Below, piece after piece: positions 1-64,000 of a DNA stretch of 64,000 nucleotides; within the stretch, counting starts at the first letter, position 1, and each line of letters begins with the position of its first letter. The stretch lies in assembly GCF_017348835.2 (NCBI RefSeq), contig NZ_CP072315.1; one strand, 5' to 3'. A program made the translations under genes and the position numbers. Source of the DNA: Escherichia coli. GTDB taxonomy: Bacteria > Pseudomonadota > Gammaproteobacteria > Enterobacterales > Enterobacteriaceae. The notes under the pieces were generated by a model that ran no database searches, was not told the origin of the DNA, and worked only from the letters and a program-made list of their open reading frames with translations.

Positions 1-60
1 TGGACTCACCGCGCATCGAGCCGGATGTGTCGATAACAAGGTAAACAGGCAGGCGGCGCA

Positions 61-702
61 TCACATGTAATTCCTCAGGTGCGAGACAAACGAATCTGAT
101 TCTGAAGGCTCACCAATTGCCCTGAGTTTCCAGCCTGTAGCCTCGCGTATCAGCTCGGCAAAAACCATGGAGCGCTGGCTGGCGAAGGCGGGTCCGCCAG
201 AAAGATCGAATCGTGCCATTTCAATATTACGGGCATCTACTGCCCGGATGAAGGCATTCTGAACTTTACCAAAGTGCTGCTGGAGCTTTTCACCATTGTA
301 GATCTGAACGATGAACACAATTTTCTCGTACTGAGCGTCAAGGGAATTCAGGCGCACAATAATTTGCTCATCGTCACCATCACCGGCTCCGGTTCGGTTA
401 TCGCCCGTCAGCCAGATATTTCCTGACTTATGGCGAAGGCTGTTGAAAAAGATGATATCGCCATTCACAAGCGTTGGTTTACCATTTTCCACATTGCCGA
501 GATCGGTCACCTTTCCGGCTGAATTACACAGGAAAGCGATCACATCAAGGTCGTATTCTTCTTCTTTTTTACCAAAGATCCCGCCGAGGAAACCTTTCTT
601 TTCCTCATTAATATCCCAACCCAGGCCGATAGTAACGGACGAGAGATCGTATTCATTTTTTTTCAGGCTTACGCCCTGGCCTTTGCTCAGACTGACAGAC
701 AT
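61..702 (-). CDS. terX: TerD-family stress protein (TerX-like)
   Basis: 213-aa ORF with TerD-domain hallmarks (MSVSLSKG N-terminus, GDNRTGxGDGDDE motif) shared with the TerZ/TerD/TerE paralogs in this window; sits beside vWA TerY and TerW. Confidence 0.75.
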   Translation of the reverse strand: MSVSLSKGQGVSLKKNEYDLSSVTIGLGWDINEEKKGFLGGIFGKKEEEYDLDVIAFLCNSAGKVTDLGNVENGKPTLVNGDIIFFNSLRHKSGNIWLTGDNRTGAGDGDDEQIIVRLNSLDAQYEKIVFIVQIYNGEKLQQHFGKVQNAFIRAVDARNIEMARFDLSGGPAFASQRSMVFAELIREATGWKLRAIGEPSESDSFVSHLRNYM

Positions 703-724
703 GACATCCCCTTAATTAATAAAA

Positions 725-1444
725 TTATAAGACCACGTTTACTTCTGGCGGCGGCGGTGGCAGGTCTTCAAGACCGATCACTTCTTTTTTGCTGGACTCC
801 ACTTTCTGACTGCCTACCGAAATGCTCGCACTGACCCATTTAAAGAAAGCTTTAATCGTCGAACTGTCAGCTGTATCGAGCTGAACCACGATTTCAGTGA
901 TTTCTTTGAGGACGCTGGTATCGGCATCATGCCCGGCTGCACATGCCACAACAACGCCGGTTCTGGCCGCTTTAAAGTCATTCAGGCCTTTACGCCAGTC
1001 ATCATTCGGACTTCCATCCGTCATCAGGAATACAAGGGGACGCCAGTCACCTTTAGTGTCAGCCGTCGTTTTCTGTACTTCTTTGGCAATGGAGCTGGCC
1101 GTCAGGGTAAGCGCTTCGCCAAGAGAGGTGGTGCCGCTGGCTGTTAGTGCTGGCATCTGGAAACTCAGGAGGTCTGTCAGGGGGACTGCCTGTCGGGCTG
1201 AAGAATCAAAGGTGATCACTGACACGTAAGCCGTTTCGAGTGCATACGGATCCTGTTTCAGCGTGGTAAGCAGCGTCTGAACGCCATTCTTAACCGCTTC
1301 GATAGGCTCTCCGTGCATAGAGCCGGACGTGTCGAGTAGCAGATATACGGGTAAGCGTCTCAAATGTAATTCCTTCTTAAGAGATCGGAAGAGGAGAGTA
1401 GTTTCAGGAAGAGGCCAGAGTTTGTAGATTTGATAAAACGGCAC
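725..1444 (-). CDS. terY: von Willebrand factor A domain protein (TerY-like)
   Basis: 239-aa ORF with a MIDAS-like motif (LLLDTSGSM ... MTDG); the true start may be a downstream alternative codon. Confidence 0.75.
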   Translation of the reverse strand: MPFYQIYKLWPLPETTLLFRSLKKELHLRRLPVYLLLDTSGSMHGEPIEAVKNGVQTLLTTLKQDPYALETAYVSVITFDSSARQAVPLTDLLSFQMPALTASGTTSLGEALTLTASSIAKEVQKTTADTKGDWRPLVFLMTDGSPNDDWRKGLNDFKAARTGVVVACAAGHDADTSVLKEITEIVVQLDTADSSTIKAFFKWVSASISVGSQKVESSKKEVIGLEDLPPPPPEVNVVL

Positions 1445-1789
1445 GACATCTGTCGGGTGGAGATTAAATACTCAGAAGCGGCATTAAAGAAATAAGTTAA
1501 CCACCATTGAATTACCGACATGTGAATGGCCTCTTATCAGAGAAAAAAATTCAGACCGTACTGGAATATAAATTTCTGAAAAAAACTCCGGCAAAAATAA
1601 ACTTTCTTATGTATGAAAATCATCATACATCACAGATCTGCATGAATGGAGTGTAAATCGCCCAAAGATTGATGTGTAGCACAAGAGGATGTCAAGACAC
1701 CAGGTTTTGTAGGCAGAAAGGCGCTGCTGACATTGCGGGAGGAGAATAGATCAAAACTCCGTCACGCAGATACAGAGGTGAAATATGAC

Positions 1790-1814
1790 AAAACCGGGGT
1801 TTTCACCCCGGTCT
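1790..1814 (-). terminator. Putative intrinsic terminator downstream of terW
   Basis: Hairpin ACCGGGG/CCCCGGT followed by a short T-tract on the minus strand, immediately 3' of the terW stop. Confidence 0.4.
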
Positions 1815-1825
1815 GAGATTTAGCG

Positions 1826-2293
1826 TCAGGACTTTTTAGCGCTGTATTCTTTTATCAGTTCATCAACGGAGTGCAGAGCCAGCTTCTCTACCGCTTCACT
1901 TCGGGTCGAGCCACTCAGCGCAGCCAGACGGTCAATTTTTCTTAAAATCCGCATGCGTAGCGATAATGACACGGCTGTTTTTTTATCCTTATCGAGTACG
2001 ACCTTCCCTGTGGACTCACCGGTTTTCAGTTCAGCATTCTGTGCGAGCGCTTCATTCATCCGGCGAAGGGTCTTTTTATCCAGCTGGCCCGGATTAACGA
2101 GATGGTAGGAATGACCTGCCTTGCTGTATTTGATCTCCGCAGAATATGACTCGCGTAGCTCTTTGAGTGCCCGGGTTAATGTCGGCTCTGAGCATTCCAG
2201 ACTGGTTATAATGTCGGCAGCGGAAACGGGCTTGCCGGTGCCCAGTAAGTTGGCAAGCTTAAAAATCCGGGCCTGTCTGGTATTTAATTGCAT
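1826..2293 (-). CDS. terW: TerW-like regulatory protein
   Basis: 155-aa ORF; size and position between terY and the Ter-linked module match terW of ter islands. Confidence 0.65.
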   Translation of the reverse strand: MQLNTRQARIFKLANLLGTGKPVSAADIITSLECSEPTLTRALKELRESYSAEIKYSKAGHSYHLVNPGQLDKKTLRRMNEALAQNAELKTGESTGKVVLDKDKKTAVSLSLRMRILRKIDRLAALSGSTRSEAVEKLALHSVDELIKEYSAKKS

Positions 2294-2310
2294 CGTAAGA
2301 TTTAGCCTGC

Positions 2311-3519
2311 TTAAAGGGTTAGTGGTTCAATAGGCTGAAAAATGAAGGTACTGCTCATCTTTCGAATAACCGGGTGATCGCCTAACGCTTCAACCGGATC
2401 AATGTGTTCTAAGCCTGCAAAATTTACTGACGACATCTGGCTGCGACTGCATTTGCAGGACAGGATATACTCATCCTCCAGATAGCCGGTCCGCTTACTG
2501 ACCCGTTGCGTAAAGCCTGACACAATCACGTTGTCGAACGGTAGCGTATGTAAAACGATACCGACCAGGCGGAACAAGCAGCCATGGACGTGGCGGGCAT
2601 AGTTTTCGCGTACGGCTTTTTGCGTCATGGCTTTTTCCGTCAGCTCCGTGCCCCGGGCATTAACGCCGTAAATCTTATCAGGGAAATCTTCAATCTCAGC
2701 TAAATCAACATCCAGCAGGACTGCTGATAGCTCCGGCTTTACTTCAAATGCAACAAGCGTTTCACGCGGCCATTCAGTTTCTGCCAGCACACCCGCCAGG
2801 TATGATTCGAAAAACGCGGCGTCTGTCCGGAACTGCTGCCGGGCATCTGCCTGAGCCGTGGCGAGCCGTTTTTCATGTTCTTCAGCCTCAAACTTCCAGT
2901 TTGCATACTGTTCGGCCCAGGCCGTCCGTTGTTGCTGGTACCGGTGCTGTCGAAGGGTATTCTCACGCTCCACATCAATCAGCTCCTGCTGCCACCGGCG
3001 AAGATTTTCGGCGTGGCGCTCAGCTTTAGCTGATTCCGATTCAAACCATTTACCCAGAAAACTAATGCCTTCGCTCTCGGCAGGCTTTTCCGGCAATGCA
3101 AGATAGTCTGGCTTTTCTGGACGCACCGGTGCCGGAACCTGAAAAGGCGACGTTCTGTTATGCAGGTATACTGCTTCCAGCTCTGCCCAGCTGATGCCTG
3201 TTTTAGGATCCGGCGTCAGCTCGTGAATATTACGGATTGCGGTCACCGCTGACATGAGATCAGCGGCTTCCTCCTCAAGCGCCTGTCTGAGCCCCGGGTC
3301 GGTAGCCGTCCGGTTCCCACCTCCGGAACGCGCGGCCCGATCAAGCCGGGTACGGTAACTCAGCCCGGTACCGGGCAAGCCCAGATTGGCATAGGTCCCC
3401 CGGCTTCCAAAAGAAACGGAAGCACCTCTCGGCCCGACACTCAGGCTCGGTGCACCGTTACTCAGGTTGAGGCGAACACCAGGAATAATGTTGATCGACT
3501 TTCTGAATCTGAACCCCAT
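2311..3519 (-). CDS. Ter-associated protein with DUF4236-like N-terminus, function unknown
   Basis: 402-aa ORF co-directional and tightly packed with the module; glycine-rich N-terminal segment (GPRGASVSFGSRGTYANLGLPGTGLSYR). Confidence 0.55.
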   Translation of the reverse strand: MGFRFRKSINIIPGVRLNLSNGAPSLSVGPRGASVSFGSRGTYANLGLPGTGLSYRTRLDRAARSGGGNRTATDPGLRQALEEEAADLMSAVTAIRNIHELTPDPKTGISWAELEAVYLHNRTSPFQVPAPVRPEKPDYLALPEKPAESEGISFLGKWFESESAKAERHAENLRRWQQELIDVERENTLRQHRYQQQRTAWAEQYANWKFEAEEHEKRLATAQADARQQFRTDAAFFESYLAGVLAETEWPRETLVAFEVKPELSAVLLDVDLAEIEDFPDKIYGVNARGTELTEKAMTQKAVRENYARHVHGCLFRLVGIVLHTLPFDNVIVSGFTQRVSKRTGYLEDEYILSCKCSRSQMSSVNFAGLEHIDPVEALGDHPVIRKMSSTFIFQPIEPLTL

Positions 3520-3529
3520 TATGATTTCC

Positions 3530-4489
3530 TTAATGATGCTGGGTCACGGTAAGTAATCTGATTCCATCAGCGCTTTGCTCGTTCTGTAACCCATAAAAAC
3601 GAGCTCTGTCCAGAATGCCAGCCGCCCAGCGGCGATGTGTGGCGGGTTCACACATTGCTCCCTGCGACTTAAACACGGCCTGGGTAGAGTTCAGGATCCG
3701 CAGAGCGTCAGAATGCTCACCCTGAGTGACCATCAGCGCGTTTTGAATGACCTCTATCTGACCCGGGTGAATGGCCGTTTTCCCAACAAGCCCATGTGCC
3801 ATATCAAGAGCCAGCTCTCTGGCCATTACGGCATGATCGTCAATATGCTCACATACGGGCGCGGTCAGGGCAAAATCACGCGGGCCGAAGACCGAAACGA
3901 GCATTTTGATGACGTAGCCCATCGGGCTGTCATACAGCGTCAGGTCCCGGGGACGGCGAAGCGACACAACGTTCATAAGATCGTTGCCGCCGATTCGAAG
4001 CGCAATAATGCGGTCGTGGCAGGGATGTTCCACCAGACGGGTGGCCAGCTCCCGCATCTGAACCACGTCAAAGACGTCTTCTGTTTCCAGCGTTGGCATC
4101 ATGCACAGGTGAGTCCCGCCCATGATATCCCACCATTCAGCTAACGAACTGAGGGTAAATTTCGGCAACACAAACCCGTCGACAGCGGAAAGATCATAAT
4201 GCGCTTTTAACCATCTGCCCATTTCGGCATGCCGGGGGCGAATGAACACCAGAGGCCAGTCATTTTTACCCAGGCTATGCATGCTGTTACTGAGCTCGTG
4301 CAGCAGGTGCTCCAGATTTTTGAGGGCGACGGGGATGTCTGCTTCACTGACAGCATCCTCCAGGCAAATCACCAGAGAGCGCAAACCCGGGATTTTCCCG
4401 TGCAGGACGGCATCAGCAATATCTTCCCGTGTTGCAGGCATGTATAGCGTGGCTCCCAGATTCCAGGGAGAAAGACGATTTTTCATCAA
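3530..4489 (-). CDS. HpcH/HpaI aldolase / citrate-lyase beta-like (TIM-barrel) enzyme
   Basis: 319-aa ORF; start overlaps the upstream gene's stop (ATGA at 4486-4489), indicating translational coupling; fold assignment is from sequence similarity by eye. Confidence 0.6.
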   Translation of the reverse strand: MMKNRLSPWNLGATLYMPATREDIADAVLHGKIPGLRSLVICLEDAVSEADIPVALKNLEHLLHELSNSMHSLGKNDWPLVFIRPRHAEMGRWLKAHYDLSAVDGFVLPKFTLSSLAEWWDIMGGTHLCMMPTLETEDVFDVVQMRELATRLVEHPCHDRIIALRIGGNDLMNVVSLRRPRDLTLYDSPMGYVIKMLVSVFGPRDFALTAPVCEHIDDHAVMARELALDMAHGLVGKTAIHPGQIEVIQNALMVTQGEHSDALRILNSTQAVFKSQGAMCEPATHRRWAAGILDRARFYGLQNEQSADGIRLLTVTQHH

Positions 4490-5565
4490 AGTACCTTCTT
4501 GATAATGGTTACAGCCCGATACTGGCCGAGGGTTCCCCCCATTTCTGTAACAACTATTCCCTTTTCACGAGCAAGCCCTACAAGCAAGGCAACGTCCGAG
4601 TCGTCAATAGAACGCACAAATACATGGTCCGGTACCCGACGTAATACAGCCCGGGTTGCTTCAGCAATACCGGGTTTTATACGATTGACGCTGTCCACTT
4701 TAAATTCATCGGCCAGGAACGCGATAACGTCGCGACTTGTCTGCCATAAGACCCGGGCTGACTCCGTATTCCAGCTCAGGGGAGCGAGGGATGACGGGGT
4801 TAACTTCTTACGGAAATGAGCGACGGTATCGACAAGCATCCGGCTGCATTCGAATTCACTGAGATGCTCGCAAACCATGCACCCGTGTAATCCTTCAGAG
4901 GACCACACTGACCGGGAGATCAGGCCTGACACCGGCGCACCCATGATGCCAAAAGGAATGAGCCAGTCATCATCACTGGCTGCAAGCCAGGAGCAGCCAC
5001 AGGGATCGGCCAGGACAACCAGTCGCGGCTGCTCAGGATAGCCCGGGCGATCTTTCAGTGCGCGTACAAGCTCTCCGGTAATTGCGCCTTTACCTGTCCA
5101 TCCGTCAACAAAGACAATACCGCTGGTACCATGCCGCTCTTCAATGACGTCGAGGGCTGCACCGTCAATTCCACGATCCCGGATAATGCTGATACCGTAA
5201 TGCCATGAGGTTTTCCCCATGTCACGCAGGGCCTGGTGCAGCATAACGCCGAGCGGCACGCCAGCCCTGACAAGACTGGCCAGTACAATGGGCTCATCAC
5301 CAAAGCGTTTGGCCAGAGCAATAGCGAGCTGTGTGACTTCTTTTGCAAGTCTCTCTGCGCCCCGATCCAGCGCCCGGTGAAACAAATCAAGATGCCATTG
5401 TGTTGGCGCTGGCTCCTGACTGAGCATGTCCGAATAATGTTTCTTCCCTGACTGAATCAGCTCTTCTTTTTGCTCAACCGGCGTCATCTCAATGACAACC
5501 GGCTTTAGCAGAAATTCCACGTCACCGGGCTGGTATGAGCCGGTAAATGTGTCATGTGGCTGCAT
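4486..5565 (-). CDS. Phosphoribosyltransferase-like protein (divergent)
   Basis: ATG at 5565 preceded by a GGAGAA ribosome-binding site and placed 1 nt after the HAD stop; degenerate PRTase-like motif IVFVDGWTGKGAITG. Confidence 0.55.
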   Translation of the reverse strand: MQPHDTFTGSYQPGDVEFLLKPVVIEMTPVEQKEELIQSGKKHYSDMLSQEPAPTQWHLDLFHRALDRGAERLAKEVTQLAIALAKRFGDEPIVLASLVRAGVPLGVMLHQALRDMGKTSWHYGISIIRDRGIDGAALDVIEERHGTSGIVFVDGWTGKGAITGELVRALKDRPGYPEQPRLVVLADPCGCSWLAASDDDWLIPFGIMGAPVSGLISRSVWSSEGLHGCMVCEHLSEFECSRMLVDTVAHFRKKLTPSSLAPLSWNTESARVLWQTSRDVIAFLADEFKVDSVNRIKPGIAEATRAVLRRVPDHVFVRSIDDSDVALLVGLAREKGIVVTEMGGTLGQYRAVTIIKKVL

Positions 5566-5566
5566 T

Positions 5567-6340
5567 TTAATTTTCTCCAAAAATTCGCTGTGAAATGGCA
5601 TCTGCAAACTGACTCTGACGCGGGATGCCAAACCAGCTGCACAGTTTCATAAAACGATGATCGCTCAGGCTGTCGCCCAGGCCAATTACGGGGAAGACTC
5701 CGCGTTCAGCCCGAAGTTTTTCAAGCAGCCATCTGACTGCCAGCCCTTTCTCAACCGGGGTGGGAAGCCAGGCCACGTTATTACTGTTGCGGTGGATGTA
5801 GAAGCCCTCGGTCGGAAACACCGTTTCTATCTCATCTGCAATGGCATTAAGCTCGTCAAGGCGGGTGCTGTCGCGGTGCTTCATCACCATATAAACCGCC
5901 GTTTCACCGTATTCGAAGTTCAGCCTTGCCCAGGCATTGATCCCTTTTGCGTCCATCATTTCAGTGATCAGACGCTGCATCGATGTCAGCTTTTCCTGGT
6001 AGGGAGCCAGCTGGCCAAGCATATGGGCCTTCCACTCCTCGTCGGGTTTGCCTTCAGGCGTGAGAATGACGGCCCCGTGCGTGGTGATTGCCCAGGAGTG
6101 GAAAGGGATCCGGACGCGGCTGATTTCTTCAGTTCCCCGGGCGGTAACAGGTATGAGTTCAGCCTGCTCCAGGAGCCAGTCCACCAACATGGACTGTTCT
6201 TCCGTCATAAAGCTTCGTGGATTCAGGGTGCGATCAACGGCACCGGTACGGAATGGCTCCAGGGCCAGCTCGTCCACCATTTTACGACGGGTCTGAAAGA
6301 GCGTGTCGTCAAGGTCGCTCAGAACAACGGGTTTATTCAT
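5567..6340 (-). CDS. HAD-superfamily hydrolase
   Basis: Starts MNKPVVLSDLDDTLF (HAD motif I DxDxT); ATG at 6340 overlaps the PRTase gene's stop by 8 nt; the longer track ORF 5567..6676 is an upstream extension. Confidence 0.7.
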   Translation of the reverse strand: MNKPVVLSDLDDTLFQTRRKMVDELALEPFRTGAVDRTLNPRSFMTEEQSMLVDWLLEQAELIPVTARGTEEISRVRIPFHSWAITTHGAVILTPEGKPDEEWKAHMLGQLAPYQEKLTSMQRLITEMMDAKGINAWARLNFEYGETAVYMVMKHRDSTRLDELNAIADEIETVFPTEGFYIHRNSNNVAWLPTPVEKGLAVRWLLEKLRAERGVFPVIGLGDSLSDHRFMKLCSWFGIPRQSQFADAISQRIFGEN

Positions 6341-7481
6341 AGGTAACAATCTCCACGACGGGCGCAACCTCAGCCAGGGCTTTAAGAAGCTGCGTGTCAA
6401 TACTTTCTGCGGGTGTCTCAGTACACACAAGAATACGGTCAAACTGCTGGTGGGCGACGTTATAGACAAAATTGGGGATGCCCAGCCCGTAGTTATCCGT
6501 AAAGGAAATGGCGGACTCAATGGCATAACCAACGGCGATAGGGGAGCGGGTGGTCGAACCATAAAGTGCCTGTGCTCCGGCAGCTTCGAGCCGTTCAGCA
6601 AGCAGGAACGGCTCCCAGACGAATTCCCCGGTCCCGAGAACCAGAATACGTTCCCCCTTGCGGACGGAGACCTCATGGCCGAGATCGGCCGCAGGTGCGA
6701 GCATCCCCAGTCGACCCCAGGACTGTTTTCCCAGGATGTCCCATTCTCCGCGTGAAGTTACGTTGACTTTCGGCATGTCCGGGACAGGTGCATCAGGTAA
6801 TGGGGTCCATCCCCACTGACCGCTTACAAGCGAAACCGAAGTGACGGGCAAGGATGTGCGCTCCGACAGGGCGTTGCTACTCCAGTCGGTAAGCGTAACG
6901 GCGATAACCTGTTCAATATGTTGAAGCTTGCCGGTATTACGCAGGGCAGAAAGCAGGTTAATAAAGGTATTACCGGTGGTTGCCTCGTCATCAATCAAAA
7001 CCAGCGTTCGTGCGTTGGTAACACGACGTCTTTTCTCTTCATCATCTGGCAGATAGATCAGATGATCGGTGGCGTGGCTGTGTTCTTCCTTGAACTCGCA
7101 AAGTAACGTGCCATCAACCGGGTGACGGGTAGAGGTCAGATAGACAGATTCACGATGCTGGTGGCGCACTTCATCAAACACACCGGCCCCTAGCCCAACG
7201 GCGGTTTCAGCCATACCGATAAAAAGTACGGGCCCTGTCAGCGTTGCGGGGAACTGGCTGGCAAGCTGTCTGTAGGCCTGCCGCATGACTGAGGGTGGCA
7301 CGGGAATGTGCCTGCCGAGTACTTTGCTGACAAACAGAAAGGCGCGTTTCGGGTTACGTCTTTCAGCGATATCAAACAGGTCATCGAGCGAAACATCACC
7401 CTGGTCGCGGGTTACCTGTATCGTACCGCATGAGAGGGTACGGCGATAAATCATATCTTCGAGGGTATCAGACATAAACAC
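6333..7481 (-). CDS. Phosphoribosyltransferase-domain protein
   Basis: 382-aa ORF with PRTase signature VLIDDEATTGNT; GTG start at 7481 or ATG at 7475. Confidence 0.7.
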   Translation of the reverse strand: MFMSDTLEDMIYRRTLSCGTIQVTRDQGDVSLDDLFDIAERRNPKRAFLFVSKVLGRHIPVPPSVMRQAYRQLASQFPATLTGPVLFIGMAETAVGLGAGVFDEVRHQHRESVYLTSTRHPVDGTLLCEFKEEHSHATDHLIYLPDDEEKRRRVTNARTLVLIDDEATTGNTFINLLSALRNTGKLQHIEQVIAVTLTDWSSNALSERTSLPVTSVSLVSGQWGWTPLPDAPVPDMPKVNVTSRGEWDILGKQSWGRLGMLAPAADLGHEVSVRKGERILVLGTGEFVWEPFLLAERLEAAGAQALYGSTTRSPIAVGYAIESAISFTDNYGLGIPNFVYNVAHQQFDRILVCTETPAESIDTQLLKALAEVAPVVEIVTYE

Positions 7482-7484
7482 GCC

Positions 7485-8543
7485 TTAATTCAGATGGTTA
7501 GAGAGTGATTCCGGGTAAACGATGACATCTGTGATGGATCTCACTGCAACCGGAGAAAAGGTATTTCTGGCGCTCTGGATCACCGCATCTTCAGACATCA
7601 GACCGAGCTTAAAGGCAGCAAACAACCCGGGAAGGTTCACCCCGCTGTGAAGGGTATAACCCACCCCGCCTGACGGACGCATGTTGGTTTCAAGCAGCAC
7701 CGGGTTGCCATTCACATCGTTTCGCGTCTGAACATTCACCAGCCCGTCGGCCTTCATAACCCGGGCGCAGTCACAAGCCAGTTCCCAGGCGCTTCCTTCG
7801 TTTACCAGATACTGGATAGCCCCTTCCTTACGGCGTCCCACGGCTGCGAGTATTTCGCCCTTATCCGCGAGGATATCGACGGAAAATTCCGGGCCTGGCA
7901 GGTACGGCATCAAAACAAGGGGTTTAAACGACTCAGAAGCCGATGCTGCTGCAATATACTGTTGCGGACTGACCAGACGATGTTCGGGATGATTAAAGAC
8001 GGCCATGGGCGAAGCACTGTCATCAAAGCGCCAGAATCCCATGCCATAGATACCCGTCACCGGCTTCACGCATACCGGGCTGTCCGAGAACGGCGGGGCC
8101 GCGAGGTGCGTCTTTAATTCTGCCAGCGTATTCACCCGCCAGGACGGTACGACCGGGAGCCCGTTTTGCTCCATAAACTGAGCAAAAGTAACTTTTTCGT
8201 CAGCCAGAGTTAACCAGTCGACGCCTGTTGCACCGGTAGTAAGGGTGGCTCCGGTCGATTCAATGGCTGAACGGTGTTCTTCAAACCACTGGCTGTTACG
8301 GCCAGTATGAATATGGTGGATGCCGTAGGTCTGAATGGTTTCCTGAATAAACTGAAGACGTTTTTGAGGATCTTCAGGTTCAGTCAAAGAATAATCGGCA
8401 ACGGAAAGAATTTCATGTCTTTCGTTACGGTGGGAGGCAAATACGGTAATAGCAAAATTATTTTTTTGTGCAAATGATTTTACCCCCTGAATAATATCTC
8501 GCTGGGAGGACAAACCTTCCATAAACCAAATTTTCTTGTTCAT
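7485..8543 (-). CDS. ATP-grasp family enzyme
   Basis: 352-aa ORF, first gene of the minus-strand module; ATP-grasp-like fold judged from sequence. Confidence 0.65.
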   Translation of the reverse strand: MNKKIWFMEGLSSQRDIIQGVKSFAQKNNFAITVFASHRNERHEILSVADYSLTEPEDPQKRLQFIQETIQTYGIHHIHTGRNSQWFEEHRSAIESTGATLTTGATGVDWLTLADEKVTFAQFMEQNGLPVVPSWRVNTLAELKTHLAAPPFSDSPVCVKPVTGIYGMGFWRFDDSASPMAVFNHPEHRLVSPQQYIAAASASESFKPLVLMPYLPGPEFSVDILADKGEILAAVGRRKEGAIQYLVNEGSAWELACDCARVMKADGLVNVQTRNDVNGNPVLLETNMRPSGGVGYTLHSGVNLPGLFAAFKLGLMSEDAVIQSARNTFSPVAVRSITDVIVYPESLSNHLN

Positions 8544-8865
8544 TTTTTTTAATTATCCGGAACGCCATGCAAATTTATGATTGAGAAGTGAGTCTATGAG
8601 TGTCTACGCTACATGTCAATCATAATATGATTAATAACTTCAGTGGTTATGGAGTGCGTCAGTGTTTTTTTAGTGCCTTATAACGTATTGATATTTAAAT
8701 TAAAAATAGAAAAATGAACACCATGAAAAGGATTTATTTTTGTGTTTTTGAAGAAAACTACCAAAATTTCCCTTGTCAGAGAACTTCATCATGATATGAT
8801 TTTCTTCGTCAGTTACTAAATATACCTTTGATTGTCTCGGTCATTACCATTTTAAGGAATAAAAC
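8544..8865. promoter_or_regulatory. AT-rich divergent intergenic region between the Ter-linked module and terZ
   Basis: 322-bp AT-rich non-coding stretch separating divergently oriented operons; GGAA ribosome-binding site upstream of terZ. Confidence 0.5.
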
Positions 8866-9447
8866 ATGGTTTCATTAAGTAAGAACCAGACGGTATCACT
8901 CAGCAAAGAATCTTCAGCATTAAGCCAGCTTCAATTCGGTCTCGGTTGGGATCCGGTTAAGAAAAAAGGTCTTCTTGGAGGATTGTTTGGAGGCAACGAC
9001 TCAATCGATCTCGATGCTGGCTGCGTATTAATGGACAGCACCGGTAAAACAATTGACACCATCTGGTTCCGCAAACTGGAATCCACCTGCGGCGCTGTTG
9101 TGCACAGTGGCGATAACCTGACCGGTGAGGGTGACGGTGACGATGAGGTGATTAAGGTCAACCTCTCCCGACTGCCTGCAAACGTTGAATACCTGGCGTT
9201 TACGGTAAACAGCTTCCGTGGTCAGTCGTTCAATGACGTCGAAAACGCGTTCTGCCGCGTTGTCGATCAAACCGGCAAAGAGCTGGCTCGCTACAAGCTG
9301 ACTGAGCAGGGCTCACATACCGGGATCGTTATTTCTTCGCTGCGCCGTAATAACGGCAACTGGGACTTTACCGCCCTTGGCCATGCCTGTCGCGGCCGCA
9401 CAATTGACGATATGCACTCCGATATCGTTTCAGCGGTTATTCGCTAA
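8866..9447 (+). CDS. terZ: Tellurium resistance protein TerZ (TerD family)
   Basis: 193-aa ORF with TerD domain; first gene of a terZABCDE-order cluster. Confidence 0.85.
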   Translation: MVSLSKNQTVSLSKESSALSQLQFGLGWDPVKKKGLLGGLFGGNDSIDLDAGCVLMDSTGKTIDTIWFRKLESTCGAVVHSGDNLTGEGDGDDEVIKVNLSRLPANVEYLAFTVNSFRGQSFNDVENAFCRVVDQTGKELARYKLTEQGSHTGIVISSLRRNNGNWDFTALGHACRGRTIDDMHSDIVSAVIR

Positions 9448-10604
9448 TGAACCTGACGCCGGGGGGCAATGCCCCCGTTCCAGCCCAGGAGTTGCGGGTC
9501 CGGATCACCTCGGGCGGCCAGGTGGATGCTTCGGCGTTTCGCCTGTATGCCGACGGGAAGGTGCAGGGTGATGCGGACATGGTGTTTTATGGTCAGCCAC
9601 GTAACGATGATGGTACCGTCAGCCTGGTCAGTGAAGGCCAGTACTCAACCTTTACTGTCGCGCTCAACCGGCTGAAACCTGATGTCCAGAAAATTGCGTT
9701 CACCGTGACCTGTGACGGTGGGCAGACGGTGTCCGGTCTTCGTAATCTTTCCATCGACGTGGAGCAAGGGGCTACCGGCCTGGTTAGCGGCAGTGTCGAA
9801 CTGAGCGGCCGTCAGGAAGCAGCCTTAATTCTGGGTGAATTTTACCGTCGTAATAATGACTGGAAATTCCGCTTCGTTGCGCAGGGGTTCAACGGTGGAC
9901 TTAAACCGCTGGCAGAGCATTTCGGCGTAAATATTGCCGACGAACCGGCTCCCGCAGCCCCGACTCCTCCGGTTGTAACCCCTCCGCCAGTTGAGACAAA
10001 AATCAGCCTGAGCAAGGTATCGCTGACAAAAGAGAAGCCTGCAATCAGCCTGACCAAACGGGATAACTTCGGTGAAATCCGGATCAACCTGAACTGGCAC
10101 CGGGGCAGCGGCAAATCAGGCTTTGCAGGCATGTTCGGCTCCAAAGGAATCGACCTGGATCTGGGGGCCTTTGTTGAGCTTCAGGACGGGTATAAATCGG
10201 TCATTCAGGCGCTCGGTAATGCATTCGGTAATTATCGCGATGAACCGTATGTTCAGCTCAAGGGCGATGACCGGACGGGTGATGTATCAGACGGCGAGTG
10301 GCTGCATATCAATGGACGTGAATGGAAGCATATCCGCGAAGTGCTGATTTACGCCTTTATTTATGAAGGTGTTCCCAGCTGGGACAAGACTGATGGTGTG
10401 GTCACCATTCATGTGCCGGATCAACCGCCCATTGAGACCCGCCTGACCGAAGGTGAAAACCGTCGCACATTGTGCGCCATTGCCAGACTCGTAAACGAAA
10501 ACGGCGCAATTAAAGTCGAGCGAATTAACCAGTACTTCAAAGGCCAGGACGAAATGGACCGGGCATTTGGCTGGGGATTTCGCTGGAGCGCCGGTTCTAA
10601 ATAA
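9447..10604 (+). CDS. terA: Tellurium resistance protein TerA
   Basis: 385-aa ORF; TAATG stop/start overlap with terZ. Confidence 0.85.
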   Translation: MNLTPGGNAPVPAQELRVRITSGGQVDASAFRLYADGKVQGDADMVFYGQPRNDDGTVSLVSEGQYSTFTVALNRLKPDVQKIAFTVTCDGGQTVSGLRNLSIDVEQGATGLVSGSVELSGRQEAALILGEFYRRNNDWKFRFVAQGFNGGLKPLAEHFGVNIADEPAPAAPTPPVVTPPPVETKISLSKVSLTKEKPAISLTKRDNFGEIRINLNWHRGSGKSGFAGMFGSKGIDLDLGAFVELQDGYKSVIQALGNAFGNYRDEPYVQLKGDDRTGDVSDGEWLHINGREWKHIREVLIYAFIYEGVPSWDKTDGVVTIHVPDQPPIETRLTEGENRRTLCAIARLVNENGAIKVERINQYFKGQDEMDRAFGWGFRWSAGSK

Positions 10605-10626
10605 CACAGCAACAAAGGAAACAGGT

Positions 10627-11082
10627 ATGAGCTTTTTCGACAAGGTAAAAGGTGCCATTAACTCTGGCCGGGACGAACTGACCCGCCAGGTTGGTCGTTT
10701 CAAAAACAAAAAATTTATGCACGGCACCGTTGCTGTATGTGCCCGTATTGCCGTATCGAGTGACGGCGTGAGTTCGGAAGAAAAGCAGAAAATGATGGGC
10801 TTTCTTCGCTCTTCAGAAGAGCTGAAGGTCTTCGATACCAATGAGGTGATCGAGTTCTTCAATAAACTGGTTTCAAGCTTCGATTTCGATGTTGAAATCG
10901 GCAAGGGCGAAACCATGAAATACATCCTGGCGCTGAAAGATCAGCCTGAGGCCGCTCAGCTGGCCTTACGTGTTGGTATTGCCGTTGCGAAAAGTGACGG
11001 TAACTTCGATCAGGACGAGAAACTGGCCTCCCGCGAGATCGCTATCGCGTTGGGCTTCGACCCGGCTGAATTTGGCCTCTGA
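10627..11082 (+). CDS. terB: Tellurium resistance protein TerB
   Basis: ATG at 10627 with AAGGAAACAGG ribosome-binding site gives 151 aa (MSFFDKVKG...); the track ORF from 10567 is an upstream extension. Confidence 0.85.
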   Translation: MSFFDKVKGAINSGRDELTRQVGRFKNKKFMHGTVAVCARIAVSSDGVSSEEKQKMMGFLRSSEELKVFDTNEVIEFFNKLVSSFDFDVEIGKGETMKYILALKDQPEAAQLALRVGIAVAKSDGNFDQDEKLASREIAIALGFDPAEFGL

Positions 11083-11104
11083 TCCACATCCCTAAGGGTA
11101 AAAT

Positions 11105-12145
11105 ATGGTTTCCACACACATCGGCTTCCCGACTGAAACGGTCATTGTTTTCATTGCGCTTTCAGTCGGTGCCATCTTTATTGACCTGTTTATGCACCGT
11201 GATGACAAGCCCATTTCCCTGAAGAGTGCGGCGCTCTGGTCCGTATTCTGGGTTGTGGTTGCGATGGCATTTGCCGGTTTCCTCTACATCCACCACGGTG
11301 CTGAGGTTGCCAGCCTGTTTGTAACGGGTTATGCGCTGGAGAAAGTGCTGTCGGTCGACAACCTGTTTGTCATGATGGCCATCTTCTCCTGGTTCGCCGT
11401 TCCTGATCGTTACCGCCACCGTGTTCTCTACTGGGGGATCATTGGTGCCATCGTCTTCAGGGGCATCTTTGTCGCCATCGGTACGAGCCTGCTGAGTCTG
11501 GGGCCGTATGTTGAAGTTGTCTTCGCTATCATCGTCGCCTGGACGGCGGTCATGATGCTTAAAAGCGGTGATGACGATGATGAAATTGAGGATTATTCCC
11601 AGCATCTGGCTTACCGCATGGTTAAACGCTTCTTCCCTATCTGGCCGAAGCTCAGAGGTCATGCTTTCCTGCTTAACCAGAAGGAAGTGGATGCCGAACT
11701 GGCGAAACCAGAAAACAGCGATGTCACCATTGGCCGTGGTAAAAAGGCGGCGCTGTATGCGACCCCTCTGTTCCTGTGTGTGGCCGTGGTTGAACTCTCG
11801 GATGTTATGTTTGCGTTTGACTCGGTACCGGCAATCATTGCCGTCAGTCGTGAACCGCTTATCGTCTATAGTGCCATGATGTTTGCTATCCTGGGCCTGC
11901 GTACTCTGTACTTTGTCCTTGAAGCACTGAAACAGTACCTGGTTCATCTGGAGAAGGCCGTTATCGTGCTGCTGTTCTTCATCGCGGCAAAACTGGGCCT
12001 GAATGCGACCGATCACATTTGGCATCATGGTTACAGCATCGCGGCGACAACCAGCCTGTATGTTGTACTGGGTGTTTTGGCGCTGGGCATTCTCGCAAGC
12101 GTCATATTCCCGGGCAAACCTGAATCTGAGGAAAAGGGGAGCTGA
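11105..12145 (+). CDS. terC: Integral membrane protein TerC
   Basis: 346-aa ORF with multiple hydrophobic helices. Confidence 0.85.
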   Translation: MVSTHIGFPTETVIVFIALSVGAIFIDLFMHRDDKPISLKSAALWSVFWVVVAMAFAGFLYIHHGAEVASLFVTGYALEKVLSVDNLFVMMAIFSWFAVPDRYRHRVLYWGIIGAIVFRGIFVAIGTSLLSLGPYVEVVFAIIVAWTAVMMLKSGDDDDEIEDYSQHLAYRMVKRFFPIWPKLRGHAFLLNQKEVDAELAKPENSDVTIGRGKKAALYATPLFLCVAVVELSDVMFAFDSVPAIIAVSREPLIVYSAMMFAILGLRTLYFVLEALKQYLVHLEKAVIVLLFFIAAKLGLNATDHIWHHGYSIAATTSLYVVLGVLALGILASVIFPGKPESEEKGS

Positions 12146-12193
12146 TCCCCTGAAGTGTTAACCTGAACAATTACTAATCGAAGAGGTTATTTT

Positions 12194-12772
12194 ATGAGTG
12201 TTTCTCTTTCCAAAGGCGGGAACGTCTCCCTGAGTAAAGCAGCTCCGTCAATGAAAAACGTCCTGGTGGGCCTTGGCTGGGATGCGCGTTCAACAGACGG
12301 TCAGGACTTTGACCTGGATGCTTCAGCATTCCTGCTGGCCGCAAATGGCAAAGTGCGCGGCGATTCAGATTTCATCTTCTATAACAACCTGACGTCATCT
12401 GACGGTTCCGTAACCCATACCGGTGATAACCGTACCGGTGAAGGTGATGGTGATGATGAATCGCTGAAAATTAAACTGGACGCCGTCCCGTCTGATGTTG
12501 ACAAGATCATCTTCGTTGTCACTATCCATGATGCTCAGGCTCGTCGCCAGAGCTTTGGTCAGGTATCCGGTGCGTTTATTCGCCTGGTCAATGACGATAA
12601 CCAGACTGAAGTCGCTCGCTACGATCTGACCGAAGATGCGTCCACTGAGACTGCCATGCTGTTCGGCGAGCTGTATCGCCACAATGGTGAGTGGAAATTC
12701 CGCGCAGTGGGCCAGGGTTATGCTGGTGGTCTGGCATCTGTATGTGCTCAGTACGGCATTAACGCGTCCTGA
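12194..12772 (+). CDS. terD: Tellurium resistance protein TerD
   Basis: 192-aa [16 protein letters not shown] motif. Confidence 0.9.
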
Positions 12773-12839
12773 TCGAAAAGTAACTTTTCACCCGGGGCTG
12801 TTAATGCAGCCCTCATTCAACTGTTTGCAGGAGCTAAAA

Positions 12840-13415
12840 ATGGCAGTTTCTCTCGTAAAAGGCGGCAACGTATCTCTGACCAAAGAAGCACCAACCATGA
12901 ATATCGCTATGGTTGGCCTCGGCTGGGATGCCCGTGTAACTGACGGTCAGGCTTTTGACCTGGACGCTTCCGTGTTCGCAGTAGGCGAAGACGGTAAAGT
13001 GCTGTCAGATGCGCATTTCATTTTCTTCAATAACAAAACCAGCCCTGATGGCGCGGTAGAGCACCAGGGCGACAACCGTACCGGTGAAGGCGACGGTGAC
13101 GATGAGCAGGTCAAAATCGATCTGACCAAAGTCTCAGCAGATATCAAAAAACTGGTGTTTGCCGTTACCATCTATGATGCAGAAGCGCGTAAACAAAACT
13201 TCGGCATGGTGAGCAACAGCTTCATGCGCGTTTACAACAACGACAACGGCACGGAAATTGCCCGTTTCGATCTGTCTGAAGATGCCTCAACCGAAACCGC
13301 TATGGTCTTCGGTGAACTGTATCGTCATGGCGCTGAGTGGAAGTTTAAAGCTGTCGGTCAGGGCTTTGCCGGTGGCCTGGCGGCTCTTGCCTCCCAGCAC
13401 GGCGTTAACATCTAA
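12840..13415 (+). CDS. terE: Tellurium resistance protein TerE
   Basis: ATG at 12840 after a GGAG ribosome-binding site gives 191 aa (MAVSLVKGG...), a close paralog of TerD. Confidence 0.85.
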
Positions 13416-13432
13416 AACAACGCTGAATCATA

Positions 13433-13457
13433 CCCCGGCAATGCCGGGGTTTTTTTT
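13433..13457 (+). terminator. Rho-independent terminator after terE
   Basis: Hairpin CCCCGGC-AAT-GCCGGGG followed by eight T residues. Confidence 0.75.
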
Positions 13458-13843
13458 GGTTGCGATCCGCTTTCAGGAGGGAGTAGTAGAAAGGGGACTG
13501 GAAATTTCAGAAAGCAGGTCATGTTAATTCAGACCTGAGCCTTTTAAAGGCAGGAAACGGATTTATCTCTGGTTGCTGGTTAAAGCCGGTATTCCGTGCC
13601 TTTTATCAACAGAATGCCCCTCTGATATATGTTACTTTTGCGGTTTATGAAGGAACGGGATCTGGAACATAAGATACCCGGTCAATCAAAATTCCAGTTC
13701 AACAGGTATAGAAACTTCAGCGTGATGAAATATGGTGTCACACCATATATACGCCTCACCAGAAATCCAGCGTCCTGAACTAAGCCTGGGGAACATATAT
13801 AAGCGCTGCGCTTTAAAAATAATCAAAAATCAGGAGAGTTAAT

Positions 13844-15085
13844 GTGAATCTACAATCCGGACAAAACATACCGCTTCAGCAATCTGCGATCAGGCTGAAT
13901 CTTCAGTACCCTGCCAAATCCGGCTTTAAAGGCGAACCCGATACCTGCCTCTTCCTGCTTAATGCTCAGGGAAAGGTAACCGGCGATTCTGACTTTATCT
14001 TTTATAATAATCTGTCTTCTCCTGAAGGGGCAGTAAAGCTCGTTACCGGTTCTCAGCAGTCCAGCATTGAGATAGCACTGGATCGTGTTCCGGCGAACGT
14101 CAGTAAGATTGCGATCACCGTTGTCATTGATGGTGAAGATACTATCAGTGGGCTCAGTTTATTGAGCATTCAGGCTCCTGGTATCGCTGATTTTCAGGCT
14201 GAGACTCAGGGCCGCAGTGAGAAAGCAATCATCCTGGGTGAAGTATATCGGCACAATGGCGCCTGGAAGCTTCGTGCGCTCGGGCAGGGTTTCAACGGTG
14301 GTCTTGAGCCTCTGGCCATTAGCTTTGGCGTTGATGTCGCACAGCCAGCTCCGCAGCCAGCAAAGCCTGCTCGTATCAGTCTGGAAAAGAAACTTGAAAC
14401 CAGATCTCCGCGCCTCGTAAGCCTCGCTAAAAAAGCCTCGGTCAGTCTCACTAAAAATAAACTGGACACCCTTGAGGCAGCGGTTGCATTTGTACTTGAC
14501 GCATCCGGCTCAATGAGTGGCCAGTTCAGTAAGGGCAACGTTCAGTCTGTGCTGGACCGCATCGCCGTTCTTGCCGCCCAGTTCGACGACGACGGTGAAA
14601 TGGATGTCTGGGGATTTGGAGAGAAGCACAAGAAGTATCCAAACGTCACACTGGACAACCTGGACACATATATTCAGTCCATTCGCGGGTCTGGAAAGCG
14701 TTCAGCCTGGGAGAACCTGCCGGGACTTGGTGGGACAAACAATGAGCCCCCTGTGATGGAAGAAATTGTCGACTACTTTAAGGACTCGAAAATCCCGGTA
14801 TATGTTGTATTTATTACCGATGGCGGGATCAGCAAGACCCGGGCGATTAAAGATGCAATCCGGCGTTCTGCCAACTACCCCATCTTCTGGAAGTTTGTCG
14901 GCCTGGGTGGTTCAAGCTACGGTATCCTCAAAAATCTGGATGACTTTACTGACCGCCGGGTTGATAACACCCACTTCTTTGCCATGGATGATTTCGGTTC
15001 GATCAGCGATGAAAAGTTATATGATAATTTACTGGAAGAATTCAGACCGTGGATCGATGAAACAAAAAGGTTAGGCATCCTGTAA
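13844..15085 (+). CDS. terF: TerF-like protein (TerD domain fused to vWA domain)
   Basis: 413-aa ORF with GTG start after a CAGGAGAG ribosome-binding site; TerD-like N-half and vWA-like C-half (VLDASGSM). Confidence 0.75.
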
Positions 15086-15647
15086 TACGCACAGTTTTCG
15101 CATGGTTAAAGGAGCTCTACAGCAGCTTAATACTGTAGAGCCTTTGTTCACTGGAAATCGTACAGGGAGGAGCATATGGACCGCATCAAGTACCTGAAAT
15201 GGATAGCTGAAGAATCACCAACTGATGATGAAATCGACAACTACGATAGTATCATTAGTCGGGGCGCAGAAAGGGCCGAGAAGGTTCAGTTGTCTTTAAG
15301 ACGTTAATATACGGGAGTTTAAATGTTCGCAGAAATCAAAGATAATTATTCGTTAGGTGGATAAAGAAAGGTTGCCATTACCAGCTTTCGACGAGTCGAA
15401 AATAAAAACCTTATTTATAGTGACAGGGAGTATGAGCTGACGCTTGCCAATGGAACAATAATTAAAAATGTACTTAGAAAAGAAGAGTGGGAACTGTTAG
15501 AAAGCAATTCAATTAAGGTTATATTATAACGAAAATATATTTACAGTTTTGGATAGGTTTCAAACGAGTCCGGACATTTGTACCTGAAGTATCTGACATT
15601 ACAGTTAAGTGACGATTATGCCAGCACGTCTGTTGCTGGCAGCTTAG

Positions 15648-15929
15648 CTATCGGTCTAAAAGCTGATCCATTAATAATTCTTCGTAAAGCCCAGAGGTAT
15701 CGGGCTTTATTACAATATCCGTTATTTCGAAGCGTTCAAGTACAAATTGCAGATATTCCGGAGTAACGTAGTAGGGATCAGGTTCAGCCAGATTAGTATA
15801 GAGTGGGTCTTCTGCTGCATTAATGTCATAATCAATGCACATATGAAACCACTGCAAAGGTGGATCCCAGCCTAACATCACCTGAACAATTCCCTGATTG
15901 CTTTTCACCTCATACCAGTGCTGGCTCAT
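15648..15929 (-). CDS. Hypothetical protein
   Basis: 93-aa ORF, no recognisable motif. Confidence 0.4.
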   Translation of the reverse strand: MSQHWYEVKSNQGIVQVMLGWDPPLQWFHMCIDYDINAAEDPLYTNLAEPDPYYVTPEYLQFVLERFEITDIVIKPDTSGLYEELLMDQLLDR

Positions 15930-15978
15930 ACTTAGTCCTTAAGAAAATTTGTCATCGGAAAATAACACGAAGCCTGCA

Positions 15979-16170
15979 TCATCGAGGCGCATAACCTTCT
16001 TCCCTTAACGCCTGTTGTAATTTATCAACTGCGCTTTTCATTACCCAGGCTTCTTCGTCACTCACAGCACAACCACGTAGATCGCTCCAGCTCAGACGTT
16101 TAACAAATTGAGCAAGGGCCATAGTTTCGTTCTCATCAAGCCGCAAACTCAGTGTCTCAATACCTTCCAC
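15979..16170 (-). CDS. Hypothetical small protein
   Basis: 63-aa ORF. Confidence 0.35.
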   Translation of the reverse strand: MEGIETLSLRLDENETMALAQFVKRLSWSDLRGCAVSDEEAWVMKSAVDKLQQALREEGYAPR

Positions 16171-16261
16171 AATCTAACCTCCCTTATAATGAAAAATGGC
16201 GCTTTACTTCTGACCAGATGCCGAAGCCTTGAATGCAGCCGGAACTGTCGTTGTTTCTACT

Positions 16262-16633
16262 TTACAGAAATGGAATTAAAAAGTGGTGATGCTGGGCACG
16301 TTTCTTTTCCAGCCGGGGTTTAAGCCAGAGCTGAAACTCATTCAACTTCTCAGCAGCCAAAACCGCTTCAACGGGGAAAACTTTATATTTACCCTGTTGC
16401 TGAGGTTCACCCAGCCATCGCCTGATGGCTCCGTCAGTCCATAAACGAGTCTCTTTTAGCCTAGTTACAGTGACCCATTTTCTGGACCATTCATCAAATT
16501 GTCGCTGGCGATCCCGATAACGTTGTTCTTCCTGCTGCCGAAGCCACTCGCGATCAACAGCAAATTTTCGGTATCCAACAAAGAGCCCTTGTACTTTGGC
16601 CATGTCATATTCCGGTTGCTTAGAGTTACTCAT
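16262..16633 (-). CDS. Hypothetical protein (Arg/Gln-rich)
   Basis: 123-aa ORF. Confidence 0.4.
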   Translation of the reverse strand: MSNSKQPEYDMAKVQGLFVGYRKFAVDREWLRQQEEQRYRDRQRQFDEWSRKWVTVTRLKETRLWTDGAIRRWLGEPQQQGKYKVFPVEAVLAAEKLNEFQLWLKPRLEKKRAQHHHFLIPFL

Positions 16634-16936
16634 TCAACCAAAACCTAAACGTCGATACAAACTCTGTTTCATAACCAGGGTTTTATCCTTACCGCGACAG
16701 TAAGTAACAGGGGCTGCATAAACCGGTCATTTAGTCCGTTATGCAAAAATTATTGAGGATCCGGGCTGTTAAACTGTTCTTCCTCTTTCGCTTCCGGTGA
16801 AAAGGGGAGGTGTCACCCTGCGAGCCCGTGTAGTGAAAGGGATTCGTCGTAATACAGGCCAAAGGCTAACATGACCGCAAAGGACGCCCGGGCGACCGGA
16901 TACCTGCCGGGTTGTGCGATGTAAAATCCGGAAGCA

Positions 16937-17368
16937 GTGATAACACAAACAGGCCCCTACAGCGTAAGGATTGTGATGGACGATAAAGAGCAGTTTACGA
17001 ATCTTGTGGCAAAGCATGCCTCCGGACTCACCGAAGAGCAGCTGGCCGGGTACGATGCCTGTTCCCTGGATGGTGAATGCGTCACGCCTTCATACGAGGT
17101 TTTCCGGGGGTATCGTACCCGCCACACACTGGATGAATTTCTGGAGATGGCCATATCGCTGAATGCCATCCACCCGGATGAATATTTAACGGATATGCTG
17201 CTGAAGCCTCATGAGGTGATCGGCGCTCTGGCCGATGAAGGCGACCAGCTGAACAACGCCACCCCGGTTTATTTCTTTCCGGATACCGGCGTCTATGCAG
17301 CGGCCGTTAGTGAAACCCGGGTGCTCGATGCCTGGCTTTGCTGGCCATGCTACCCGGCGAACTGGTAA
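16937..17368 (+). CDS. Hypothetical protein
   Basis: 143-aa ORF. Confidence 0.4.
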   Translation: MITQTGPYSVRIVMDDKEQFTNLVAKHASGLTEEQLAGYDACSLDGECVTPSYEVFRGYRTRHTLDEFLEMAISLNAIHPDEYLTDMLLKPHEVIGALADEGDQLNNATPVYFFPDTGVYAAAVSETRVLDAWLCWPCYPANW

Positions 17369-17439
17369 CGCGGCCGTTGGAATTGCACCGGCCGGATACG
17401 AATTTAACCGATCCCGTGGCGGGAAGGCTATCAGAGTTG

Positions 17440-17685
17440 CATGTCCTCATCCCTCAAGCCCCCTGCCAGGCCCCAACGTGCTGTCAGGCTTCGCCTGATT
17501 CCCGATCTGCGCCGATACTTCAGCCGATAACTTTTTGTTTTCTTTTTATTTTCTTCCCATTTCCTCAAAAATCGCGGGCGGCGTGGACAGGGCACCATTG
17601 CCGCATGTGGGGTCTTAATAAGGGCAGGGTGGTCAGTTTTGCTCGATGCCATGGGTAGGCCCTCCCCTTCATGGGATGAGGACAT
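17440..17685. repeat. Pair of perfect 15-bp inverted repeats flanking a non-coding segment
   Basis: GCATGTCCTCATCCC at 17440-17454 and its reverse complement GGGATGAGGACATGC at 17671-17685. Confidence 0.6.
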
Positions 17686-17840
17686 GCAAGTAAGCTAACT
17701 ATCTGAAATGACGAAGGTTCATTTGGTGAATGTCGCTTCATATTAATGTTGTGTCACTTATGATCGTATGTAGCTGGTTGCAAAGAGGAGCGATGAGACA
17801 ATAAAGTTGTATCGCTAACAAGATTTATGCTGCCACATAG

Positions 17841-17940
17841 TAACAGCCTAAAAGTTGTACGCCCTATTTAACAGCTTTTAGGCTGTTAATTTGATATTAC
17901 AGCTTTTAGGGTGTATGTTTAGGAAACAGCCTGCAAGGTG
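17841..17940 (+). promoter_or_regulatory. Four iterated operator-like motifs upstream of hipB
   Basis: ACAGC(C/T)TNNAAG-like motif at about 17842, 17871, 17899 and 17926, partly palindromic. Confidence 0.45.
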
Positions 17941-17968
17941 TATCAGAGGAAACTACTGAGGCCAGCTT

Positions 17969-18265
17969 ATGATCAATAATGATTACCCGTTAAACACGCT
18001 CAACCAGCTGCGTCCCTTGCTCATTGGTTTTCGCAAGGCGAATGGCCTGACGCAAAAAGACCTGTCCGAAAGGTTAGGCGTCACTCAACAGACATACTCA
18101 CGTCTGGAAGCCAACCCTGCCAGTGCGAGCATTGAACGGCTATTCAAGGTGTTTTCCATCCTGGGCGTAAAAATCAGCTTCTCCTCGGCAACCACCTCTT
18201 CAGAGAGGAAGCAGACGGAAGAAATGCTTAAATCAAACTCACCTGCACGACAGGAGGATTGGTAA
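17969..18265 (+). CDS. hipB: HipB-like HTH (XRE-family) antitoxin
   Basis: 98-aa ORF with HTH segment (LTQKDLSERLGVTQQTYSRLE) directly upstream of the hipA-like gene. Confidence 0.75.
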   Translation: MINNDYPLNTLNQLRPLLIGFRKANGLTQKDLSERLGVTQQTYSRLEANPASASIERLFKVFSILGVKISFSSATTSSERKQTEEMLKSNSPARQEDW

Positions 18266-18269
18266 CGAT

Positions 18270-19595
18270 ATGAGCCGGAAACAGCAACGTCTGGTAATTT
18301 GGATGAACGGCATCAAAGTCGGGTACTGGGAAAAAAGCAAAGGGGTAGACAGCTTAGAATACCTTCCTGAATGGGTTGCTGACGAACAGGGAAGGCCGCT
18401 GTCATTGTCCCTTCCTTTTACTCCCGGGAACCAGGTCTGGCGTGGAAATGTGGTACGTGACTATTTTGATAATTTACTGCCGGACAGCGAAGGCATACGC
18501 AGACGTCTGGCAATGCGTTACAAGGCCGATAGCCTGGAGCCTTTTGATCTGCTGACGGAGCTGGGAAAAGACTGCGTGGGCGCGATACAGCTGCTTCATG
18601 ACGGAGATGAACCCACTGATTTATATTCCGTGAAGTATCACCCGCTTACTGAATCAGAAATTGCGGCAACTTTGCGTAATACCACGGAGACATTGCTACC
18701 GGGCAGGCCAGAAGATAACGACGACTTACGTTTATCTATTGCCGGTGCTCAGGAGAAAACAGCCCTACTGTGGCATGAAGATCGGTGGTGTATGCCGGAG
18801 GGTAATACACCAACGACGCATATATTCAAGCTACCGCTCGGACTTGTGGGGAACATGAAAGCCGACATGAGCTCGTCGGTTGAAAATGAATGGCTCTGCT
18901 CGGTACTTCTCGGCCAGTACGGGCTCCCCGTGGCAAGAACGCAGATTGCTCACTTTGAAGATCAGAAAGCGCTGGTGGTAGAACGTTTTGACCGAAAATG
19001 GTCAGGAGACGGACAATGGATCATTCGTTTACCCCAGGAGGATATGTGTCAGGCCCTGGGCGTTTCGCCATTACGAAAATATCAGGCGGACGGCGGGCCA
19101 GGTATATCGGAAATTATGGAGGTTCTGAGTAATTCAGACCGTGCTGAGCGTGACAAAGCGCAGTTTTTTATGACGCAGATAATTTTCTGGATGATGGCCG
19201 CAACAGATGGCCACGCTAAAAATTTCAGTATTTCTATTGGGCCACAGGGACGTTATCACCTTACACCAAACTATGATGTGTTGTCGGCATGGCCGGTGAT
19301 CGGTCATGGGAACAATCAGATATCCTGGCAGAAGTGCAAACTGGCGATGGCCGTACGTGGCAGTAGCAACTATTACCAGATATATCGAATACAACGACGC
19401 CACTGGATCAGGCATGGTGAGATAACCGGCCTGAGTAAACAGCAGACAGAGGCGATGATAGAGGAAATCATCGCCAGAACCCCGGGTGTCATTGAACGTG
19501 TTAGCGGGCTTCTTCCGGACCAGTTCCCCCAGCAGCTTGCGGAAAGTATTTTTGATGGAATGAGGCAGCAATGCAGGCGCCTGGCTGAGAAATGA
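18270..19595 (+). CDS. hipA: HipA-like Ser/Thr kinase toxin
   Basis: 441-aa ORF, 4 nt after the hipB stop; N-terminal HipA-like coupling region and kinase-like core. Confidence 0.75.
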   Translation: MSRKQQRLVIWMNGIKVGYWEKSKGVDSLEYLPEWVADEQGRPLSLSLPFTPGNQVWRGNVVRDYFDNLLPDSEGIRRRLAMRYKADSLEPFDLLTELGKDCVGAIQLLHDGDEPTDLYSVKYHPLTESEIAATLRNTTETLLPGRPEDNDDLRLSIAGAQEKTALLWHEDRWCMPEGNTPTTHIFKLPLGLVGNMKADMSSSVENEWLCSVLLGQYGLPVARTQIAHFEDQKALVVERFDRKWSGDGQWIIRLPQEDMCQALGVSPLRKYQADGGPGISEIMEVLSNSDRAERDKAQFFMTQIIFWMMAATDGHAKNFSISIGPQGRYHLTPNYDVLSAWPVIGHGNNQISWQKCKLAMAVRGSSNYYQIYRIQRRHWIRHGEITGLSKQQTEAMIEEIIARTPGVIERVSGLLPDQFPQQLAESIFDGMRQQCRRLAEK

Positions 19596-19655
19596 CAGCC
19601 GCAATTTATAGTGTGCATGTTTTCAGAATAGCTGATGTAAGCGTGAGGATTCAGT

Positions 19656-19862
19656 ATGACTGAAGAACAAAAAAGAATAGAGCGGGCTATTGAGTTGGCT
19701 TGTCGTTACGGCGGAACCGATGAAATGCATCATCTGCAATGGGTCGTGGATCAGATGGTAAGAGAACTTGCTGGAGAACGTTATGCACAGATTGTAGCTG
19801 ATGCCACCAGCGGAGAAGATGGGCCTGATACTTACAAATGGAGTGTTGGGATCGCGCCTTAA
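19656..19862 (+). CDS. Hypothetical small protein
   Basis: 68-aa ORF. Confidence 0.35.
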   Translation: MTEEQKRIERAIELACRYGGTDEMHHLQWVVDQMVRELAGERYAQIVADATSGEDGPDTYKWSVGIAP

Positions 19863-19963
19863 CAGCTGTCGGTCTGGGGGTGAAAACGTATTCTTCATTC
19901 AGCGAATTCCCAGGCTTCACATTAAGACTAAAGCGGCGGCCGCAGTAACGTAAGAGAAAATAA

Positions 19964-20374
19964 ATGGCTATTTTAGCAATCATTGCAGTTATCGCCCTGG
20001 GTGGGTACGCCTACGGATTTATTAAAACCCGTGAGCTGAGCGCTTTGCGTAAAGAAATGAAACTATACGTGGATCGCATGGAAGCGGCGGAGCTGGACTT
20101 ACACGCAATCAGAAGTGTAGCGGAGCACCGGTTGCACGGTGCAGGTAAACAGTTTGCCGACCTTTACAGCCGTATCGACGGTGCAACTGTGACGCTGACA
20201 CCCGAAGATCAGCTGTTACTGGCAACGATGCCATTTAATATTCAGGATGTAGAAGACATCGTAAACGAGCGCGGTCCAAAGACAATTAGCGGCCGTCCAT
20301 TCTGGGAAGTTGAGCCAGGCCCGCATGATTATGAATATGGCCCGCAATATCCGTATTTCCCAGACCAGCGCTAG
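19964..20374 (+). CDS. Hypothetical membrane-anchored protein
   Basis: 136-aa ORF with N-terminal hydrophobic helix; ends 12 nt before the HNH gene. Confidence 0.45.
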   Translation: MAILAIIAVIALGGYAYGFIKTRELSALRKEMKLYVDRMEAAELDLHAIRSVAEHRLHGAGKQFADLYSRIDGATVTLTPEDQLLLATMPFNIQDVEDIVNERGPKTISGRPFWEVEPGPHDYEYGPQYPYFPDQR

Positions 20375-20386
20375 GAAGAGATCAAG

Positions 20387-21202
20387 ATGAGAGAGCCAAG
20401 ACCACGCCATACCTTGCAGGTCATTCGTGTACCTTCTCTGGAGGTTCAGGACCTGGGGCTGACCAGCTTTGATAGCTGGCTTGACGAGCACGGGTATGAC
20501 AAAACGAATGCCAGAAATAACCGTACCATCTGGGCGAGAGAAGGCGGATGGCATCTGAAACGTTGCAGAAATCTTGAAACTGGCACGGACGATTTCTGGT
20601 TTATCGCTTTCGATGGTAAAGGCGGGAAGATTTACCCGCTGAAAACCCAAAGAGACTACCGGGCTGCATATCGTAAGCTGGAAGCAGAAGGTTATGCGCC
20701 TGCGGTCATCGAGCAAATGACCACAGGCGCAGCATATAACCTGGCCTATCCACGTTCCATCCTAAAACAAGCTGAGACGGCCACCAGCGAGCCAATTCGG
20801 AAACCTGACGTAGATATCCAGGGTGAGCACTGCGAGCGCGTAGTGACGCAACGTAGTGGCGTGGCACAGGGTAAATTCAAAGCTCTGCTCATCGAGAATT
20901 TCGCAGGCCGTTGTGCGGTAACCGGTTGGGTTAATGGAGGTGTCCTGGATGCGGCACACATTGAACATGGAACCCGGTACAATCCGTCTAATGGCATCCT
21001 GATGACTCCAACAATGCATGCGCTGTTTGATGCCGATCTTATGGGCATAGATCCGGCCACCCTGACCGTTCATTTTAAGCCAGGCATTGAGGTGGGCGAG
21101 CTGTTTGAAGGCCGTAAAATCACACCGCTGGTGTACGATCTGGACTTAGAGCGGCTGGCCGTACGCTGGGCAGAATACCAGGGCCTTGCTCAGGACCAAT
21201 GA
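20387..21202 (+). CDS. HNH-family endonuclease
   Basis: 271-aa ORF with HNH-like C-terminal motif (CAVTGW ... LDAAHI ... NGILMTPTMHALFD). Confidence 0.65.
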   Translation: MREPRPRHTLQVIRVPSLEVQDLGLTSFDSWLDEHGYDKTNARNNRTIWAREGGWHLKRCRNLETGTDDFWFIAFDGKGGKIYPLKTQRDYRAAYRKLEAEGYAPAVIEQMTTGAAYNLAYPRSILKQAETATSEPIRKPDVDIQGEHCERVVTQRSGVAQGKFKALLIENFAGRCAVTGWVNGGVLDAAHIEHGTRYNPSNGILMTPTMHALFDADLMGIDPATLTVHFKPGIEVGELFEGRKITPLVYDLDLERLAVRWAEYQGLAQDQ

Positions 21203-21485
21203 AGGGTGACAGCCAGGTTGTGCCTAAACCTGGCAGTAAAACCTGCATGCCACAAACCTTTAAATTCTGACTCAAGAGCCTGGCACAAGATAAAAGCGAA
21301 ATGAAAAGGTTAAAACCGGTGCACCAGACCTCTTAGGTTTAATACCTGAGCCAGTATACTGGCAGTCTCAGGTAAGTGGGTATCATACACTTCAGAAATA
21401 TCCACACCGAGATAACCGCAACAGTTAAAGGGTGATGCTGCCAACTTACTGATTTAGTGTATGATGGTGTTTTTGAGGTGCTCCA

Positions 21486-21761
21486 GTGGCTTCTGTTTCT
21501 ATCAGCTGTCCCTCCTGTTCAGCTACTGACGGGGTGGTGCGTAACGGCAAAAGCACCGCCGGACATCAGCGCTATCTCTGCTCTCACTGCCGTAAAACAT
21601 GGCAACTGCAGTTCACTTACACCGCTTCTCAACCCGGTACGCACCAGAAAATCATTGATATGGCCATGAATGGCGTTGGATGCCGGGCAACCGCCCGCAT
21701 TATGGGCGTTGGCCTCAACACGATTTTCCGCCATTTAAAAAACTCAGGCCGCAGTCGGTAA
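21486..21761 (+). CDS. insA: IS1 InsA
   Basis: 91-aa [40 protein letters not shown]... Confidence 0.9.
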
Positions 21762-22183
21762 CCTCGCGCATACAGCCGGGCAGTGACGTCATCGTCTGCG
21801 CGGAAATGGACGAACAGTGGGGATACGTCGGGGCTAAATCGCGCCAGCGCTGGCTGTTTTACGCGTATGACAGGCTCCGGAAGACGGTTGTTGCGCACGT
21901 ATTCGGTGAACGCACTATGGCGACGCTGGGGCGTCTTATGAGCCTGCTGTCACCCTTTGACGTGGTGATATGGATGACGGATGGCTGGCCGCTGTATGAA
22001 TCCCGCCTGAAGGGAAAGCTGCACGTAATCAGCAAGCGATATACGCAGCGAATTGAGCGGCATAACCTGAATCTGAGGCAGCACCTGGCACGGCTGGGAC
22101 GGAAGTCGCTGTCGTTCTCAAAATCGGTGGAGCTGCATGACAAAGTCATCGGGCATTATCTGAACATAAAACACTATCAATAA
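21680..22183 (+). CDS. insB: IS1 InsB (expressed as an InsAB' frameshift fusion)
   Basis: 167-aa ORF overlapping insA in the -1 frame. Confidence 0.85.
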
Positions 22184-22226
22184 GTTGGAGTCATTACCGG
22201 AGAATTGTATCATTAACAGTCTAGTT

Positions 22227-22892
22227 CTAACGACTACCACTTTTAAGTATGTATTGAGCCAGTTTTATATTCAGGCACACCATATTGCACTCTAGCTCTT
22301 TCATCATTCTTGAAGAACTCTTAATTAAGTATTCTTCAAGTGGGCCAGCATATGCCCCTGATGTCACGATCGTTAGTTGCGTAAGAGGATGAGTCAAACT
22401 CTCAATGCCCTTCAGGATGTCATTCTGGACAGCAGCAATATAAACAGGCGAAGCCGCAATCAAATATTCATCATTCGGGCTGGACTGCATTAACTGGCTT
22501 ATAGTTGCGCAACGGTTATGCTTACCTAGTGATTTTGTGATGGCTTTCCACCAGAGATCATGCCTGAATGGTACTTGATGAAATGTCGCCTCGTAAGAGG
22601 GCACCCGATCTCGACTATTTAAAAACCCCATCCCGGCAGAGATTATCCACAACTCCAGATTTCTGGTTGAGTTTAAAATTTCCTTTGCCGTAGACCAGTG
22701 ATTACCTGAATACAAGGACAATGCCGGTACCGCCTGATTACTTCTGGCGTCGTCTACAATGTTACTCCAGGCATATGCTGCGTCGTCCGGGGTTTGTTTT
22801 GGATCTATGTCCAATGTCGGCCAGACGTGGCCCTGATGATTCTTGCCCTTTGTACAGGAAGTGATTAAGTGTACTGAGCGTTCAGAGAACAT
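22227..22892 (-). CDS. Hypothetical protein
   Basis: 221-aa ORF, second gene of a two-gene minus-strand unit. Confidence 0.45.
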   Translation of the reverse strand: MFSERSVHLITSCTKGKNHQGHVWPTLDIDPKQTPDDAAYAWSNIVDDARSNQAVPALSLYSGNHWSTAKEILNSTRNLELWIISAGMGFLNSRDRVPSYEATFHQVPFRHDLWWKAITKSLGKHNRCATISQLMQSSPNDEYLIAASPVYIAAVQNDILKGIESLTHPLTQLTIVTSGAYAGPLEEYLIKSSSRMMKELECNMVCLNIKLAQYILKSGSR

Positions 22893-22949
22893 TATCTTCC
22901 TTACATACCCATAGAACAGCTTTCTAAGAACGGTGGGCTCGCCTGAAAA

Positions 22950-23330
22950 TTACAAATCAGCCCCTTTCACGGCATCATTTTGATTCTTCGCGTCTGCCCC
23001 CAGTAAGATGACCGGTTTTCTGCATGACAGTGTTATTCCTAACAAACGCAACACAAAACCACGCCAGCCAGAGCAAATTTTTTCATTTGCTGCGTAAAGC
23101 CTATTGTTTTCTCTTTTAAGCTTCGCCCACTCGTTACAGAGGGTAACATCATCAAGCGCTGTTATATGCTTCGCCTCACCTTCGACGATAACGGTATGGA
23201 TACCGTATGCTGTAAATCTCATACTATTTTCCAGAACCCAGTTGCGGTATTCGTCGAGTCCACCTTCGGAACCGGTAGCTCTGCGCCACATTTCAATTTG
23301 CTTGTGTGATGGGTCAAGTGTACTTGTCAT
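22950..23330 (-). CDS. Hypothetical protein
   Basis: 126-aa ORF, first gene of the unit, downstream of a palindrome-rich leader. Confidence 0.45.
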   Translation of the reverse strand: MTSTLDPSHKQIEMWRRATGSEGGLDEYRNWVLENSMRFTAYGIHTVIVEGEAKHITALDDVTLCNEWAKLKRENNRLYAANEKICSGWRGFVLRLLGITLSCRKPVILLGADAKNQNDAVKGADL

Positions 23331-23972
23331 TGAAGCCTCGTCTCAGCGATAACGCTTGAAATAGCCCGCTTTGGTCATCATGAAATTAGCCATCTGACTG
23401 GCGATTTGATTGTATCTTACTCATAGTGCCCTACCTATAGGTTAAAAAGGGGCATTTTCGCTTTATAGCGTGTTCAGCAGCATCAATCCTCCCAAGAAAG
23501 GCTGGCTTATTAAGCCGGTCCATCATTTTCTGTATATCTCTCATCAATTTTTATATCCGCCCTGGAGTGCACCGTTCAAGCACACCGATTAGGCAGATAG
23601 TCACTAGTTAACTCTTTACTAGTGACTAAATTCCATTGATATACGTGACAACGTCACGTCATGAAAGCTTATAAATGCCTATTTTTCATACAATGGGATT
23701 TAATTAGGAGTAAATCCCATAGGCTTACATAAGGATGACAATTAAAAGCGTTAAATATCAACCAGATAGAATGATTACCCCCAATTAATGGGCTCATCAC
23801 ATTATTTCACTGGCTGGGGTTATTGCTGGCATATCTGAAAGTGCTAATATGTTAGTCATTAGTAATTAGTAAAGCCTTTACTAAACGCGTTTCTACGTAA
23901 ATTCTATAGGTTTTATAGTGTCCTACCTTTGCTCAAATCAAAATGTTCTGACATACCAAAATGGAGTGTAAA

Positions 23973-24791
23973 ATGACTCAAAACCAGGGTTCTGAGCCAG
24001 TACCGGCGAGCCGGACAGGGCAGCTCATCAGCGCCCGGGATATGGCCATGCAGAAATTCGAAGAAGGGATGCGGTTAATCTCGGAAGCGTCGGAACTGTG
24101 CGGTCTCTCTCTCTTCACCAGCAGAATTATGCAGCCCAACGCATTTGGTCTTCCGTCGTCACTGGATCGCACCATCGAGGAGGGGCGTAAGGAAATTGAC
24201 CGTAAAACGTGGAAAAGGCTCTTTGAAGAAACAGGTATGGACCGGTACTGGAACCATAAGCAAAAAGAAGCCTTTAACGAATCCCTTCGTACGGATCCGC
24301 CCGTCGCTTCCCTGGAGATTGTTAAGGGAACATTACAGCATGCACTGGCTAACAGACGAGACACCCTTGCAGAAGGTTTCGTTGATGTTCTCAACAAGCT
24401 TGACCGAAGTTTCAAAAGCAATGCCAGGCAATATACAATGCCAAAAAAGCTTGTTCTTCGGGGGATTTTTCCTGGTGTGAACGTGCTGAGGTACAACGGT
24501 TTCTCGCAGGACAATCACTTTTGTTTACGCGACTTTGAGAATATTGTATGCATCTGTTCTGATACTCCAACACCTGCAACCGGCGGTGGGCTGAGTATGG
24601 TCGACAGGCTGACGGCCATGAGAAATACAGAATTCACAGGCGAGGTCAGTGATGAGAATGGCTGGCGGTGTCGCCTGTTTGAGAATGGAAACGTTCATAT
24701 TTGCATCGACAGTATCTCGCTTCTGAATGCTCTGAACGATCTTATCAGCATATATTTTGCAAACCAGCTTCCGGCCGCAGGAAAAAAATGA
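23973..24791 (+). CDS. Hypothetical protein
   Basis: ATG at 23973 has a GGAGTG ribosome-binding site (track ORF starts at 23961); stop overlaps the next gene's start (ATGA at 24788-24791). Confidence 0.5.
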   Translation: MTQNQGSEPVPASRTGQLISARDMAMQKFEEGMRLISEASELCGLSLFTSRIMQPNAFGLPSSLDRTIEEGRKEIDRKTWKRLFEETGMDRYWNHKQKEAFNESLRTDPPVASLEIVKGTLQHALANRRDTLAEGFVDVLNKLDRSFKSNARQYTMPKKLVLRGIFPGVNVLRYNGFSQDNHFCLRDFENIVCICSDTPTPATGGGLSMVDRLTAMRNTEFTGEVSDENGWRCRLFENGNVHICIDSISLLNALNDLISIYFANQLPAAGKK

Positions 24792-25993
24792 TGATTGAAA
24801 ATGATAAAGAAAAAAGCCTGAACGATGCTACCCCGCCAGAGGTGCAGAATGACATCCGCAGCGAATCCACTGAAAAATCAAAGGAAATGGGTCGTTCAAG
24901 GTACTCATCTATCGCGATGATCGATTACTTCAATGCAATCGAACGTCTGTGCAAAGAGAAAGAAATTAACCCGGAAAATATCGATCTGAGCTTCAAAGTT
25001 CACTGGCTCAGAAACGCTGTTGGCGGCTCGTTTGCAAGGTCACAGGAGATGTTCGCGGAGTACCAGAAGTATGTTAAAGAGGTTCCTGAAGAGGCCCGTT
25101 ACCTGGATATACCCGATGAGGTAAAGGTTGCACTCGGCGATATTATCTCGTACATCACCTGGCACTACCGTAGAAGCTATACCGCAATACAGAATGATAG
25201 TGTTAAAAAAGCTGAAGCACGTAGCATGCAGCTGGAGGAGGAGGTAACGCAGCTGTTACAGCGGCTTGAGCAAAGCGCTACCGATATGGATGAGCTGAAA
25301 CTTGAGAATCAGGCACTACAGGGTCGATTAGAGATCCGGGACAGTACCGTCAAGGAGTTAGAAACAAGGCTGAATGTTGCCGAAGCAGAACTCGAAACCT
25401 GCCATCACCAGTTAGATAGCACACGGCATGAATTGAGCCTCGCACAGCAGTCAAATGACTCACTCTCCCAGCAACTGGCTGAACGTAAAACAGAGATCGC
25501 TGGTCACCTTGAATATCAAAAAAAGCTGAACGAAGAGATCAACACGCAGCGTTCTGATAACGCCGGTCTTTCCAGACAATGCGACCAGTTAAGTCAGACT
25601 GTGTCAGATACAAAGGCAGAGAGGGACAGGTTTGAACAGGAATTGATTGCTGCACAGAACCTTTGTACTGAGCTGAAAAGTGCACTGTCCGGGAAAGAGG
25701 GTGACCTGGTGGCGGTGAATGCCGAGCTTACTGAACTCCATAAACTAAACGAGTCGCTGAGCGCCGACCTGAATAAAGTAACTTTGGTCAGCCAGGGCTA
25801 TGAAGCGGAAGTGGCTGAACAAAGCAATGAACTCAAAACGCTCCAGGCCAAAGTAATGAAGCTGGAAGCTACCCTGGAGGCGGAGAAAACAATCTCAGAA
25901 TCCCTAAAAGGCACCATTGATACATTAACTGGTGCAATGGCAGGGGGAGGTACTGGAAAGTCAAAACAGCCGCGTAGCAGAAAAACATCATGA
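24788..25993 (+). CDS. Coiled-coil protein (KfrA-like architecture suspected)
   Basis: About 401 aa from ATG 24788; about 150-aa N-terminal domain then a long heptad-rich Glu/Leu/Gln/Lys helical region. Confidence 0.5.
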   Translation: MMIENDKEKSLNDATPPEVQNDIRSESTEKSKEMGRSRYSSIAMIDYFNAIERLCKEKEINPENIDLSFKVHWLRNAVGGSFARSQEMFAEYQKYVKEVPEEARYLDIPDEVKVALGDIISYITWHYRRSYTAIQNDSVKKAEARSMQLEEEVTQLLQRLEQSATDMDELKLENQALQGRLEIRDSTVKELETRLNVAEAELETCHHQLDSTRHELSLAQQSNDSLSQQLAERKTEIAGHLEYQKKLNEEINTQRSDNAGLSRQCDQLSQTVSDTKAERDRFEQELIAAQNLCTELKSALSGKEGDLVAVNAELTELHKLNESLSADLNKVTLVSQGYEAEVAEQSNELKTLQAKVMKLEATLEAEKTISESLKGTIDTLTGAMAGGGTGKSKQPRSRKTS

Positions 25994-26056
25994 TAAATGA
26001 AGCCAGGTTGATACACTTCTCTGCATCCCCTGGCACATAAGAACTTCTGCGGACAT

Positions 26057-26260
26057 TCAGCCCGTCCGCAGGAGTTTTCGTCCTTCAGTCAACAAATGCA
26101 CTACCTTTTTTGAGTCTCCACTTTCCAGAGCAGAAAACACGTTACCGATTCTACCAACAGCTTGTATCTGAGTGATAACCCCAGTCTTGTAATCATCTAG
26201 GATCCCTGACAGGAAAGCGTTCAGTTTTGTCTGTTCGCTTAGCGAAAGCATGTAGGACAT
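26057..26260 (-). CDS. Hypothetical small protein
   Basis: 67-aa ORF immediately downstream of the 439-aa gene. Confidence 0.35.
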   Translation of the reverse strand: MSYMLSLSEQTKLNAFLSGILDDYKTGVITQIQAVGRIGNVFSALESGDSKKVVHLLTEGRKLLRTG

Positions 26261-26272
26261 TTTTTCTCCATT

Positions 26273-27592
26273 TTAAGCAGGTGTGTCAGTTGAAAGAGGT
26301 TTGCGTGATTCTGGAAAATGAGGCAGCACCATAGTTTCAGATGCTGTGGTCGCATCCCAGTGCCACCATCCATAAGGCCCATATTCACGGTTGTAATAAT
26401 CTTTTTTGAGTTGCTTTCGGGCCAGATAAGCAGGAGTGGCCATACCAAATACTTCCATCGGGAACGGCTTATCGCTTTTTGTGTCGAGCAGGTAGAAGTC
26501 AGGGAACACCTCACTAATACTCGCATCATAACGCATGGGCTTAACGTACTGCCGGTGCTCTGCATCCAGCTTTTCTGCAACAACCGCCTCATAGGAGGAG
26601 TCCAGAGGTATCCAGTTCTCGCTAACGTGCATCAGCACAATTTGATGAGCTCTTACAGAAGGGCCTCTGCCGGTTACCACAGCTGGTGACGTCAACGCAA
26701 AGACAACTATTTTCGCCCCGGATTTCCATGCTGCGTACTCCGATGAAAATCGTTTCTTTACGCTATCCCAATGGACTTCTGAATTGAAAAAAATCAGCGG
26801 TAGCCCCCCAAAATTCCGCAGGGGTAAAAATTTAAGTGGCTTCTCATGCTTTTCAGCATCGTAGCGAGGTAAAACTGACAGGAGCATGAGACGTTTATCA
26901 CTCATCGCCTGTGATGAAAGACGCTGAATTTGCGACTGAGCGACAGGTTGTTTCGGGTCAGGTACACCAATGAATAAATGGTCACCTATGCAGGCTCTGC
27001 CGGTACGAATTTGTTTAGCGGTTTCAAGCAGACGATACCGTACCAGTGAATCGTTACGTTTCCCTGCCATTTTCGGGTACCAGACATTCAGACCAGACTC
27101 TGTCCACAAAAGACTAAGCAAGCCCAGGAGGGTCATTGAGGCCTGACCTCCTTCTGGTCGCTGAACATGGGGCAGGGGAGGCACTTCTGATTTTTCAGGA
27201 GGATCTTTCTCTGTCATACCGATACCGAGCCTTACAGCCATATCACCTTCGGTTGTAATCCGGACCACACCACTCGCATATCCTTTCAGGCCGGTATGCC
27301 GGGCATCAAGGGAGAAGAATACACAGGAAGGATCATGCTCAATGCCCGTGTTAGCGGCTTTGACGAGAATAAAGGCATCACCGTTCGGTAAAGCACGAAC
27401 ATAAAGTCGCTTTTCTCCTTTTCCACGACATCCGCAGGTGATGACTGATTTTTGACCTGAGGTGTGGTGTGCCTTTTTAAGAGCCGACTGCCACCCTTTA
27501 GCAAACTCATCCTGCGTTTGAAAGTCAGGTGAATACCTTTTGACGTTTGGATCGTCGTCGTAAGCAATCATCACTGCGAATTTTTGGCTCAT
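26273..27592 (-). CDS. Hypothetical 439-aa protein with Cys/His-rich N-terminal region
   Basis: Long ORF co-oriented with and downstream of the C5-methyltransferase gene; CGCRGKG and HDPSC motifs; no recognised catalytic signature. Confidence 0.55.
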   Translation of the reverse strand: MSQKFAVMIAYDDDPNVKRYSPDFQTQDEFAKGWQSALKKAHHTSGQKSVITCGCRGKGEKRLYVRALPNGDAFILVKAANTGIEHDPSCVFFSLDARHTGLKGYASGVVRITTEGDMAVRLGIGMTEKDPPEKSEVPPLPHVQRPEGGQASMTLLGLLSLLWTESGLNVWYPKMAGKRNDSLVRYRLLETAKQIRTGRACIGDHLFIGVPDPKQPVAQSQIQRLSSQAMSDKRLMLLSVLPRYDAEKHEKPLKFLPLRNFGGLPLIFFNSEVHWDSVKKRFSSEYAAWKSGAKIVVFALTSPAVVTGRGPSVRAHQIVLMHVSENWIPLDSSYEAVVAEKLDAEHRQYVKPMRYDASISEVFPDFYLLDTKSDKPFPMEVFGMATPAYLARKQLKKDYYNREYGPYGWWHWDATTASETMVLPHFPESRKPLSTDTPA

Positions 27593-27616
27593 AGTAGTCT
27601 CCTAAACAGGAAGTTT

Positions 27617-27784
27617 AATATCCCAACCAGAGCAACACTTCCTGAGCGTCATACTGTTCCTTTACGCCCATGTCGCTAAAGAATTCTTCGAAATCTGTTT
27701 CGGGAACGCAATGCCTGGACAGTTCTTGTAATGCTCGTTCTTTAGATACCGTCTCACCTTCAGCTGATTCGAAATACGTCATGG
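27617..27784 (-). CDS. Hypothetical 55-aa acidic protein
   Basis: ATG at 27784; MTYFESAEGETVSKERALQELSRHCVPETDFEEFFSDMGVKEQYDAQEVLLWLGY; lies between the methyltransferase and the 439-aa gene; not in the ORF track (below 60 aa). Confidence 0.3.
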
Positions 27785-27842
27785 TTGACCTCTGACATTA
27801 TTACAACAATCTTAAGCATTTAAATTGATGAAGGAGCTCAGG

Positions 27843-29270
27843 TCAGCTGACTTCGTCGTAAAACTGCCGCAAGCGCTGGGAGGCTGCAAATTCAATTCGT
27901 GACTTCAGCAGTTTGGCGACGGCCGCAAAGACATCAACGACCACGGAGTTCCCAAACTGTCTGTAAGCCTGTGTATTGGACACAGGGATACGGAAAACAC
28001 TTTCCCCGGGTTTATCGAAGCCCATTAGCCTGCTGCATTCACGTGGCGTTAGCATGCGTGGCCGACGGTCCATGTTGTATGTGTTATGGAAATCAGTTTC
28101 TCCCAGTTCATGAGACCAGCCCCGATCAATAAGAATTTCAGATCCGTCTTTCATATAGCGGCTTGAGAGGGTTCTGGTGACACTATTAACATTGGAAGGA
28201 TCTACTAGTCCAAAACCAAAACCATTGCCTTTTGCCGCATGTTTCTTTGCATAGTTGTATAAGTACTCCCAGAGTTTAGGGGAGAGGATGTATTTACTAT
28301 CTACGCTCGGATCCAGTAAATCTGAGAGAGAAGGGCGCTTGTCCGGATAAAAGTCTTTAATGTCTCTCAGAGTAAAACCGTCTTTCAGACGTAGGTCGCG
28401 GCGAAAACCAATAAGGACGATACGTTCACGGTGCTGGGGTCGGAAATGACGGCCATCGATGACTTTAGGATCATCCGCGCCCGTGCTTTCGCTGTTTGCG
28501 ACGTCGTAGCCAAGCTCATCGAGCGTTTTCATGATGATGTTAAAGGTATTACCCTTATCGTGACTCTTCAGATTTTTTACGTTTTCCAGAACAAAAATTG
28601 CAGGTTGTTTTGCCCGGATGATCCTGGCCACATCAAAGAAGAGCGTACCCTGAGTGTCGCACTCGAAACCGTGTTTGCGACCCATAGAGTTCTTTTTACT
28701 GACACCGGCGATGCTGAATGGCTGGCATGGAAATCCCGCAAGAAGAACATCATGATCCGGGATAGAGGCATCGATAAATTTGTATGCCTCGTCATCAGTA
28801 ACCTCGGGCCGGTTGCTAAGAGTGATGTCACGGATGTCTGAATTGAAGCGGTGCTCGTTCTCATCGCAATACCAGTTCGCCCGGTAAGTACGGCTGGAAT
28901 AAGTATTCCATTCGCTCGTGAAAAGACATTTACCACCGATGGCATCAAATCCGCTTCGCAGTCCACCTATCCCTGCAAACAGATCGATAAAGCTAAAGTG
29001 CCTGTCCTCATAATCAGCAGGTCGTGAAGGTATTAAAGTCTGTAGATAGCGTCCATCTGCGATACTCAGCTCACAATGCTCAGGTATGCATGTAACCTGA
29101 CGTTTAAGGGATGCACGGGACCAATTACTGCCATTTTCATCATTTAATACCTGAGCCAGATATTTCAGGTCATAAATGGTCGAAGCTGTTAACAAAGTTT
29201 TGTGGATCAGAGATGGTGTTTTATCCACATCATTCAGGTCTGTCTCAAGATCATGAGTGTAACGTTTCAT
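27843..29270 (-). CDS. DNA (cytosine-5)-methyltransferase, Dcm-like
   Basis: C5-MTase motifs I ([10 protein letters not shown]), IV (GFPCQPFS), VI (ENV) and X (QFGNSV); likely ATG at 29270 (about 475 aa), alternative GTG at 29312. Confidence 0.85.
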
Positions 29271-29481
29271 CCAAACTCTCTCAGGAATAATATCTTTGAG
29301 ATAGATTAACACGCTTAATTTGGATTATTTTTTGGTTCAGGTTCTAAATTTATTGTGATTATTCTGCCTTTAAGTTGCAAAAAGATTGGTTTTAAGCCCG
29401 CCCATGAAATAATGACTTGTTAAAATACTGCCTGTAAATAGGCTTGTGGATACATGTCTGTACTCAACAAATCAAGGTGAA

Positions 29482-30000
29482 ATGATGTTTTTTTTAACAA
29501 AGTTACTTTTGCCCATCATGATTGTTGTATTCCCAGTGGCGTCCTGGGGGAACTCAACAACTTTTGAGGCAAAGGTGGTTAAGATTGTTGACGGTGACAC
29601 CATAACTGCGTTGGATGCTCAAAACACAACCATCAAAATACGGATGTATGGTATAGACGCTCCTGAATCTAAACAGGCTTTTGGCCAAAAAGCAAAACAG
29701 GCCTTAACCACAGCTATAGCAACTAAAATCGTTACCGTGATAGACCATGGTACGGATATCTATGGCCGTATGTTAGGTACCATCTGGTTAGATGGATATG
29801 ATATCAATGCCTCTATGGTGGACAGTGGATATGCGTGGGTTTATCGGTTCGAAGATAACGCCATTGTCCCTGGCTATATCAAATATGAATCCGCAGCACA
29901 AAAGGAGGCAAAAGGGTTATGGGCAGACACCAACCCTGTCCCACCATGGCAGTGGAGACAGGCAAACGAAAAGCCCAGAAAGGTGAAAGAGAAGAAATAA
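29482..30000 (+). CDS. Secreted thermonuclease (staphylococcal nuclease-like) protein
   Basis: ATG at 29482 after an AAGGTGA ribosome-binding site; N-terminal signal-like helix; SNase-like motifs (GDTIT, IRMYGIDAPE, DxYGR, GLW). Confidence 0.7.
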   Translation: MMFFLTKLLLPIMIVVFPVASWGNSTTFEAKVVKIVDGDTITALDAQNTTIKIRMYGIDAPESKQAFGQKAKQALTTAIATKIVTVIDHGTDIYGRMLGTIWLDGYDINASMVDSGYAWVYRFEDNAIVPGYIKYESAAQKEAKGLWADTNPVPPWQWRQANEKPRKVKEKK

Positions 30001-30002
30001 CC

Positions 30003-30899
30003 ATGATGAAAGAGCCTCATCCGTTACTTCAGTTGGTACTAAACGATTCCGGTCGTCTAACCATGCCTGTTTATTATAGAGATCAACAGTATTGCCCGAC
30101 TTGCCTTACAAAGGTGTTGAAGAGTGAGGATGGAAGTTTGGCGCACCTCGGGGAAATAAATCAAAATACATGTAGACCTTCTATTTCAGTAGTTGTGACA
30201 AAAGCAATTATTGAAATGTTATGTGACGGGGAAAAAATATATGTAAATCCAATACGACACCGAGGCCGGGTGCTGGCACCCTCAGTAATTTTTTCTCCCG
30301 ACACTCACACTTTCAAACCGTTTATAAATACAGACTATCAGCCTGTGGGAGCAAACTGGAAAAGTGAAAAGGGATATAAACTCGGTCTGTTTTATCTCAA
30401 AGATCGAGCCAACTCTATCAATAAAGAGGAATTTGATTTCATTGCCGTTATAGACCCTGAGGCAATGCAGAAAGAATTTATTTCGGCCTGGTCTGAGGTT
30501 GATGAAAAAAATCCATTGGAAACGCTGAAGCAGATCTTACGATCTAAAAACAACTCTTCTTTATGGGTAAAATGGCCTGGCAAAATTGAGCATGCGCAAA
30601 AAGGAAATTACAACGAAAATTACTGGTTCGATTATCAATCTGATAATCAGGAAGTGAACTGTACGGTCTCTGTTGTAGGTATCGAAGGTAACAGTTCCGG
30701 TGAGACAATTTATAGATTGCAAACTTTGCTAAAGCGTAAGCTCAATGAATATCAACTGGTTCGGTCTTTAGGGACTATTATGCTTCTTGATAATACCGGG
30801 AATATGATTCCATCAAACCATCCTTATTTTGAAGTCATCTCAAAAGCATGTATAAATGGAGTGCGTGACTTTGTTCGTCAAAACCCGTGGGTAGTCTGA
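30003..30899 (+). CDS. Hypothetical protein
   Basis: ATG 3 nt after the nuclease stop gives 298 aa; the track ORF from 29919 is an upstream extension overlapping the nuclease. Confidence 0.5.
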   Translation: MMKEPHPLLQLVLNDSGRLTMPVYYRDQQYCPTCLTKVLKSEDGSLAHLGEINQNTCRPSISVVVTKAIIEMLCDGEKIYVNPIRHRGRVLAPSVIFSPDTHTFKPFINTDYQPVGANWKSEKGYKLGLFYLKDRANSINKEEFDFIAVIDPEAMQKEFISAWSEVDEKNPLETLKQILRSKNNSSLWVKWPGKIEHAQKGNYNENYWFDYQSDNQEVNCTVSVVGIEGNSSGETIYRLQTLLKRKLNEYQLVRSLGTIMLLDNTGNMIPSNHPYFEVISKACINGVRDFVRQNPWVV

Positions 30900-30946
30900 C
30901 GGTCAACTATAAAGCATAATATAATTAGTAATAACAAGGAACAGAC

Positions 30947-31354
30947 ATGAATGAAAACTCAGTAATCTTAATAAGTTTATTTTGGTTTTTTTTGGGATCG
31001 AGTGTTGTAGCTGGTTTTATGGATGCATCATTATATTGCTGGATTTTTGCAGCCATAAGCGCATTGTTTCTTCTTTCGGTGATACAAACACCAAAGGAGT
31101 TAACGGTATCTATTAGTCATATGACAAGCAAAACGCTGATCTCAAAGACAGATGATGGATACACATTTAGCATTTCACCTTACGGAGACGGGTACCGCTT
31201 ATCAGTCTCGCCTGAAAATCGTCACAATGGTACCCAAAGCTTTGACGGCTGGTTCCCACGTTTTTTTTCCGAACCACAGTATGCCAAATCATCTTTAACT
31301 AAATTTCTCGGTGAGTCCTTAGTATGGGAAGAAGATTCAAGTAATGCTCTATGA
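30947..31354 (+). CDS. Hypothetical small membrane protein
   Basis: 135-aa ORF with two N-terminal hydrophobic helices; AT-rich context. Confidence 0.45.
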   Translation: MNENSVILISLFWFFLGSSVVAGFMDASLYCWIFAAISALFLLSVIQTPKELTVSISHMTSKTLISKTDDGYTFSISPYGDGYRLSVSPENRHNGTQSFDGWFPRFFSEPQYAKSSLTKFLGESLVWEEDSSNAL

Positions 31355-31399
31355 GATTACTTATTATAAATTTTTCTATTAATCTCCATGGAGTGATAT

Positions 31400-31654
31400 A
31401 TGAATTTGGCCTATTTTTTATTTTTGTCTATAACTGTTATGCTTACGAGCTTTATTATTAAATCACTTGTCGTATTGGTAAAGTTCAAATTACTTCGTGA
31501 TGAACGTCTCGAATATACCAGCAATAAAAATATTGATGAGATGTACGATTTAATGAATGCGAAGGAAGAAATCCTCATAAGGCATCATAAGCAGATGTTG
31601 GCATTGCATCTTTCACTATTAATATTCGTTCTATTTATTGCTTACATTTACTAA
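31400..31654 (+). CDS. Hypothetical small membrane protein
   Basis: 84-aa ORF with hydrophobic N- and C-terminal helices. Confidence 0.4.
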   Translation: MNLAYFLFLSITVMLTSFIIKSLVVLVKFKLLRDERLEYTSNKNIDEMYDLMNAKEEILIRHHKQMLALHLSLLIFVLFIAYIY

Positions 31655-31691
31655 AAATAATTTTATTCAACATTTCAACAAAGGGTTTTCA

Positions 31692-31979
31692 ATGGAAAGC
31701 TTCGAAACTGAACAAATGATTCAATATGCTTTCTACATAAATATCGTAATAACGACTGGTTTGGCATGGTTTTGCTTGCGGTCAGGATTGCATTACAATT
31801 TTTTCAGAAAAGCAGAGAGTGCCAGAACAAAAGGGCTGAGTAGTACCTCTACTGAACACGGTCCAGCAATAGTGAGACTAAAGAAGCTACAAGCATTAGT
31901 AGATTTTATTAGTAACTGTGCTTTTCTAATCCTTTCAATTGGCACAGCTTATATTTTGTATGTTTGGAGCCACAGTTAA
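31692..31979 (+). CDS. Hypothetical small membrane protein
   Basis: ATG at 31692 gives 95 aa (MESFETEQ...); the track start at 31638 overlaps the previous gene. Confidence 0.4.
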   Translation: MESFETEQMIQYAFYINIVITTGLAWFCLRSGLHYNFFRKAESARTKGLSSTSTEHGPAIVRLKKLQALVDFISNCAFLILSIGTAYILYVWSHS

Positions 31980-32015
31980 CTCATACGAGGTAACTTCGGC
32001 AGGTAACAACTTCTA

Positions 32016-32246
32016 ATGCAGGACTTTAATAACTCTAAGGGATTCTACATGAAAAAAGACGATCTAATTACGCGTTGTAAATTACTTAAAGGCGAACGCG
32101 ATGAGTCTATCTTTACCATATTAATTGGGATAGTAGTAAAGCTGGGGCTGGTAGGCCTGGCATTCTATCTGTTGCTTGGTTCCACGATTGATTGGTCAAG
32201 CTGGAAAACTTATGCCGCCATGTTGATCTTGGGAGCATTTCTCTAA
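32016..32246 (+). CDS. Hypothetical small membrane protein
   Basis: 76-aa ORF (alternative start at 32049) with a hydrophobic helix. Confidence 0.4.
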   Translation: MQDFNNSKGFYMKKDDLITRCKLLKGERDESIFTILIGIVVKLGLVGLAFYLLLGSTIDWSSWKTYAAMLILGAFL

Positions 32247-32582
32247 AATCTTGAACCTTTTTTCACTCATTACAAGCCATGACCTAGTGCGTAGATCATA
32301 CGATCTTTAAACCTTATGTCATTGATTTATAAGTACATATAACAAAGATTATGTTAAATACTGTATGTATGTACAGCATCAACAGTTGCCCCCCTCATAT
32401 TGAGGTAATTGCTACATTCATACCACTATTCTTCTTATAGTATCGACATCCTGAATTATTGCACCCTACTGCTTTGTCTTTAGCTGTTCCGAATTAAAAT
32501 TCATTGCTCAATTTGGATCACATGACGATCAGCGTATTCCTTTGCTTTATCAAAGTTAAGTTTTTAAAACATAAGATATGTA

Positions 32583-33044
32583 ATGACAAATTCTCAATCT
32601 GATTTTCCTTTGAACGATCAAAATTTTCAGGCAGATTTGCTGAAAATCAAAAAGGTTTTCGCCGACCTTATAACGCAGGCATCAGATGGTAAGATACCCA
32701 TAAGGTCTTCTCATGTACACGGCTTACACCATTTCGAGGAGCTCTACATCCGGGCAAGAGCAGGCATGTGTTCGGTCCTGGGATATCCGGTCATGGTTGT
32801 TTCAACTATCTCAGTTAAAGAGCCCGGCACAGGCATTTTTAGAGCGCTTCTTGCAGAATTGAAATGTATTGCAGATGAACAAAATTACATTTTGAAAATT
32901 GAAAATGTACTGCCTCCCCTATTCCGCAAATACCTTATTCAAGAAGGTTTTGTTTTCCCAGGTGAACCTTGGATGTGTGGTTCCGGCTATTGGTTTAAGA
33001 ACCCACAAGTACTTCATGAAAATATTGAGTTATTATCTGTTTAA
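32583..33044 (+). CDS. Hypothetical protein, possibly GNAT-like
   Basis: 153-aa ORF; core resembling acetyl-CoA-binding motif A (KEPGTGIFRALLAEL) — weak inference. Confidence 0.4.
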   Translation: MTNSQSDFPLNDQNFQADLLKIKKVFADLITQASDGKIPIRSSHVHGLHHFEELYIRARAGMCSVLGYPVMVVSTISVKEPGTGIFRALLAELKCIADEQNYILKIENVLPPLFRKYLIQEGFVFPGEPWMCGSGYWFKNPQVLHENIELLSV

Positions 33045-33073
33045 GTCGATCTAACAATTTCACTGGAGCTAAC

Positions 33074-33481
33074 ATGTCCCCGGAATTGGTATCAGACATT
33101 GCAAGAGTGGCGCATGAAAAGCTACTTTCAATTTTAACGGAGTGCGGCATAGAGAAGACGGCAGGCACTTGCCTTTTTGCAAGCTATCTTGTGTGTTATT
33201 TAGCAAAAACTAAAGGTCTAGATGCTGTTGTCCGTGGGGGTAACGGTGCAGATGATGGCGGTATATTTATAGAGTGTGGTGGCTTTGGCCATTATTGGTG
33301 TGAGTTGAATTTCGAAGAAGTGCAATATTATATTGACATCACTTCCGAACAGTTTGGGTTTCATCCATACATAGTGAAACTCGCCAACGATATAACAGGA
33401 TGGCCTCGATATATTCCTGGTGATCAGGAAACGGTCGATAGTCATTTAGAACAATTATTACGCGACGGCTATACAGAATAG
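33074..33481 (+). CDS. Hypothetical protein with Cys-His-Asp triad-like spacing (possible papain/transglutaminase-like fold)
   Basis: 135-aa ORF with ordered conserved-looking C (GTCLF), H (GHYWC) and D (YYIDIT); 29 nt after the previous gene. Confidence 0.4.
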   Translation: MSPELVSDIARVAHEKLLSILTECGIEKTAGTCLFASYLVCYLAKTKGLDAVVRGGNGADDGGIFIECGGFGHYWCELNFEEVQYYIDITSEQFGFHPYIVKLANDITGWPRYIPGDQETVDSHLEQLLRDGYTE

Positions 33482-33531
33482 GCTGCGTATACCCTATCGC
33501 AGCCTTTCAGGCTCTTAACCCTTGTGACCTG

Positions 33532-34059
33532 TTAACGGAACCACTCAGGATGACGCTGCCGATCAACTTTGATAACCTGCGAATTAAATTCAACGACATC
33601 CGCTGGAGTAAGCATTAATTCATCAGGATTTACAATAAATGGTCTTAAAACCACTTCGCCACCGTCTTCTTTTGCACCGTAGATATTAATAAGAAAGTGC
33701 AGTCGTTGATTTCCTTCAGCATTGCGTTGCCATTCTCTAAAAGTCAAAGTTTGTTTAATATAGTTTGTTAAAAGAAATGCGAATTCAGATTCTTCCGTTT
33801 GTGAGATACCGATTTTGTTAGACATTTTTTTTAGTATCTTTCCGAGCATGGACACACAGGCATCTAGACTTAACGATGTTGAAATTTTGGTCGTATTAAA
33901 ATCCTCCTGCGAAAGTGAAATCATCCATGTATTATCTTTATGATAGTCGGTAATATAAATAAAATGAGATGTAAAAGGCGTTGAGTGATTGAACTCTCCT
34001 AAGTTCCATCCATACTGACTCACTGTATTTGAGCTAAGTTCTTTGTCGGTAATGTTCAT
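33532..34059 (-). CDS. Hypothetical protein
   Basis: 175-aa ORF. Confidence 0.4.
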   Translation of the reverse strand: MNITDKELSSNTVSQYGWNLGEFNHSTPFTSHFIYITDYHKDNTWMISLSQEDFNTTKISTSLSLDACVSMLGKILKKMSNKIGISQTEESEFAFLLTNYIKQTLTFREWQRNAEGNQRLHFLINIYGAKEDGGEVVLRPFIVNPDELMLTPADVVEFNSQVIKVDRQRHPEWFR

Positions 34060-34225
34060 AATTCATACCTTTCGATAAAGTCTGTAATGATAATTAGCTA
34101 TCTCAAAGGACCAGAACAACTCTTGAAATAACCACACTCGAAGAATTTATCATATTGAACACCCCTACCTAATAACCTTGCCGACTTAATAAATCACAAT
34201 AGCCCTCCCCTGACATTTTAAAATG

Positions 34226-34612
34226 CTACTTGAATTTTTGATAGCTTATGGTTGTTTTATGTTCTTTGTGATACGCATATGTCATCTTCTCTTTCCAGTA
34301 CCAATCTTGTAGATCCTGCAAGTCTAGCCCATTTTTCTCACGTATGCTTTCGTGTAATTCGCTAAGCGCGAGTTTATCATTAGGTTTATAAATGGCTAAT
34401 TTTTCTTCAAATAAATCCAGCCAACGTTTCCCCATCTTACGACGCAAAACAAACACCATCGTGATAAATGTAATGAAATGCACAGCAATTAGTTCCAACT
34501 TATGCGATTGCTGACCAGATAAAATTACTATTGTAACAACAGGGATGGCCGTATATAAAGCAATCAAAGCGACCATAAGTTGGTATGGTTTTTCCCGTAT
34601 TACCATGTTCAT
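34226..34612 (-). CDS. Hypothetical membrane protein
   Basis: 128-aa ORF with two hydrophobic helices; ends 41 bp from the Tn1721 inverted repeat. Confidence 0.45.
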   Translation of the reverse strand: MNMVIREKPYQLMVALIALYTAIPVVTIVILSGQQSHKLELIAVHFITFITMVFVLRRKMGKRWLDLFEEKLAIYKPNDKLALSELHESIREKNGLDLQDLQDWYWKEKMTYAYHKEHKTTISYQKFK

Positions 34613-34652
34613 GGGTAAACCAGAGGACGCTACTGCTTGCCAAAATCTTAAA

Positions 34653-34690
34653 GGGGAGCCCGCAGAATTCGGAAAAAATCGTACGCTAAG
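34653..34690 (+). repeat. Tn1721-type 38-bp terminal inverted repeat (IRR-like)
   Basis: GGGGAGCCCGCAGAATTCGGAAAAAATCGTACGCTAAG. Confidence 0.85.
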
Positions 34691-35360
34691 GTTTTCCGGG
34701 CATCCGTAAGGGCCGAAACTTCCCGTCTTCCAGTCTGCGGCTCTGCCGCCAGACGTAATCGCCGGTTAGGTTGATGTGCTCCCAGCCCAGCGGCGACAGG
34801 AATTGCAGCAGCTCGCCGTCCACCGGCTTGCCGGCCTCGACCAACCCCTGGGTGGCGCGTTCCAGGTACACCGTGTTCCACAGCACGATAGCCGCCGTCA
34901 CCAGGTTGAGGCCGCTGGCCCGGTAGCGCTGCTGCTCGAAGCTCCGATCCCTGATTTCCCCAAGGCGGTTGAAGAACACCGCCCTGGCCAGCGAGTTGCG
35001 CGCCTCACCTTTGTTCAGGCCGGCATGCACGCGGCGGCGCAGTTCAACACTTTGCAGCCAGTCCAGGATGAACAGCGTGCGCTCGATCCGGCCCAGCTCG
35101 CGCAGGGCCACGGCCAGTCCGTTCTGGCGCGGGTAGCTGCCGAGCTTGCGCAGCATCAGCGAGGCGGTGACGGTGCCCTGCTTGATCGAGCTGGCCAGGC
35201 GCAGGATGTCGTCCCAGTGGGCACGCACGTGCTTGATGTTCAGGGTGCCGCCGATCAGCGGGCGCAACGTCGGGTAGGCTTGCACGCCCTGCGGCACGTA
35301 CAGCTTGGTTTCGCCGAGGTCGCGGATGCGCGGCGCGAAGCGGAAGCCTAGCAGGTGCAT
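34686..35360 (-). pseudogene. tnpA: 3' fragment of a Tn21-subgroup (Tn1721-type) transposase gene
   Basis: 224-aa ORF ending inside the 38-bp inverted repeat with Tn3-family transposase C-terminal character; fragment continues to the Tn3 repeat junction near 35400. Confidence 0.7.
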
Positions 35361-35402
35361 CAGGGCAAAGACGTGATCGGTGAAGCCGGCCGTGTCGGTG
35401 TA

Positions 35403-35440
35403 GGGGTCTGACGCTCAGTGGAACGAAAACTCACGTTAAG
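35403..35440 (+). repeat. Tn3 38-bp terminal inverted repeat
   Basis: GGGGTCTGACGCTCAGTGGAACGAAAACTCACGTTAAG. Confidence 0.9.
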
Positions 35441-36738
35441 CAACGTTTTCTGCCTCTGACGCCTCTTTTAATGGTCTCAGATGTCCTTTGGTCACCAGTT
35501 CTGCCAGCGTGAAGGAATAATGGCCGAGCATATTGATATGTCCGTGGCAAAGCGGGGAGAGGCGTGCGATATCTTCATCATTCAGTGTTTCACCCTGCGC
35601 CCGGAGATGATCCAGGGCTGCCTGCATATAAATAGTGTTCCATAACACGACGGCGTTAGTGACCAGCCCCAGTGTGCCCAGTTGATCTTCCTGACCGTCG
35701 GTATATCGTTTTCTTATCTCACCTTTTTGACCGTGACAGATGGCTCTGGCAACGGCATGGCGACTTTCTCCCCGATTAAGCTGGGTCAGAATGCGCCGGC
35801 GGTAATCTTCATCATCAATATAATTAAGCAGATACAGCGTTTTGTTGATGCGCCCCACTTCAATGATTGCCTGAGTCAGTCCGGAAGGACGTTCACTTTT
35901 CAGCAATGAACGGACCAGCACTGAAACCTGTACTTTGCCCAGCTTCAGGGAGCCAGCGGTCCGGATCATTTCGTCCCACTGAAGGACTATTTTTCGGGGA
36001 TCTGATTGCCCTCTGGCAATATCATTCAGCACGCCATAGTCGGCATCATGGTCCATTCGCCAGAAAACCGAAGCACCGGCATCAGCCAGGCGTGGAGAAA
36101 ACTGGTATCCCAGCAGCCAGAAAAGGCCAAAGACAAGTTCGCTGGCACCTGCTGTATCGGTCATAATTTCGGTTGGATTCAGCCCGGTCTCCTGTTCCAG
36201 AAGACCTTCCAGCACAAAGATAGAGTCCCTCAGCGTCCCCGGTATAACGATGCCATGAAAGCCGGAATACTGATCGGACACAAAGTTGTACCAGGTGATC
36301 CCTCTGTTATTACCAAAGTATTTGCGGTTCGGTCCGGCATTGATTGTTCTGACTGGCGTAACAAAGCGCATTCCATCTGCAGATGCCACTTCTCCTCCAC
36401 CCCATATCTGTGCCAGTGGCAGCGTTGCCTGAAAATCAACCAGTCTGGCATTAGCGCTGGTGATAGTTTCAGCCCGCAGATAGTTCGCTTTTGTCCAGTT
36501 CAGCCGGTGTCGGGTCAGTGCAGGAACATTTGATCTGATCAGTGGTTCCAGACCGATATTGCAGGCTTCAGCCATCAGCACGGCGCTGATGCTGACGGGC
36601 AGATCATCAACTCTGGCACTGGCTTCACTAGCATGGAAAAACTCATCAGCAAATCCGGTATGGGCGTTAATTTCGAGCAGCAACTCCGTTAAATCCACCG
36701 GAGGGAGTAGATCACTGATCATTTTGCTCAGTCGTTTC
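35436..36738 (-). pseudogene. tnpA: Tn3 transposase gene, 3' portion, truncated by IS26
   Basis: About 430 C-terminal residues of Tn3-type TnpA (…RLSKMISDLLPPVDLTELLLEINAHTGF… to …HLRPLKEASEAENVA); the track ORF's start codon lies inside IS26. Confidence 0.85.
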
Positions 36739-37557
36739 GGCACTGTTGCAAATAGTCGGTGGTGATAAACTTATCATCCCCTTTTGCTGATGGAGCTGCA
36801 CATGAACCCATTCAAAGGCCGGCATTTTCAGCGTGACATCATTCTGTGGGCCGTACGCTGGTACTGCAAATACGGCATCAGTTACCGTGAGCTGCAGGAG
36901 ATGCTGGCTGAACGCGGAGTGAATGTCGATCACTCCACGATTTACCGCTGGGTTCAGCGTTATGCGCCTGAAATGGAAAAACGGCTGCGCTGGTACTGGC
37001 GTAACCCTTCCGATCTTTGCCCGTGGCACATGGATGAAACCTACGTGAAGGTCAATGGCCGCTGGGCGTATCTGTACCGGGCCGTCGACAGCCGGGGCCG
37101 CACTGTCGATTTTTATCTCTCCTCCCGTCGTAACAGCAAAGCTGCATACCGGTTTCTGGGTAAAATCCTCAACAACGTGAAGAAGTGGCAGATCCCACGA
37201 TCCTCAACACGGATAAAGCGCCCGCCTATGGTCGCGCGCTTGCTCTGCTCAAACGCGAAGGCCGGTGCCCGTCTGACGTTGAACACCGACAGATTAAGTA
37301 CCGGAACAACGTGATTGAATGCGATCATGGCAAACTGAAACGGATAATCAACGCCACGCTGGGATTTAAATCCATGAAGACGGCTTACGCCACCATCAAA
37401 GGTATTGAGGTGATGCGTGCACTACGCAAAGGCCAGGCCTCAGCATTTTATTATGGTGATCCCCTGGGCGAAATGCGCCTGGTAAGCAGAGTTTTTGAAA
37501 TGTAAGGCCTTTGAATAAGACAAAAGGCTGCCTCATCGCTAACTTTGCAACAGTGCC
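36739..37557 (+). mobile_element. IS26 copy 1 (819 bp, transposase frameshifted)
   Basis: 14-bp ends GGCACTGTTGCAAA / TTTGCAACAGTGCC; 1 bp shorter than the other copies from a change near 37198 (CCCACGATCCTCAACACGG versus CCCACGATTCATCAACACGG in other copies); no 8-bp target duplication. Confidence 0.9.
36802..37505 (+). pseudogene. tnp26: IS26 transposase gene, frameshifted
   Basis: Reading frame splits into track ORFs 36784..37314 and 37185..37505; protein diverges after KKWQIPR. Confidence 0.85.
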
Positions 37558-37680
37558 GCCCCAGCAGCATCTCCAGCTGTGAACGCTGTTCGGCTGACGG
37601 TATCAGTGCCAGTTTGTTCCACAGGCGCAACGTCGCCTTTTCCCTTACCTCTGAAATCAACCGGGTCAGCGTAGTGGCTC
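37558..37680 (-). pseudogene. tnpA: Internal fragment of Tn3 transposase gene
   Basis: Encodes …ISEVREKATLRLWNKLALIPSAEQRSQLEMLLG, an internal TnpA segment not contiguous with the 3' fragment on the other side of IS26; right boundary approximate. Confidence 0.6.
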
Positions 37681-37707
37681 CGGGGAGAATAATAGTCTAT
37701 CCCGGCA

Positions 37708-38085
37708 TTGCCAGTCGGGGATATTAAAAAGAGTATAGGTTTTTATTGCGATAAACTAGGTTTCACTTTGGTTCACCATGAAGATGGATTCGCAGTTCTA
37801 ATGTGTAATGAGGTTCGGATTCATCTATGGGAGGCAAGTGATGAAGGCTGGCGCTCTCGTAGTAATGATTCACCGGTTTGTACAGGTGCGGAGTCGTTTA
37901 TTGCTGGTACTGCTAGTTGCCGCATTGAAGTAGAGGGAATTGATGAATTATATCAACATATTAAGCCTTTGGGCATTTTGCACCCCAATACATCATTAAA
38001 AGATCAGTGGTGGGATGAACGAGACTTTGCAGTAATTGATCCCGACAACAATTTGATTAGCTTTTTTCAACAAATAAAAAGCTAA
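37708..38085 (+). CDS. bleO: Bleomycin-binding protein, Gram-positive (pUB110-type) BleO-like
   Basis: 125 aa from TTG at 37708; sequence PVGDIKKSIGFYCDKLGFTLVHHEDGFAVLMCNEVRIHLWEASDEGW… matches the pUB110 bleomycin-resistance protein as I recall it; an in-frame stop upstream suggests the native N-terminus is missing. Confidence 0.7.
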   Translation: MPVGDIKKSIGFYCDKLGFTLVHHEDGFAVLMCNEVRIHLWEASDEGWRSRSNDSPVCTGAESFIAGTASCRIEVEGIDELYQHIKPLGILHPNTSLKDQWWDERDFAVIDPDNNLISFFQQIKS

Positions 38086-38404
38086 AATCTATTATTAATC
38101 TGTTCAGCAATCGGGCGCGATTGCTGAATAAAAGATACGAGAGACCTCTCTTGTATCTTTTTTATTTTGAGTGGTTTTGTCCGTTACACTAGAAAACCGA
38201 AAGACAATAAAAATTTTATTCTTGCTGAGTCTGGCTTTCGGTAAGCTAGACAAAACGGACAAAATAAAAATCTAAATATGCTTGAACAACTTGTAACTTA
38301 AATTCATAACTGTATTTTGCCATAAAAAATGACCTCCCATAAGTTAGATTTTTGGTCTAACTTATGGGGGTCAGTTCATTCTACACTTGGGCTGCATGTT
38401 TTGA

Positions 38405-38797
38405 TTAATTATCTAATATCTCCGGATCTCCTGTAAAGGAATATAAAACTGCCTGCATGTTTTTCAAATAAAATACGGTGAATTTCCCATCATCAGCGCT
38501 ATACCAATCTCTCAAATGCGGATTTGCTTCAAGCATTGCTTCCCTTGCTTCCACGGTATCATCAATTACGGCTTCGCCGGTGAGCCGAATCCATTTTCCT
38601 TTTGCCATACCTGAGACTTCCACCTTTGAATTTGCCAATAACTGCTGATAAACTTTTTTCTGATTGGTTGTACCAAGATAGACCTTGCCATTCCTCTCCA
38701 TGGCTGCATTAAACGGTCTGACCCTTGGCTGGTCTCCTTCAACGGTTGCAAAATAAAAAGTTTTTGCTTCATTTAAAAAATCAACAACTTGACTCAT
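38405..38797 (-). CDS. Pyridoxamine 5'-phosphate oxidase-like (flavin-binding split-barrel) protein
   Basis: 130-aa ORF in an AT-rich, Gram-positive-like segment; fold assignment tentative. Confidence 0.5.
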   Translation of the reverse strand: MSQVVDFLNEAKTFYFATVEGDQPRVRPFNAAMERNGKVYLGTTNQKKVYQQLLANSKVEVSGMAKGKWIRLTGEAVIDDTVEAREAMLEANPHLRDWYSADDGKFTVFYLKNMQAVLYSFTGDPEILDN

Positions 38798-39079
38798 CCT
38801 TTTTTACCTCCATAAATAAATTTTTCTTTACTTTTCTTTGACCTAAATTCCACGTGCATTTTTTATTAGCTTAAAAGAACACTATTTCACGAAGAATTTA
38901 AACTGATACTCCCACATTGTAACATTATTTACCACCACCTTTCAATCTTTTTCAATAAATTATTGATTGCAACTTTTGAGTAAAGATACTTATTAAACCC
39001 TGCAAGTTATCCACAGAGCAACACTCGATTTTCAAGATGATATCTTTATTACACCAGACATTTTTCATACACTTCCTTG

Positions 39080-39899
39080 GGCACTGTTGCAAAGTTAGCG
39101 ATGAGGCAGCCTTTTGTCTTATTCAAAGGCCTTACATTTCAAAAACTCTGCTTACCAGGCGCATTTCGCCCAGGGGATCACCATAATAAAATGCTGAGGC
39201 CTGGCCTTTGCGTAGTGCACGCATCACCTCAATACCTTTGATGGTGGCGTAAGCCGTCTTCATGGATTTAAATCCCAGCGTGGCGTTGATTATCCGTTTC
39301 AGTTTGCCATGATCGCATTCAATCACGTTGTTCCGGTACTTAATCTGTCGGTGTTCAACGTCAGACGGGCACCGGCCTTCGCGTTTGAGCAGAGCAAGCG
39401 CGCGACCATAGGCGGGCGCTTTATCCGTGTTGATGAATCGTGGGATCTGCCACTTCTTCACGTTGTTGAGGATTTTACCCAGAAACCGGTATGCAGCTTT
39501 GCTGTTACGACGGGAGGAGAGATAAAAATCGACAGTGCGGCCCCGGCTGTCGACGGCCCGGTACAGATACGCCCAGCGGCCATTGACCTTCACGTAGGTT
39601 TCATCCATGTGCCACGGGCAAAGATCGGAAGGGTTACGCCAGTACCAGCGCAGCCGTTTTTCCATTTCAGGCGCATAACGCTGAACCCAGCGGTAAATCG
39701 TGGAGTGATCGACATTCACTCCGCGTTCAGCCAGCATCTCCTGCAGCTCACGGTAACTGATGCCGTATTTGCAGTACCAGCGTACGGCCCACAGAATGAT
39801 GTCACGCTGAAAATGCCGGCCTTTGAATGGGTTCATGTGCAGCTCCATCAGCAAAAGGGGATGATAAGTTTATCACCACCGACTATTTGCAACAGTGCC
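39080..39899 (-). mobile_element. IS26 copy 2 (820 bp)
   Basis: Both 14-bp ends present; abuts a 5'-truncated IS26 in the opposite orientation at 39900. Confidence 0.9.
39132..39836 (-). CDS. tnp26: IS26 transposase Tnp26 (Asn at position 184)
   Basis: 234 aa from [12 protein letters not shown]; contains KRIINATLG. Confidence 0.9.
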   Translation of the reverse strand: MNPFKGRHFQRDIILWAVRWYCKYGISYRELQEMLAERGVNVDHSTIYRWVQRYAPEMEKRLRWYWRNPSDLCPWHMDETYVKVNGRWAYLYRAVDSRGRTVDFYLSSRRNSKAAYRFLGKILNNVKKWQIPRFINTDKAPAYGRALALLKREGRCPSDVEHRQIKYRNNVIECDHGKLKRIINATLGFKSMKTAYATIKGIEVMRALRKGQASAFYYGDPLGEMRLVSRVFEM

Positions 39900-40207
39900 C
39901 AAACGCGAAGGCCGGTGCCCGTCTGACGTTGAACACCGACAGATTAAGTACCGGAACAACGTGATTGAATGCGATCATGGCAAACTGAAACGGATAATCG
40001 GCGCCACGCTGGGATTTAAATCCATGAAGACGGCTTACGCCACCATCAAAGGTATTGAGGTGATGCGTGCACTACGCAAAGGCCAGGCCTCAGCATTTTA
40101 TTATGGTGATCCCCTGGGCGAAATGCGCCTGGTAAGCAGAGTTTTTGAAATGTAAGGCCTTTGAATAAGACAAAAGGCTGCCTCATCGCTAACTTTGCAA
40201 CAGTGCC
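39900..40207 (+). mobile_element. Partial IS26 (3' terminal 308 bp)
   Basis: Encodes the C-terminal about 80 aa of Tnp26 with Gly at position 184 (KRIIGATLG); ends with TTTGCAACAGTGCC. Confidence 0.85.
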
Positions 40208-40416
40208 GGCTGAAGGCCGAGCAAGCCTGACAGGCCCGAAAAGCCCGGCACGGGCGTCGGCGGCGATGACGGCGGCGGCATTATCCAGGGTTGATGATGG
40301 AAGTGGAGGATATCGACAACCTCTCGCGCAACCAAGACATCGCGGTCGGACTGCAAGTGATCTTGAAGCCACGGGCCCGTCCCACCCCGACATGGACCTC
40401 GATGCCCGAACGGACG

Positions 40417-40917
40417 TTAGATTTCGAGTTCTAGGCGTTCTGCGATGAAGGTTGGATCCCAGCCGGGATTGAAAGTGTCGACGTGGGTGAATCCGAGCCG
40501 CTCGTATAGGCCACGCAGGTTCGGGTGGCAGTCGAGCCGCAGCTTGGCGCACCCCTGCGTTCGCGCGGCATGGCGGCAAGCCTCGATCAGCGCGGAGCTG
40601 ACACCCCGGCCCGCATGTGTCCGTCGCACCGCGAGCTTGTGCAGATATGCGGCCTCCCCCTTGAGGGCGTCGGGCCAGAACTCGGGATCCTCGGCCGACA
40701 AGGTGCAACAGCCGACGATGCCGTCGCTGCAACTCGCGACTAGGAGCTCGGATCTCAGGACGAAGGTCTCCGCGAATGTCCGGTCGATCCGCGCGACGTC
40801 CCAGGCGGGCGTTCCCTTGGCGGACATCCACGCCGCAGCGTCGTGCATCAGCCGCACAACCTCGTCGATATCACCCGAGCAGGCGACCCGAACGTTCGGA
40901 GGCTCCTCGCTGTCCAT
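40417..40917 (-). CDS. orf5: GNAT acetyltransferase (orf5 of the 3'-conserved segment)
   Basis: 166-aa ORF MDSEEPPNVRVACSGDIDEVVRLMHDAAAWM…. Confidence 0.85.
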   Translation of the reverse strand: MDSEEPPNVRVACSGDIDEVVRLMHDAAAWMSAKGTPAWDVARIDRTFAETFVLRSELLVASCSDGIVGCCTLSAEDPEFWPDALKGEAAYLHKLAVRRTHAGRGVSSALIEACRHAARTQGCAKLRLDCHPNLRGLYERLGFTHVDTFNPGWDPTFIAERLELEI

Positions 40918-41044
40918 TCGCTCCCCTGGCGCGGTATGAACCGCCGCCTCATAGTGCAGTTTGATCCTGACGAGCCCAGCATGTCTGCGCCCACCTTCGC
41001 GGAACCTGACCAGGGTCCGCTAGCGGGCGGCCGGAAGGTGAATG

Positions 41045-41884
41045 CTAGGCATGATCTAACCCTCGGTCTCTGGCGTCGCGACTGCGAAATTTCGCGAGGG
41101 TTTCCGAGAAGGTGATTGCGCTTCGCAGATCTCCAGGCGCGTGGGTGCGGACGTAGTCAGCGCCATTGCCGATCGCGTGAAGTTCCGCCGCAAGGCTCGC
41201 TGGACCCAGATCCTTTACAGGAAGGCCAACGGTGGCGCCCAAGAAGGATTTCCGCGACACCGAGACCAATAGCGGAAGCCCCAACGCCGACTTCAGCTTT
41301 TGAAGGTTCGACAGCACGTGCAGCGATGTTTCCGGTGCGGGGCTCAAGAAAAATCCCATCCCCGGATCGAGGATGAGCCGGTCGGCAGCGACCCCGCTCC
41401 GTCGCAAGGCGGAAACCCGCGCCTCGAAGAACCGCACAATCTCGTCGAGCGCGTCTTCGGGTCGAAGGTGACCGGTGCGGGTGGCGATGCCATCCCGCTG
41501 CGCTGAGTGCATAACCACCAGCCTGCAGTCCGCCTCAGCAATATCGGGATAGAGCGCAGGGTCAGGAAATCCTTGGATATCGTTCAGGTAGCCCACGCCG
41601 CGCTTGAGCGCATAGCGCTGGGTTTCCGGTTGGAAGCTGTCGATTGAAACACGGTGCATCTGATCGGACAGGGCGTCTAAGAGCGGCGCAATACGTCTGA
41701 TCTCATCGGCCGGCGATACAGGCCTCGCGTCCGGATGGCTGGCGGCCGGTCCGACATCCACGACGTCTGATCCGACTCGCAGCATTTCGATCGCCGCGGT
41801 GACAGCGCCGGCGGGGTCTAGCCGCCGGCTCTCATCGAAGAAGGAGTCCTCGGTGAGATTCAGAATGCCGAACACCGTCACCAT
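41045..41884 (-). CDS. sul1: Sulfonamide-resistant dihydropteroate synthase Sul1
   Basis: 279 aa from [23 protein letters not shown]. Confidence 0.95.
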
Positions 41885-42225
41885 GGCGTCGGCCTCCGCA
41901 GCGACTTCCACGATGGGGATCGGGCGAGCAAAAAGGCAGCAATTATGAGCCCCATACCTACAAAGCCCCACGCATCAAGCTTTTGCCCATGAAGCAACCA
42001 GGCAATGGCTGTAATTATGACGACGCCGAGTCCCGACCAGACTGCATAAGCAACACCGACAGGGATGGATTTCAGAACCAGAGAAAGAAAATAAAATGCG
42101 ATGCCATAACCGATTATGACAACGGCGGAAGGGGCAAGCTTAGTAAAGCCCTCGCTAGATTTTAATGCGGATGTTGCGATTACTTCGCCAACTATTGCGA
42201 TAACAAGAAAAAGCCAGCCTTTCAT
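41878..42225 (-). CDS. qacEdelta1: Truncated SMR efflux protein QacEdelta1
   Basis: 115 aa [27 protein letters not shown]…. Confidence 0.95.
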
Positions 42226-42335
42226 GATATATCTCCCAATTTGTGTAGGGCTTATTATGCACGCTTAAAAATAATAAAAGCAGACTTGACCTGATAGTTT
42301 GGCTGTGAGCAATTATGTGCTTAGTGCATCTAACG
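42223..42335 (-). repeat. About 110-bp direct repeat, copy A (start of 3'-conserved segment upstream of qacEdelta1)
   Basis: CCCAATTTGTGTAGGGCTTATTATGCACGCTTAAAAATAATAAAAGCAGACTTGACCTGATAGTTTGGCTGTGAGCAATTATGTGCTTAGTGCATCTAACG. Confidence 0.9.
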
Positions 42336-42341
42336 CCTGAA

Positions 42342-43187
42342 TTAAGCTGCGCCGCGAAGCGGCGTCGGCTTGAATGAACTGTTAGACATCATTGGCGTGG
42401 AGCCGAGCAGACTGGCGGCTTCGTGCTTCACAAAGTAAATGAACGCAGTCAACTGATCAGCGCGTGAGGCCAAGCAATCCATCCCTTGTCCAAGGTAAGC
42501 CTGCTGGGCTTCAAGCAGCACGGGCTGATGTTGGACGGGCAGGCGTTCCATTACCCAGTTGGCAGCTACATCCTTCGGCGCGATCTTGCCGGTTGCTGCG
42601 CTGTACCAAATGCGAGACAAAGTAAGCACTACATTCCGCTCGTCGCCTGCCCAATCCGGTTGTGAGTTCCATAGTTTCAAGGTGTCGGCCAGTGCTTTGA
42701 ATAGATCGCTTTCCGGGACTGAGTTGAAGAAATCTTCCGCGGCCGAACCTGCCAAGGCAAGGCTGTGTTGCCTTGCTTTAGTTAGCAGAATAGCCAGATC
42801 AACATCGGTTGTCGCGGGCTCGAAGATGCCCGCAAGAATGTCCTTGCGCTGCCACTCCCCGAATTGCAGTTCCCGTCTGGCTGGATAACGCCAAGGAACA
42901 ACATCGCCGTACACGACGATGGTAACTTCCAAGGCACGGAGAGCTTCACTTTGGCCGGGAGAAGCGGAAACTTCCAGGAAATCTACGAACAGAGCCTGCC
43001 GCACAGTCTCATCGAGCTGTGCAGTCACAGTAACCAGCAAATCAATATCACTGCATGGCTTCAGGCCACCGTCGAGTGCAGAGCCGTACAAATGCACGGC
43101 CAGCAACGTCGATCCCAGATGATGCTCGATGACGTTGAGTGCCTGTGATAGCTGTACCGAAATCTCGGCGGGCACTGCGTTGCTCAT
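42342..43187 (-). CDS. aadA16: Aminoglycoside (3'')(9) adenylyltransferase, aadA16-type
   Basis: 281 aa from MSNAVPAEISVQ; C-terminus …MSNSSFKPTPLRGAA reads into the attC region; allele assignment is from the array context and my recollection of the gene length. Confidence 0.8.
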   Translation of the reverse strand: MSNAVPAEISVQLSQALNVIEHHLGSTLLAVHLYGSALDGGLKPCSDIDLLVTVTAQLDETVRQALFVDFLEVSASPGQSEALRALEVTIVVYGDVVPWRYPARRELQFGEWQRKDILAGIFEPATTDVDLAILLTKARQHSLALAGSAAEDFFNSVPESDLFKALADTLKLWNSQPDWAGDERNVVLTLSRIWYSAATGKIAPKDVAANWVMERLPVQHQPVLLEAQQAYLGQGMDCLASRADQLTAFIYFVKHEAASLLGSTPMMSNSSFKPTPLRGAA

Positions 43188-43299
43188 GATGTCTAACTCC
43201 CAATTTGTGTAGGGCTTATTATGCACGCTTAAAAATAATAAAAGCAGACTTGACCTGATAGTTTGGCTGTGAGCAATTATGTGCTTAGTGCATCTAACG
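43186..43299 (-). repeat. About 110-bp direct repeat, copy B (5' region of the aadA16 cassette)
   Basis: Near-identical to copy A; supplies the MSNA start of aadA16. Confidence 0.9.
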
Positions 43300-43367
43300 C
43301 CGCTAAGCAGCGGCACATTTTGCGTTTTGAGCGCAGCGAAGCAAAATGTGTCCGATGGCTTGGATGG

Positions 43368-43841
43368 TTAACCCCTTTGCCAGATTTGATAGCGATAATT
43401 TATATTTGAATGAAATTCCTGCTCGAACACCACATTGAACTCTTTGGGGATTTCCGGAAAGAAAACATTGCCCTCTGGCTCGGAATCTATTGTCGAGATA
43501 TGTAGCGTGTCGGCATGGGCGATCAGACTCTTGTAGATCTCTCCACCACCAGAAACAACAACATGGTTCGTAAGAGTCTTTAGCTCCCTCATTGCTGCTT
43601 CTATAGATGGAAACACAACCACATCATCGTTAGTAGCTACCGATCCTGAGCGGCTGACAACTGCATACTTTCTATTTGGGAGAGCCCCCATTGCCTCAAA
43701 TGTTTTACGGCCGACTAAGAGCCATTGATTGTAAGTTATTGCTTTAAAAAGCAGCTGCTCACCTTTAGCGTTCCACGGGATATCCGAGCCGCAGCCAATA
43801 ACCCCATTTCTTGCTTTTGCAGCCATTAGTGATATTTTCAC
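43368..43841 (-). CDS. dfrA27: Trimethoprim-resistant dihydrofolate reductase, dfrA27-type
   Basis: 157 aa from a GTG start (V)[22 protein letters not shown]…; 474 bp. Confidence 0.8.
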
Positions 43842-43973
43842 GATACTCCTTTGGGTTAACGCCGCCATAAACGGCGACAGGGTGGCGCGCCTATTGCGCA
43901 TAAAATGGCGAAGCCATGCGCAACAGGCGCGGAATCTCTGGCGTCCGGTTTGATGGCTTTGTTATGCAAAGGA

Positions 43974-44426
43974 CTAGTCTTCAATGACGTGTAAACCACG
44001 GCGCTTTAAGTCCTCCAACGAATCCAACATTCCCCTTATTAATTCAACAGGATGCCCCTCCCAGTCTTCAACAACGCCAACAATTCTCAAGGGTTCGCAG
44101 GTTCTATAGGACTGTGTTGGATTACCGGGAAATCTTTTGTTCGTAAGATTCGGATCGTCTTCGAACGGTCCTGTTGGCTCAACTATGTATATGTAGCCGC
44201 GACCCTCGAGGCCAGACAGTGACATAGCAAGTTCAGCTCCCCAAACTGCTGGCTCCATCAAGGCTGAAAAGTAGATGTGCTTAAGAATACGACCGTCCTC
44301 GAAATGAGAGATGAACCCTGTGGTTAGCAAGTCACCAATCGCCAAATTGGCTTTGGTTCCATGATAGAACGGTCCTTGCACCTGCTTGTAATTATCATGA
44401 GAGATGGGAATCCAATCTTTTACCAT
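43974..44426 (-). CDS. arr-3: Rifampin ADP-ribosyltransferase Arr-3
   Basis: 150 aa MVKDWIPISHDNYKQVQGPFYHGTKANL…. Confidence 0.9.
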   Translation of the reverse strand: MVKDWIPISHDNYKQVQGPFYHGTKANLAIGDLLTTGFISHFEDGRILKHIYFSALMEPAVWGAELAMSLSGLEGRGYIYIVEPTGPFEDDPNLTNKRFPGNPTQSYRTCEPLRIVGVVEDWEGHPVELIRGMLDSLEDLKRRGLHVIED

Positions 44427-44522
44427 TTTAAGACCCTTAATTGTTGGGATTTGGCTGCATAACGTTTGACATGAGGGGCGGCCAAGGGCGCCAGCCCTTG
44501 GACGTCCCCCTCGATGGAAGGG

Positions 44523-45122
44523 TTAGGCATCACTGCGTGTTCGCTCGAATGCCTGGCGTGTTTGAACCATGTACACGGCTGGACCATATGGGGTGGTTAC
44601 GGTACCTTGCCTCTCAAACCCCGCTTTCTCGTAGCATCGGATCGCTCGCAAGTTGCTCGGCGACGGGTCCGTTTGGATCTTGGTGACCTCGGGATCATTG
44701 AACAGCAACTCAACCAGAGCTCGAACCAGCTTGGTTCCCAAGCCTTTGCCCAGTTGTGATGCATTCGCCAGTAACTGGTCTATTCCGCGTACTCCTGGAT
44801 CGGTTTCTTCTTCCCACCGTCCGTCCCCGCTTCCAAGAGCAACGTACGACTGGGCATACCCAATCGGCTCTCCATTCAGCATTGCAATGTATGGAGTGAC
44901 GGACTCTTGCGCTAAAACGCTTGGCAAGTACTGTTCCTGTACGTCAGCAAGTGTCGGGCGTGCTTCTTCTCCGCCCCACCACTCGACGATATGAGATCGA
45001 TTTAGCCACTCATAGAGCATCGCAAGGTCATGCTCAGTCATGAGGCGCAGTGTGACGGAATCGTTGCTGTTGGTCACGATGCTGTACTTTGTGATGCCTA
45101 ACTTTGTTTTTGCGTTGCTCAT
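44523..45122 (-). CDS. aac(6')-Ib-cr: Aminoglycoside/fluoroquinolone acetyltransferase AAC(6')-Ib-cr
   Basis: 199 aa from MSNAKTKLG; carries both -cr signature substitutions (Trp102Arg in GDGRWEEE and Asp179Tyr in TTPYGPAVY, numbering per the usual convention). Confidence 0.9.
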
Positions 45123-45233
45123 GATGTCTAACTCCCAATTTGTGTAGGGCTTATTATGCACGCTTAAAAATAATAAAAGCAGACTTGACCTGATAGTTTG
45201 GCTGTGAGCAATTATGTGCTTAGTGCATCTAAC
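45119..45233 (-). repeat. About 110-bp direct repeat, copy C (5' region of the aac(6')-Ib-cr cassette, next to attI1)
   Basis: Near-identical to copies A and B. Confidence 0.9.
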
Positions 45234-45295
45234 TTTGTTTTAGGGCGACTGCCCTGCTGCGTAACATCGTTGCTGCTCCATAACATCAAACATCG
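45230..45295 (-). other. attI1 recombination site
   Basis: 5'-conserved-segment end sequence …GATGTTATGGAGCAGCAACGATGTTACGCAGCAGGGCAGTCGCCCTAAAACAAAGTT read on the minus strand. Confidence 0.8.
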
Positions 45296-45368
45296 ACCCA
45301 CGGCGTAACGCGCTTGCTGCTTGGATGCCCGAGGCATAGACTGTACAAAAAAACAGTCATAACAAGCC

Positions 45369-46382
45369 ATGAAAACCGCCACTGCGCCGTTACCACCGCT
45401 GCGTTCGGTCAAGGTTCTGGACCAGTTGCGTGAGCGCATACGCTACTTGCATTACAGCTTACGAACCGAACAGGCTTATGTCCACTGGGTTCGTGCCTTC
45501 ATCCGTTTCCACGGTGTGCGTCACCCGGCAACCTTGGGCAGCAGCGAAGTCGAGGCATTTCTGTCCTGGCTGGCGAACGAGCGCAAGGTTTCGGTCTCCA
45601 CGCATCGTCAGGCATTGGCGGCCTTGCTGTTCTTCTACGGCAAGGTGCTGTGCACGGATCTGCCCTGGCTTCAGGAGATCGGAAGACCTCGGCCGTCGCG
45701 GCGCTTGCCGGTGGTGCTGACCCCGGATGAAGTGGTTCGCATCCTCGGTTTTCTGGAAGGCGAGCATCGTTTGTTCGCCCAGCTTCTGTATGGAACGGGC
45801 ATGCGGATCAGTGAGGGTTTGCAACTGCGGGTCAAGGATCTGGATTTCGATCACGGCACGATCATCGTGCGGGAGGGCAAGGGCTCCAAGGATCGGGCCT
45901 TGATGTTACCCGAGAGCTTGGCACCCAGCCTGCGCGAGCAGCTGTCGCGTGCACGGGCATGGTGGCTGAAGGACCAGGCCGAGGGCCGCAGCGGCGTTGC
46001 GCTTCCCGACGCCCTTGAGCGGAAGTATCCGCGCGCCGGGCATTCCTGGCCGTGGTTCTGGGTTTTTGCGCAGCACACGCATTCGACCGATCCACGGAGC
46101 GGTGTCGTGCGTCGCCATCACATGTATGACCAGACCTTTCAGCGCGCCTTCAAACGTGCCGTAGAACAAGCAGGCATCACGAAGCCCGCCACACCGCACA
46201 CCCTCCGCCACTCGTTTGCGACGGCCTTGCTCCGCAGCGGTTACGACATTCGAACCGTGCAGGATCTGCTCGGCCATTCCGACGTCTCTACGACGATGAT
46301 TTACACGCATGTGCTGAAAGTTGGCGGTGCCGGAGTGCGCTCACCGCTTGATGCGCTGCCGCCCCTCACTAGTGAGAGGTAG
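45369..46382 (+). CDS. intI1: Class 1 integron integrase IntI1
   Basis: 337 aa [40 protein letters not shown]…. Confidence 0.95.
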
Positions 46383-46559
46383 GGCAGCGCAAGTCAATCC
46401 TGGCGGATTCACTACCCCTGCGCGAAGGCCATCGGTGCCGCATCGAACGGCCGGTTGCGGAAAGTCCTCCCTGCGTCCGCTGATGGCCGGCAGCAGCCCG
46501 TCGTTGCCTGATGGATCCAACCCCTCCGCTGCTATAGTGCAGTCGGCTTCTGACGTTCA

Positions 46560-46584
46560 GTGCAGCCGTCTTCTGAAAACGACA
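46560..46584 (+). repeat. Class 1 integron 25-bp inverted repeat IRi
   Basis: GTGCAGCCGTCTTCTGAAAACGACA (reverse complement of TGTCGTTTTCAGAAGACGGCTGCAC). Confidence 0.9.
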
Positions 46585-46800
46585 AACAGCCAGAAAGGCT
46601 GTTACAGGCGATTTGATCTGCAACCTATTGGTTAAATTAATGTATCAAAAACGATGGTTTTTGTGACAGTCTTGAAAAGTCCTGACTTCTCCCGAAAAAT
46701 GACTCCCCTCATGTAACAAAACTCGTTACTGTATCAACATAACAATAACCCCATAACTAATTAGCGAGAAAAGAATGAAAATCGGCTATGCACGTAAATC

Positions 46801-47620
46801 GGCACTGTTGCAAATAGTCGGTGGTGATAAACTTATCATCCCCTTTTGCTGATGGAGCTGCACATGAACCCATTCAAAGGCCGGCATTTTCAGCGTGACA
46901 TCATTCTGTGGGCCGTACGCTGGTACTGCAAATACGGCATCAGTTACCGTGAGCTGCAGGAGATGCTGGCTGAACGCGGAGTGAATGTCGATCACTCCAC
47001 GATTTACCGCTGGGTTCAGCGTTATGCGCCTGAAATGGAAAAACGGCTGCGCTGGTACTGGCGTAACCCTTCCGATCTTTGCCCGTGGCACATGGATGAA
47101 ACCTACGTGAAGGTCAATGGCCGCTGGGCGTATCTGTACCGGGCCGTCGACAGCCGGGGCCGCACTGTCGATTTTTATCTCTCCTCCCGTCGTAACAGCA
47201 AAGCTGCATACCGGTTTCTGGGTAAAATCCTCAACAACGTGAAGAAGTGGCAGATCCCACGATTCATCAACACGGATAAAGCGCCCGCCTATGGTCGCGC
47301 GCTTGCTCTGCTCAAACGCGAAGGCCGGTGCCCGTCTGACGTTGAACACCGACAGATTAAGTACCGGAACAACGTGATTGAATGCGATCATGGCAAACTG
47401 AAACGGATAATCAACGCCACGCTGGGATTTAAATCCATGAAGACGGCTTACGCCACCATCAAAGGTATTGAGGTGATGCGTGCACTACGCAAAGGCCAGG
47501 CCTCAGCATTTTATTATGGTGATCCCCTGGGCGAAATGCGCCTGGTAAGCAGAGTTTTTGAAATGTAAGGCCTTTGAATAAGACAAAAGGCTGCCTCATC
47601 GCTAACTTTGCAACAGTGCC
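46801..47620 (+). mobile_element. IS26 copy 3 (820 bp)
   Basis: Both 14-bp ends; no target duplication. Confidence 0.95.
46864..47568 (+). CDS. tnp26: IS26 transposase Tnp26 (Asn at position 184)
   Basis: 234 aa; KRIINATLG. Confidence 0.9.
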   Translation: MNPFKGRHFQRDIILWAVRWYCKYGISYRELQEMLAERGVNVDHSTIYRWVQRYAPEMEKRLRWYWRNPSDLCPWHMDETYVKVNGRWAYLYRAVDSRGRTVDFYLSSRRNSKAAYRFLGKILNNVKKWQIPRFINTDKAPAYGRALALLKREGRCPSDVEHRQIKYRNNVIECDHGKLKRIINATLGFKSMKTAYATIKGIEVMRALRKGQASAFYYGDPLGEMRLVSRVFEM

Positions 47621-48213
47621 TTTGCACACATATGGAATCTGTAAATCATTTTGGACAAACCCGAAAAGAAATCCGTGAGTATGTAGATCTTAATAAGATT
47701 ACTGACCAGGTTAGTATCCCTGAAGATGGTGAAGTCGTTAATCTTTAATTATACATCCCCACAACTTTAATCAGGCAGTTACTCATTATGGTTTTACTGG
47801 TGACTGCCGGCCCTCTTAGCATTCGAAATTTTTTATGTCACCCGATTTAGTTCCGCGCACTTTTTGAGATTTCCGGGGTTTCAGCCATCAGCCGGAAATT
47901 ACAGAGGGCAATGGCTGAAGAAGGTTTTTCCCCGCGATAGCGCAAGTTTCCACAAAAGGGCATCGAATTTTTTGAATGCCCTTTTCTTACCCCATCCCCT
48001 CATAACTTTATGTTTTTATTAACTTCGCGTTTTCGACGCCAGCGTTGGCCAGCTGCTGCCGGCGACGTGGCCACACAACCGATTATTCAAGTTCGCTGAA
48101 TGAGTTTTTACGGGCTGTATGCAACACAAATGCTACGATAATGCCCCCGGACAATACCGGCTCCCAATAATCCGGGGTGGGTTTGTTCTGCCGGTTTAGT
48201 CCGGGGAGCAAGG

Positions 48214-48501
48214 TCACTTTGAGGGGAGATCTTCAGCAAGTAATTTTCCATGCGCGATAAGCCACCTGCGGCGTTTTGCCATCCACTGCTGAAATTCAGA
48301 GGTGCTCTCAACCTTCAGCACATCCTTCCGCTTCCAGGCCATTATGGGGCCAGCTTTTTGTGGTTGGTCGAGAAAGTCAGATATGGCTTTATCAGTCCAG
48401 TACCGCGCTTTCAATCCACTTTTACTTATCCAGTTATCGTGCCATTCAGCGCTTGCTTTAGCGCGTGAATCGGCGGCGTTGTAATAAAGCCTTACCGTCA
48501 T
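48214..48501 (-). CDS. Hypothetical protein
   Basis: 95-aa ORF downstream of the helicase fragment. Confidence 0.35.
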   Translation of the reverse strand: MTVRLYYNAADSRAKASAEWHDNWISKSGLKARYWTDKAISDFLDQPQKAGPIMAWKRKDVLKVESTSEFQQWMAKRRRWLIAHGKLLAEDLPSK

Positions 48502-48510
48502 TACTCGCTC

Positions 48511-48965
48511 CTATAATCTCAAGGCTCTGTCATCGTTATTTTTTTCATGGCCTTTATCTTTAGGCCGGGCATTACCTTTATCCTGCGTCGGCTCGGCTTT
48601 GTCTCGGCCTTTTTCGCGGGTATCATGCTGCTGCTCTTTGGCATAGCGTTTGAGTTGTTCCAGCTCAAGCGCGGCGGTTTTGAACCCTTCCCGGCTGGCC
48701 GCTTTATCCAGCTTCTTCTCATCGTCGGTGTAAATGACGGCTTCGTGTTTAGCGCGGGTGACAGCCACGTAATAAACATCTTTGGCCGTTGTGAGTGATC
48801 GGGTATCCATATTGATAAAAACCTTGTCGCAGGTCAGCCCCTGAGCACTATGAACGGTCGAAGCGTAAGCCAGCCCTAAGTACATAGGTTTGTTGGCATC
48901 AATTTTTACCAGCCGCCCTTTCTCGTTCTCCAGCAGTACCTCACCACTCTGGACGCTTTTTACCT
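48511..48965 (-). pseudogene. 3' fragment of a RecD/TraI-type helicase (relaxase-like) gene, interrupted by Tn1721
   Basis: C-terminal helicase motifs (YASTVHSAQGLTCDKVFI, YVAVTRAKHEAVIYTDD); the reading frame continues up to the inverted repeat at 48972 with no start. Confidence 0.6.
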
Positions 48966-48971
48966 TAAAAC

Positions 48972-49009
48972 GGGGGAACCGCAGAATTCGGAAAAAATCG
49001 TACGCTAAG
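48972..49009 (+). repeat. Tn1721-type 38-bp terminal inverted repeat (IRL-like)
   Basis: GGGGGAACCGCAGAATTCGGAAAAAATCGTACGCTAAG. Confidence 0.85.
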
Positions 49010-49160
49010 CTAACGGTGTTCTCGTGACAGCTCTTTGACTAGGCTTTCTAAGGCCATTCTGATAGCCCTGACTTCCTGAAAAGCCATGGCTAAAATTTGT
49101 GCGGCTAAAAGGGATAACCGATGGTAAAGTAAGTTATCCCTGTCGAGATACTGAAAAGCG

Positions 49161-50738
49161 TTATCCTCGTTTTTCCCAAAACTGTTTTGCCAGTTCGCTC
49201 AGAGCGCTAGTTAACTGAGCGACAGATTTCGCACTTTGCAAATTATTCTGCCCGGTCTGTACATTGGTATCAGCAGCATCGCGTATATTGATAATACTGC
49301 GGTTTATGTCTTCACTTACTGCTCCCTGCTGCTCGACCGCAGTCGCTATTTGCGCGTTCATGTCGGTAATTTCGTTAACGCGTTGGCCAATTCCATCAAG
49401 AGCTGTAGCTGCTTCCTCTGCGTGAGCTACACTCGTGTGCGCTTGCCGACTACTTTGCTCCATGACTGTAACAGCGGATTGCGCTCGCTCTTGTAGAGCG
49501 CTGATCATGCTTTGAATATCCGTTGTCGATTGCTGTGTGCGAGCAGCAAGACTGCGAACCTCATCGGCGACAACAGCAAAACCACGCCCCTGCTCACCAG
49601 CACGCGCGGCCTCAATTGCTGCGTTGAGTGCCAACAAATTCGTTTGCTCGGCGATCCCTCGTATAACGTCAAGAACTTTTGATATCTCGTTACTTTGACC
49701 TTCAAGCTCATGAATAACCTGAGTGGCTTGCCTAATTTCACCTTCAAGGGCAGTGATTGACTGGCTTGTGTGGGCTACCAGACGCTGGCCAGATGCCGTC
49801 TCAGTGTCTGCTCTTCCGGCCGCATCTGCAGCATGCTGTGCATTGCTCGCAACCTCTTGAATGCTTGCCACCATTTGGTTTACTGCCGTTGCTATTTGAT
49901 CTGTCTCTGCCTGCTGCTCAACTGTAAGTACATTGCTTGACTCAATATCCTTTAGTAGGCCTCGGGTGTGTTCGCTAAGCCGATTTGATGCATCACCTAT
50001 GCGACCTACTATGGCGCCTGTTTCAGCTTGCATCATTCGTAAAGCAAACTCTATTTGGCCAAACTCATCGGTGCGCCCAGTGTAGAGGGATTGACTTAAT
50101 GGGTTATTGGAAATATTCCTGGCTCTTTCAACCAGTCTTCCAAGAGGAGAGAGAATAGCCAAAACACTAACAGAGCTTAAGCTTCCTGACATTAAAGTGG
50201 CTAACAATAAGCTGCTTATTGATGTATCAGTAAGCATGCCGGCAGCCATTGCGCTTGATATAATACTACCCCATATGAGCAAGAGTATTTTCACGGAAAA
50301 GCTAGCAGCCAATTTCGGCCTCGCGGCCTTCCCGCTTCTCAATTGAGCATATAATTTTTCCGCAGCCAAAACCTGCTCAGGTTCAGGCTTGGTCCTTACA
50401 GACTGGTATTCAACAATCGAACCATTCTTAGCTATTGGCGTTACATAAGCACTTACCCAATAGTGGTCGCCATTTTTACAGCGATTTTTTACTAGCCCCA
50501 TCCATGAGCGGCCAGATTTTAATGTACTCCACATATGCTCAAATGCAGCAGGCGGCATATCTGGGTGTCTTACGATGTTGTGAGGCTGGCCTAATAGTTC
50601 TTCCTCAGTGAAACCACTGATTTTAATGAAGTCAGGATTAACGTACGTGATATGGCTTTGAGGGGAGGTAGTCGAAAGAATATTGGCATCTTTTGGGAGT
50701 TCTAAGTTTCGACCCGTCACTGGTAAATTCTGGCGCAT
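49161..50738 (-). CDS. Methyl-accepting chemotaxis-like protein (Tn1721 orfI-type) with N-terminal PAS-like region
   Basis: 525 aa from [20 protein letters not shown] signalling-domain character; the 730-aa track ORF is a fusion with antisense IS26 sequence. Confidence 0.8.
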
Positions 50739-50762
50739 AAGAACCTCAAGGGTTGGCTGTTT

Positions 50763-51582
50763 GGCACTGTTGCAAATAGTCGGTGGTGATAAACTTATCA
50801 TCCCCTTTTGCTGATGGAGCTGCACATGAACCCATTCAAAGGCCGGCATTTTCAGCGTGACATCATTCTGTGGGCCGTACGCTGGTACTGCAAATACGGC
50901 ATCAGTTACCGTGAGCTGCAGGAGATGCTGGCTGAACGCGGAGTGAATGTCGATCACTCCACGATTTACCGCTGGGTTCAGCGTTATGCGCCTGAAATGG
51001 AAAAACGGCTGCGCTGGTACTGGCGTAACCCTTCCGATCTTTGCCCGTGGCACATGGATGAAACCTACGTGAAGGTCAATGGCCGCTGGGCGTATCTGTA
51101 CCGGGCCGTCGACAGCCGGGGCCGCACTGTCGATTTTTATCTCTCCTCCCGTCGTAACAGCAAAGCTGCATACCGGTTTCTGGGTAAAATCCTCAACAAC
51201 GTGAAGAAGTGGCAGATCCCGCGATTCATCAACACGGATAAAGCGCCCGCCTATGGTCGCGCGCTTGCTCTGCTCAAACGCGAAGGCCGGTGCCCGTCTG
51301 ACGTTGAACACCGACAGATTAAGTACCGGAACAACGTGATTGAATGCGATCATGGCAAACTGAAACGGATAATCGGCGCCACGCTGGGATTTAAATCCAT
51401 GAAGACGGCTTACGCCACCATCAAAGGTATTGAGGTGATGCGTGCACTACGCAAAGGCCAGGCCTCAGCATTTTATTATGGTGATCCCCTGGGCGAAATG
51501 CGCCTGGTAAGCAGAGTTTTTGAAATGTAAGGCCTTTGAATAAGACAAAAGGCTGCCTCATCGCTAACTTTGCAACAGTGCC
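50763..51582 (+). mobile_element. IS26 copy 4 (820 bp)
   Basis: Both 14-bp ends; lies 24 bp upstream of the mcp start codon. Confidence 0.95.
50826..51530 (+). CDS. tnp26: IS26 transposase Tnp26 (Gly at position 184)
   Basis: 234 aa; KRIIGATLG. Confidence 0.9.
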
Positions 51583-51778
51583 GCGCGACGAGCAGCAGCA
51601 CCAGGAGCAGAAGCACGTCGAGAAAAAGCAACAGCAGATCGAGCAGCGCCCACGGCGGGCCGCTCGCATCGGATAAGTCGAAAAATCCGGCTAAAGTGGC
51701 CGAGCTGCACATCAGGCCGCGCGGTTTTCCTCCCTGATCGCCGGCGCGGTTTCTTCCTCCCTGAACCGCATGCAGACT

Positions 51779-51812
51779 TGCCGCCTCGGACACCCCGAGG
51801 CGGTTTTTTTTC
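51779..51812 (+). terminator. Rho-independent terminator
   Basis: Hairpin CCGCCTCGG-ACACC-CCGAGGCGG followed by eight T residues. Confidence 0.7.
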
Positions 51813-51823
51813 GCCTCGCTCGA

Positions 51824-52037
51824 GCATCGCCGCATCCGACGATGCCGAGACGACCAGGCCGCGCACGTCGAGCTGCAGCATCGCCATTGCCGACGATGGC
51901 ACCAGGTCGCCGGCGGTGGCCACCGACCTCGAGCTCGCATCGCCACATCCGACGATGCGCGCCGGCGTCGACCATCGCCAGGTCTGACGATGGCGGCCGC
52001 CCTGCCCTGGATCTCGCATCGCCATTTCTGGCGATGA
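51824..52037 (+). repeat. Five iterated about 22-bp partly palindromic sites (GCATCG-N10-CGATGC type)
   Basis: Copies at 51824, 51877, 51937, 51972 and 52016, upstream of the serine recombinase gene. Confidence 0.7.
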
Positions 52038-52161
52038 GATCCACGGAGCGGCCATTTAGACCCGCCAATAACGACCCGGCCAAGATAAATCGCATGACGG
52101 CCTTTTTGGCCGGGGGTAGCATGACCGGACACTTTGCGTATGCCCAAAGGAGCCCGCAAGT

Positions 52162-52899
52162 ATGCGCAGGACGAAGCCAGTAGCCGCGCCGATGGTGGCG
52201 CGGGTCTATCTGCGCGTCAGCACCGACGCGCAGGACTTGGAACGCCAAGAGGCGATCACTACGGCCGCGAAGGCCGCCGGCTACTACGTCGCCGGCATCT
52301 ACCGTGAGAAGGCATCCGGCGCACGCGCCGACCGGCCTGAGCTGCTGCGCATGATCGGCGACCTACAGCCCGGCGAGGTGGTCATTGCCGAGAAGATCGA
52401 CCGCATCAGCCGCCTACCTTTGCCCGAGGCCGAGCGCCTGGTGGCCTCGATACAGGCCAAAGGCGCAAGCCTGGCCGTCCCTGGCGTGGTCGATCTATCC
52501 GACCTGGCGGCCGAGGCCCAGGGCGTCGCCAAGATCGTGCTGGAAGCCGTGCAGATCATGCTTTTTCGCCTGGCCTTGCAGATGGCCCGCGACGACTACG
52601 AGGACAGGCGCGAACGCCAGCGCCAAGGCATTGAGTTGGCCCGCCAGGCCGGGCGGTACAAGGGCCGCCGTGCTGATCCGAAGCGCCGCGCCCAAGTTGT
52701 CGCGCTGCGCAAGTCCGGCTACAGCATCAACAAGACCGCCGAGCTGGCCGGGTACAGTGCGGCCCAGGTGAAACGGATATGGGCCGAGGTCAGCCAGGCC
52801 GAAGCGAAGCAGCACGGCGCGTTCGTGGAGGACGCATTGACGGAAGCCGATGCCCTGGCCGCTGTCGGCCAGGATGAGCGCCAGGAGGAAAGGGCATGA
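52162..52899 (+). CDS. Serine recombinase (resolvase/invertase family)
   Basis: 245-aa ORF with N-terminal catalytic-domain character (YLRVSTDAQDLERQ) and a C-terminal HTH; alternative start near 52192. Confidence 0.7.
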   Translation: MRRTKPVAAPMVARVYLRVSTDAQDLERQEAITTAAKAAGYYVAGIYREKASGARADRPELLRMIGDLQPGEVVIAEKIDRISRLPLPEAERLVASIQAKGASLAVPGVVDLSDLAAEAQGVAKIVLEAVQIMLFRLALQMARDDYEDRRERQRQGIELARQAGRYKGRRADPKRRAQVVALRKSGYSINKTAELAGYSAAQVKRIWAEVSQAEAKQHGAFVEDALTEADALAAVGQDERQEERA

Positions 52900-53120
52900 A
52901 GAAGCCGAACCAAGACGACGAGCCGTTTTTCATCACCGAGGAGATTGCGGCCGAAATGATCGCCGGCGGCTATGAGTTCGAGCTGCCGCCCATTCCTTGC
53001 ACCATCCGCCTACGCGACGTGCTGGAGCGCATGACCGATGCTGAGCTAGCATTGCAGCCGGGCGAGATCGCCGACCAGGAGCGTGAACGCTGCCGGCGCA
53101 AGCCGTGTTCAACCTCATGA
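52896..53120 (+). CDS. Hypothetical small protein
   Basis: 74-aa ORF overlapping the recombinase stop (ATGA). Confidence 0.3.
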   Translation: MKKPNQDDEPFFITEEIAAEMIAGGYEFELPPIPCTIRLRDVLERMTDAELALQPGEIADQERERCRRKPCSTS

Positions 53121-53213
53121 TCTGGTCATGGTATTTTTCATGGCACTGAGCCTGATAGTTCTTGCAAATTGTTGTCACTAAAGGGTTTTGTGTGCTTGTT
53201 TACAATCGAGTGG

Positions 53214-54850
53214 GAGTGACGGGCACTGGCTGGCAATGTCTAGCAACGGCAGGCATTTCGGCTGAGGGTAAAAGAACTTTCCGCTAAGCGATAGACTGTA
53301 TGTAAACACAGTATTGCAAGGACGCGGAACATGCCTCATGTGGCGGCCAGGACGGCCAGCCGGGATCGGGATACTGGTCGTTACCAGAGCCACCGACCCG
53401 AGCAAACCCTTCTCTATCAGATCGTTGACGAGTATTACCCGGCATTCGCTGCGCTTATGGCAGAGCAGGGAAAGGAATTGCCGGGCTATGTGCAACGGGA
53501 ATTTGAAGAATTTCTCCAATGCGGGCGGCTGGAGCATGGCTTTCTACGGGTTCGCTGCGAGTCTTGCCACGCCGAGCACCTGGTCGCTTTCAGCTGTAAG
53601 CGTCGCGGTTTCTGCCCGAGCTGTGGGGCGCGGCGGATGGCCGAAAGTGCCGCCTTGCTGGTTGATGAAGTACTGCCTGAACAACCCATGCGTCAGTGGG
53701 TGTTGAGCTTCCCGTTTCAGCTGCGTTTCCTGTTTGCCAGCCGGCCCGAGATCATGGGGTGGGTGCTGGGCATCGTTTACCGCGTCATTGCCACGCACCT
53801 GGTCAAGAAAGCGGGCCATACCCACCAAGTGGCCAAGACGGGCGCGGTCACCCTGATCCAGCGTTTTGGATCGGCGCTCAATCTGAATGTTCACTTCCAC
53901 ATGCTGTTTCTCGACGGTGTGTATGTCGAGCAATCCCACGGCTCAGCGCGTTTCCGCTGGGTCAAGGCGCCGACCAGCCCAGAGCTCACCCAGCTGACGC
54001 ACACCATCGCCCACCGGGTGGGTCGCTATCTGGAACGGCAAGGCCTGCTGGAACGGGATGTCGAAAACAGCTATCTGGCCTCGGATGCGGTGGATGACGA
54101 CCCGATGACACCCCTGCTGGGGCACTCGATCACTTACCGTATCGCTGTCGGTTCACAGGCGGGGCGAAAGGTGTTCACTTTGCAAACTCTGCCGACCAGT
54201 GGTGATCCGTTCGGTGACGGGATTGGCAAGGTAGCCGGGTCCAGCCTGCACGCCGGCGTGGCGGCCAGGGCCGATGAACGCAAGAAGCTCGAACGGCTGT
54301 GCCGGTACATCAGCCGCCCGGCGGTATCCGAGAAGCGGCTGTCGTTAACACGAGGCGGCAACGTGCGCTACCAGCTCAAGACGCCGTACCGGGACGGCAC
54401 CACGCACGTCATTTTCGAACCATTGGATTTCATTGCAAGGCTGGCCGCCCTGGTACCGAAGCCCAGAGTCAACCTAACCCGCTTCCACGGGGTGTTCGCA
54501 CCCAACAGTCGGCACCGGGCGTTGGTCACGCCGGCAAAACGGGGCAGGGGCAACAAGGTCAGGGTGGCTGATGAACCGGCAACACCAGCACAACGGCGAG
54601 CGTCGATGACATGGGCGCAACGGCTCAAGCGTGTTTTCAATATCGACATCGAGACCTGCAGCGGCTGCGGCGGCGCCATGAAAGTCATCGCCTGCATTGA
54701 AGACCCTATAGTGATCAAGCAGATCCTTGATCACCTGAAGCACAAAGCCGAAACCAGCGGGACCAGGGCGTTACCCGAAAGCCGGGCGCCACCGGCTGAG
54801 CTGCTCCTGGGTCTGTTTGACTGACGAGCCTGAAGGCCAACGATACCAAT
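53214..54850 (+). mobile_element. ISCR2 (IS91-like rolling-circle element); 3' boundary approximate
   Basis: Contains the ISCR2-type transposase gene; its first 305 bp are duplicated at 57498-57802. Confidence 0.75.
53331..54824 (+). CDS. ISCR2 transposase (IS91 family)
   Basis: 497-aa ORF MPHVAARTASRDRDTGRYQSHRPEQTLLYQ…. Confidence 0.85.
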   Translation: MPHVAARTASRDRDTGRYQSHRPEQTLLYQIVDEYYPAFAALMAEQGKELPGYVQREFEEFLQCGRLEHGFLRVRCESCHAEHLVAFSCKRRGFCPSCGARRMAESAALLVDEVLPEQPMRQWVLSFPFQLRFLFASRPEIMGWVLGIVYRVIATHLVKKAGHTHQVAKTGAVTLIQRFGSALNLNVHFHMLFLDGVYVEQSHGSARFRWVKAPTSPELTQLTHTIAHRVGRYLERQGLLERDVENSYLASDAVDDDPMTPLLGHSITYRIAVGSQAGRKVFTLQTLPTSGDPFGDGIGKVAGSSLHAGVAARADERKKLERLCRYISRPAVSEKRLSLTRGGNVRYQLKTPYRDGTTHVIFEPLDFIARLAALVPKPRVNLTRFHGVFAPNSRHRALVTPAKRGRGNKVRVADEPATPAQRRASMTWAQRLKRVFNIDIETCSGCGGAMKVIACIEDPIVIKQILDHLKHKAETSGTRALPESRAPPAELLLGLFD

Positions 54851-54854
54851 CAAA

Positions 54855-55739
54855 ATGCTGCGTTCACAGCGCCGCGGCAGGGATCCGCCGTGCTGGTTGT
54901 CGGAAAAGGAGCCGCTAGTGGGAAAGAGGAGGGTAAATTTTCAGCGTTGCTGGCTCCCCGTCAGCCGGATTGGGTTGCATCGCAGGGGTGTCGAAAGAGT
55001 CAACTGCGGTCCAAAGCTGTTGGACTTGGGTGAAAAGGGCGTTTATTCTTCCTATACGTGCCGCGTTCCAGGCGGCGACTATGAGGGCTATGTCGATGCC
55101 CATGTGCGCCGGCTGGAGGCGCTACGCCGGGCCGGTATCGTCGAGCGGATCGACGCCGACCAATGGCGCATCCCCAATGATCTGGTCAGCCGTGCCGCCG
55201 CCCATGACGCCGGCCGAGACAGTCAGGCCAGCGTTCGCGTCCTTTCCCCGGTCGATCTGAACAAACAGATCGGATCGGACGGCGCGACCTGGCTGGACCG
55301 GCGGCTGATCCACGGCGAGACGGCCGACCTTGCGCCAACCGGCTTCGGGCAACAAGTCCGCGAAGCCATGGACCAGCGCCGCGAGCACCATATCGAACAG
55401 GGCGACGCCACCCGCAGCCGGGACAGCCGCGTCTTCTACCGGCGCAACCTTCTCGCCATCCTGCGGGAGCGCGAGGTAGCCGGCGTCGGATCGGATATGG
55501 CTTTGAGTAAGGGCCTGCCGTTCCGCGCCGCCACGGACGGCGAGAGCGTCAGCGGCAAGTTTACCGGAACCGTGCATCTATCGAGCGGCAAGTTCGCCGT
55601 GGTCGAGAAATCCCATGAGTTCACCCTTGTCCCGTGGCGGCCGATCATCGACCGCCAACTCGGCCGCGAGGTTATGGGCATCGTGCAGGGCGGGTCGGTG
55701 TCGTGGCAGTTAGGGCGGCAGAGGGGGCTGGAACGCTGA
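54855..55739 (+). pseudogene. Truncated VirD2-like relaxase fragment of the floR module
   Basis: 294-aa ORF between ISCR2 and floR; assignment from the familiar ISCR2-virD2-fragment-floR-lysR context. Confidence 0.55.
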
Positions 55740-55955
55740 GTGCGCCCATGCCGCATTGCGAAGCAAAAGATAATCGGATAAAATGTAGCAATTCATATTC
55801 GTAAGCGTGGAGTAATCAGATGGGAAATTCCAAGTCAGCAGACAAGTAAGCCGCAACAACCAGTATTGTTGTTGCGGCGCTCTGTAAGGCTAGTCTCATC
55901 TGATTGCTGACGAGCAGACGTCGCCCGGTATTCCTTAATCGAGGGTTGATTCGTC

Positions 55956-57170
55956 ATGACCACCACACGCCCCGCGTGGGCCTATACGCTGCCGGCAGCA
56001 CTGCTGCTGATGGCTCCTTTCGACATCCTCGCTTCACTGGCGATGGATATTTATCTCCCTGTCGTTCCAGCGATGCCCGGCATCCTGAACACGACGCCCG
56101 CTATGATCCAACTCACGTTGAGCCTCTATATGGTGATGCTCGGCGTGGGCCAGGTGATTTTTGGTCCGCTCTCAGACAGAATCGGGCGACGGCCAATTCT
56201 ACTTGCGGGCGCAACGGCTTTCGTCATTGCGTCTCTGGGAGCAGCTTGGTCTTCAACTGCACCGGCCTTTGTCGCTTTCCGTCTACTTCAAGCAGTGGGC
56301 GCGTCGGCCATGCTGGTGGCGACGTTCGCGACGGTTCGCGACGTTTATGCCAACCGTCCTGAGGGTGTCGTCATCTACGGCCTTTTCAGTTCGATGCTGG
56401 CGTTCGTGCCTGCGCTCGGCCCTATCGCCGGAACATTGATCGGCGAGTTCTTGGGATGGCAGGCGATATTCATTACTTTGGCTATACTGGCGATGCTCGC
56501 ACTCCTAAATGCGGGTTTCAGGTGGCACGAAACCCGCCCTCTGGATCAAGTCAAGACGCGCCGATCTGTCTTGCCGATCTTCGCGAGTCCGGCTTTTTGG
56601 GTTTACACTGTCGGCTTTAGCGCCGGTATGGGCACCTACTTCGTCTTCTTCTCGACGGCTCCCCGTGTGCTCATAGGCCAAGCGGAATATTCCGAGATCG
56701 GATTCAGCTTTGCCTTCGCCACTGTCGCGCTTGTAATGATCGTGACAACCCGTTTCGCGAAGTCCTTTGTCGCCAGATGGGGCATCGCAGGATGCGTGGC
56801 GCGTGGGATGGCGTTGCTTGTTTGCGGAGCGGTCCTGTTGGGGATCGGCGAACTTTACGGCTCGCCGTCATTCCTCACCTTCATCCTACCGATGTGGGTT
56901 GTCGCGGTCGGTATTGTCTTCACGGTGTCCGTTACCGCGAACGGCGCTTTGGCAGAGTTCGACGACATCGCGGGATCAGCGGTCGCGTTCTACTTCTGCG
57001 TTCAAAGCCTGATAGTCAGCATTGTCGGGACATTGGCGGTGGCACTTTTAAACGGTGACACAGCGTGGCCCGTGATCTGTTACGCCACGGCGATGGCGGT
57101 ACTGGTTTCGTTGGGGCTGGTGCTCCTTCGGCTCCGTGGGGCTGCCACCGAGAAGTCGCCAGTCGTCTAA
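55956..57170 (+). CDS. floR: Florfenicol/chloramphenicol MFS exporter FloR
   Basis: 404 aa MTTTRPAWAYTLPAALLLMAPFDILASLAMDIYLPVV…. Confidence 0.95.
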   Translation: MTTTRPAWAYTLPAALLLMAPFDILASLAMDIYLPVVPAMPGILNTTPAMIQLTLSLYMVMLGVGQVIFGPLSDRIGRRPILLAGATAFVIASLGAAWSSTAPAFVAFRLLQAVGASAMLVATFATVRDVYANRPEGVVIYGLFSSMLAFVPALGPIAGTLIGEFLGWQAIFITLAILAMLALLNAGFRWHETRPLDQVKTRRSVLPIFASPAFWVYTVGFSAGMGTYFVFFSTAPRVLIGQAEYSEIGFSFAFATVALVMIVTTRFAKSFVARWGIAGCVARGMALLVCGAVLLGIGELYGSPSFLTFILPMWVVAVGIVFTVSVTANGALAEFDDIAGSAVAFYFCVQSLIVSIVGTLAVALLNGDTAWPVICYATAMAVLVSLGLVLLRLRGAATEKSPVV

Positions 57171-57197
57171 CCGACGACTGGTAGCAGGCCCGCTCCG

Positions 57198-57503
57198 ATG
57201 CGGCGCACTAACCATCGAAACCTCGTGAATGTCGGTATCCTGTCTGGCAGGATACCGCTCATTTCCCTTGTTCAGTTCATCGCCGTCGCCGAGCATCTGA
57301 ATTTTCGGCATGCGGCCAAGGCACTTGGTATCAGCCAGTCGAGCGTCAGCGCGCGTGTGAAAGCGCTGGAGGATAACCTTGGTGTCCTGCTATTTGAGCG
57401 CCATGCGCGGGGCGTTCGGCTAACAGACGCAGGCAGGCACTTCATGGAGCGTGTCACGGCGGGTGTCGATCAACTCGATCACGCAGTGAAGACCGCGGAG
57501 TGA
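57198..57503 (+). pseudogene. lysR: Truncated LysR-family regulator
   Basis: 101 aa with LysR HTH only; cut off by the ISCR2 5' fragment. Confidence 0.75.
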
Positions 57504-57802
57504 CGGGCACTGGCTGGCAATGTCTAGCAACGGCAGGCATTTCGGCTGAGGGTAAAAGAACTTTCCGCTAAGCGATAGACTGTATGTAAACACAGTATTG
57601 CAAGGACGCGGAACATGCCTCATGTGGCGGCCAGGACGGCCAGCCGGGATCGGGATACTGGTCGTTACCAGAGCCACCGACCCGAGCAAACCCTTCTCTA
57701 TCAGATCGTTGACGAGTATTACCCGGCATTCGCTGCGCTTATGGCAGAGCAGGGAAAGGAATTGCCGGGCTATGTGCAACGGGAATTTGAAGAATTTCTC
57801 CA
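57498..57802 (+). mobile_element. ISCR2 5' fragment (305-bp direct repeat of 53214-53518)
   Basis: Identical by eye to the start of the complete ISCR2, including the first 63 codons of its transposase. Confidence 0.85.
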
Positions 57803-58969
57803 AAGCCCGCGACGCAGCGCCGGCAGGCAGAGCAAGTAGAGGGCAGCGCCTGCAATCCATGCCCACCCGTTCCACGTTGTTATAGAAGCCGCATAGATCG
57901 CCGTGAAGAGGAGGGGTCCGACGATCGAGGTCAGGCTGGTGAGCGCCGCCAGTGAGCCTTGCAGCTGCCCCTGACGTTCCTCATCCACCTGCCTGGACAA
58001 CATTGCTTGCAGCGCCGGCATTCCGATGCCACCCGAAGCAAGCAGGACCATGATCGGGAACGCCATCCATCCCCGTGTCGCGAAGGCAAGCAGGATGTAG
58101 CCTGTGCCGTCGGCAATCATTCCGAGCATGAGTGCCCGCCTTTCGCCGAGCCGGGCGGCTACAGGGCCGGTGATCATTGCCTGGGCGAGTGAATGCAGAA
58201 TGCCAAATGCGGCAAGCGAAATGCCGATCGTGGTCGCGTCCCAGTGAAAGCGATCCTCGCCGAAAATGACCCAAAGCGCGGCCGGCACCTGTCCGACAAG
58301 TTGCATGATGAAGAAGACCGCCATCAGGGCGGCGACGACGGTCATGCCCCGGGCCCACCGGAACGAAGCGAGCGGGTTGAGAGCCTCCCGGCGTAACGGC
58401 CGGCGTTCGCCTTTGTGCGACTCCGGCAAAAGGAAACAGCCCGTCAGGAAATTGAGGCCGTTCAAGGCTGCCGCGGCGAAGAACGGAGCGTGGGGGGAGA
58501 AACCGCCCATCAGCCCACCGAGCACAGGTCCCGCGACCATCCCGAACCCGAAACAGGCGCTCATGAAGCCGAAGTGCCGCGCGCGCTCATCGCCATCAGT
58601 GATATCGGCAATATAAGCGCCGGCTACCGCCCCAGTCGCCCCGGTGATGCCGGCCACGATCCGCCCGATATAGAGAACCCAAAGGAAAGGCGTCGTCGCC
58701 ATGATGGCGTAGTCGACAGCAGCGCCGGCCAGCGAGACGAGCAAGACCGGCCGCCGCCCGAAACGATCCGACAGCGCGCCCAGCACAGGTGCGCAGGCAA
58801 ATTGCATCAACGCATACAGCGCCAGCAGAATGCCATAGTGGGCGGTGACGTCGTTCGAGTGAACCAGATCGCGCAGGAGGCCCGGCAGCACCGGCATAAT
58901 CAGGCCGATGCCGACAGCGTCGAGCGCGACAGTGCTCAGAATTACGATCAGGGGTCTGTTGGGTTTCAC
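57770..58969 (-). CDS. tetA(A): Tetracycline efflux protein TetA(A), 3' end replaced by ISCR2-derived sequence
   Basis: 399 aa from a GTG start (V)KPNRPLIVILSTVALDAVG…; the last 33 nt lie inside the ISCR2 fragment, giving a …RRGLWRNSSNSRCT C-terminus. Confidence 0.9.
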   Translation of the reverse strand: MKPNRPLIVILSTVALDAVGIGLIMPVLPGLLRDLVHSNDVTAHYGILLALYALMQFACAPVLGALSDRFGRRPVLLVSLAGAAVDYAIMATTPFLWVLYIGRIVAGITGATGAVAGAYIADITDGDERARHFGFMSACFGFGMVAGPVLGGLMGGFSPHAPFFAAAALNGLNFLTGCFLLPESHKGERRPLRREALNPLASFRWARGMTVVAALMAVFFIMQLVGQVPAALWVIFGEDRFHWDATTIGISLAAFGILHSLAQAMITGPVAARLGERRALMLGMIADGTGYILLAFATRGWMAFPIMVLLASGGIGMPALQAMLSRQVDEERQGQLQGSLAALTSLTSIVGPLLFTAIYAASITTWNGWAWIAGAALYLLCLPALRRGLWRNSSNSRCT

Positions 58970-59017
58970 GTCTGGCCTCCGGACCAGCCTCCGCTGGTCC
59001 GATTGAACGCGCGGATT

Positions 59018-59066
59018 CTTTATCACTGATAAGTTGGTGGACATATTATGTTTATCAGTGATAAAG
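59018..59066. promoter_or_regulatory. tet operator region (two palindromic operators) between tetA and tetR
   Basis: TTTATCACTGATAA and TTTATCAGTGATAAA palindromes in the divergent intergenic region. Confidence 0.8.
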
Positions 59067-59074
59067 TGTCAAGC

Positions 59075-59725
59075 ATGACAAAGTTGCAGCCGAATACAGT
59101 GATCCGTGCCGCCCTGGACCTGTTGAACGAGGTCGGCGTAGACGGTCTGACGACACGCAAACTGGCGGAACGGTTGGGGGTTCAGCAGCCGGCGCTTTAC
59201 TGGCACTTCAGGAACAAGCGGGCGCTGCTCGACGCACTGGCCGAAGCCATGCTGGCGGAGAATCATACGCATTCGGTGCCGAGAGCCGACGACGACTGGC
59301 GCTCATTTCTGATCGGGAATGCCCGCAGCTTCAGGCAGGCGCTGCTCGCCTACCGCGATGGCGCGCGCATCCATGCCGGCACGCGACCGGGCGCACCGCA
59401 GATGGAAACGGCCGACGCGCAGCTTCGCTTCCTCTGCGAGGCGGGTTTTTCGGCCGGGGACGCCGTCAATGCGCTGATGACAATCAGCTACTTCACTGTT
59501 GGGGCCGTGCTTGAGGAGCAGGCCGGCGACAGCGATGCCGGCGAGCGCGGCGGCACCGTTGAACAGGCTCCGCTCTCGCCGCTGTTGCGGGCCGCGATAG
59601 ACGCCTTCGACGAAGCCGATCCGGACGCAGCGTTCGAGCAGGGACTCGCGGTGATTGTCGATGGATTGGCGAAAAGGAGGCTCGTTGTCAGGAACGTTGA
59701 AGGACCGAGAAAGGGTGACGATTGA
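59075..59725 (+). CDS. tetR(A): Tetracycline repressor TetR(A)
   Basis: 216 aa from MTKLQPNTVIRAALDLLNEVGVDGLTTRKLAERLGVQQPALYWHF. Confidence 0.95.
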   Translation: MTKLQPNTVIRAALDLLNEVGVDGLTTRKLAERLGVQQPALYWHFRNKRALLDALAEAMLAENHTHSVPRADDDWRSFLIGNARSFRQALLAYRDGARIHAGTRPGAPQMETADAQLRFLCEAGFSAGDAVNALMTISYFTVGAVLEEQAGDSDAGERGGTVEQAPLSPLLRAAIDAFDEADPDAAFEQGLAVIVDGLAKRRLVVRNVEGPRKGDD

Positions 59726-60198
59726 TCAGGACCGCTGCCGGAGCGCAACCCACTCACTACAGCAGAGCCATGTAGACAACATCCCCTCCCCCTTTCCACC
59801 GCGTCAGACGCCCGTAGCAGCCCGCTACGGGCTTTTTCATGCCCTGCCCTAGCGTCCAAGCCTCACGGCCGCGCTCGGCCTCTCTGGCGGCCTTCTGGCG
59901 CTCCTGCTGCGGCGTCCGCTCGTGGGCCGTGGCGCGGGTCCGCGCGCCGGCCTCGTGCGCCTGGCGCTCGCGGGCGAGGTCCAGGGCGGCCGTCTTCACG
60001 TTCTGCCTTGCGCAGATGAGATAGATCTAGCGTGGACTCAAGGCTCTCGCGAATGGCTCGCGTTGGAAACTTTCATTGACACTTGAGGGGCACCGCAGGG
60101 AAATTCTCGTCCTTGCGAGAACCGGCTATGTCGTGCTGCGCATCGAGCCTGCGCCCTTGGCTTGTCTCGCCCCTCTCCGCGTCGCTACGGGGCTTCCA

Positions 60199-60236
60199 GG
60201 GGTCGTTTGCGGGAAGGGGCGGAATCCTACGCTAAG
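60199..60236 (+). repeat. Tn3-family 38-bp inverted repeat, Tn5393-like, downstream of strB
   Basis: GGGGTCGTTTGCGGGAAGGGGCGGAATCCTACGCTAAG, 68 bp from the strB stop. Confidence 0.7.
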
Positions 60237-60304
60237 GCTTTGGCCAGCGATATTCTCCGGTGAGATTGATGTGTTCCCAGGGGATAGGAGAAGTCGCTTG
60301 ATAT

Positions 60305-61141
60305 CTAGTATGACGTCTGTCGCACCTGCTTGATCGCGGCCGCGATAGCTAGATCGCGTTGCTCCTCTTCTCCATCCGCGTTCCAAGCTGCGGAAAGGCA
60401 CCCATAAGCGTACGCCTGGTCGAGCAGGCGACGCGGATCGACGTCCAGCGCACGAGAGAATGCGTCCGCCATCTGTGCAATGCGTCTAGGATCGAGACAA
60501 AGGTCGTCTCTGTCAGCCGGATCGTAGAACATATTGGCGGCGCCAAAGCCCACTTCACCGACCAGACCGACGGGATCTATCACCAGCCAGCCGCGACTGG
60601 AGAACATGATGTTTTCATGATGCAGATCGCCATGTAGCCCACGCAGTTCCGAGGCATTGCTCATCATTTGATCGGCTATAATCGCCGCGTGGACGTAGTC
60701 AGTTTGACAACCTGCGTTTTGATCATCGCGCGCCCGCTGAAACAAAGCTGCAAAGCGATCCCGGATCGGGAGAAGGGCAGAAGGCAGGGGTTCCTCAGAT
60801 GCGGCATACAGCTTCGCCATTAGTTCCGCTGCAATTTCGGTCGCCTGGTAGTCGCCGTGCTCGGCAACGATGTGAGAGAGCATTCGCTCCCCGGCATATT
60901 CGAGCAACATCAGATTGTTCTCACGACCGAGCAACCGGACTGCTCCCCTCCCATTGCGCCATACCAGATAGTCGGCCCCGCGCAGTTCATCAGCAATGTC
61001 TTCTATAGGTTTCAATCCCTTGACGATTGCAGGAGTCCCGTCTGGCAATGAAACTTTCCAAACGAGGCTGGAAAAGGTGTCCGCAATGAGAACAGGTTGC
61101 GAAACGTGCCAATGAGCAGGAAAAACAGGCGGCATGAACAT
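60305..61141 (-). CDS. strB: Aminoglycoside 6-phosphotransferase APH(6)-Id (StrB)
   Basis: 278 aa from MFMPPVFPAHWHVSQPVLIADTFSSLVWKV. Confidence 0.95.
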   Translation of the reverse strand: MFMPPVFPAHWHVSQPVLIADTFSSLVWKVSLPDGTPAIVKGLKPIEDIADELRGADYLVWRNGRGAVRLLGRENNLMLLEYAGERMLSHIVAEHGDYQATEIAAELMAKLYAASEEPLPSALLPIRDRFAALFQRARDDQNAGCQTDYVHAAIIADQMMSNASELRGLHGDLHHENIMFSSRGWLVIDPVGLVGEVGFGAANMFYDPADRDDLCLDPRRIAQMADAFSRALDVDPRRLLDQAYAYGCLSAAWNADGEEEQRDLAIAAAIKQVRQTSY

Positions 61142-61944
61142 CAACCCCAAGTCAGAGGGTCCAATCGCAGATAGAAGGCAAGGCGTTCGCGGTCGGGGGC
61201 TTCGATCCCCAATACATTGAATAGGACAGCGAAGGCGCGCTCTGCTTCATCTGGCGCTGCCCAGTTCTCTTCGGCGTTAGCAATCATGAGTGCCAAATCG
61301 GCATAGCGATCTGCTGTTCCGAGCCGCCCAAGGTCGATCAGACCCGTGCATTGAAGAGTTTTAGGGTCCACCATGAAGTTCGGCATGCAGGGATCACCAT
61401 GGCAAACAACCATATCGGTGCGCTCTTGGTCGAGCCGCACCGGTAGCTCTCGTTCGACACGAGCCAAAAGATCGAGCTGCGGCGTACTCTTGTCCTCGTC
61501 CGGTAAGAAGTCGGGATTGACGGCATTGCGGGACACCACATCAACGGCGCGTCCGAACATTCGCGACAGCCTGCGCTCAAACGGACATTGATCAACCGAT
61601 AGGCTGTGAACAGCGCCAAGTTGCTGCCCCATTGACGGCCACGCTTTGAGCAAATCCGCTCCAGACAGATCAGCCGCCGGTACTCCCGGAATTGCCGTTA
61701 TCACCAAGCATGCACCCTCCTGTTCCTCCTGCCAGTTGATGACCTCGGGGCAAGCCACACCTCGACCTTTGAGCCAAATGAGGCGGTCACGCTCTCCAGC
61801 GAGCTCACCGCGGCGGGAAGCAGGTGCGATTTTCGCGAAGGCATGCCCGTCACCACGTCGAAAAACAAAATCACCAGATTCTCCGCCTCTGACAGGCAAC
61901 CAGTCAGAATGCGATTCACCAAAAAAAATATTAGTTCGATTCAA
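61141..61944 (-). CDS. strA: Aminoglycoside 3''-phosphotransferase APH(3'')-Ib (StrA)
   Basis: 267 aa MNRTNIFFGESHSDWLPVRGGESGDFVFRRGDGHAFAKIAPASRRGELAGERDRL. Confidence 0.95.
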   Translation of the reverse strand: MNRTNIFFGESHSDWLPVRGGESGDFVFRRGDGHAFAKIAPASRRGELAGERDRLIWLKGRGVACPEVINWQEEQEGACLVITAIPGVPAADLSGADLLKAWPSMGQQLGAVHSLSVDQCPFERRLSRMFGRAVDVVSRNAVNPDFLPDEDKSTPQLDLLARVERELPVRLDQERTDMVVCHGDPCMPNFMVDPKTLQCTGLIDLGRLGTADRYADLALMIANAEENWAAPDEAERAFAVLFNVLGIEAPDRERLAFYLRLDPLTWG

Positions 61945-62004
61945 TGGAGGTTCCTTCAGTTTTCTGATGAAGCGCGAATATAGAGAAATATCCCGAATGT
62001 GCAG

Positions 62005-62820
62005 TTAACGAATTCTTGCGGTTTCTTTTAGCGCCGCCAATACCGCCAGCCCGTCGCGCAAGGGGCGCGGCTCGTGTGTGCGGATGAAGTCAGCTCCACC
62101 TGCGGCGGCGGCAAGCTCTGCAGCGAGTGTCGCGGCCCCGACATCCCCCGGACCACGGCCTGTGAGCGCGCGCAGAAAGGATTTGCGCGAAACAGACAGA
62201 AGCACCGGCAAATCGAAGCGCAGCCGCAATTCATCGAACCGCGCCAGCACCGAGAGCGAGGTTTCGGGAGCAGCCCCCAGAAAAAACCCCATGCCGGGAT
62301 CAAGGACAAGGCGGTTGCGTTTGATACCGGCACCCGTCAGCGCCGCGATGCGCGCGTCAAAGAACGCCGCAATGTGATCCATGATGTCGCCAGCGGGTGC
62401 CTCGCGCCGATCTGCCTGCCCGTCTTGCACCGAATGCATAACGACGAGTTTGGCAGATGATTTCGCCAATTGCGGATAGAACGCAGCGTCTGGAAAACCG
62501 CGAATATCATTGAGATAGGCCACACCACGCGACAAGGCATAGGCTTGCGTCGCGGGTTGATAACTGTCGAGCGAGACGGGAATGCCATCTGCCTTGAGCG
62601 CGTCCAGCACCGGCGCGATACGCTCGATTTCTGTGTCGGACGAAACAGGCGCGGCGTCGGGGTTGCTGGATGCCGGACCGAGGTCGATCACATCTGCCCC
62701 CTCGGCCATCAACTTACGCGCCTGCGCAATGGCTGCGTCTGGCGCCAGATACCGGCCTCCATCGGAGAAACTGTCCGAGGTTATGTTGACGATGCCGAAA
62801 ATGATGAGCGATTTATTCAT
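62005..62820 (-). CDS. sul2: Sulfonamide-resistant dihydropteroate synthase Sul2
   Basis: 271 aa MNKSLIIFGIVNITSDSFSDGGRYLAPDAAIAQARKLMAEGADVIDLGPASSNPDA. Confidence 0.95.
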   Translation of the reverse strand: MNKSLIIFGIVNITSDSFSDGGRYLAPDAAIAQARKLMAEGADVIDLGPASSNPDAAPVSSDTEIERIAPVLDALKADGIPVSLDSYQPATQAYALSRGVAYLNDIRGFPDAAFYPQLAKSSAKLVVMHSVQDGQADRREAPAGDIMDHIAAFFDARIAALTGAGIKRNRLVLDPGMGFFLGAAPETSLSVLARFDELRLRFDLPVLLSVSRKSFLRALTGRGPGDVGAATLAAELAAAAGGADFIRTHEPRPLRDGLAVLAALKETARIR

Positions 62821-63127
62821 GGGGGCTTCTATAATAATAATAATCGAGCATGAGTCTCATACGGATGCTCGGGTCGAAAGGGAATCCCCAGGCGAGTAAC
62901 CTGTTTGCGGTGATCCATTAGCTGCAGGAGCAGAATAGCATACATCTGGAAGCAAAGCCAGGAAAGCGGCCTATGGAGCTGTGCGGCAGCGCTCAGTAGG
63001 CAATTTTTCAAAATATTGTTAAGCCTTTTCTGAGCATGGTATTTTTCATGGTATTACCAATTAGCAGGAAAATAAGCCATTGAATATAAAAGATAAAAAT
63101 GTCTTGTTTACAATAGAGTGGGGGGGG

Positions 63128-63979
63128 TCAGCCTGCCGCCTTGGGCCGGGTGATGTCGTACTTGCCCGCCGCGAACTCGGTTACCGTCCAGCCCAGCGCG
63201 ACCAGCTCCGGCAACGCCTCGCGCACCCGCTGGCGGCGCTTGCGCATGGTCGAACCACTGGCCTCTGACGGCCAGACATAGCCGCACAAGGTATCTATGG
63301 AAGCCTTGCCGGTTTTGCCGGGGTCGATCCAGCCACACAGCCGCTGGTGCAGCAGGCGGGCGGTTTCGCTGTCCAGCGCCCGCACCTCGTCCATGCTGAT
63401 GCGCACATGCTGGCCGCCACCCATGACGGCCTGCGCGATCAAGGGGTTCAGGGCCACGTACAGGCGCCCGTCCGCCTCGTCGCTGGCGTACTCCGACAGC
63501 AGCCGAAACCCCTGCCGCTTGCGGCCATTCTGGGCGATGATGGATACCTTCCAAAGGCGCTCGATGCAGTCCTGTATGTGCTTGAGCGCCCCACCACTAT
63601 CGACCTCTGCCCCGATTTCCTTTGCCAGCGCCCGATAGCTACCTTTGACCACCATGGCATCAGCGGTGACGGCCTCCCACTTGGGTTCCAGGAACAGCCG
63701 GAGCTGCCGTCCGCCTTCGGTCTTGGGTTCCGGGCCAAGCACTAGGCCATTAGGCCCAGCCATGGCCACCAGCCCTTGCAGGATGCGCAGATCATCAGCG
63801 CCCAGCGGCTCCGGGCCGCTGAACTCGATCCGCTTGCCGTCGCCGTAGTCATACGTCACGTCCAGCTTGCTGCGCTTGCGCTCGCCCCGCTTGAGGGCAC
63901 GGAACAGGCCGGGGGCCAGACAGTGCGCCGGGTCGTGCCGGACGTGGCTGAGGCTGTGCTTGTTCTTAGGCTTCACCAC
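63128..63979 (-). CDS. repC: RSF1010-type (IncQ) replication protein RepC
   Basis: 283 aa MVKPKNKHSLSHVRHDPAHCLAPGLFRALKRGERKRSKLDVTYDYGDGKRIEF…. Confidence 0.9.
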   Translation of the reverse strand: MVKPKNKHSLSHVRHDPAHCLAPGLFRALKRGERKRSKLDVTYDYGDGKRIEFSGPEPLGADDLRILQGLVAMAGPNGLVLGPEPKTEGGRQLRLFLEPKWEAVTADAMVVKGSYRALAKEIGAEVDSGGALKHIQDCIERLWKVSIIAQNGRKRQGFRLLSEYASDEADGRLYVALNPLIAQAVMGGGQHVRISMDEVRALDSETARLLHQRLCGWIDPGKTGKASIDTLCGYVWPSEASGSTMRKRRQRVREALPELVALGWTVTEFAAGKYDITRPKAAG

Positions 63980-64000
63980 GGGGCACCCCCTTGCTCTTGC
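63976..64000 (-). pseudogene. repA: 3' end of RSF1010-type repA (runs off the window edge)
   Basis: Reading frame overlapping the repC start, as in the RSF1010 repA-repC arrangement; only about 8 codons visible. Confidence 0.5.

What the first reader, a model, noticed from the sequence alone, without database searches (positions are those of the whole stretch)
57770..57802. TetA(A) C-terminus encoded by ISCR2-derived sequence
The last 33 nt of the tetA(A) ORF lie within the ISCR2 fragment, so the protein ends …RRGLWRNSSNSRCT instead of its native tail (recalled as …WSGAGQRADR). This is a fusion created by the ISCR2 junction. Function is probably retained but untested.
Basis: partly seen in the sequence, partly recalled or inferred. 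Interest (0 to 1): 0.35.

Follow-up and report, generated by a model that had tools for sequence, protein, structure and literature searches.

The report
Known tetA(A) tail swap from ISCR2
The tetracycline pump gene tetA(A) here lost its last nine codons where it was joined to a broken ISCR2 element and reads nine replacement codons from that element, but this allele is common, already described and shown to work, so the finding is real and ordinary.

Summary
tetA(A) runs on the minus strand from a GTG at 58969 to a TAG at 57770-57772 and encodes 399 aa ending ...RRGLWRNSSNSRCT. Native Tn1721-type TetA(A) ends ...RRGLWSGAGQRADR. Identity to native tetA(A) stops at 57798. Identity to the intact ISCR2 copy in the same window (307/307 bp) runs to 57803. 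The two therefore meet in a 6-bp shared CTCCAA. Nine residues are swapped and the length is unchanged.

This is not new. The same junction is in 1,053 PLSDB plasmids, against 3,150 with the native end, and in 573 of 5,426 complete E. coli genomes. It is also in pSN254, whose antibiotic resistance island (ARI-B) has the same gene order. RefSeq's PGAP annotation and AMRFinderPlus both call the gene tet(A). Fan et al. 2025 (PMC12888893) name this substitution as the defining change of TetA "Clade II". The window protein equals their TetA-2.2 (tail plus A93T). They cloned 28 variants, and TetA-2.2 is not among the four that lost tetracycline resistance.

ISCR2 is probably a passive partner, because the junction lies inside its transposase gene and not at an element end. 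Novelty: already known. Interest is low.

The parts
57770..58969 (-). tetA(A) coding sequence, 399 aa plus TAG stop, GTG start. The allele equals TetA-2.2 of Fan et al. and RefSeq WP_032153701.1.
   Evidence: ORF list. NCBIfam Tet(A) model NF012193 scores 891.2 bits against a cutoff of 840. The PGAP coordinates in pTB221 encode an identical protein. Exact match to the published TetA-2.2 sequence.
57770..57797 (-). ISCR2-specific part of the tetA ORF: the stop codon, codons 392-399, and the third base of codon 391. It encodes the tail RNSSNSRCT.
   Evidence: The first nucleotide that differs from native tetA(A) is gene position 1173, which is window position 57797. The stretch is identical to the interior of rcr2 in the intact ISCR2 copy.
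57798..57803 (.). 6-bp microhomology CTCCAA shared by ISCR2 and native tetA(A). This is the crossover point.
   Evidence: ISCR2-only hits cover query positions 1-154 and tetA-only hits cover 149-301 of the query 57650-57950. Three-way alignment. The chance of 6 bp or more of overlap is about 0.0013.
57497..57803 (+). Truncated ISCR2: 118 bp upstream of rcr2 plus the first 189 bp (63 codons) of rcr2.
   Evidence: 307/307 identity to 53213-53519. Weak partial hit to the ISCR clade Ia model, 45 bits against a cutoff of 925. PGAP annotates it as 'IS91 family transposase, incomplete, missing C-terminus'.
57615..57839 (+). 225-nt ORF, the 'hp225' of Fan et al. It is 63 codons of rcr2 followed by 11 codons read from the antisense strand of tetA. 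It is a remnant and probably not a gene.
   Evidence: ORF list. Its length is 225 nt and it overlaps tetA by 70 nt. The paper's description of hp225.
57798..59973 (.). Tn1721-derived segment: tetA(A) lacking its last 28 bp, tetR(A), and 248 bp beyond tetR.
   Evidence: BLAST of L001 against the window gives L001 3001-5176 matching window 57798-59973 at 99.9%.
59075..59725 (+). tetR(A) repressor, transcribed divergently from tetA.
   Evidence: NCBIfam TetR model, 304.5 bits against a cutoff of 265, scored on the longer ORF 59048-59725. PGAP coordinates mapped from L003.
59043..59072 (-). Promoter-like -35/-10 pair for tetA in the tetR-tetA intergenic region. It overlies the ATG at 59044, so the 424-aa ORF is an over-extension.
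   Evidence: Promoter scan: TTGACA, 16-nt spacer, CATAAT, 11 of 12 matches.
58691..58693 (-). Codon 93, ACC (Thr) in place of GCC (Ala). This A93T change separates TetA-2.2 from TetA-2.1.
   Evidence: It is the single nucleotide and amino-acid difference from the pSHE-CTX-M and pSN254 alleles.
53213..54824 (+). Left end and transposase gene (rcr2, 53331-54824, 497 aa) of the intact ISCR2 copy. This is the reference for the truncated copy.
   Evidence: Annotated as 'IS91-like element ISVsa3 family transposase' WP_001120888.1.
55956..57503 (+). floR (55956-57170) and a truncated lysR (57198-57503), lying between the two ISCR2 5' ends.
   Evidence: FloR model, 899 bits against a cutoff of 700, and N-terminal-only LysR hits. 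Annotation of L003.

Best explanation
A Tn1721-derived tetR(A)-tetA(A) fragment (57798-59973) is joined to a 307-bp 5' remnant of ISCR2 (57497-57803) at a 6-bp microhomology. The join removed the last 28 bp of tetA(A). Translation therefore continues for nine codons on the antisense strand of the transposase remnant until an in-frame TAG. The product is a 399-aa pump whose tail RNSSNSRCT replaces SGAGQRADR. The swapped residues 391-399 come after the last hydrophobic stretch (W369-L385) and the RR motif, so they lie outside the conserved 12-helix core, and the pump still exports tetracycline. The event happened once. It was most likely an illegitimate, microhomology-mediated deletion or recombination with ISCR2 as a passive partner. 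It has since spread with the floR-tetA(A)-strAB-sul2 module. Shown: the sequence anatomy, the prevalence, and allele identity with the published TetA-2.2. From the literature: function. Inferred: how the junction formed and where the tail sits in the membrane protein.
For: Sequence anatomy rests. A single origin with wide spread is supported by 1,053 plasmids and 573 of 5,426 E. coli genomes holding the junction region at >=80% coverage, with >=99% identity in almost all matching records. The native end is in 3,150 plasmids and 1,542 genomes. pSN254 has the same module and junction. The Tet(A)/(B)/(C) family model (382 positions) aligns only to residues 4-384 in 399-aa numbering, so the tail is outside the conserved core. 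The sequence shows the order W369-L385, then RR386-387, then the tail. For function, Fan et al. define Clade II by this nine-residue swap and list only TetA-2.5, 2.7, 2.8 and 6.1 as having lost tetracycline resistance. The window protein is identical to TetA-2.2. pSN254 has one tetA copy and no other annotated tet gene, and it carries a T phenotype with 'tetRA class A' as its only tetracycline determinant. The chance of 6 bp or more of microhomology is about 0.0013.
Against: I could not read the MIC values in Fig. 4 of Fan et al., so a modest quantitative effect of the tail on tetracycline MIC is not excluded. The same paper reports that TetA-2.6 (G300E plus this tail) gives higher minocycline and tigecycline resistance than TetA-1.8 (G300E alone), which hints that the tail is not fully neutral. 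No precursor configuration (intact ISCR2 next to complete tetA-pecM) was looked for, so the junction mechanism is inferred from the sequence alone. The tail's position after the last helix rests on sequence inspection and the extent of the family model, not on a structure. The nearest solved homologue, NorA, aligns only to residue 363.
Confidence: 0.94

Rival explanations
1. The RNSSNSRCT end is the ancestral tetA(A) 3' end, and the Tn1721-type SGAGQRADR end is the derived one.
For: The fused allele is a 100%-identity AMRFinderPlus reference. Both proteins are 399 aa.
Against: Positions 57770-57797 are identical to the interior of an intact, continuous 497-aa ISCR2 transposase gene in the same window. 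Thousands of ISCR2 copies without tetA also carry this sequence. The tail sequence therefore belongs to ISCR2. The native end is about three times more frequent.
Confidence: 0.01
2. The fusion inactivates or cripples the pump, so tetA here is a carried-along pseudogene.
For: Nine residues are replaced by unrelated sequence that includes a new cysteine. Four other Clade II or minor variants did lose function, through additional mutations.
Against: TetA-2.1 and TetA-2.2 are not among the variants with empty-vector MICs. pSN254's only tet gene is this allele and its listed phenotype includes tetracycline. The ORF is kept intact in more than 1,000 plasmids.
Confidence: 0.03
3. ISCR2 itself created the junction by rolling-circle transposition or read-through, that is, an active ISCR2-mediated capture of tetA.
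For: ISCR2 is associated with the mobilisation of neighbouring resistance genes. A full copy sits 4.3 kb away.
Against: The break is 189 bp inside rcr2. It is not at the element boundary about 118-119 bp upstream of rcr2 and not at the 3' ori end. The remnant lacks 434 of 497 codons. The 6-bp microhomology fits illegitimate recombination.
Confidence: 0.05
4. The junction is an assembly chimera in this window.
For: The region is rich in repeats, with several IS26 copies and two ISCR2 5' ends.
Against: The identical junction is found in independent complete assemblies from many genera, including Sanger-era pSN254.
Confidence: 0.005

Closest known systems
TetA 'Clade II', variant TetA-2.2 (Fan et al., Antimicrob Agents Chemother 2025, PMC12888893); RefSeq WP_032153701.1
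   Same: The 399-aa sequence is identical. It has the same defining nine-residue C-terminal substitution and the same floR/'hp225' neighbourhood.
   Different: Nothing differs in the protein. The paper treats the neighbouring 225-bp ORF as a hypothetical gene and does not name ISCR2. Here that ORF is shown to be the first 63 codons of ISCR2 rcr2.
Tn1721/RP1-type TetA(A) (UniRef cluster TCR1_ECOLX; TetA-1.1)
   Same: Residues 1-390 are identical except A93T. It has the same GTG start, the same tetR(A) partner, and the same length of 399 aa.
   Different: The last nine residues are SGAGQRADR rather than RNSSNSRCT. The native gene is followed by a convergent EamA/DMT (pecM-like) gene instead of the ISCR2 remnant.
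The floR-tetA(A)-strAB-sul2 configuration of resistance island ARI-B in IncC plasmids, e.g. pSN254
   Same: Same order: IS26, resolvase, ISCR2, DUF3363, floR, truncated lysR, truncated ISCR2, tetA, tetR, strB, strA, sul2. Same junction sequence. This is described as the commonest ARI-B form.
   Different: The best-matching record here is an IncHI2A Salmonella plasmid, and the module ends in an IncQ-type repC rather than the IncC backbone. The window allele has A93T, whereas pSN254 has A93.
ISCR2 (CR2, ISVsa3), an IS91-like rolling-circle element
   Same: The 307-bp remnant is 100% identical to the left end of the intact copy.
   Different: Only 63 of 497 transposase codons remain and there is no 3' ori end. 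It cannot be a functional element.

Membership tests
Tet(A) tetracycline efflux MFS transporter (NCBIfam NF012193) | Whole-protein score at or above the curated cutoff of 840 bits | tested here: met
   891.2 bits, with profile positions 1-394 of 394 aligned.
Tet(A) tetracycline efflux MFS transporter (NCBIfam NF012193) | Conserved Tet(A)/(B)/(C) core intact through the last transmembrane segment | tested here: met
   NF012174 aligns positions 1-381 of 382 to residues 4-384 in 399-aa numbering. The swap starts at residue 391, after W369-L385 and RR386-387.
Tet(A) tetracycline efflux MFS transporter (NCBIfam NF012193) | Confers tetracycline resistance | not testable with these tools
   Literature only. 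The identical protein TetA-2.2 is not among the four inactive cloned variants. pSN254 has a tetracycline-resistance phenotype.
TetA Clade II (Fan et al. 2025) | C-terminal nine-residue substitution SGAGQRADR to RNSSNSRCT | tested here: met
   Exact identity to TetA-2.2.
ISCR2 as a functional element | Complete rcr2 transposase (497 aa) with both element ends | tested here: not met
   The copy at the junction keeps 63 codons and scores 45 bits against a cutoff of 925. PGAP marks it incomplete.
ISCR2-derived sequence | Nucleotide identity to an intact ISCR2 | tested here: met
   307/307 identity to 53213-53519.
Tn1721 as a complete transposon | tetR-tetA-pecM flanked by the Tn1721 transposition genes and inverted repeats | tested here: not met
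   Only 57798-59973 matches the Tn1721-type context. The EamA/pecM side is replaced by ISCR2.
IncC resistance island ARI-B | Module located in an IncC backbone upstream of parA | tested here: not met
   The gene order equals pSN254 ARI-B. However, the nearest record is typed IncHI2A/IncQ1 and the right flank is repC.

The most novel reading that the evidence does not exclude
The ISCR2-derived tail is not neutral. It changes pump level or substrate range, for example through epistasis with G300E toward minocycline, tigecycline and eravacycline. Alternatively, the remnant transposase promoter drives antisense transcription into the tetA 3' end. Either way, a junction accident would have created a functionally distinct Tet(A) lineage. 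The only support is Fan et al.'s remark that TetA-2.6 (G300E plus tail) outperforms TetA-1.8 (G300E alone). The simple scan found no promoter-like site in the remnant.
Probability: 0.15. Interest if true: 0.3.

Novelty: already known. Interest (0 to 1): 0.08.

Why it matters
It matters little beyond bookkeeping. The allele is one of the two major tet(A) forms in Enterobacterales, found in about a quarter of tet(A) plasmids in PLSDB and about 10% of complete E. coli genomes. Its 3' junction is therefore a handy lineage marker for the floR-tetA(A)-strAB-sul2 module. Tools that compare against the Tn1721 reference will report about 97.7% identity or a "variant" for a gene that is functional. One small addition to the literature is that the "hp225" hypothetical gene invoked by Fan et al. 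is simply the 5' stump of the ISCR2 transposase gene. A second is that the crossover sits in a 6-bp microhomology.

Tried and rejected
- Eight keyword searches of the paper library (ISCR2/tetA/floR/Tn1721, ARI-B, pMBSF1, WP_032153701, C-terminal tail, pSN254) found papers that describe the module but not the tail. Only a search for the peptide strings themselves found the key paper.
- The pEIMS-171561 paper was not used as functional evidence, because I did not confirm that plasmid's junction.
- PMC4407236 (pAR060302) is not held in the library.
- The solved-structure search gave only distant MFS homologues, with NorA aligning to residue 363, so it says nothing about the tail.
- The terminator scan found no terminator-like site downstream of tetA in the ISCR2 remnant, and no promoter-like site there either.
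- The 424-aa ORF from the ATG at 59044 was rejected as the gene. That ATG lies under the predicted tetA promoter, and PGAP and AMRFinderPlus both use the GTG at 58969.
- An apparent 613-bp length difference from NZ_CP090540.1 turned out to be an IS26 piece joined by the search tool. The window is collinear with that plasmid.
- Structure prediction and the large protein-database searches were not run, because they could not change the verdict.

Full report
**Observation**

The ORF list shows a minus-strand ORF at 57770..59044 of 424 aa. It ends ...CLPALRRGLWRNSSNSRCT. It scores 891.2 bits on the NCBIfam Tet(A) model, whose cutoff is 840.

The ATG at 59044 lies under a strong promoter-like site, TTGACA-16-CATAAT at 59072-59045 on the minus strand. 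PGAP and AMRFinderPlus both start the gene at the GTG at 58969. The real product is therefore 399 aa.

**The ISCR2 side of the junction**

An intact ISCR2 transposase gene (rcr2, 497 aa) lies at 53331-54824. Aligning its 5' region with the junction region shows 100% identity from 53213/57497 through 53519/57803, which is 307 bp. After that the two sequences diverge completely. The remnant keeps 118 bp upstream of rcr2 and 63 codons. This left boundary agrees with the published element boundary of about 119 bp upstream of rcr.

The plus-strand ORF at 57615-57839 (74 aa) is these 63 codons plus 11 codons read from the antisense strand of tetA. It gives only a 45-bit partial hit to the ISCR clade Ia model, whose cutoff is 925. 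PGAP annotates it as an incomplete IS91-family transposase pseudogene that overlaps tet(A).

**The tetA side of the junction**

In a plasmid search with 57650-57950, tetA-only records matched query positions 149-301. ISCR2-only records matched positions 1-154. One native locus, pNDM5_020007 (L001), was fetched. Its TetA translates to ...RRGLWSGAGQRADR*. That exact protein is in the UniRef cluster represented by TCR1_ECOLX.

Base-by-base comparison shows the first 3' difference at gene position 1173, which is window position 57797. L001 matches the window over 57798-59973. The two parental sequences therefore overlap in six bases, CTCCAA at 57798-57803. The chance of 6 bp or more of junctional microhomology is about 0.0013.

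The net effect is that residues 391-399 change from SGAGQRADR to RNSSNSRCT. The length stays at 399 aa. The net charge of the tail changes from +1 to +2, and a cysteine is introduced. The window allele also carries A93T at codon 58691-58693.

In fact 34 nt are ISCR2-identical, and only 28 of those are ISCR2-specific.

**How it most likely arose**

The break lies inside rcr2 and not at either ISCR2 end, and it sits in a microhomology. I infer an illegitimate (microhomology-mediated) recombination or deletion in which ISCR2 was a passive partner. An ISCR2 transposition event is less likely. This step is inference, and I did not look for a precursor.

The event appears to have happened once. Of the plasmid records matching the 301-bp junction query, 1,053 cover at least 80% of it, and almost all matching records are at least 99% identical. 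The native 3' end is in 3,150 plasmids out of 4,221 records with any match to the tetA 3'-end query. Among complete E. coli genomes, 573 of 5,426 have the fused end and 1,542 have the native end.

**Function**

The Tet(A)/(B)/(C) family model aligns only through residue 384. The sequence shows a last hydrophobic stretch at W369-L385, then RR386-387, then the swapped tail. The tail therefore lies outside the conserved core. Its cytoplasmic location is inferred from this, not shown.

The literature settles the functional question. A search for the two tail peptides found Fan et al. 2025. They classify 28 K. pneumoniae TetA variants. [quoted passage not shown] They attribute this to overlap with a 225-bp hypothetical gene, hp225, next to floR.

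They expressed all variants with tetR on a low-copy plasmid in E. coli MG1655 and K. pneumoniae TU37. They report that 85.7% confer tetracycline resistance. Only TetA-2.5, 2.7, 2.8 and 6.1 were indistinguishable from the empty vector. Their supplementary sequence of TetA-2.2 is identical to the window protein. I could not read the numerical MICs, which are in a figure.

There is independent support from pSN254. It carries the identical junction. It has a single tetA copy and no other annotated tet gene. Welch et al. 2007 list it with a tetracycline-resistance phenotype and with "tetRA class A" as its only tetracycline determinant.

**Context**

Window positions 39896-64000 are 99.99% collinear with the Salmonella IncHI2A plasmid p2016062-242. 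The gene order is IS26, resolvase, hypothetical gene, ISCR2, DUF3363, floR, truncated lysR, truncated ISCR2, tetA(A), tetR(A), transposase fragment, strB, strA, sul2. This equals the ARI-B island of IncC plasmid pSN254. That arrangement has been described as the commonest ARI-B configuration.

**Comparison with what is known, and verdict**

The protein is a full member of Tet(A). It is an exact match to a published, named and functionally tested variant. AMRFinderPlus already holds the A93 form of the fused allele as a 100%-identity reference. RefSeq holds the window form as WP_032153701.1.

The feature is already known and ordinary. Two things go slightly beyond the cited paper. First, "hp225" is the ISCR2 transposase stump. 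Second, the crossover lies in a 6-bp microhomology.

The one open thread is whether the tail is fully neutral. Fan et al. note that G300E with this tail (TetA-2.6) gives higher minocycline and tigecycline resistance than G300E alone (TetA-1.8).

Noticed in passing
window 53213-53519 and 57497-57803 (period 4284 bp): Two direct 307-bp copies of the ISCR2 5' end bracket the rcr2-DUF3363-floR-lysR' unit. The IncC plasmid pSHE-CTX-M (L002) is identical on both sides but lacks exactly one 4,284-bp period. The floR unit can therefore be gained or lost by homologous recombination between these repeats. It may have entered a pre-existing truncated-ISCR2::tetA junction.
   Followed up: partly
window 58691-58693 (codon 93 of tetA): The A93T substitution separates the window allele (TetA-2.2, WP_032153701.1, 99.75% to the AMRFinderPlus reference) from the pSN254/pSHE-CTX-M allele (TetA-2.1, 100%). 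The T93 form is itself seen on at least 1,000 contigs.
   Followed up: partly
window 57615-57839 (+): The 'hp225' hypothetical gene that Fan et al. 2025 hold responsible for the Clade II tail is this 225-nt ORF. It is 63 codons of ISCR2 rcr2 fused to antisense tetA. ISCR2 is not mentioned in the main text of that paper.
   Followed up: yes
window 58970-59074: The mechanical 424-aa tetA ORF starts at an ATG (59044) that lies inside the predicted tetA promoter. Some database entries nevertheless carry the 424-aa form, seen on 75 contigs and in one case named 'Tetracycline repressor protein TetA class A'.
   Followed up: partly
window 49161-50738 (-): A PAS-domain methyl-accepting chemotaxis protein gene lies about 7 kb away from the tetAR fragment, between IS26 copies. 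From memory, this is the orfI gene of Tn1721/Tn1722. If so, a second Tn1721 remnant is present in the window (coordinates mapped).
   Followed up: no
window 41048-46382: A class 1 integron carries aac(6')-Ib-cr5, arr-3, dfrA27, aadA16, qacEdelta1 and sul1. It is flanked by IS26 copies upstream of the floR/tetA module.
   Followed up: no
window 63128-63979 (-): An IncQ-type repC lies directly beyond sul2. The sul2-strA-strB end of the module is therefore RSF1010-like here and not the GIsul2/IncC backbone seen in pSN254.
   Followed up: no
window 59075-59725 and 55956-57170: The TetR(A) here is WP_001493764.1, whereas pSN254 and the native Tn1721-type locus have WP_000164043.1. FloR is 99.75% identical to its reference. 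The window lineage therefore carries a few extra point changes.
   Followed up: no

What the first reader, a model, noticed from the sequence alone, without database searches (positions are those of the whole stretch)
59726..60304. Unassigned GC-rich segment joining tetR(A) to a Tn5393-like repeat next to strB
The 470 bp between the tetR stop and the 38-bp Tn3-family repeat at 60199 has only an 80-aa antisense ORF of biased composition and no recognisable gene. It marks the junction of the tet module with the RSF1010-derived repA-repC-sul2-strA-strB segment.
Basis: inference. Interest (0 to 1): 0.2.

Follow-up and report, generated by a model that had tools for sequence, protein, structure and literature searches.

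The report
IncP plasmid scar joining tetR to strB
The "unassigned" GC-rich DNA between tetR(A) and strB is an ordinary, very common non-coding scar: the tail of the tetracycline-resistance module as found in IncP-1alpha (RK2/RP4-type) plasmids, with one leftover replication-origin repeat, cut off by the end of the streptomycin transposon Tn5393.

Summary
473 bp (59726-60198, 66% GC) separate the tetR(A) stop from a Tn5393 terminal inverted repeat that starts at 60199. An 80-aa antisense ORF lies at 59757-59999.

The segment is not unassigned. Window 57798-60198 (tetA-tetR plus all 473 bp) is gap-free collinear with IncP-1alpha plasmid pBS228 at 99.6%, and with other records at 99.9%. Tn1721 shares only the first ~298 bp: its internal repeat IRRI abuts at 60023/60024. 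The last 174 bp are therefore IncP-type, not Tn1721.

- 60073-60198 is conserved IncP-1 backbone, also present in R751.
- It carries the solitary oriV iteron i1 (60077-60091), the only iteron in the window. No trfA is present.
- A tetR terminator hairpin lies at 59810-59832.
- The 80-aa ORF (annotated "transposase" or "relaxase" in public records) has no domain and no diverged homologue. It is removed by a 155-bp deletion in a diverged copy, so it is probably not a gene.

Longer versions of the same junction exist (+81 bp in p11k; up to iteron 5 in pDTC28). This suggests nested deletions anchored at the repeat end.

The whole 579-bp segment occurs in at least 1099 PLSDB plasmids, and its oriV/Tn5393 junction in 401 of 5426 complete E. 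coli genomes. It is already known and of low interest.

The parts
59075..59725 (+). tetR(A), for context; its stop codon defines the left edge of the finding
   Evidence: ORF list. Annotated tetR(A), 651 bp, at the equivalent place in L001, L002 and L005.
59726..60072 (.). Non-coding tail of the tet(A) determinant (347 bp, 67.7% GC). It is shared with IncP-1alpha plasmids and, up to 60023, with Tn1721. It is absent from IncP-1beta R751.
   Evidence: Collinear with pBS228. Tn1721 IRRI abuts at 60023/60024. No R751 homology beyond the iteron. GC content.
59810..59837 (+). Intrinsic-terminator-like hairpin (9-bp stem with 7 G-C pairs, 5-nt loop) followed by TTTTT, 85 nt after the tetR stop. Likely the tetR terminator.
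   Evidence: Terminator scan. RNA fold -21.5 kcal/mol, z = -3.8, 0 of 200 shuffles fold as well.
59757..59999 (-). 80-aa ORF (GTG start), identical to WP_000844627.1, labelled 'transposase' or 'relaxase' in public records. Probably not a gene.
   Evidence: No Pfam or NCBIfam match. Only near-identical copies or junction chimeras in the 5.8-billion and 1.84-billion protein searches. A 155-bp out-of-frame deletion removes most of it in a diverged copy. It is antisense to the tetR terminator.
60023..60024 (.). Point at which the internal repeat IRRI of Tn1721 (the end of Tn1722) abuts this sequence in Tn1721. No repeat is present here in the window.
   Evidence: L006 reads ...gatgagatag|GGGAGCCCGCAGAATTCGG..., whereas the window reads ...gatgagatagATCTAGCG.... 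Megablast matches to many records stop at query position 299.
60073..60198 (.). 126-bp relic of the conserved IncP-1 backbone on the outer (trfA-side) edge of oriV
   Evidence: pBS228 12821-12947 aligns with R751 14797-14965 in blocks mostly 78-95% identical.
60077..60091 (+). Orphan TrfA-binding iteron TGACACTTGAGGGGC, corresponding to the solitary iteron i1 of RK2-type oriV
   Evidence: Pattern scan finds one copy in the window and ten in pBS228 (1 + 3 + 5 + one inverted); this copy maps to the single one at pBS228 12929-12943. The i1/i10 nomenclature and its copy-number role are from PMC6961859.
60199..60279 (+). Right terminal inverted repeat (IRR) of Tn5393, outer end at 60199. It is solitary in the window.
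   Evidence: Aligned with both repeats of Tn5393a in pPSR1. There the repeat begins GGGG and is flanked by the 5-bp duplication TGAAT. Single copy in the window. The length of 81 bp is from established knowledge, not measured here.
60280..60304 (.). Tn5393-internal spacer between the repeat and the strB stop codon
   Evidence: Identical to pPSR1 Tn5393a over this stretch.
60305..61141 (-). strB / aph(6)-Id, for context
   Evidence: ORF list. Annotated APH(6)-Id in L001 and L005.
57798..57803 (.). Left end of the 2.4-kb IncP-type tet fragment. The junction with a 5' fragment of the ISCR2 transposase gene lies in a shared CTCCAA.
   Evidence: Three-way comparison of the window, pBS228 and pSF149-3.

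Best explanation
The segment is a non-coding recombination scar made of three pieces of known mobile DNA.

(1) 59726-60072 is the 3' flank of the tet(A) determinant as it sits in IncP-1alpha plasmids (RP1/RK2/RP4/pBS228). It carries the tetR terminator.

(2) 60073-60198 is 126 bp of IncP-1 backbone from the outer edge of oriV. It includes the solitary TrfA-binding iteron i1, which is inert here because the window has no trfA and no other iteron.

(3) 60199-60304 is the right terminal inverted repeat of Tn5393 plus 25 bp leading to strB.

Shown: the identity and boundaries of each piece, and the fact that the tet fragment is not bounded by Tn1721 ends.

Inferred history: Tn5393 entered the tetR-oriV region of an IncP-1alpha-like sequence. 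Deletions anchored exactly at the repeat terminus then shortened the oriV remnant, from pDTC28 to p11k to the form in this window. The far end of the 2.4-kb tet fragment was joined to ISCR2 by illegitimate recombination at CTCCAA.

The only parts likely to act today are the tetR terminator (in cis) and, only if an IncP-1 plasmid is also present, weak TrfA binding by i1.
For: - Window 57798-60199 matches pBS228 15222-12821 over 2402 bp with 9 mismatches and 0 gaps. There are 2-3 mismatches to IncP plasmid pLBC82 and to the Tn21-linked copy in L004.
- In L004 the same sequence continues into the RK2 oriV iterons, AT-rich and GC-rich regions. That arrangement is published as deltaTn1721 / IncP-1alpha oriV / Tn21 (PMC3817090).
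- In Tn1721 (L006), IRRI abuts at 60023/60024.
- R751 shows the same 1+3+5+1 layout and backbone homology across 60073-60198.
- There is no TrfA-coding sequence in the window.
- The outer end of the Tn5393 repeat was verified against the intact Tn5393a in pPSR1, which has a 5-bp target duplication.
- Terminator evidence.
- The ORF has no family match, no diverged homologue, and is deleted in a diverged copy.
- Three junction variants share the same repeat terminus. The IncP sequence ends at pBS228 ~12461-12464 in pDTC28, at 12740 in p11k, and at 12821/12822 in the window.
- The left junction lies in a CTCCAA microhomology, and pSF149-3 shows the arrangement without the tet fragment.
- Prevalence: at least 1099 PLSDB records cover >=80% of the 579-bp segment. 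401 of 5426 complete E. coli genomes cover >=80% of the junction-spanning probe 60060-60340.
Against: - The order of events is inferred. The reciprocal Tn5393 IRL junction (repeat plus 5-bp duplication plus the continuing oriV sequence) was not found in PLSDB for two of the three junction positions. It was not searched for the pDTC28 position.
- The three repeat/oriV junctions could be independent Tn5393 insertions into a known insertion hot spot rather than nested deletions.
- The ORF frame has a gene-like GC pattern by codon position (GC3 85%, GC2 56%) and a weak AAGG upstream of its GTG start. An ancient gene remnant or a small protein is therefore not formally excluded.
- Terminator function and TrfA binding were not tested experimentally.
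Confidence: 0.85

Rival explanations
1. The whole spacer is simply a truncated piece of Tn1721, the usual label for tet(A) contexts.
For: 59726-60023 is identical to Tn1721 copies; 2 mismatches over 57798-60024. Published tables routinely label such tet(A) contexts as truncated Tn1721 (PMC7407071).
Against: In Tn1721 the IRRI repeat follows directly after 60023/60024. The window instead continues for 174 bp that are collinear with IncP-1alpha plasmids and include conserved oriV-flank DNA and iteron i1. No Tn1721 repeat lies at either end of the tet fragment; the only Tn1721-type repeats in the window are at 34653 and 48972.
Confidence: 0.04
2. The 80-aa antisense ORF (WP_000844627.1) is a real gene: a small protein, or the remnant of a relaxase or transposase as public annotation says.
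For: It is annotated as a CDS in RefSeq and GenBank records. Its GC profile by codon position is gene-like (0.75/0.56/0.85). The frame is intact in thousands of copies.
Against: - No Pfam or NCBIfam domain at E <= 1.
- Every hit in the two very large protein searches is a near-identical copy, a frameshifted copy or a junction chimera, for example fusions to TEM or to a Tn3-family TnpA.
- A copy with ~87% identity has a 155-bp deletion, not a multiple of 3, that removes most of the ORF.
- The ORF's C-terminal third is the antisense of the tetR terminator hairpin.
- In Tn1721 only 24 bp of native sequence remain upstream of its start.
- Intactness across copies reflects recent clonal spread of one DNA, not purifying selection.
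Confidence: 0.07
3. The three different oriV/Tn5393-repeat junctions (pDTC28, p11k, this window) arose from three independent Tn5393 insertions in the same orientation, not from nested deletions next to one insertion.
For: The oriV-trfA region of IncP-1 plasmids is a documented hot spot for Tn3-family insertions (cited in PMC3817090). Each junction sits exactly at the repeat terminus, as a fresh insertion would. Next to the +81 junction, the oriV sequence CTGCAAACGCGCC resembles the repeat terminus, a feature reported for Tn3 targets (the sequence is; the Tn3 target preference is from my own knowledge).
Against: It needs three insertions in one orientation within 360 bp, each followed by loss of the tnpA side. 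No reciprocal junction was found for the two positions searched. One insertion plus two repeat-anchored deletions is more economical.
Confidence: 0.3
4. The relic is functional: iteron i1, or the segment as a whole, acts as an origin component or as a TrfA-titrating or handcuffing incompatibility determinant that is selected for.
For: The iteron is a perfect consensus copy. In RK2, i1 is a negative copy-number element; deleting it raises copy number about 2-fold (PMC6961859).
Against: The window has only one iteron, no trfA, no DnaA boxes and no AT-rich region. Other contexts cut the segment at query positions 121, 173 or 299, removing the iteron, and still carry tet(A). The diverged copy has a mutated iteron, TGATACTTGTGGGGC.
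Confidence: 0.06

Closest known systems
tetA(A)-tetR(A)-oriV region of IncP-1alpha plasmids (RP1/RK2/RP4; compared here with pBS228, NC_008357)
   Same: 2402 bp collinear without gaps at 99.6%: tetA, tetR, the 347-bp tail, iteron i1 and its flank. The 80-aa ORF is annotated at the same place in pBS228.
   Different: In the window the match stops 122 bp beyond i1, at the Tn5393 repeat, so iterons 2-10, the DnaA boxes and the AT-rich and GC-rich regions are missing. trfA is absent. The last 25 nt of tetA are replaced by ISCR2-derived sequence.
deltaTn1721 / IncP-1alpha oriV / Tn21 resistance locus of pO26-CRL125 and pO111-CRL115 (Venturini et al. 2013, PMC3817090); the L004 type here
   Same: The same tet fragment with the same tetR-to-oriV junction as pBS228. 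The published paper also regards the oriV as non-functional without trfA.
   Different: That locus keeps most of oriV and ends at a Tn21 repeat. The window keeps only 126 bp of oriV flank and ends at a Tn5393 repeat.
Tn1721 (X61367; a full copy is in L006)
   Same: tetA-tetR and the first ~298 bp after tetR are identical (2 mismatches in 2227 bp).
   Different: Tn1721 has its IRRI repeat at 60023/60024 followed by Tn1722 tnpA. The window has neither.
Tn5393 / RSF1010 strA-strB end (Tn5393a in pPSR1; IncQ1 plasmid p11k; small plasmids pSF149-3 and the S. sonnei plasmid pSO87_sm005, L005)
   Same: The terminal repeat and its distance to strB are as in Tn5393a. repC-sul2-strA-strB is 99.8% identical to IncQ1 p11k. 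The identical 579-bp junction is in the 8.4-kb S. sonnei plasmid L005 and in IncC plasmid pF18S011.
   Different: There is no tnpA, tnpR or second repeat, so the fragment cannot move as Tn5393. p11k has 81 bp more oriV DNA at the junction. pSF149-3 has ISCR2 DNA instead of the tet fragment next to the repeat.

Membership tests
IncP-1 oriV (functional replication origin) | TrfA-binding 17-bp iterons matching TGACA-NN-TGAGGGGC | tested here: met
   One perfect copy at 60077-60091, positionally equal to the solitary iteron i1 of pBS228.
IncP-1 oriV (functional replication origin) | Cluster of five iterons (5-9) plus DnaA boxes and AT-rich and GC-rich regions | tested here: not met
   The whole 64-kb window has a single iteron at <=1 mismatch. 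Collinearity with pBS228 stops at 12821, before iterons 2-9.
IncP-1 oriV (functional replication origin) | The cognate initiator gene trfA is available | tested here: not met
   tblastn of pBS228 TrfA against the window gives no hit at E <= 1.
Tn5393 (Tn3-family transposon) | Terminal inverted repeat starting GGGG, identical or near-identical to the Tn5393 repeat, at the native distance from strB | tested here: met
   60199 onward aligns with IRR and IRL of Tn5393a in pPSR1. The stretch down to strB is identical apart from 4 substitutions within the repeat.
Tn5393 (Tn3-family transposon) | A second repeat in inverted orientation, with tnpA and tnpR between the repeats | tested here: not met
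   Only one copy of the repeat in the window at <=3 mismatches. sul2 and repC follow strA instead of tnpR and tnpA.
Tn5393 (Tn3-family transposon) | 5-bp target-site duplication flanking the element | not testable with these tools
   Only one end is present. The flank here is TTCCA. Reciprocal junctions were not found in PLSDB.
Tn1721 | tet module bounded by the 38-bp repeats (IRRI next to the tetR flank, IRRII beyond pecM and delta-tnpA) | tested here: not met
   No Tn1721 repeat at 60024 or near 57798. Such repeats occur only at 34653 and 48972. The sequence continues 174 bp past the IRRI position.
Protein-coding gene (the 'transposase' / 'relaxase' WP_000844627.1) | Recognisable domain or family membership | tested here: not met
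   No Pfam or NCBIfam match at E <= 1.
Protein-coding gene (the 'transposase' / 'relaxase' WP_000844627.1) | Diverged homologues that keep the reading frame | tested here: not met
   Only near-identical copies or chimeras were found. The one diverged DNA copy has a 155-bp out-of-frame deletion.
Rho-independent terminator (of tetR) | G+C-rich hairpin followed by a U-run, downstream of and on the same strand as the gene | tested here: met
   59810-59832 followed by TTTTT. Folding z-score -3.8. Termination itself was not measured.
Rfam RNA families | Match to any curated covariance model | tested here: not met
   0 matches at E <= 1 in 59500-60500 on either strand.

The most novel reading that the evidence does not exclude
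The orphan iteron i1, kept as a perfect consensus copy in many of the plasmids that carry this segment (at least 1099 PLSDB records cover >=80% of the 579 bp), still binds TrfA. On multicopy or co-resident replicons it would then act in trans as a handcuffing or titration site that lowers the copy number or stability of incoming IncP-1 plasmids, giving weak, unrecognised incompatibility between this resistance cluster and IncP-1 plasmids. Alternatively, the 80-aa ORF could encode a genuine small protein.
Probability: 0.06. Interest if true: 0.35.

Novelty: already known. Interest (0 to 1): 0.1.

Why it matters
It matters mainly for annotation and for reconstructing how resistance clusters were assembled.

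- The widespread sul2-strA-strB-tetR-tetA(A)(-floR) cluster carries a tet fragment that came from an IncP-1alpha-type context, not from Tn1721 proper.
- The 126-bp oriV relic and its exact cut at the Tn5393 repeat are a convenient lineage marker. Three nested junction variants can be told apart.
- The 'transposase' and 'relaxase' labels propagated for the 80-aa ORF are unsupported.

No new biology is implied.

Tried and rejected
- Pfam and NCBIfam scans of the 80-aa ORF, of the 123-aa ORF overlapping tetR, and of the 85- and 91-aa ORFs that cross the junction gave nothing real.
- Two very large protein searches for relatives of the 80-aa ORF returned only clones and junction chimeras. The longer 'homologues' (438, 338 and 192 aa) are fusions to unrelated N-termini, including TEM beta-lactamase and a Tn3-family TnpA.
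- An Rfam scan found nothing.
- Two synthetic chimeric queries for the reciprocal Tn5393 IRL/oriV junction, with duplications TTCCA and AGAAA, found no record covering both halves.
- Accession look-ups for RP4 (BN000925) and RSF1010 (NC_001740) failed because the records are not in the collection. pBS228 and IncQ1 p11k were used instead.
- A. pittii plasmid pAP2044-2 was fetched in the hope of a complete Tn5393 but holds only the strAB end. pPSR1 served instead.
- Several literature searches for an explicit published description of this exact tetR/strB junction found only papers on the related Tn21-linked arrangement and generic 'truncated Tn1721' labels.

Full report
**Observation.**
tetR(A) ends at 59725 and strB (minus strand) ends at 60305. 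Between them, the sequence GGGGTCGTTTGCGGGAAGGGGCGGAATCCTACGCTAAGG starts at 60199. It is unique in the window and expected 0 times by chance. The spacer 59726-60198 is 473 bp at 66.4% GC, against 51.2% for the window. The 80-aa antisense ORF is at 59757-59999. Other mechanical ORFs of 50-91 aa also overlap the region. The four scanned (the 80-aa ORF, the 123-aa ORF overlapping tetR, and the 85- and 91-aa junction-crossing ORFs) have no real Pfam or NCBIfam match.

**Identity of the 473 bp.**
At least 1099 records cover >=80% of the query, and the matches show recurrent breakpoints at query positions 121, 173, 299 and 474.

A pairwise comparison shows that window 57798-60199 is collinear with IncP-1alpha plasmid pBS228 (15222-12821) over 2402 bp, with 9 mismatches and no gaps. 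There are only 2-3 mismatches to IncP plasmid pLBC82 and to a Tn21-linked copy in L004.

In L004 the same sequence runs straight on into the RK2-type oriV, with its iterons, AT-rich region and GC-rich region. This deltaTn1721 / IncP-1alpha oriV / Tn21 arrangement is published, and the authors note that the oriV/tet junction is identical to that of pBS228 (PMC3817090).

**Relation to Tn1721.**
A full Tn1721 (L006: MCP gene, tnpR, tnpA, tetR, tetA, EamA-family transporter gene) shares the window sequence only up to 60023/60024. At that point its internal repeat GGGGAGCCCGCAGAATTCGGAAAAAATCGTACGCTAAG begins. The window continues for 174 more bp that Tn1721 lacks. The tet fragment here is therefore not a Tn1721 fragment in the strict sense. 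It keeps the IncP-type sequence that the Tn1722 end interrupts in Tn1721.

**The IncP relic.**
A scan for TGACA-NN-TGAGGGGC finds ten iterons in pBS228: a solitary one, clusters of three and five, and an inverted one on the klcA side. It finds exactly one in the 64-kb window, at 60077-60091, and this maps to the solitary copy.

R751 (IncP-1beta) has the same layout. It aligns with pBS228 12776-12947 in blocks mostly 78-95% identical. Window ~60073-60198 is therefore conserved IncP-1 backbone, whereas 59726-60072 has no R751 counterpart and belongs to the tet insert.

In RK2 nomenclature the solitary copy is i1. TrfA dimers act negatively through all iterons, and deleting i1 raises copy number about 2-fold (PMC6961859). 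The window has no trfA, so here i1 is an orphan.

**The Tn5393 end.**
In the intact Tn5393a of pPSR1 the arms align over 94 nt (1381-1474 and 6757-6850). The repeat begins with GGGG and is flanked by the 5-bp duplication TGAAT. By the same register the repeat in the window starts at 60199, and the flanking pentamer is TTCCA.

The repeat-to-strB stretch is as in Tn5393a. The block 60198-64000 is 99.8% identical to repA'-repC-sul2-strA-strB of IncQ1 plasmid p11k. No second repeat exists in the window.

**The ORF.**
Public records annotate 59757-59999 as 'transposase' (WP_000844627.1) or 'relaxase'. Several results argue against a real gene:

- There is no domain match.
- A word-indexed search of 5.8 billion proteins and a full HMMER pass over 1.84 billion representatives returned only near-identical copies, frameshifted versions and junction chimeras. 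One chimera is a TEM fusion; another is a Tn3-family TnpA N-terminus fusion.
- A diverged copy of the spacer (~87% identity, pMyNCGM429) has a 155-bp out-of-frame deletion that removes most of the ORF and the terminator. It also carries a mutated iteron.
- The ORF's C-terminal part is the antisense of a strong hairpin at 59810-59832 followed by TTTTT, the likely tetR terminator (z = -3.8).
- Rfam finds nothing in the region.

The frame's GC3 of 85% leaves a small chance of an ancient gene remnant.

**How the junction arose (inferred).**
pSF149-3 is a 6.2-kb sul2-strAB plasmid in which the Tn5393 repeat abuts a 5' fragment of the ISCR2 transposase gene. The 8.4-kb S. sonnei plasmid pSO87_sm005 and this window carry the 2.4-kb tet fragment in place of the last 216 bp of that ISCR2 fragment. 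The left junction lies in a shared CTCCAA at 57798-57803.

At the right junction three variants share the same repeat terminus but keep different amounts of oriV:

- pDTC28 (an IncP plasmid) keeps oriV DNA up to iteron 5, at pBS228 ~12461-12464.
- p11k and 60 other PLSDB records keep 81 bp more than the window, ending ...CAGAAA|GGGG.
- The window ends ...CTTCCA|GGGG.

A single Tn5393 insertion in the tetR-oriV region, followed by deletions anchored at the repeat end, is the most economical account. Transposase-mediated adjacent deletion is known for Tn3-family elements (from my own knowledge). Independent insertions into this known hot spot remain possible. Reciprocal IRL junctions were not found for the two positions searched.

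**Prevalence and verdict.**
The identical 579 bp occur in IncC (pF18S011), IncQ1-related, small ColE-like and large multiresistance plasmids of Salmonella, Shigella, E. coli and Klebsiella. 401 of 5426 complete E. coli genomes cover at least 80% of the junction-spanning probe 60060-60340.

Every component is a known element, and the tet/oriV linkage is published in a sister context. The finding is real but ordinary. Its value is an improved annotation: an IncP-1alpha tet tail, a relic of oriV iteron i1, the Tn5393 IRR, and an unsupported CDS label.

Noticed in passing
L014/L016 (p11k, NZ_CP025338.2) 8235-8315; also CP090283.1 and several complete E. coli genomes: A variant of the same junction keeps 81 more bp of IncP oriV DNA before the Tn5393 repeat (...GCAAACGCGCCAGAAA|GGGGTCG). 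61 PLSDB records cover at least 80% of a probe for this junction, one of which (pDTC28) is a different, longer arrangement. The oriV sequence just before this junction (CTGCAAACGCGCC) resembles the inverted repeat terminus (CCGCAAACGACCCC).
   Followed up: partly
L015 (pDTC28, KU238092.1) 7511-8343: An IncP plasmid from an uncultured source carries tetA-tetR, iterons 1-4 and part of iteron 5, directly joined to the Tn5393 repeat, then strB, a truncated strA and IS6100. This is the longest member of the apparent nested-deletion series.
   Followed up: partly
window 57770-57803: The last ~28 nt of the tetA(A) reading frame, including its stop codon, are not IncP/Tn1721 sequence. They are the antisense of an ISCR2 transposase 5' fragment, joined at a CTCCAA microhomology. 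The resulting allele has the same length and is scored as a 100% tet(A) reference match by AMRFinder in other records.
   Followed up: partly
L002 (pEcNDM1, NC_023909.1) 4299-4544: A ~245-bp miniature element with Tn3-family-like terminal repeats (GGGGTCGATAGAGAAAACGGGAAATAAAGCACGGTAAG ... GGGGTCGTCTCAGAATTCGGAAAATAAAGCACGCTAGCG in inverted orientation) sits at exactly the position where the Tn1721 IRRI abuts the tetR tail. The sequence beyond it is neither Tn1721 nor IncP.
   Followed up: no
window 34653-34690 and 48972-49009: A perfect Tn1721 38-bp repeat and a second repeat with 3 mismatches (GGGGGAACCGCAGAATTCGG...) lie elsewhere in the window, both on the + strand, far from the tet(A) fragment. 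The window also has pieces matching pBS228's Tn3 tnpA (35401-36746; 37558-37694), its other Tn3-family tnpA (34652-35403, 92%) and its recombinase/nuclease genes (52205-52640, 82%).
   Followed up: no
L009 (pMyNCGM429, LC744471.1) 3975-4480: A diverged (~87%) version of the tetR tail plus iteron relic exists beside a tet(A) gene flanked by IS6-family (IS26-like) copies. It has 155-bp and 16-bp deletions and a mutated iteron, which implies an older, separately evolving lineage of the same IncP-type tet fragment.
   Followed up: partly
L004 (pF1267-2) 6475-6710: The Tn21-linked oriV copy lacks the iterons between the first of the cluster of three and the second of the cluster of five. This is consistent with recombination between directly repeated iterons. 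A related 160-bp iteron deletion is reported in PMC3817090.
   Followed up: no
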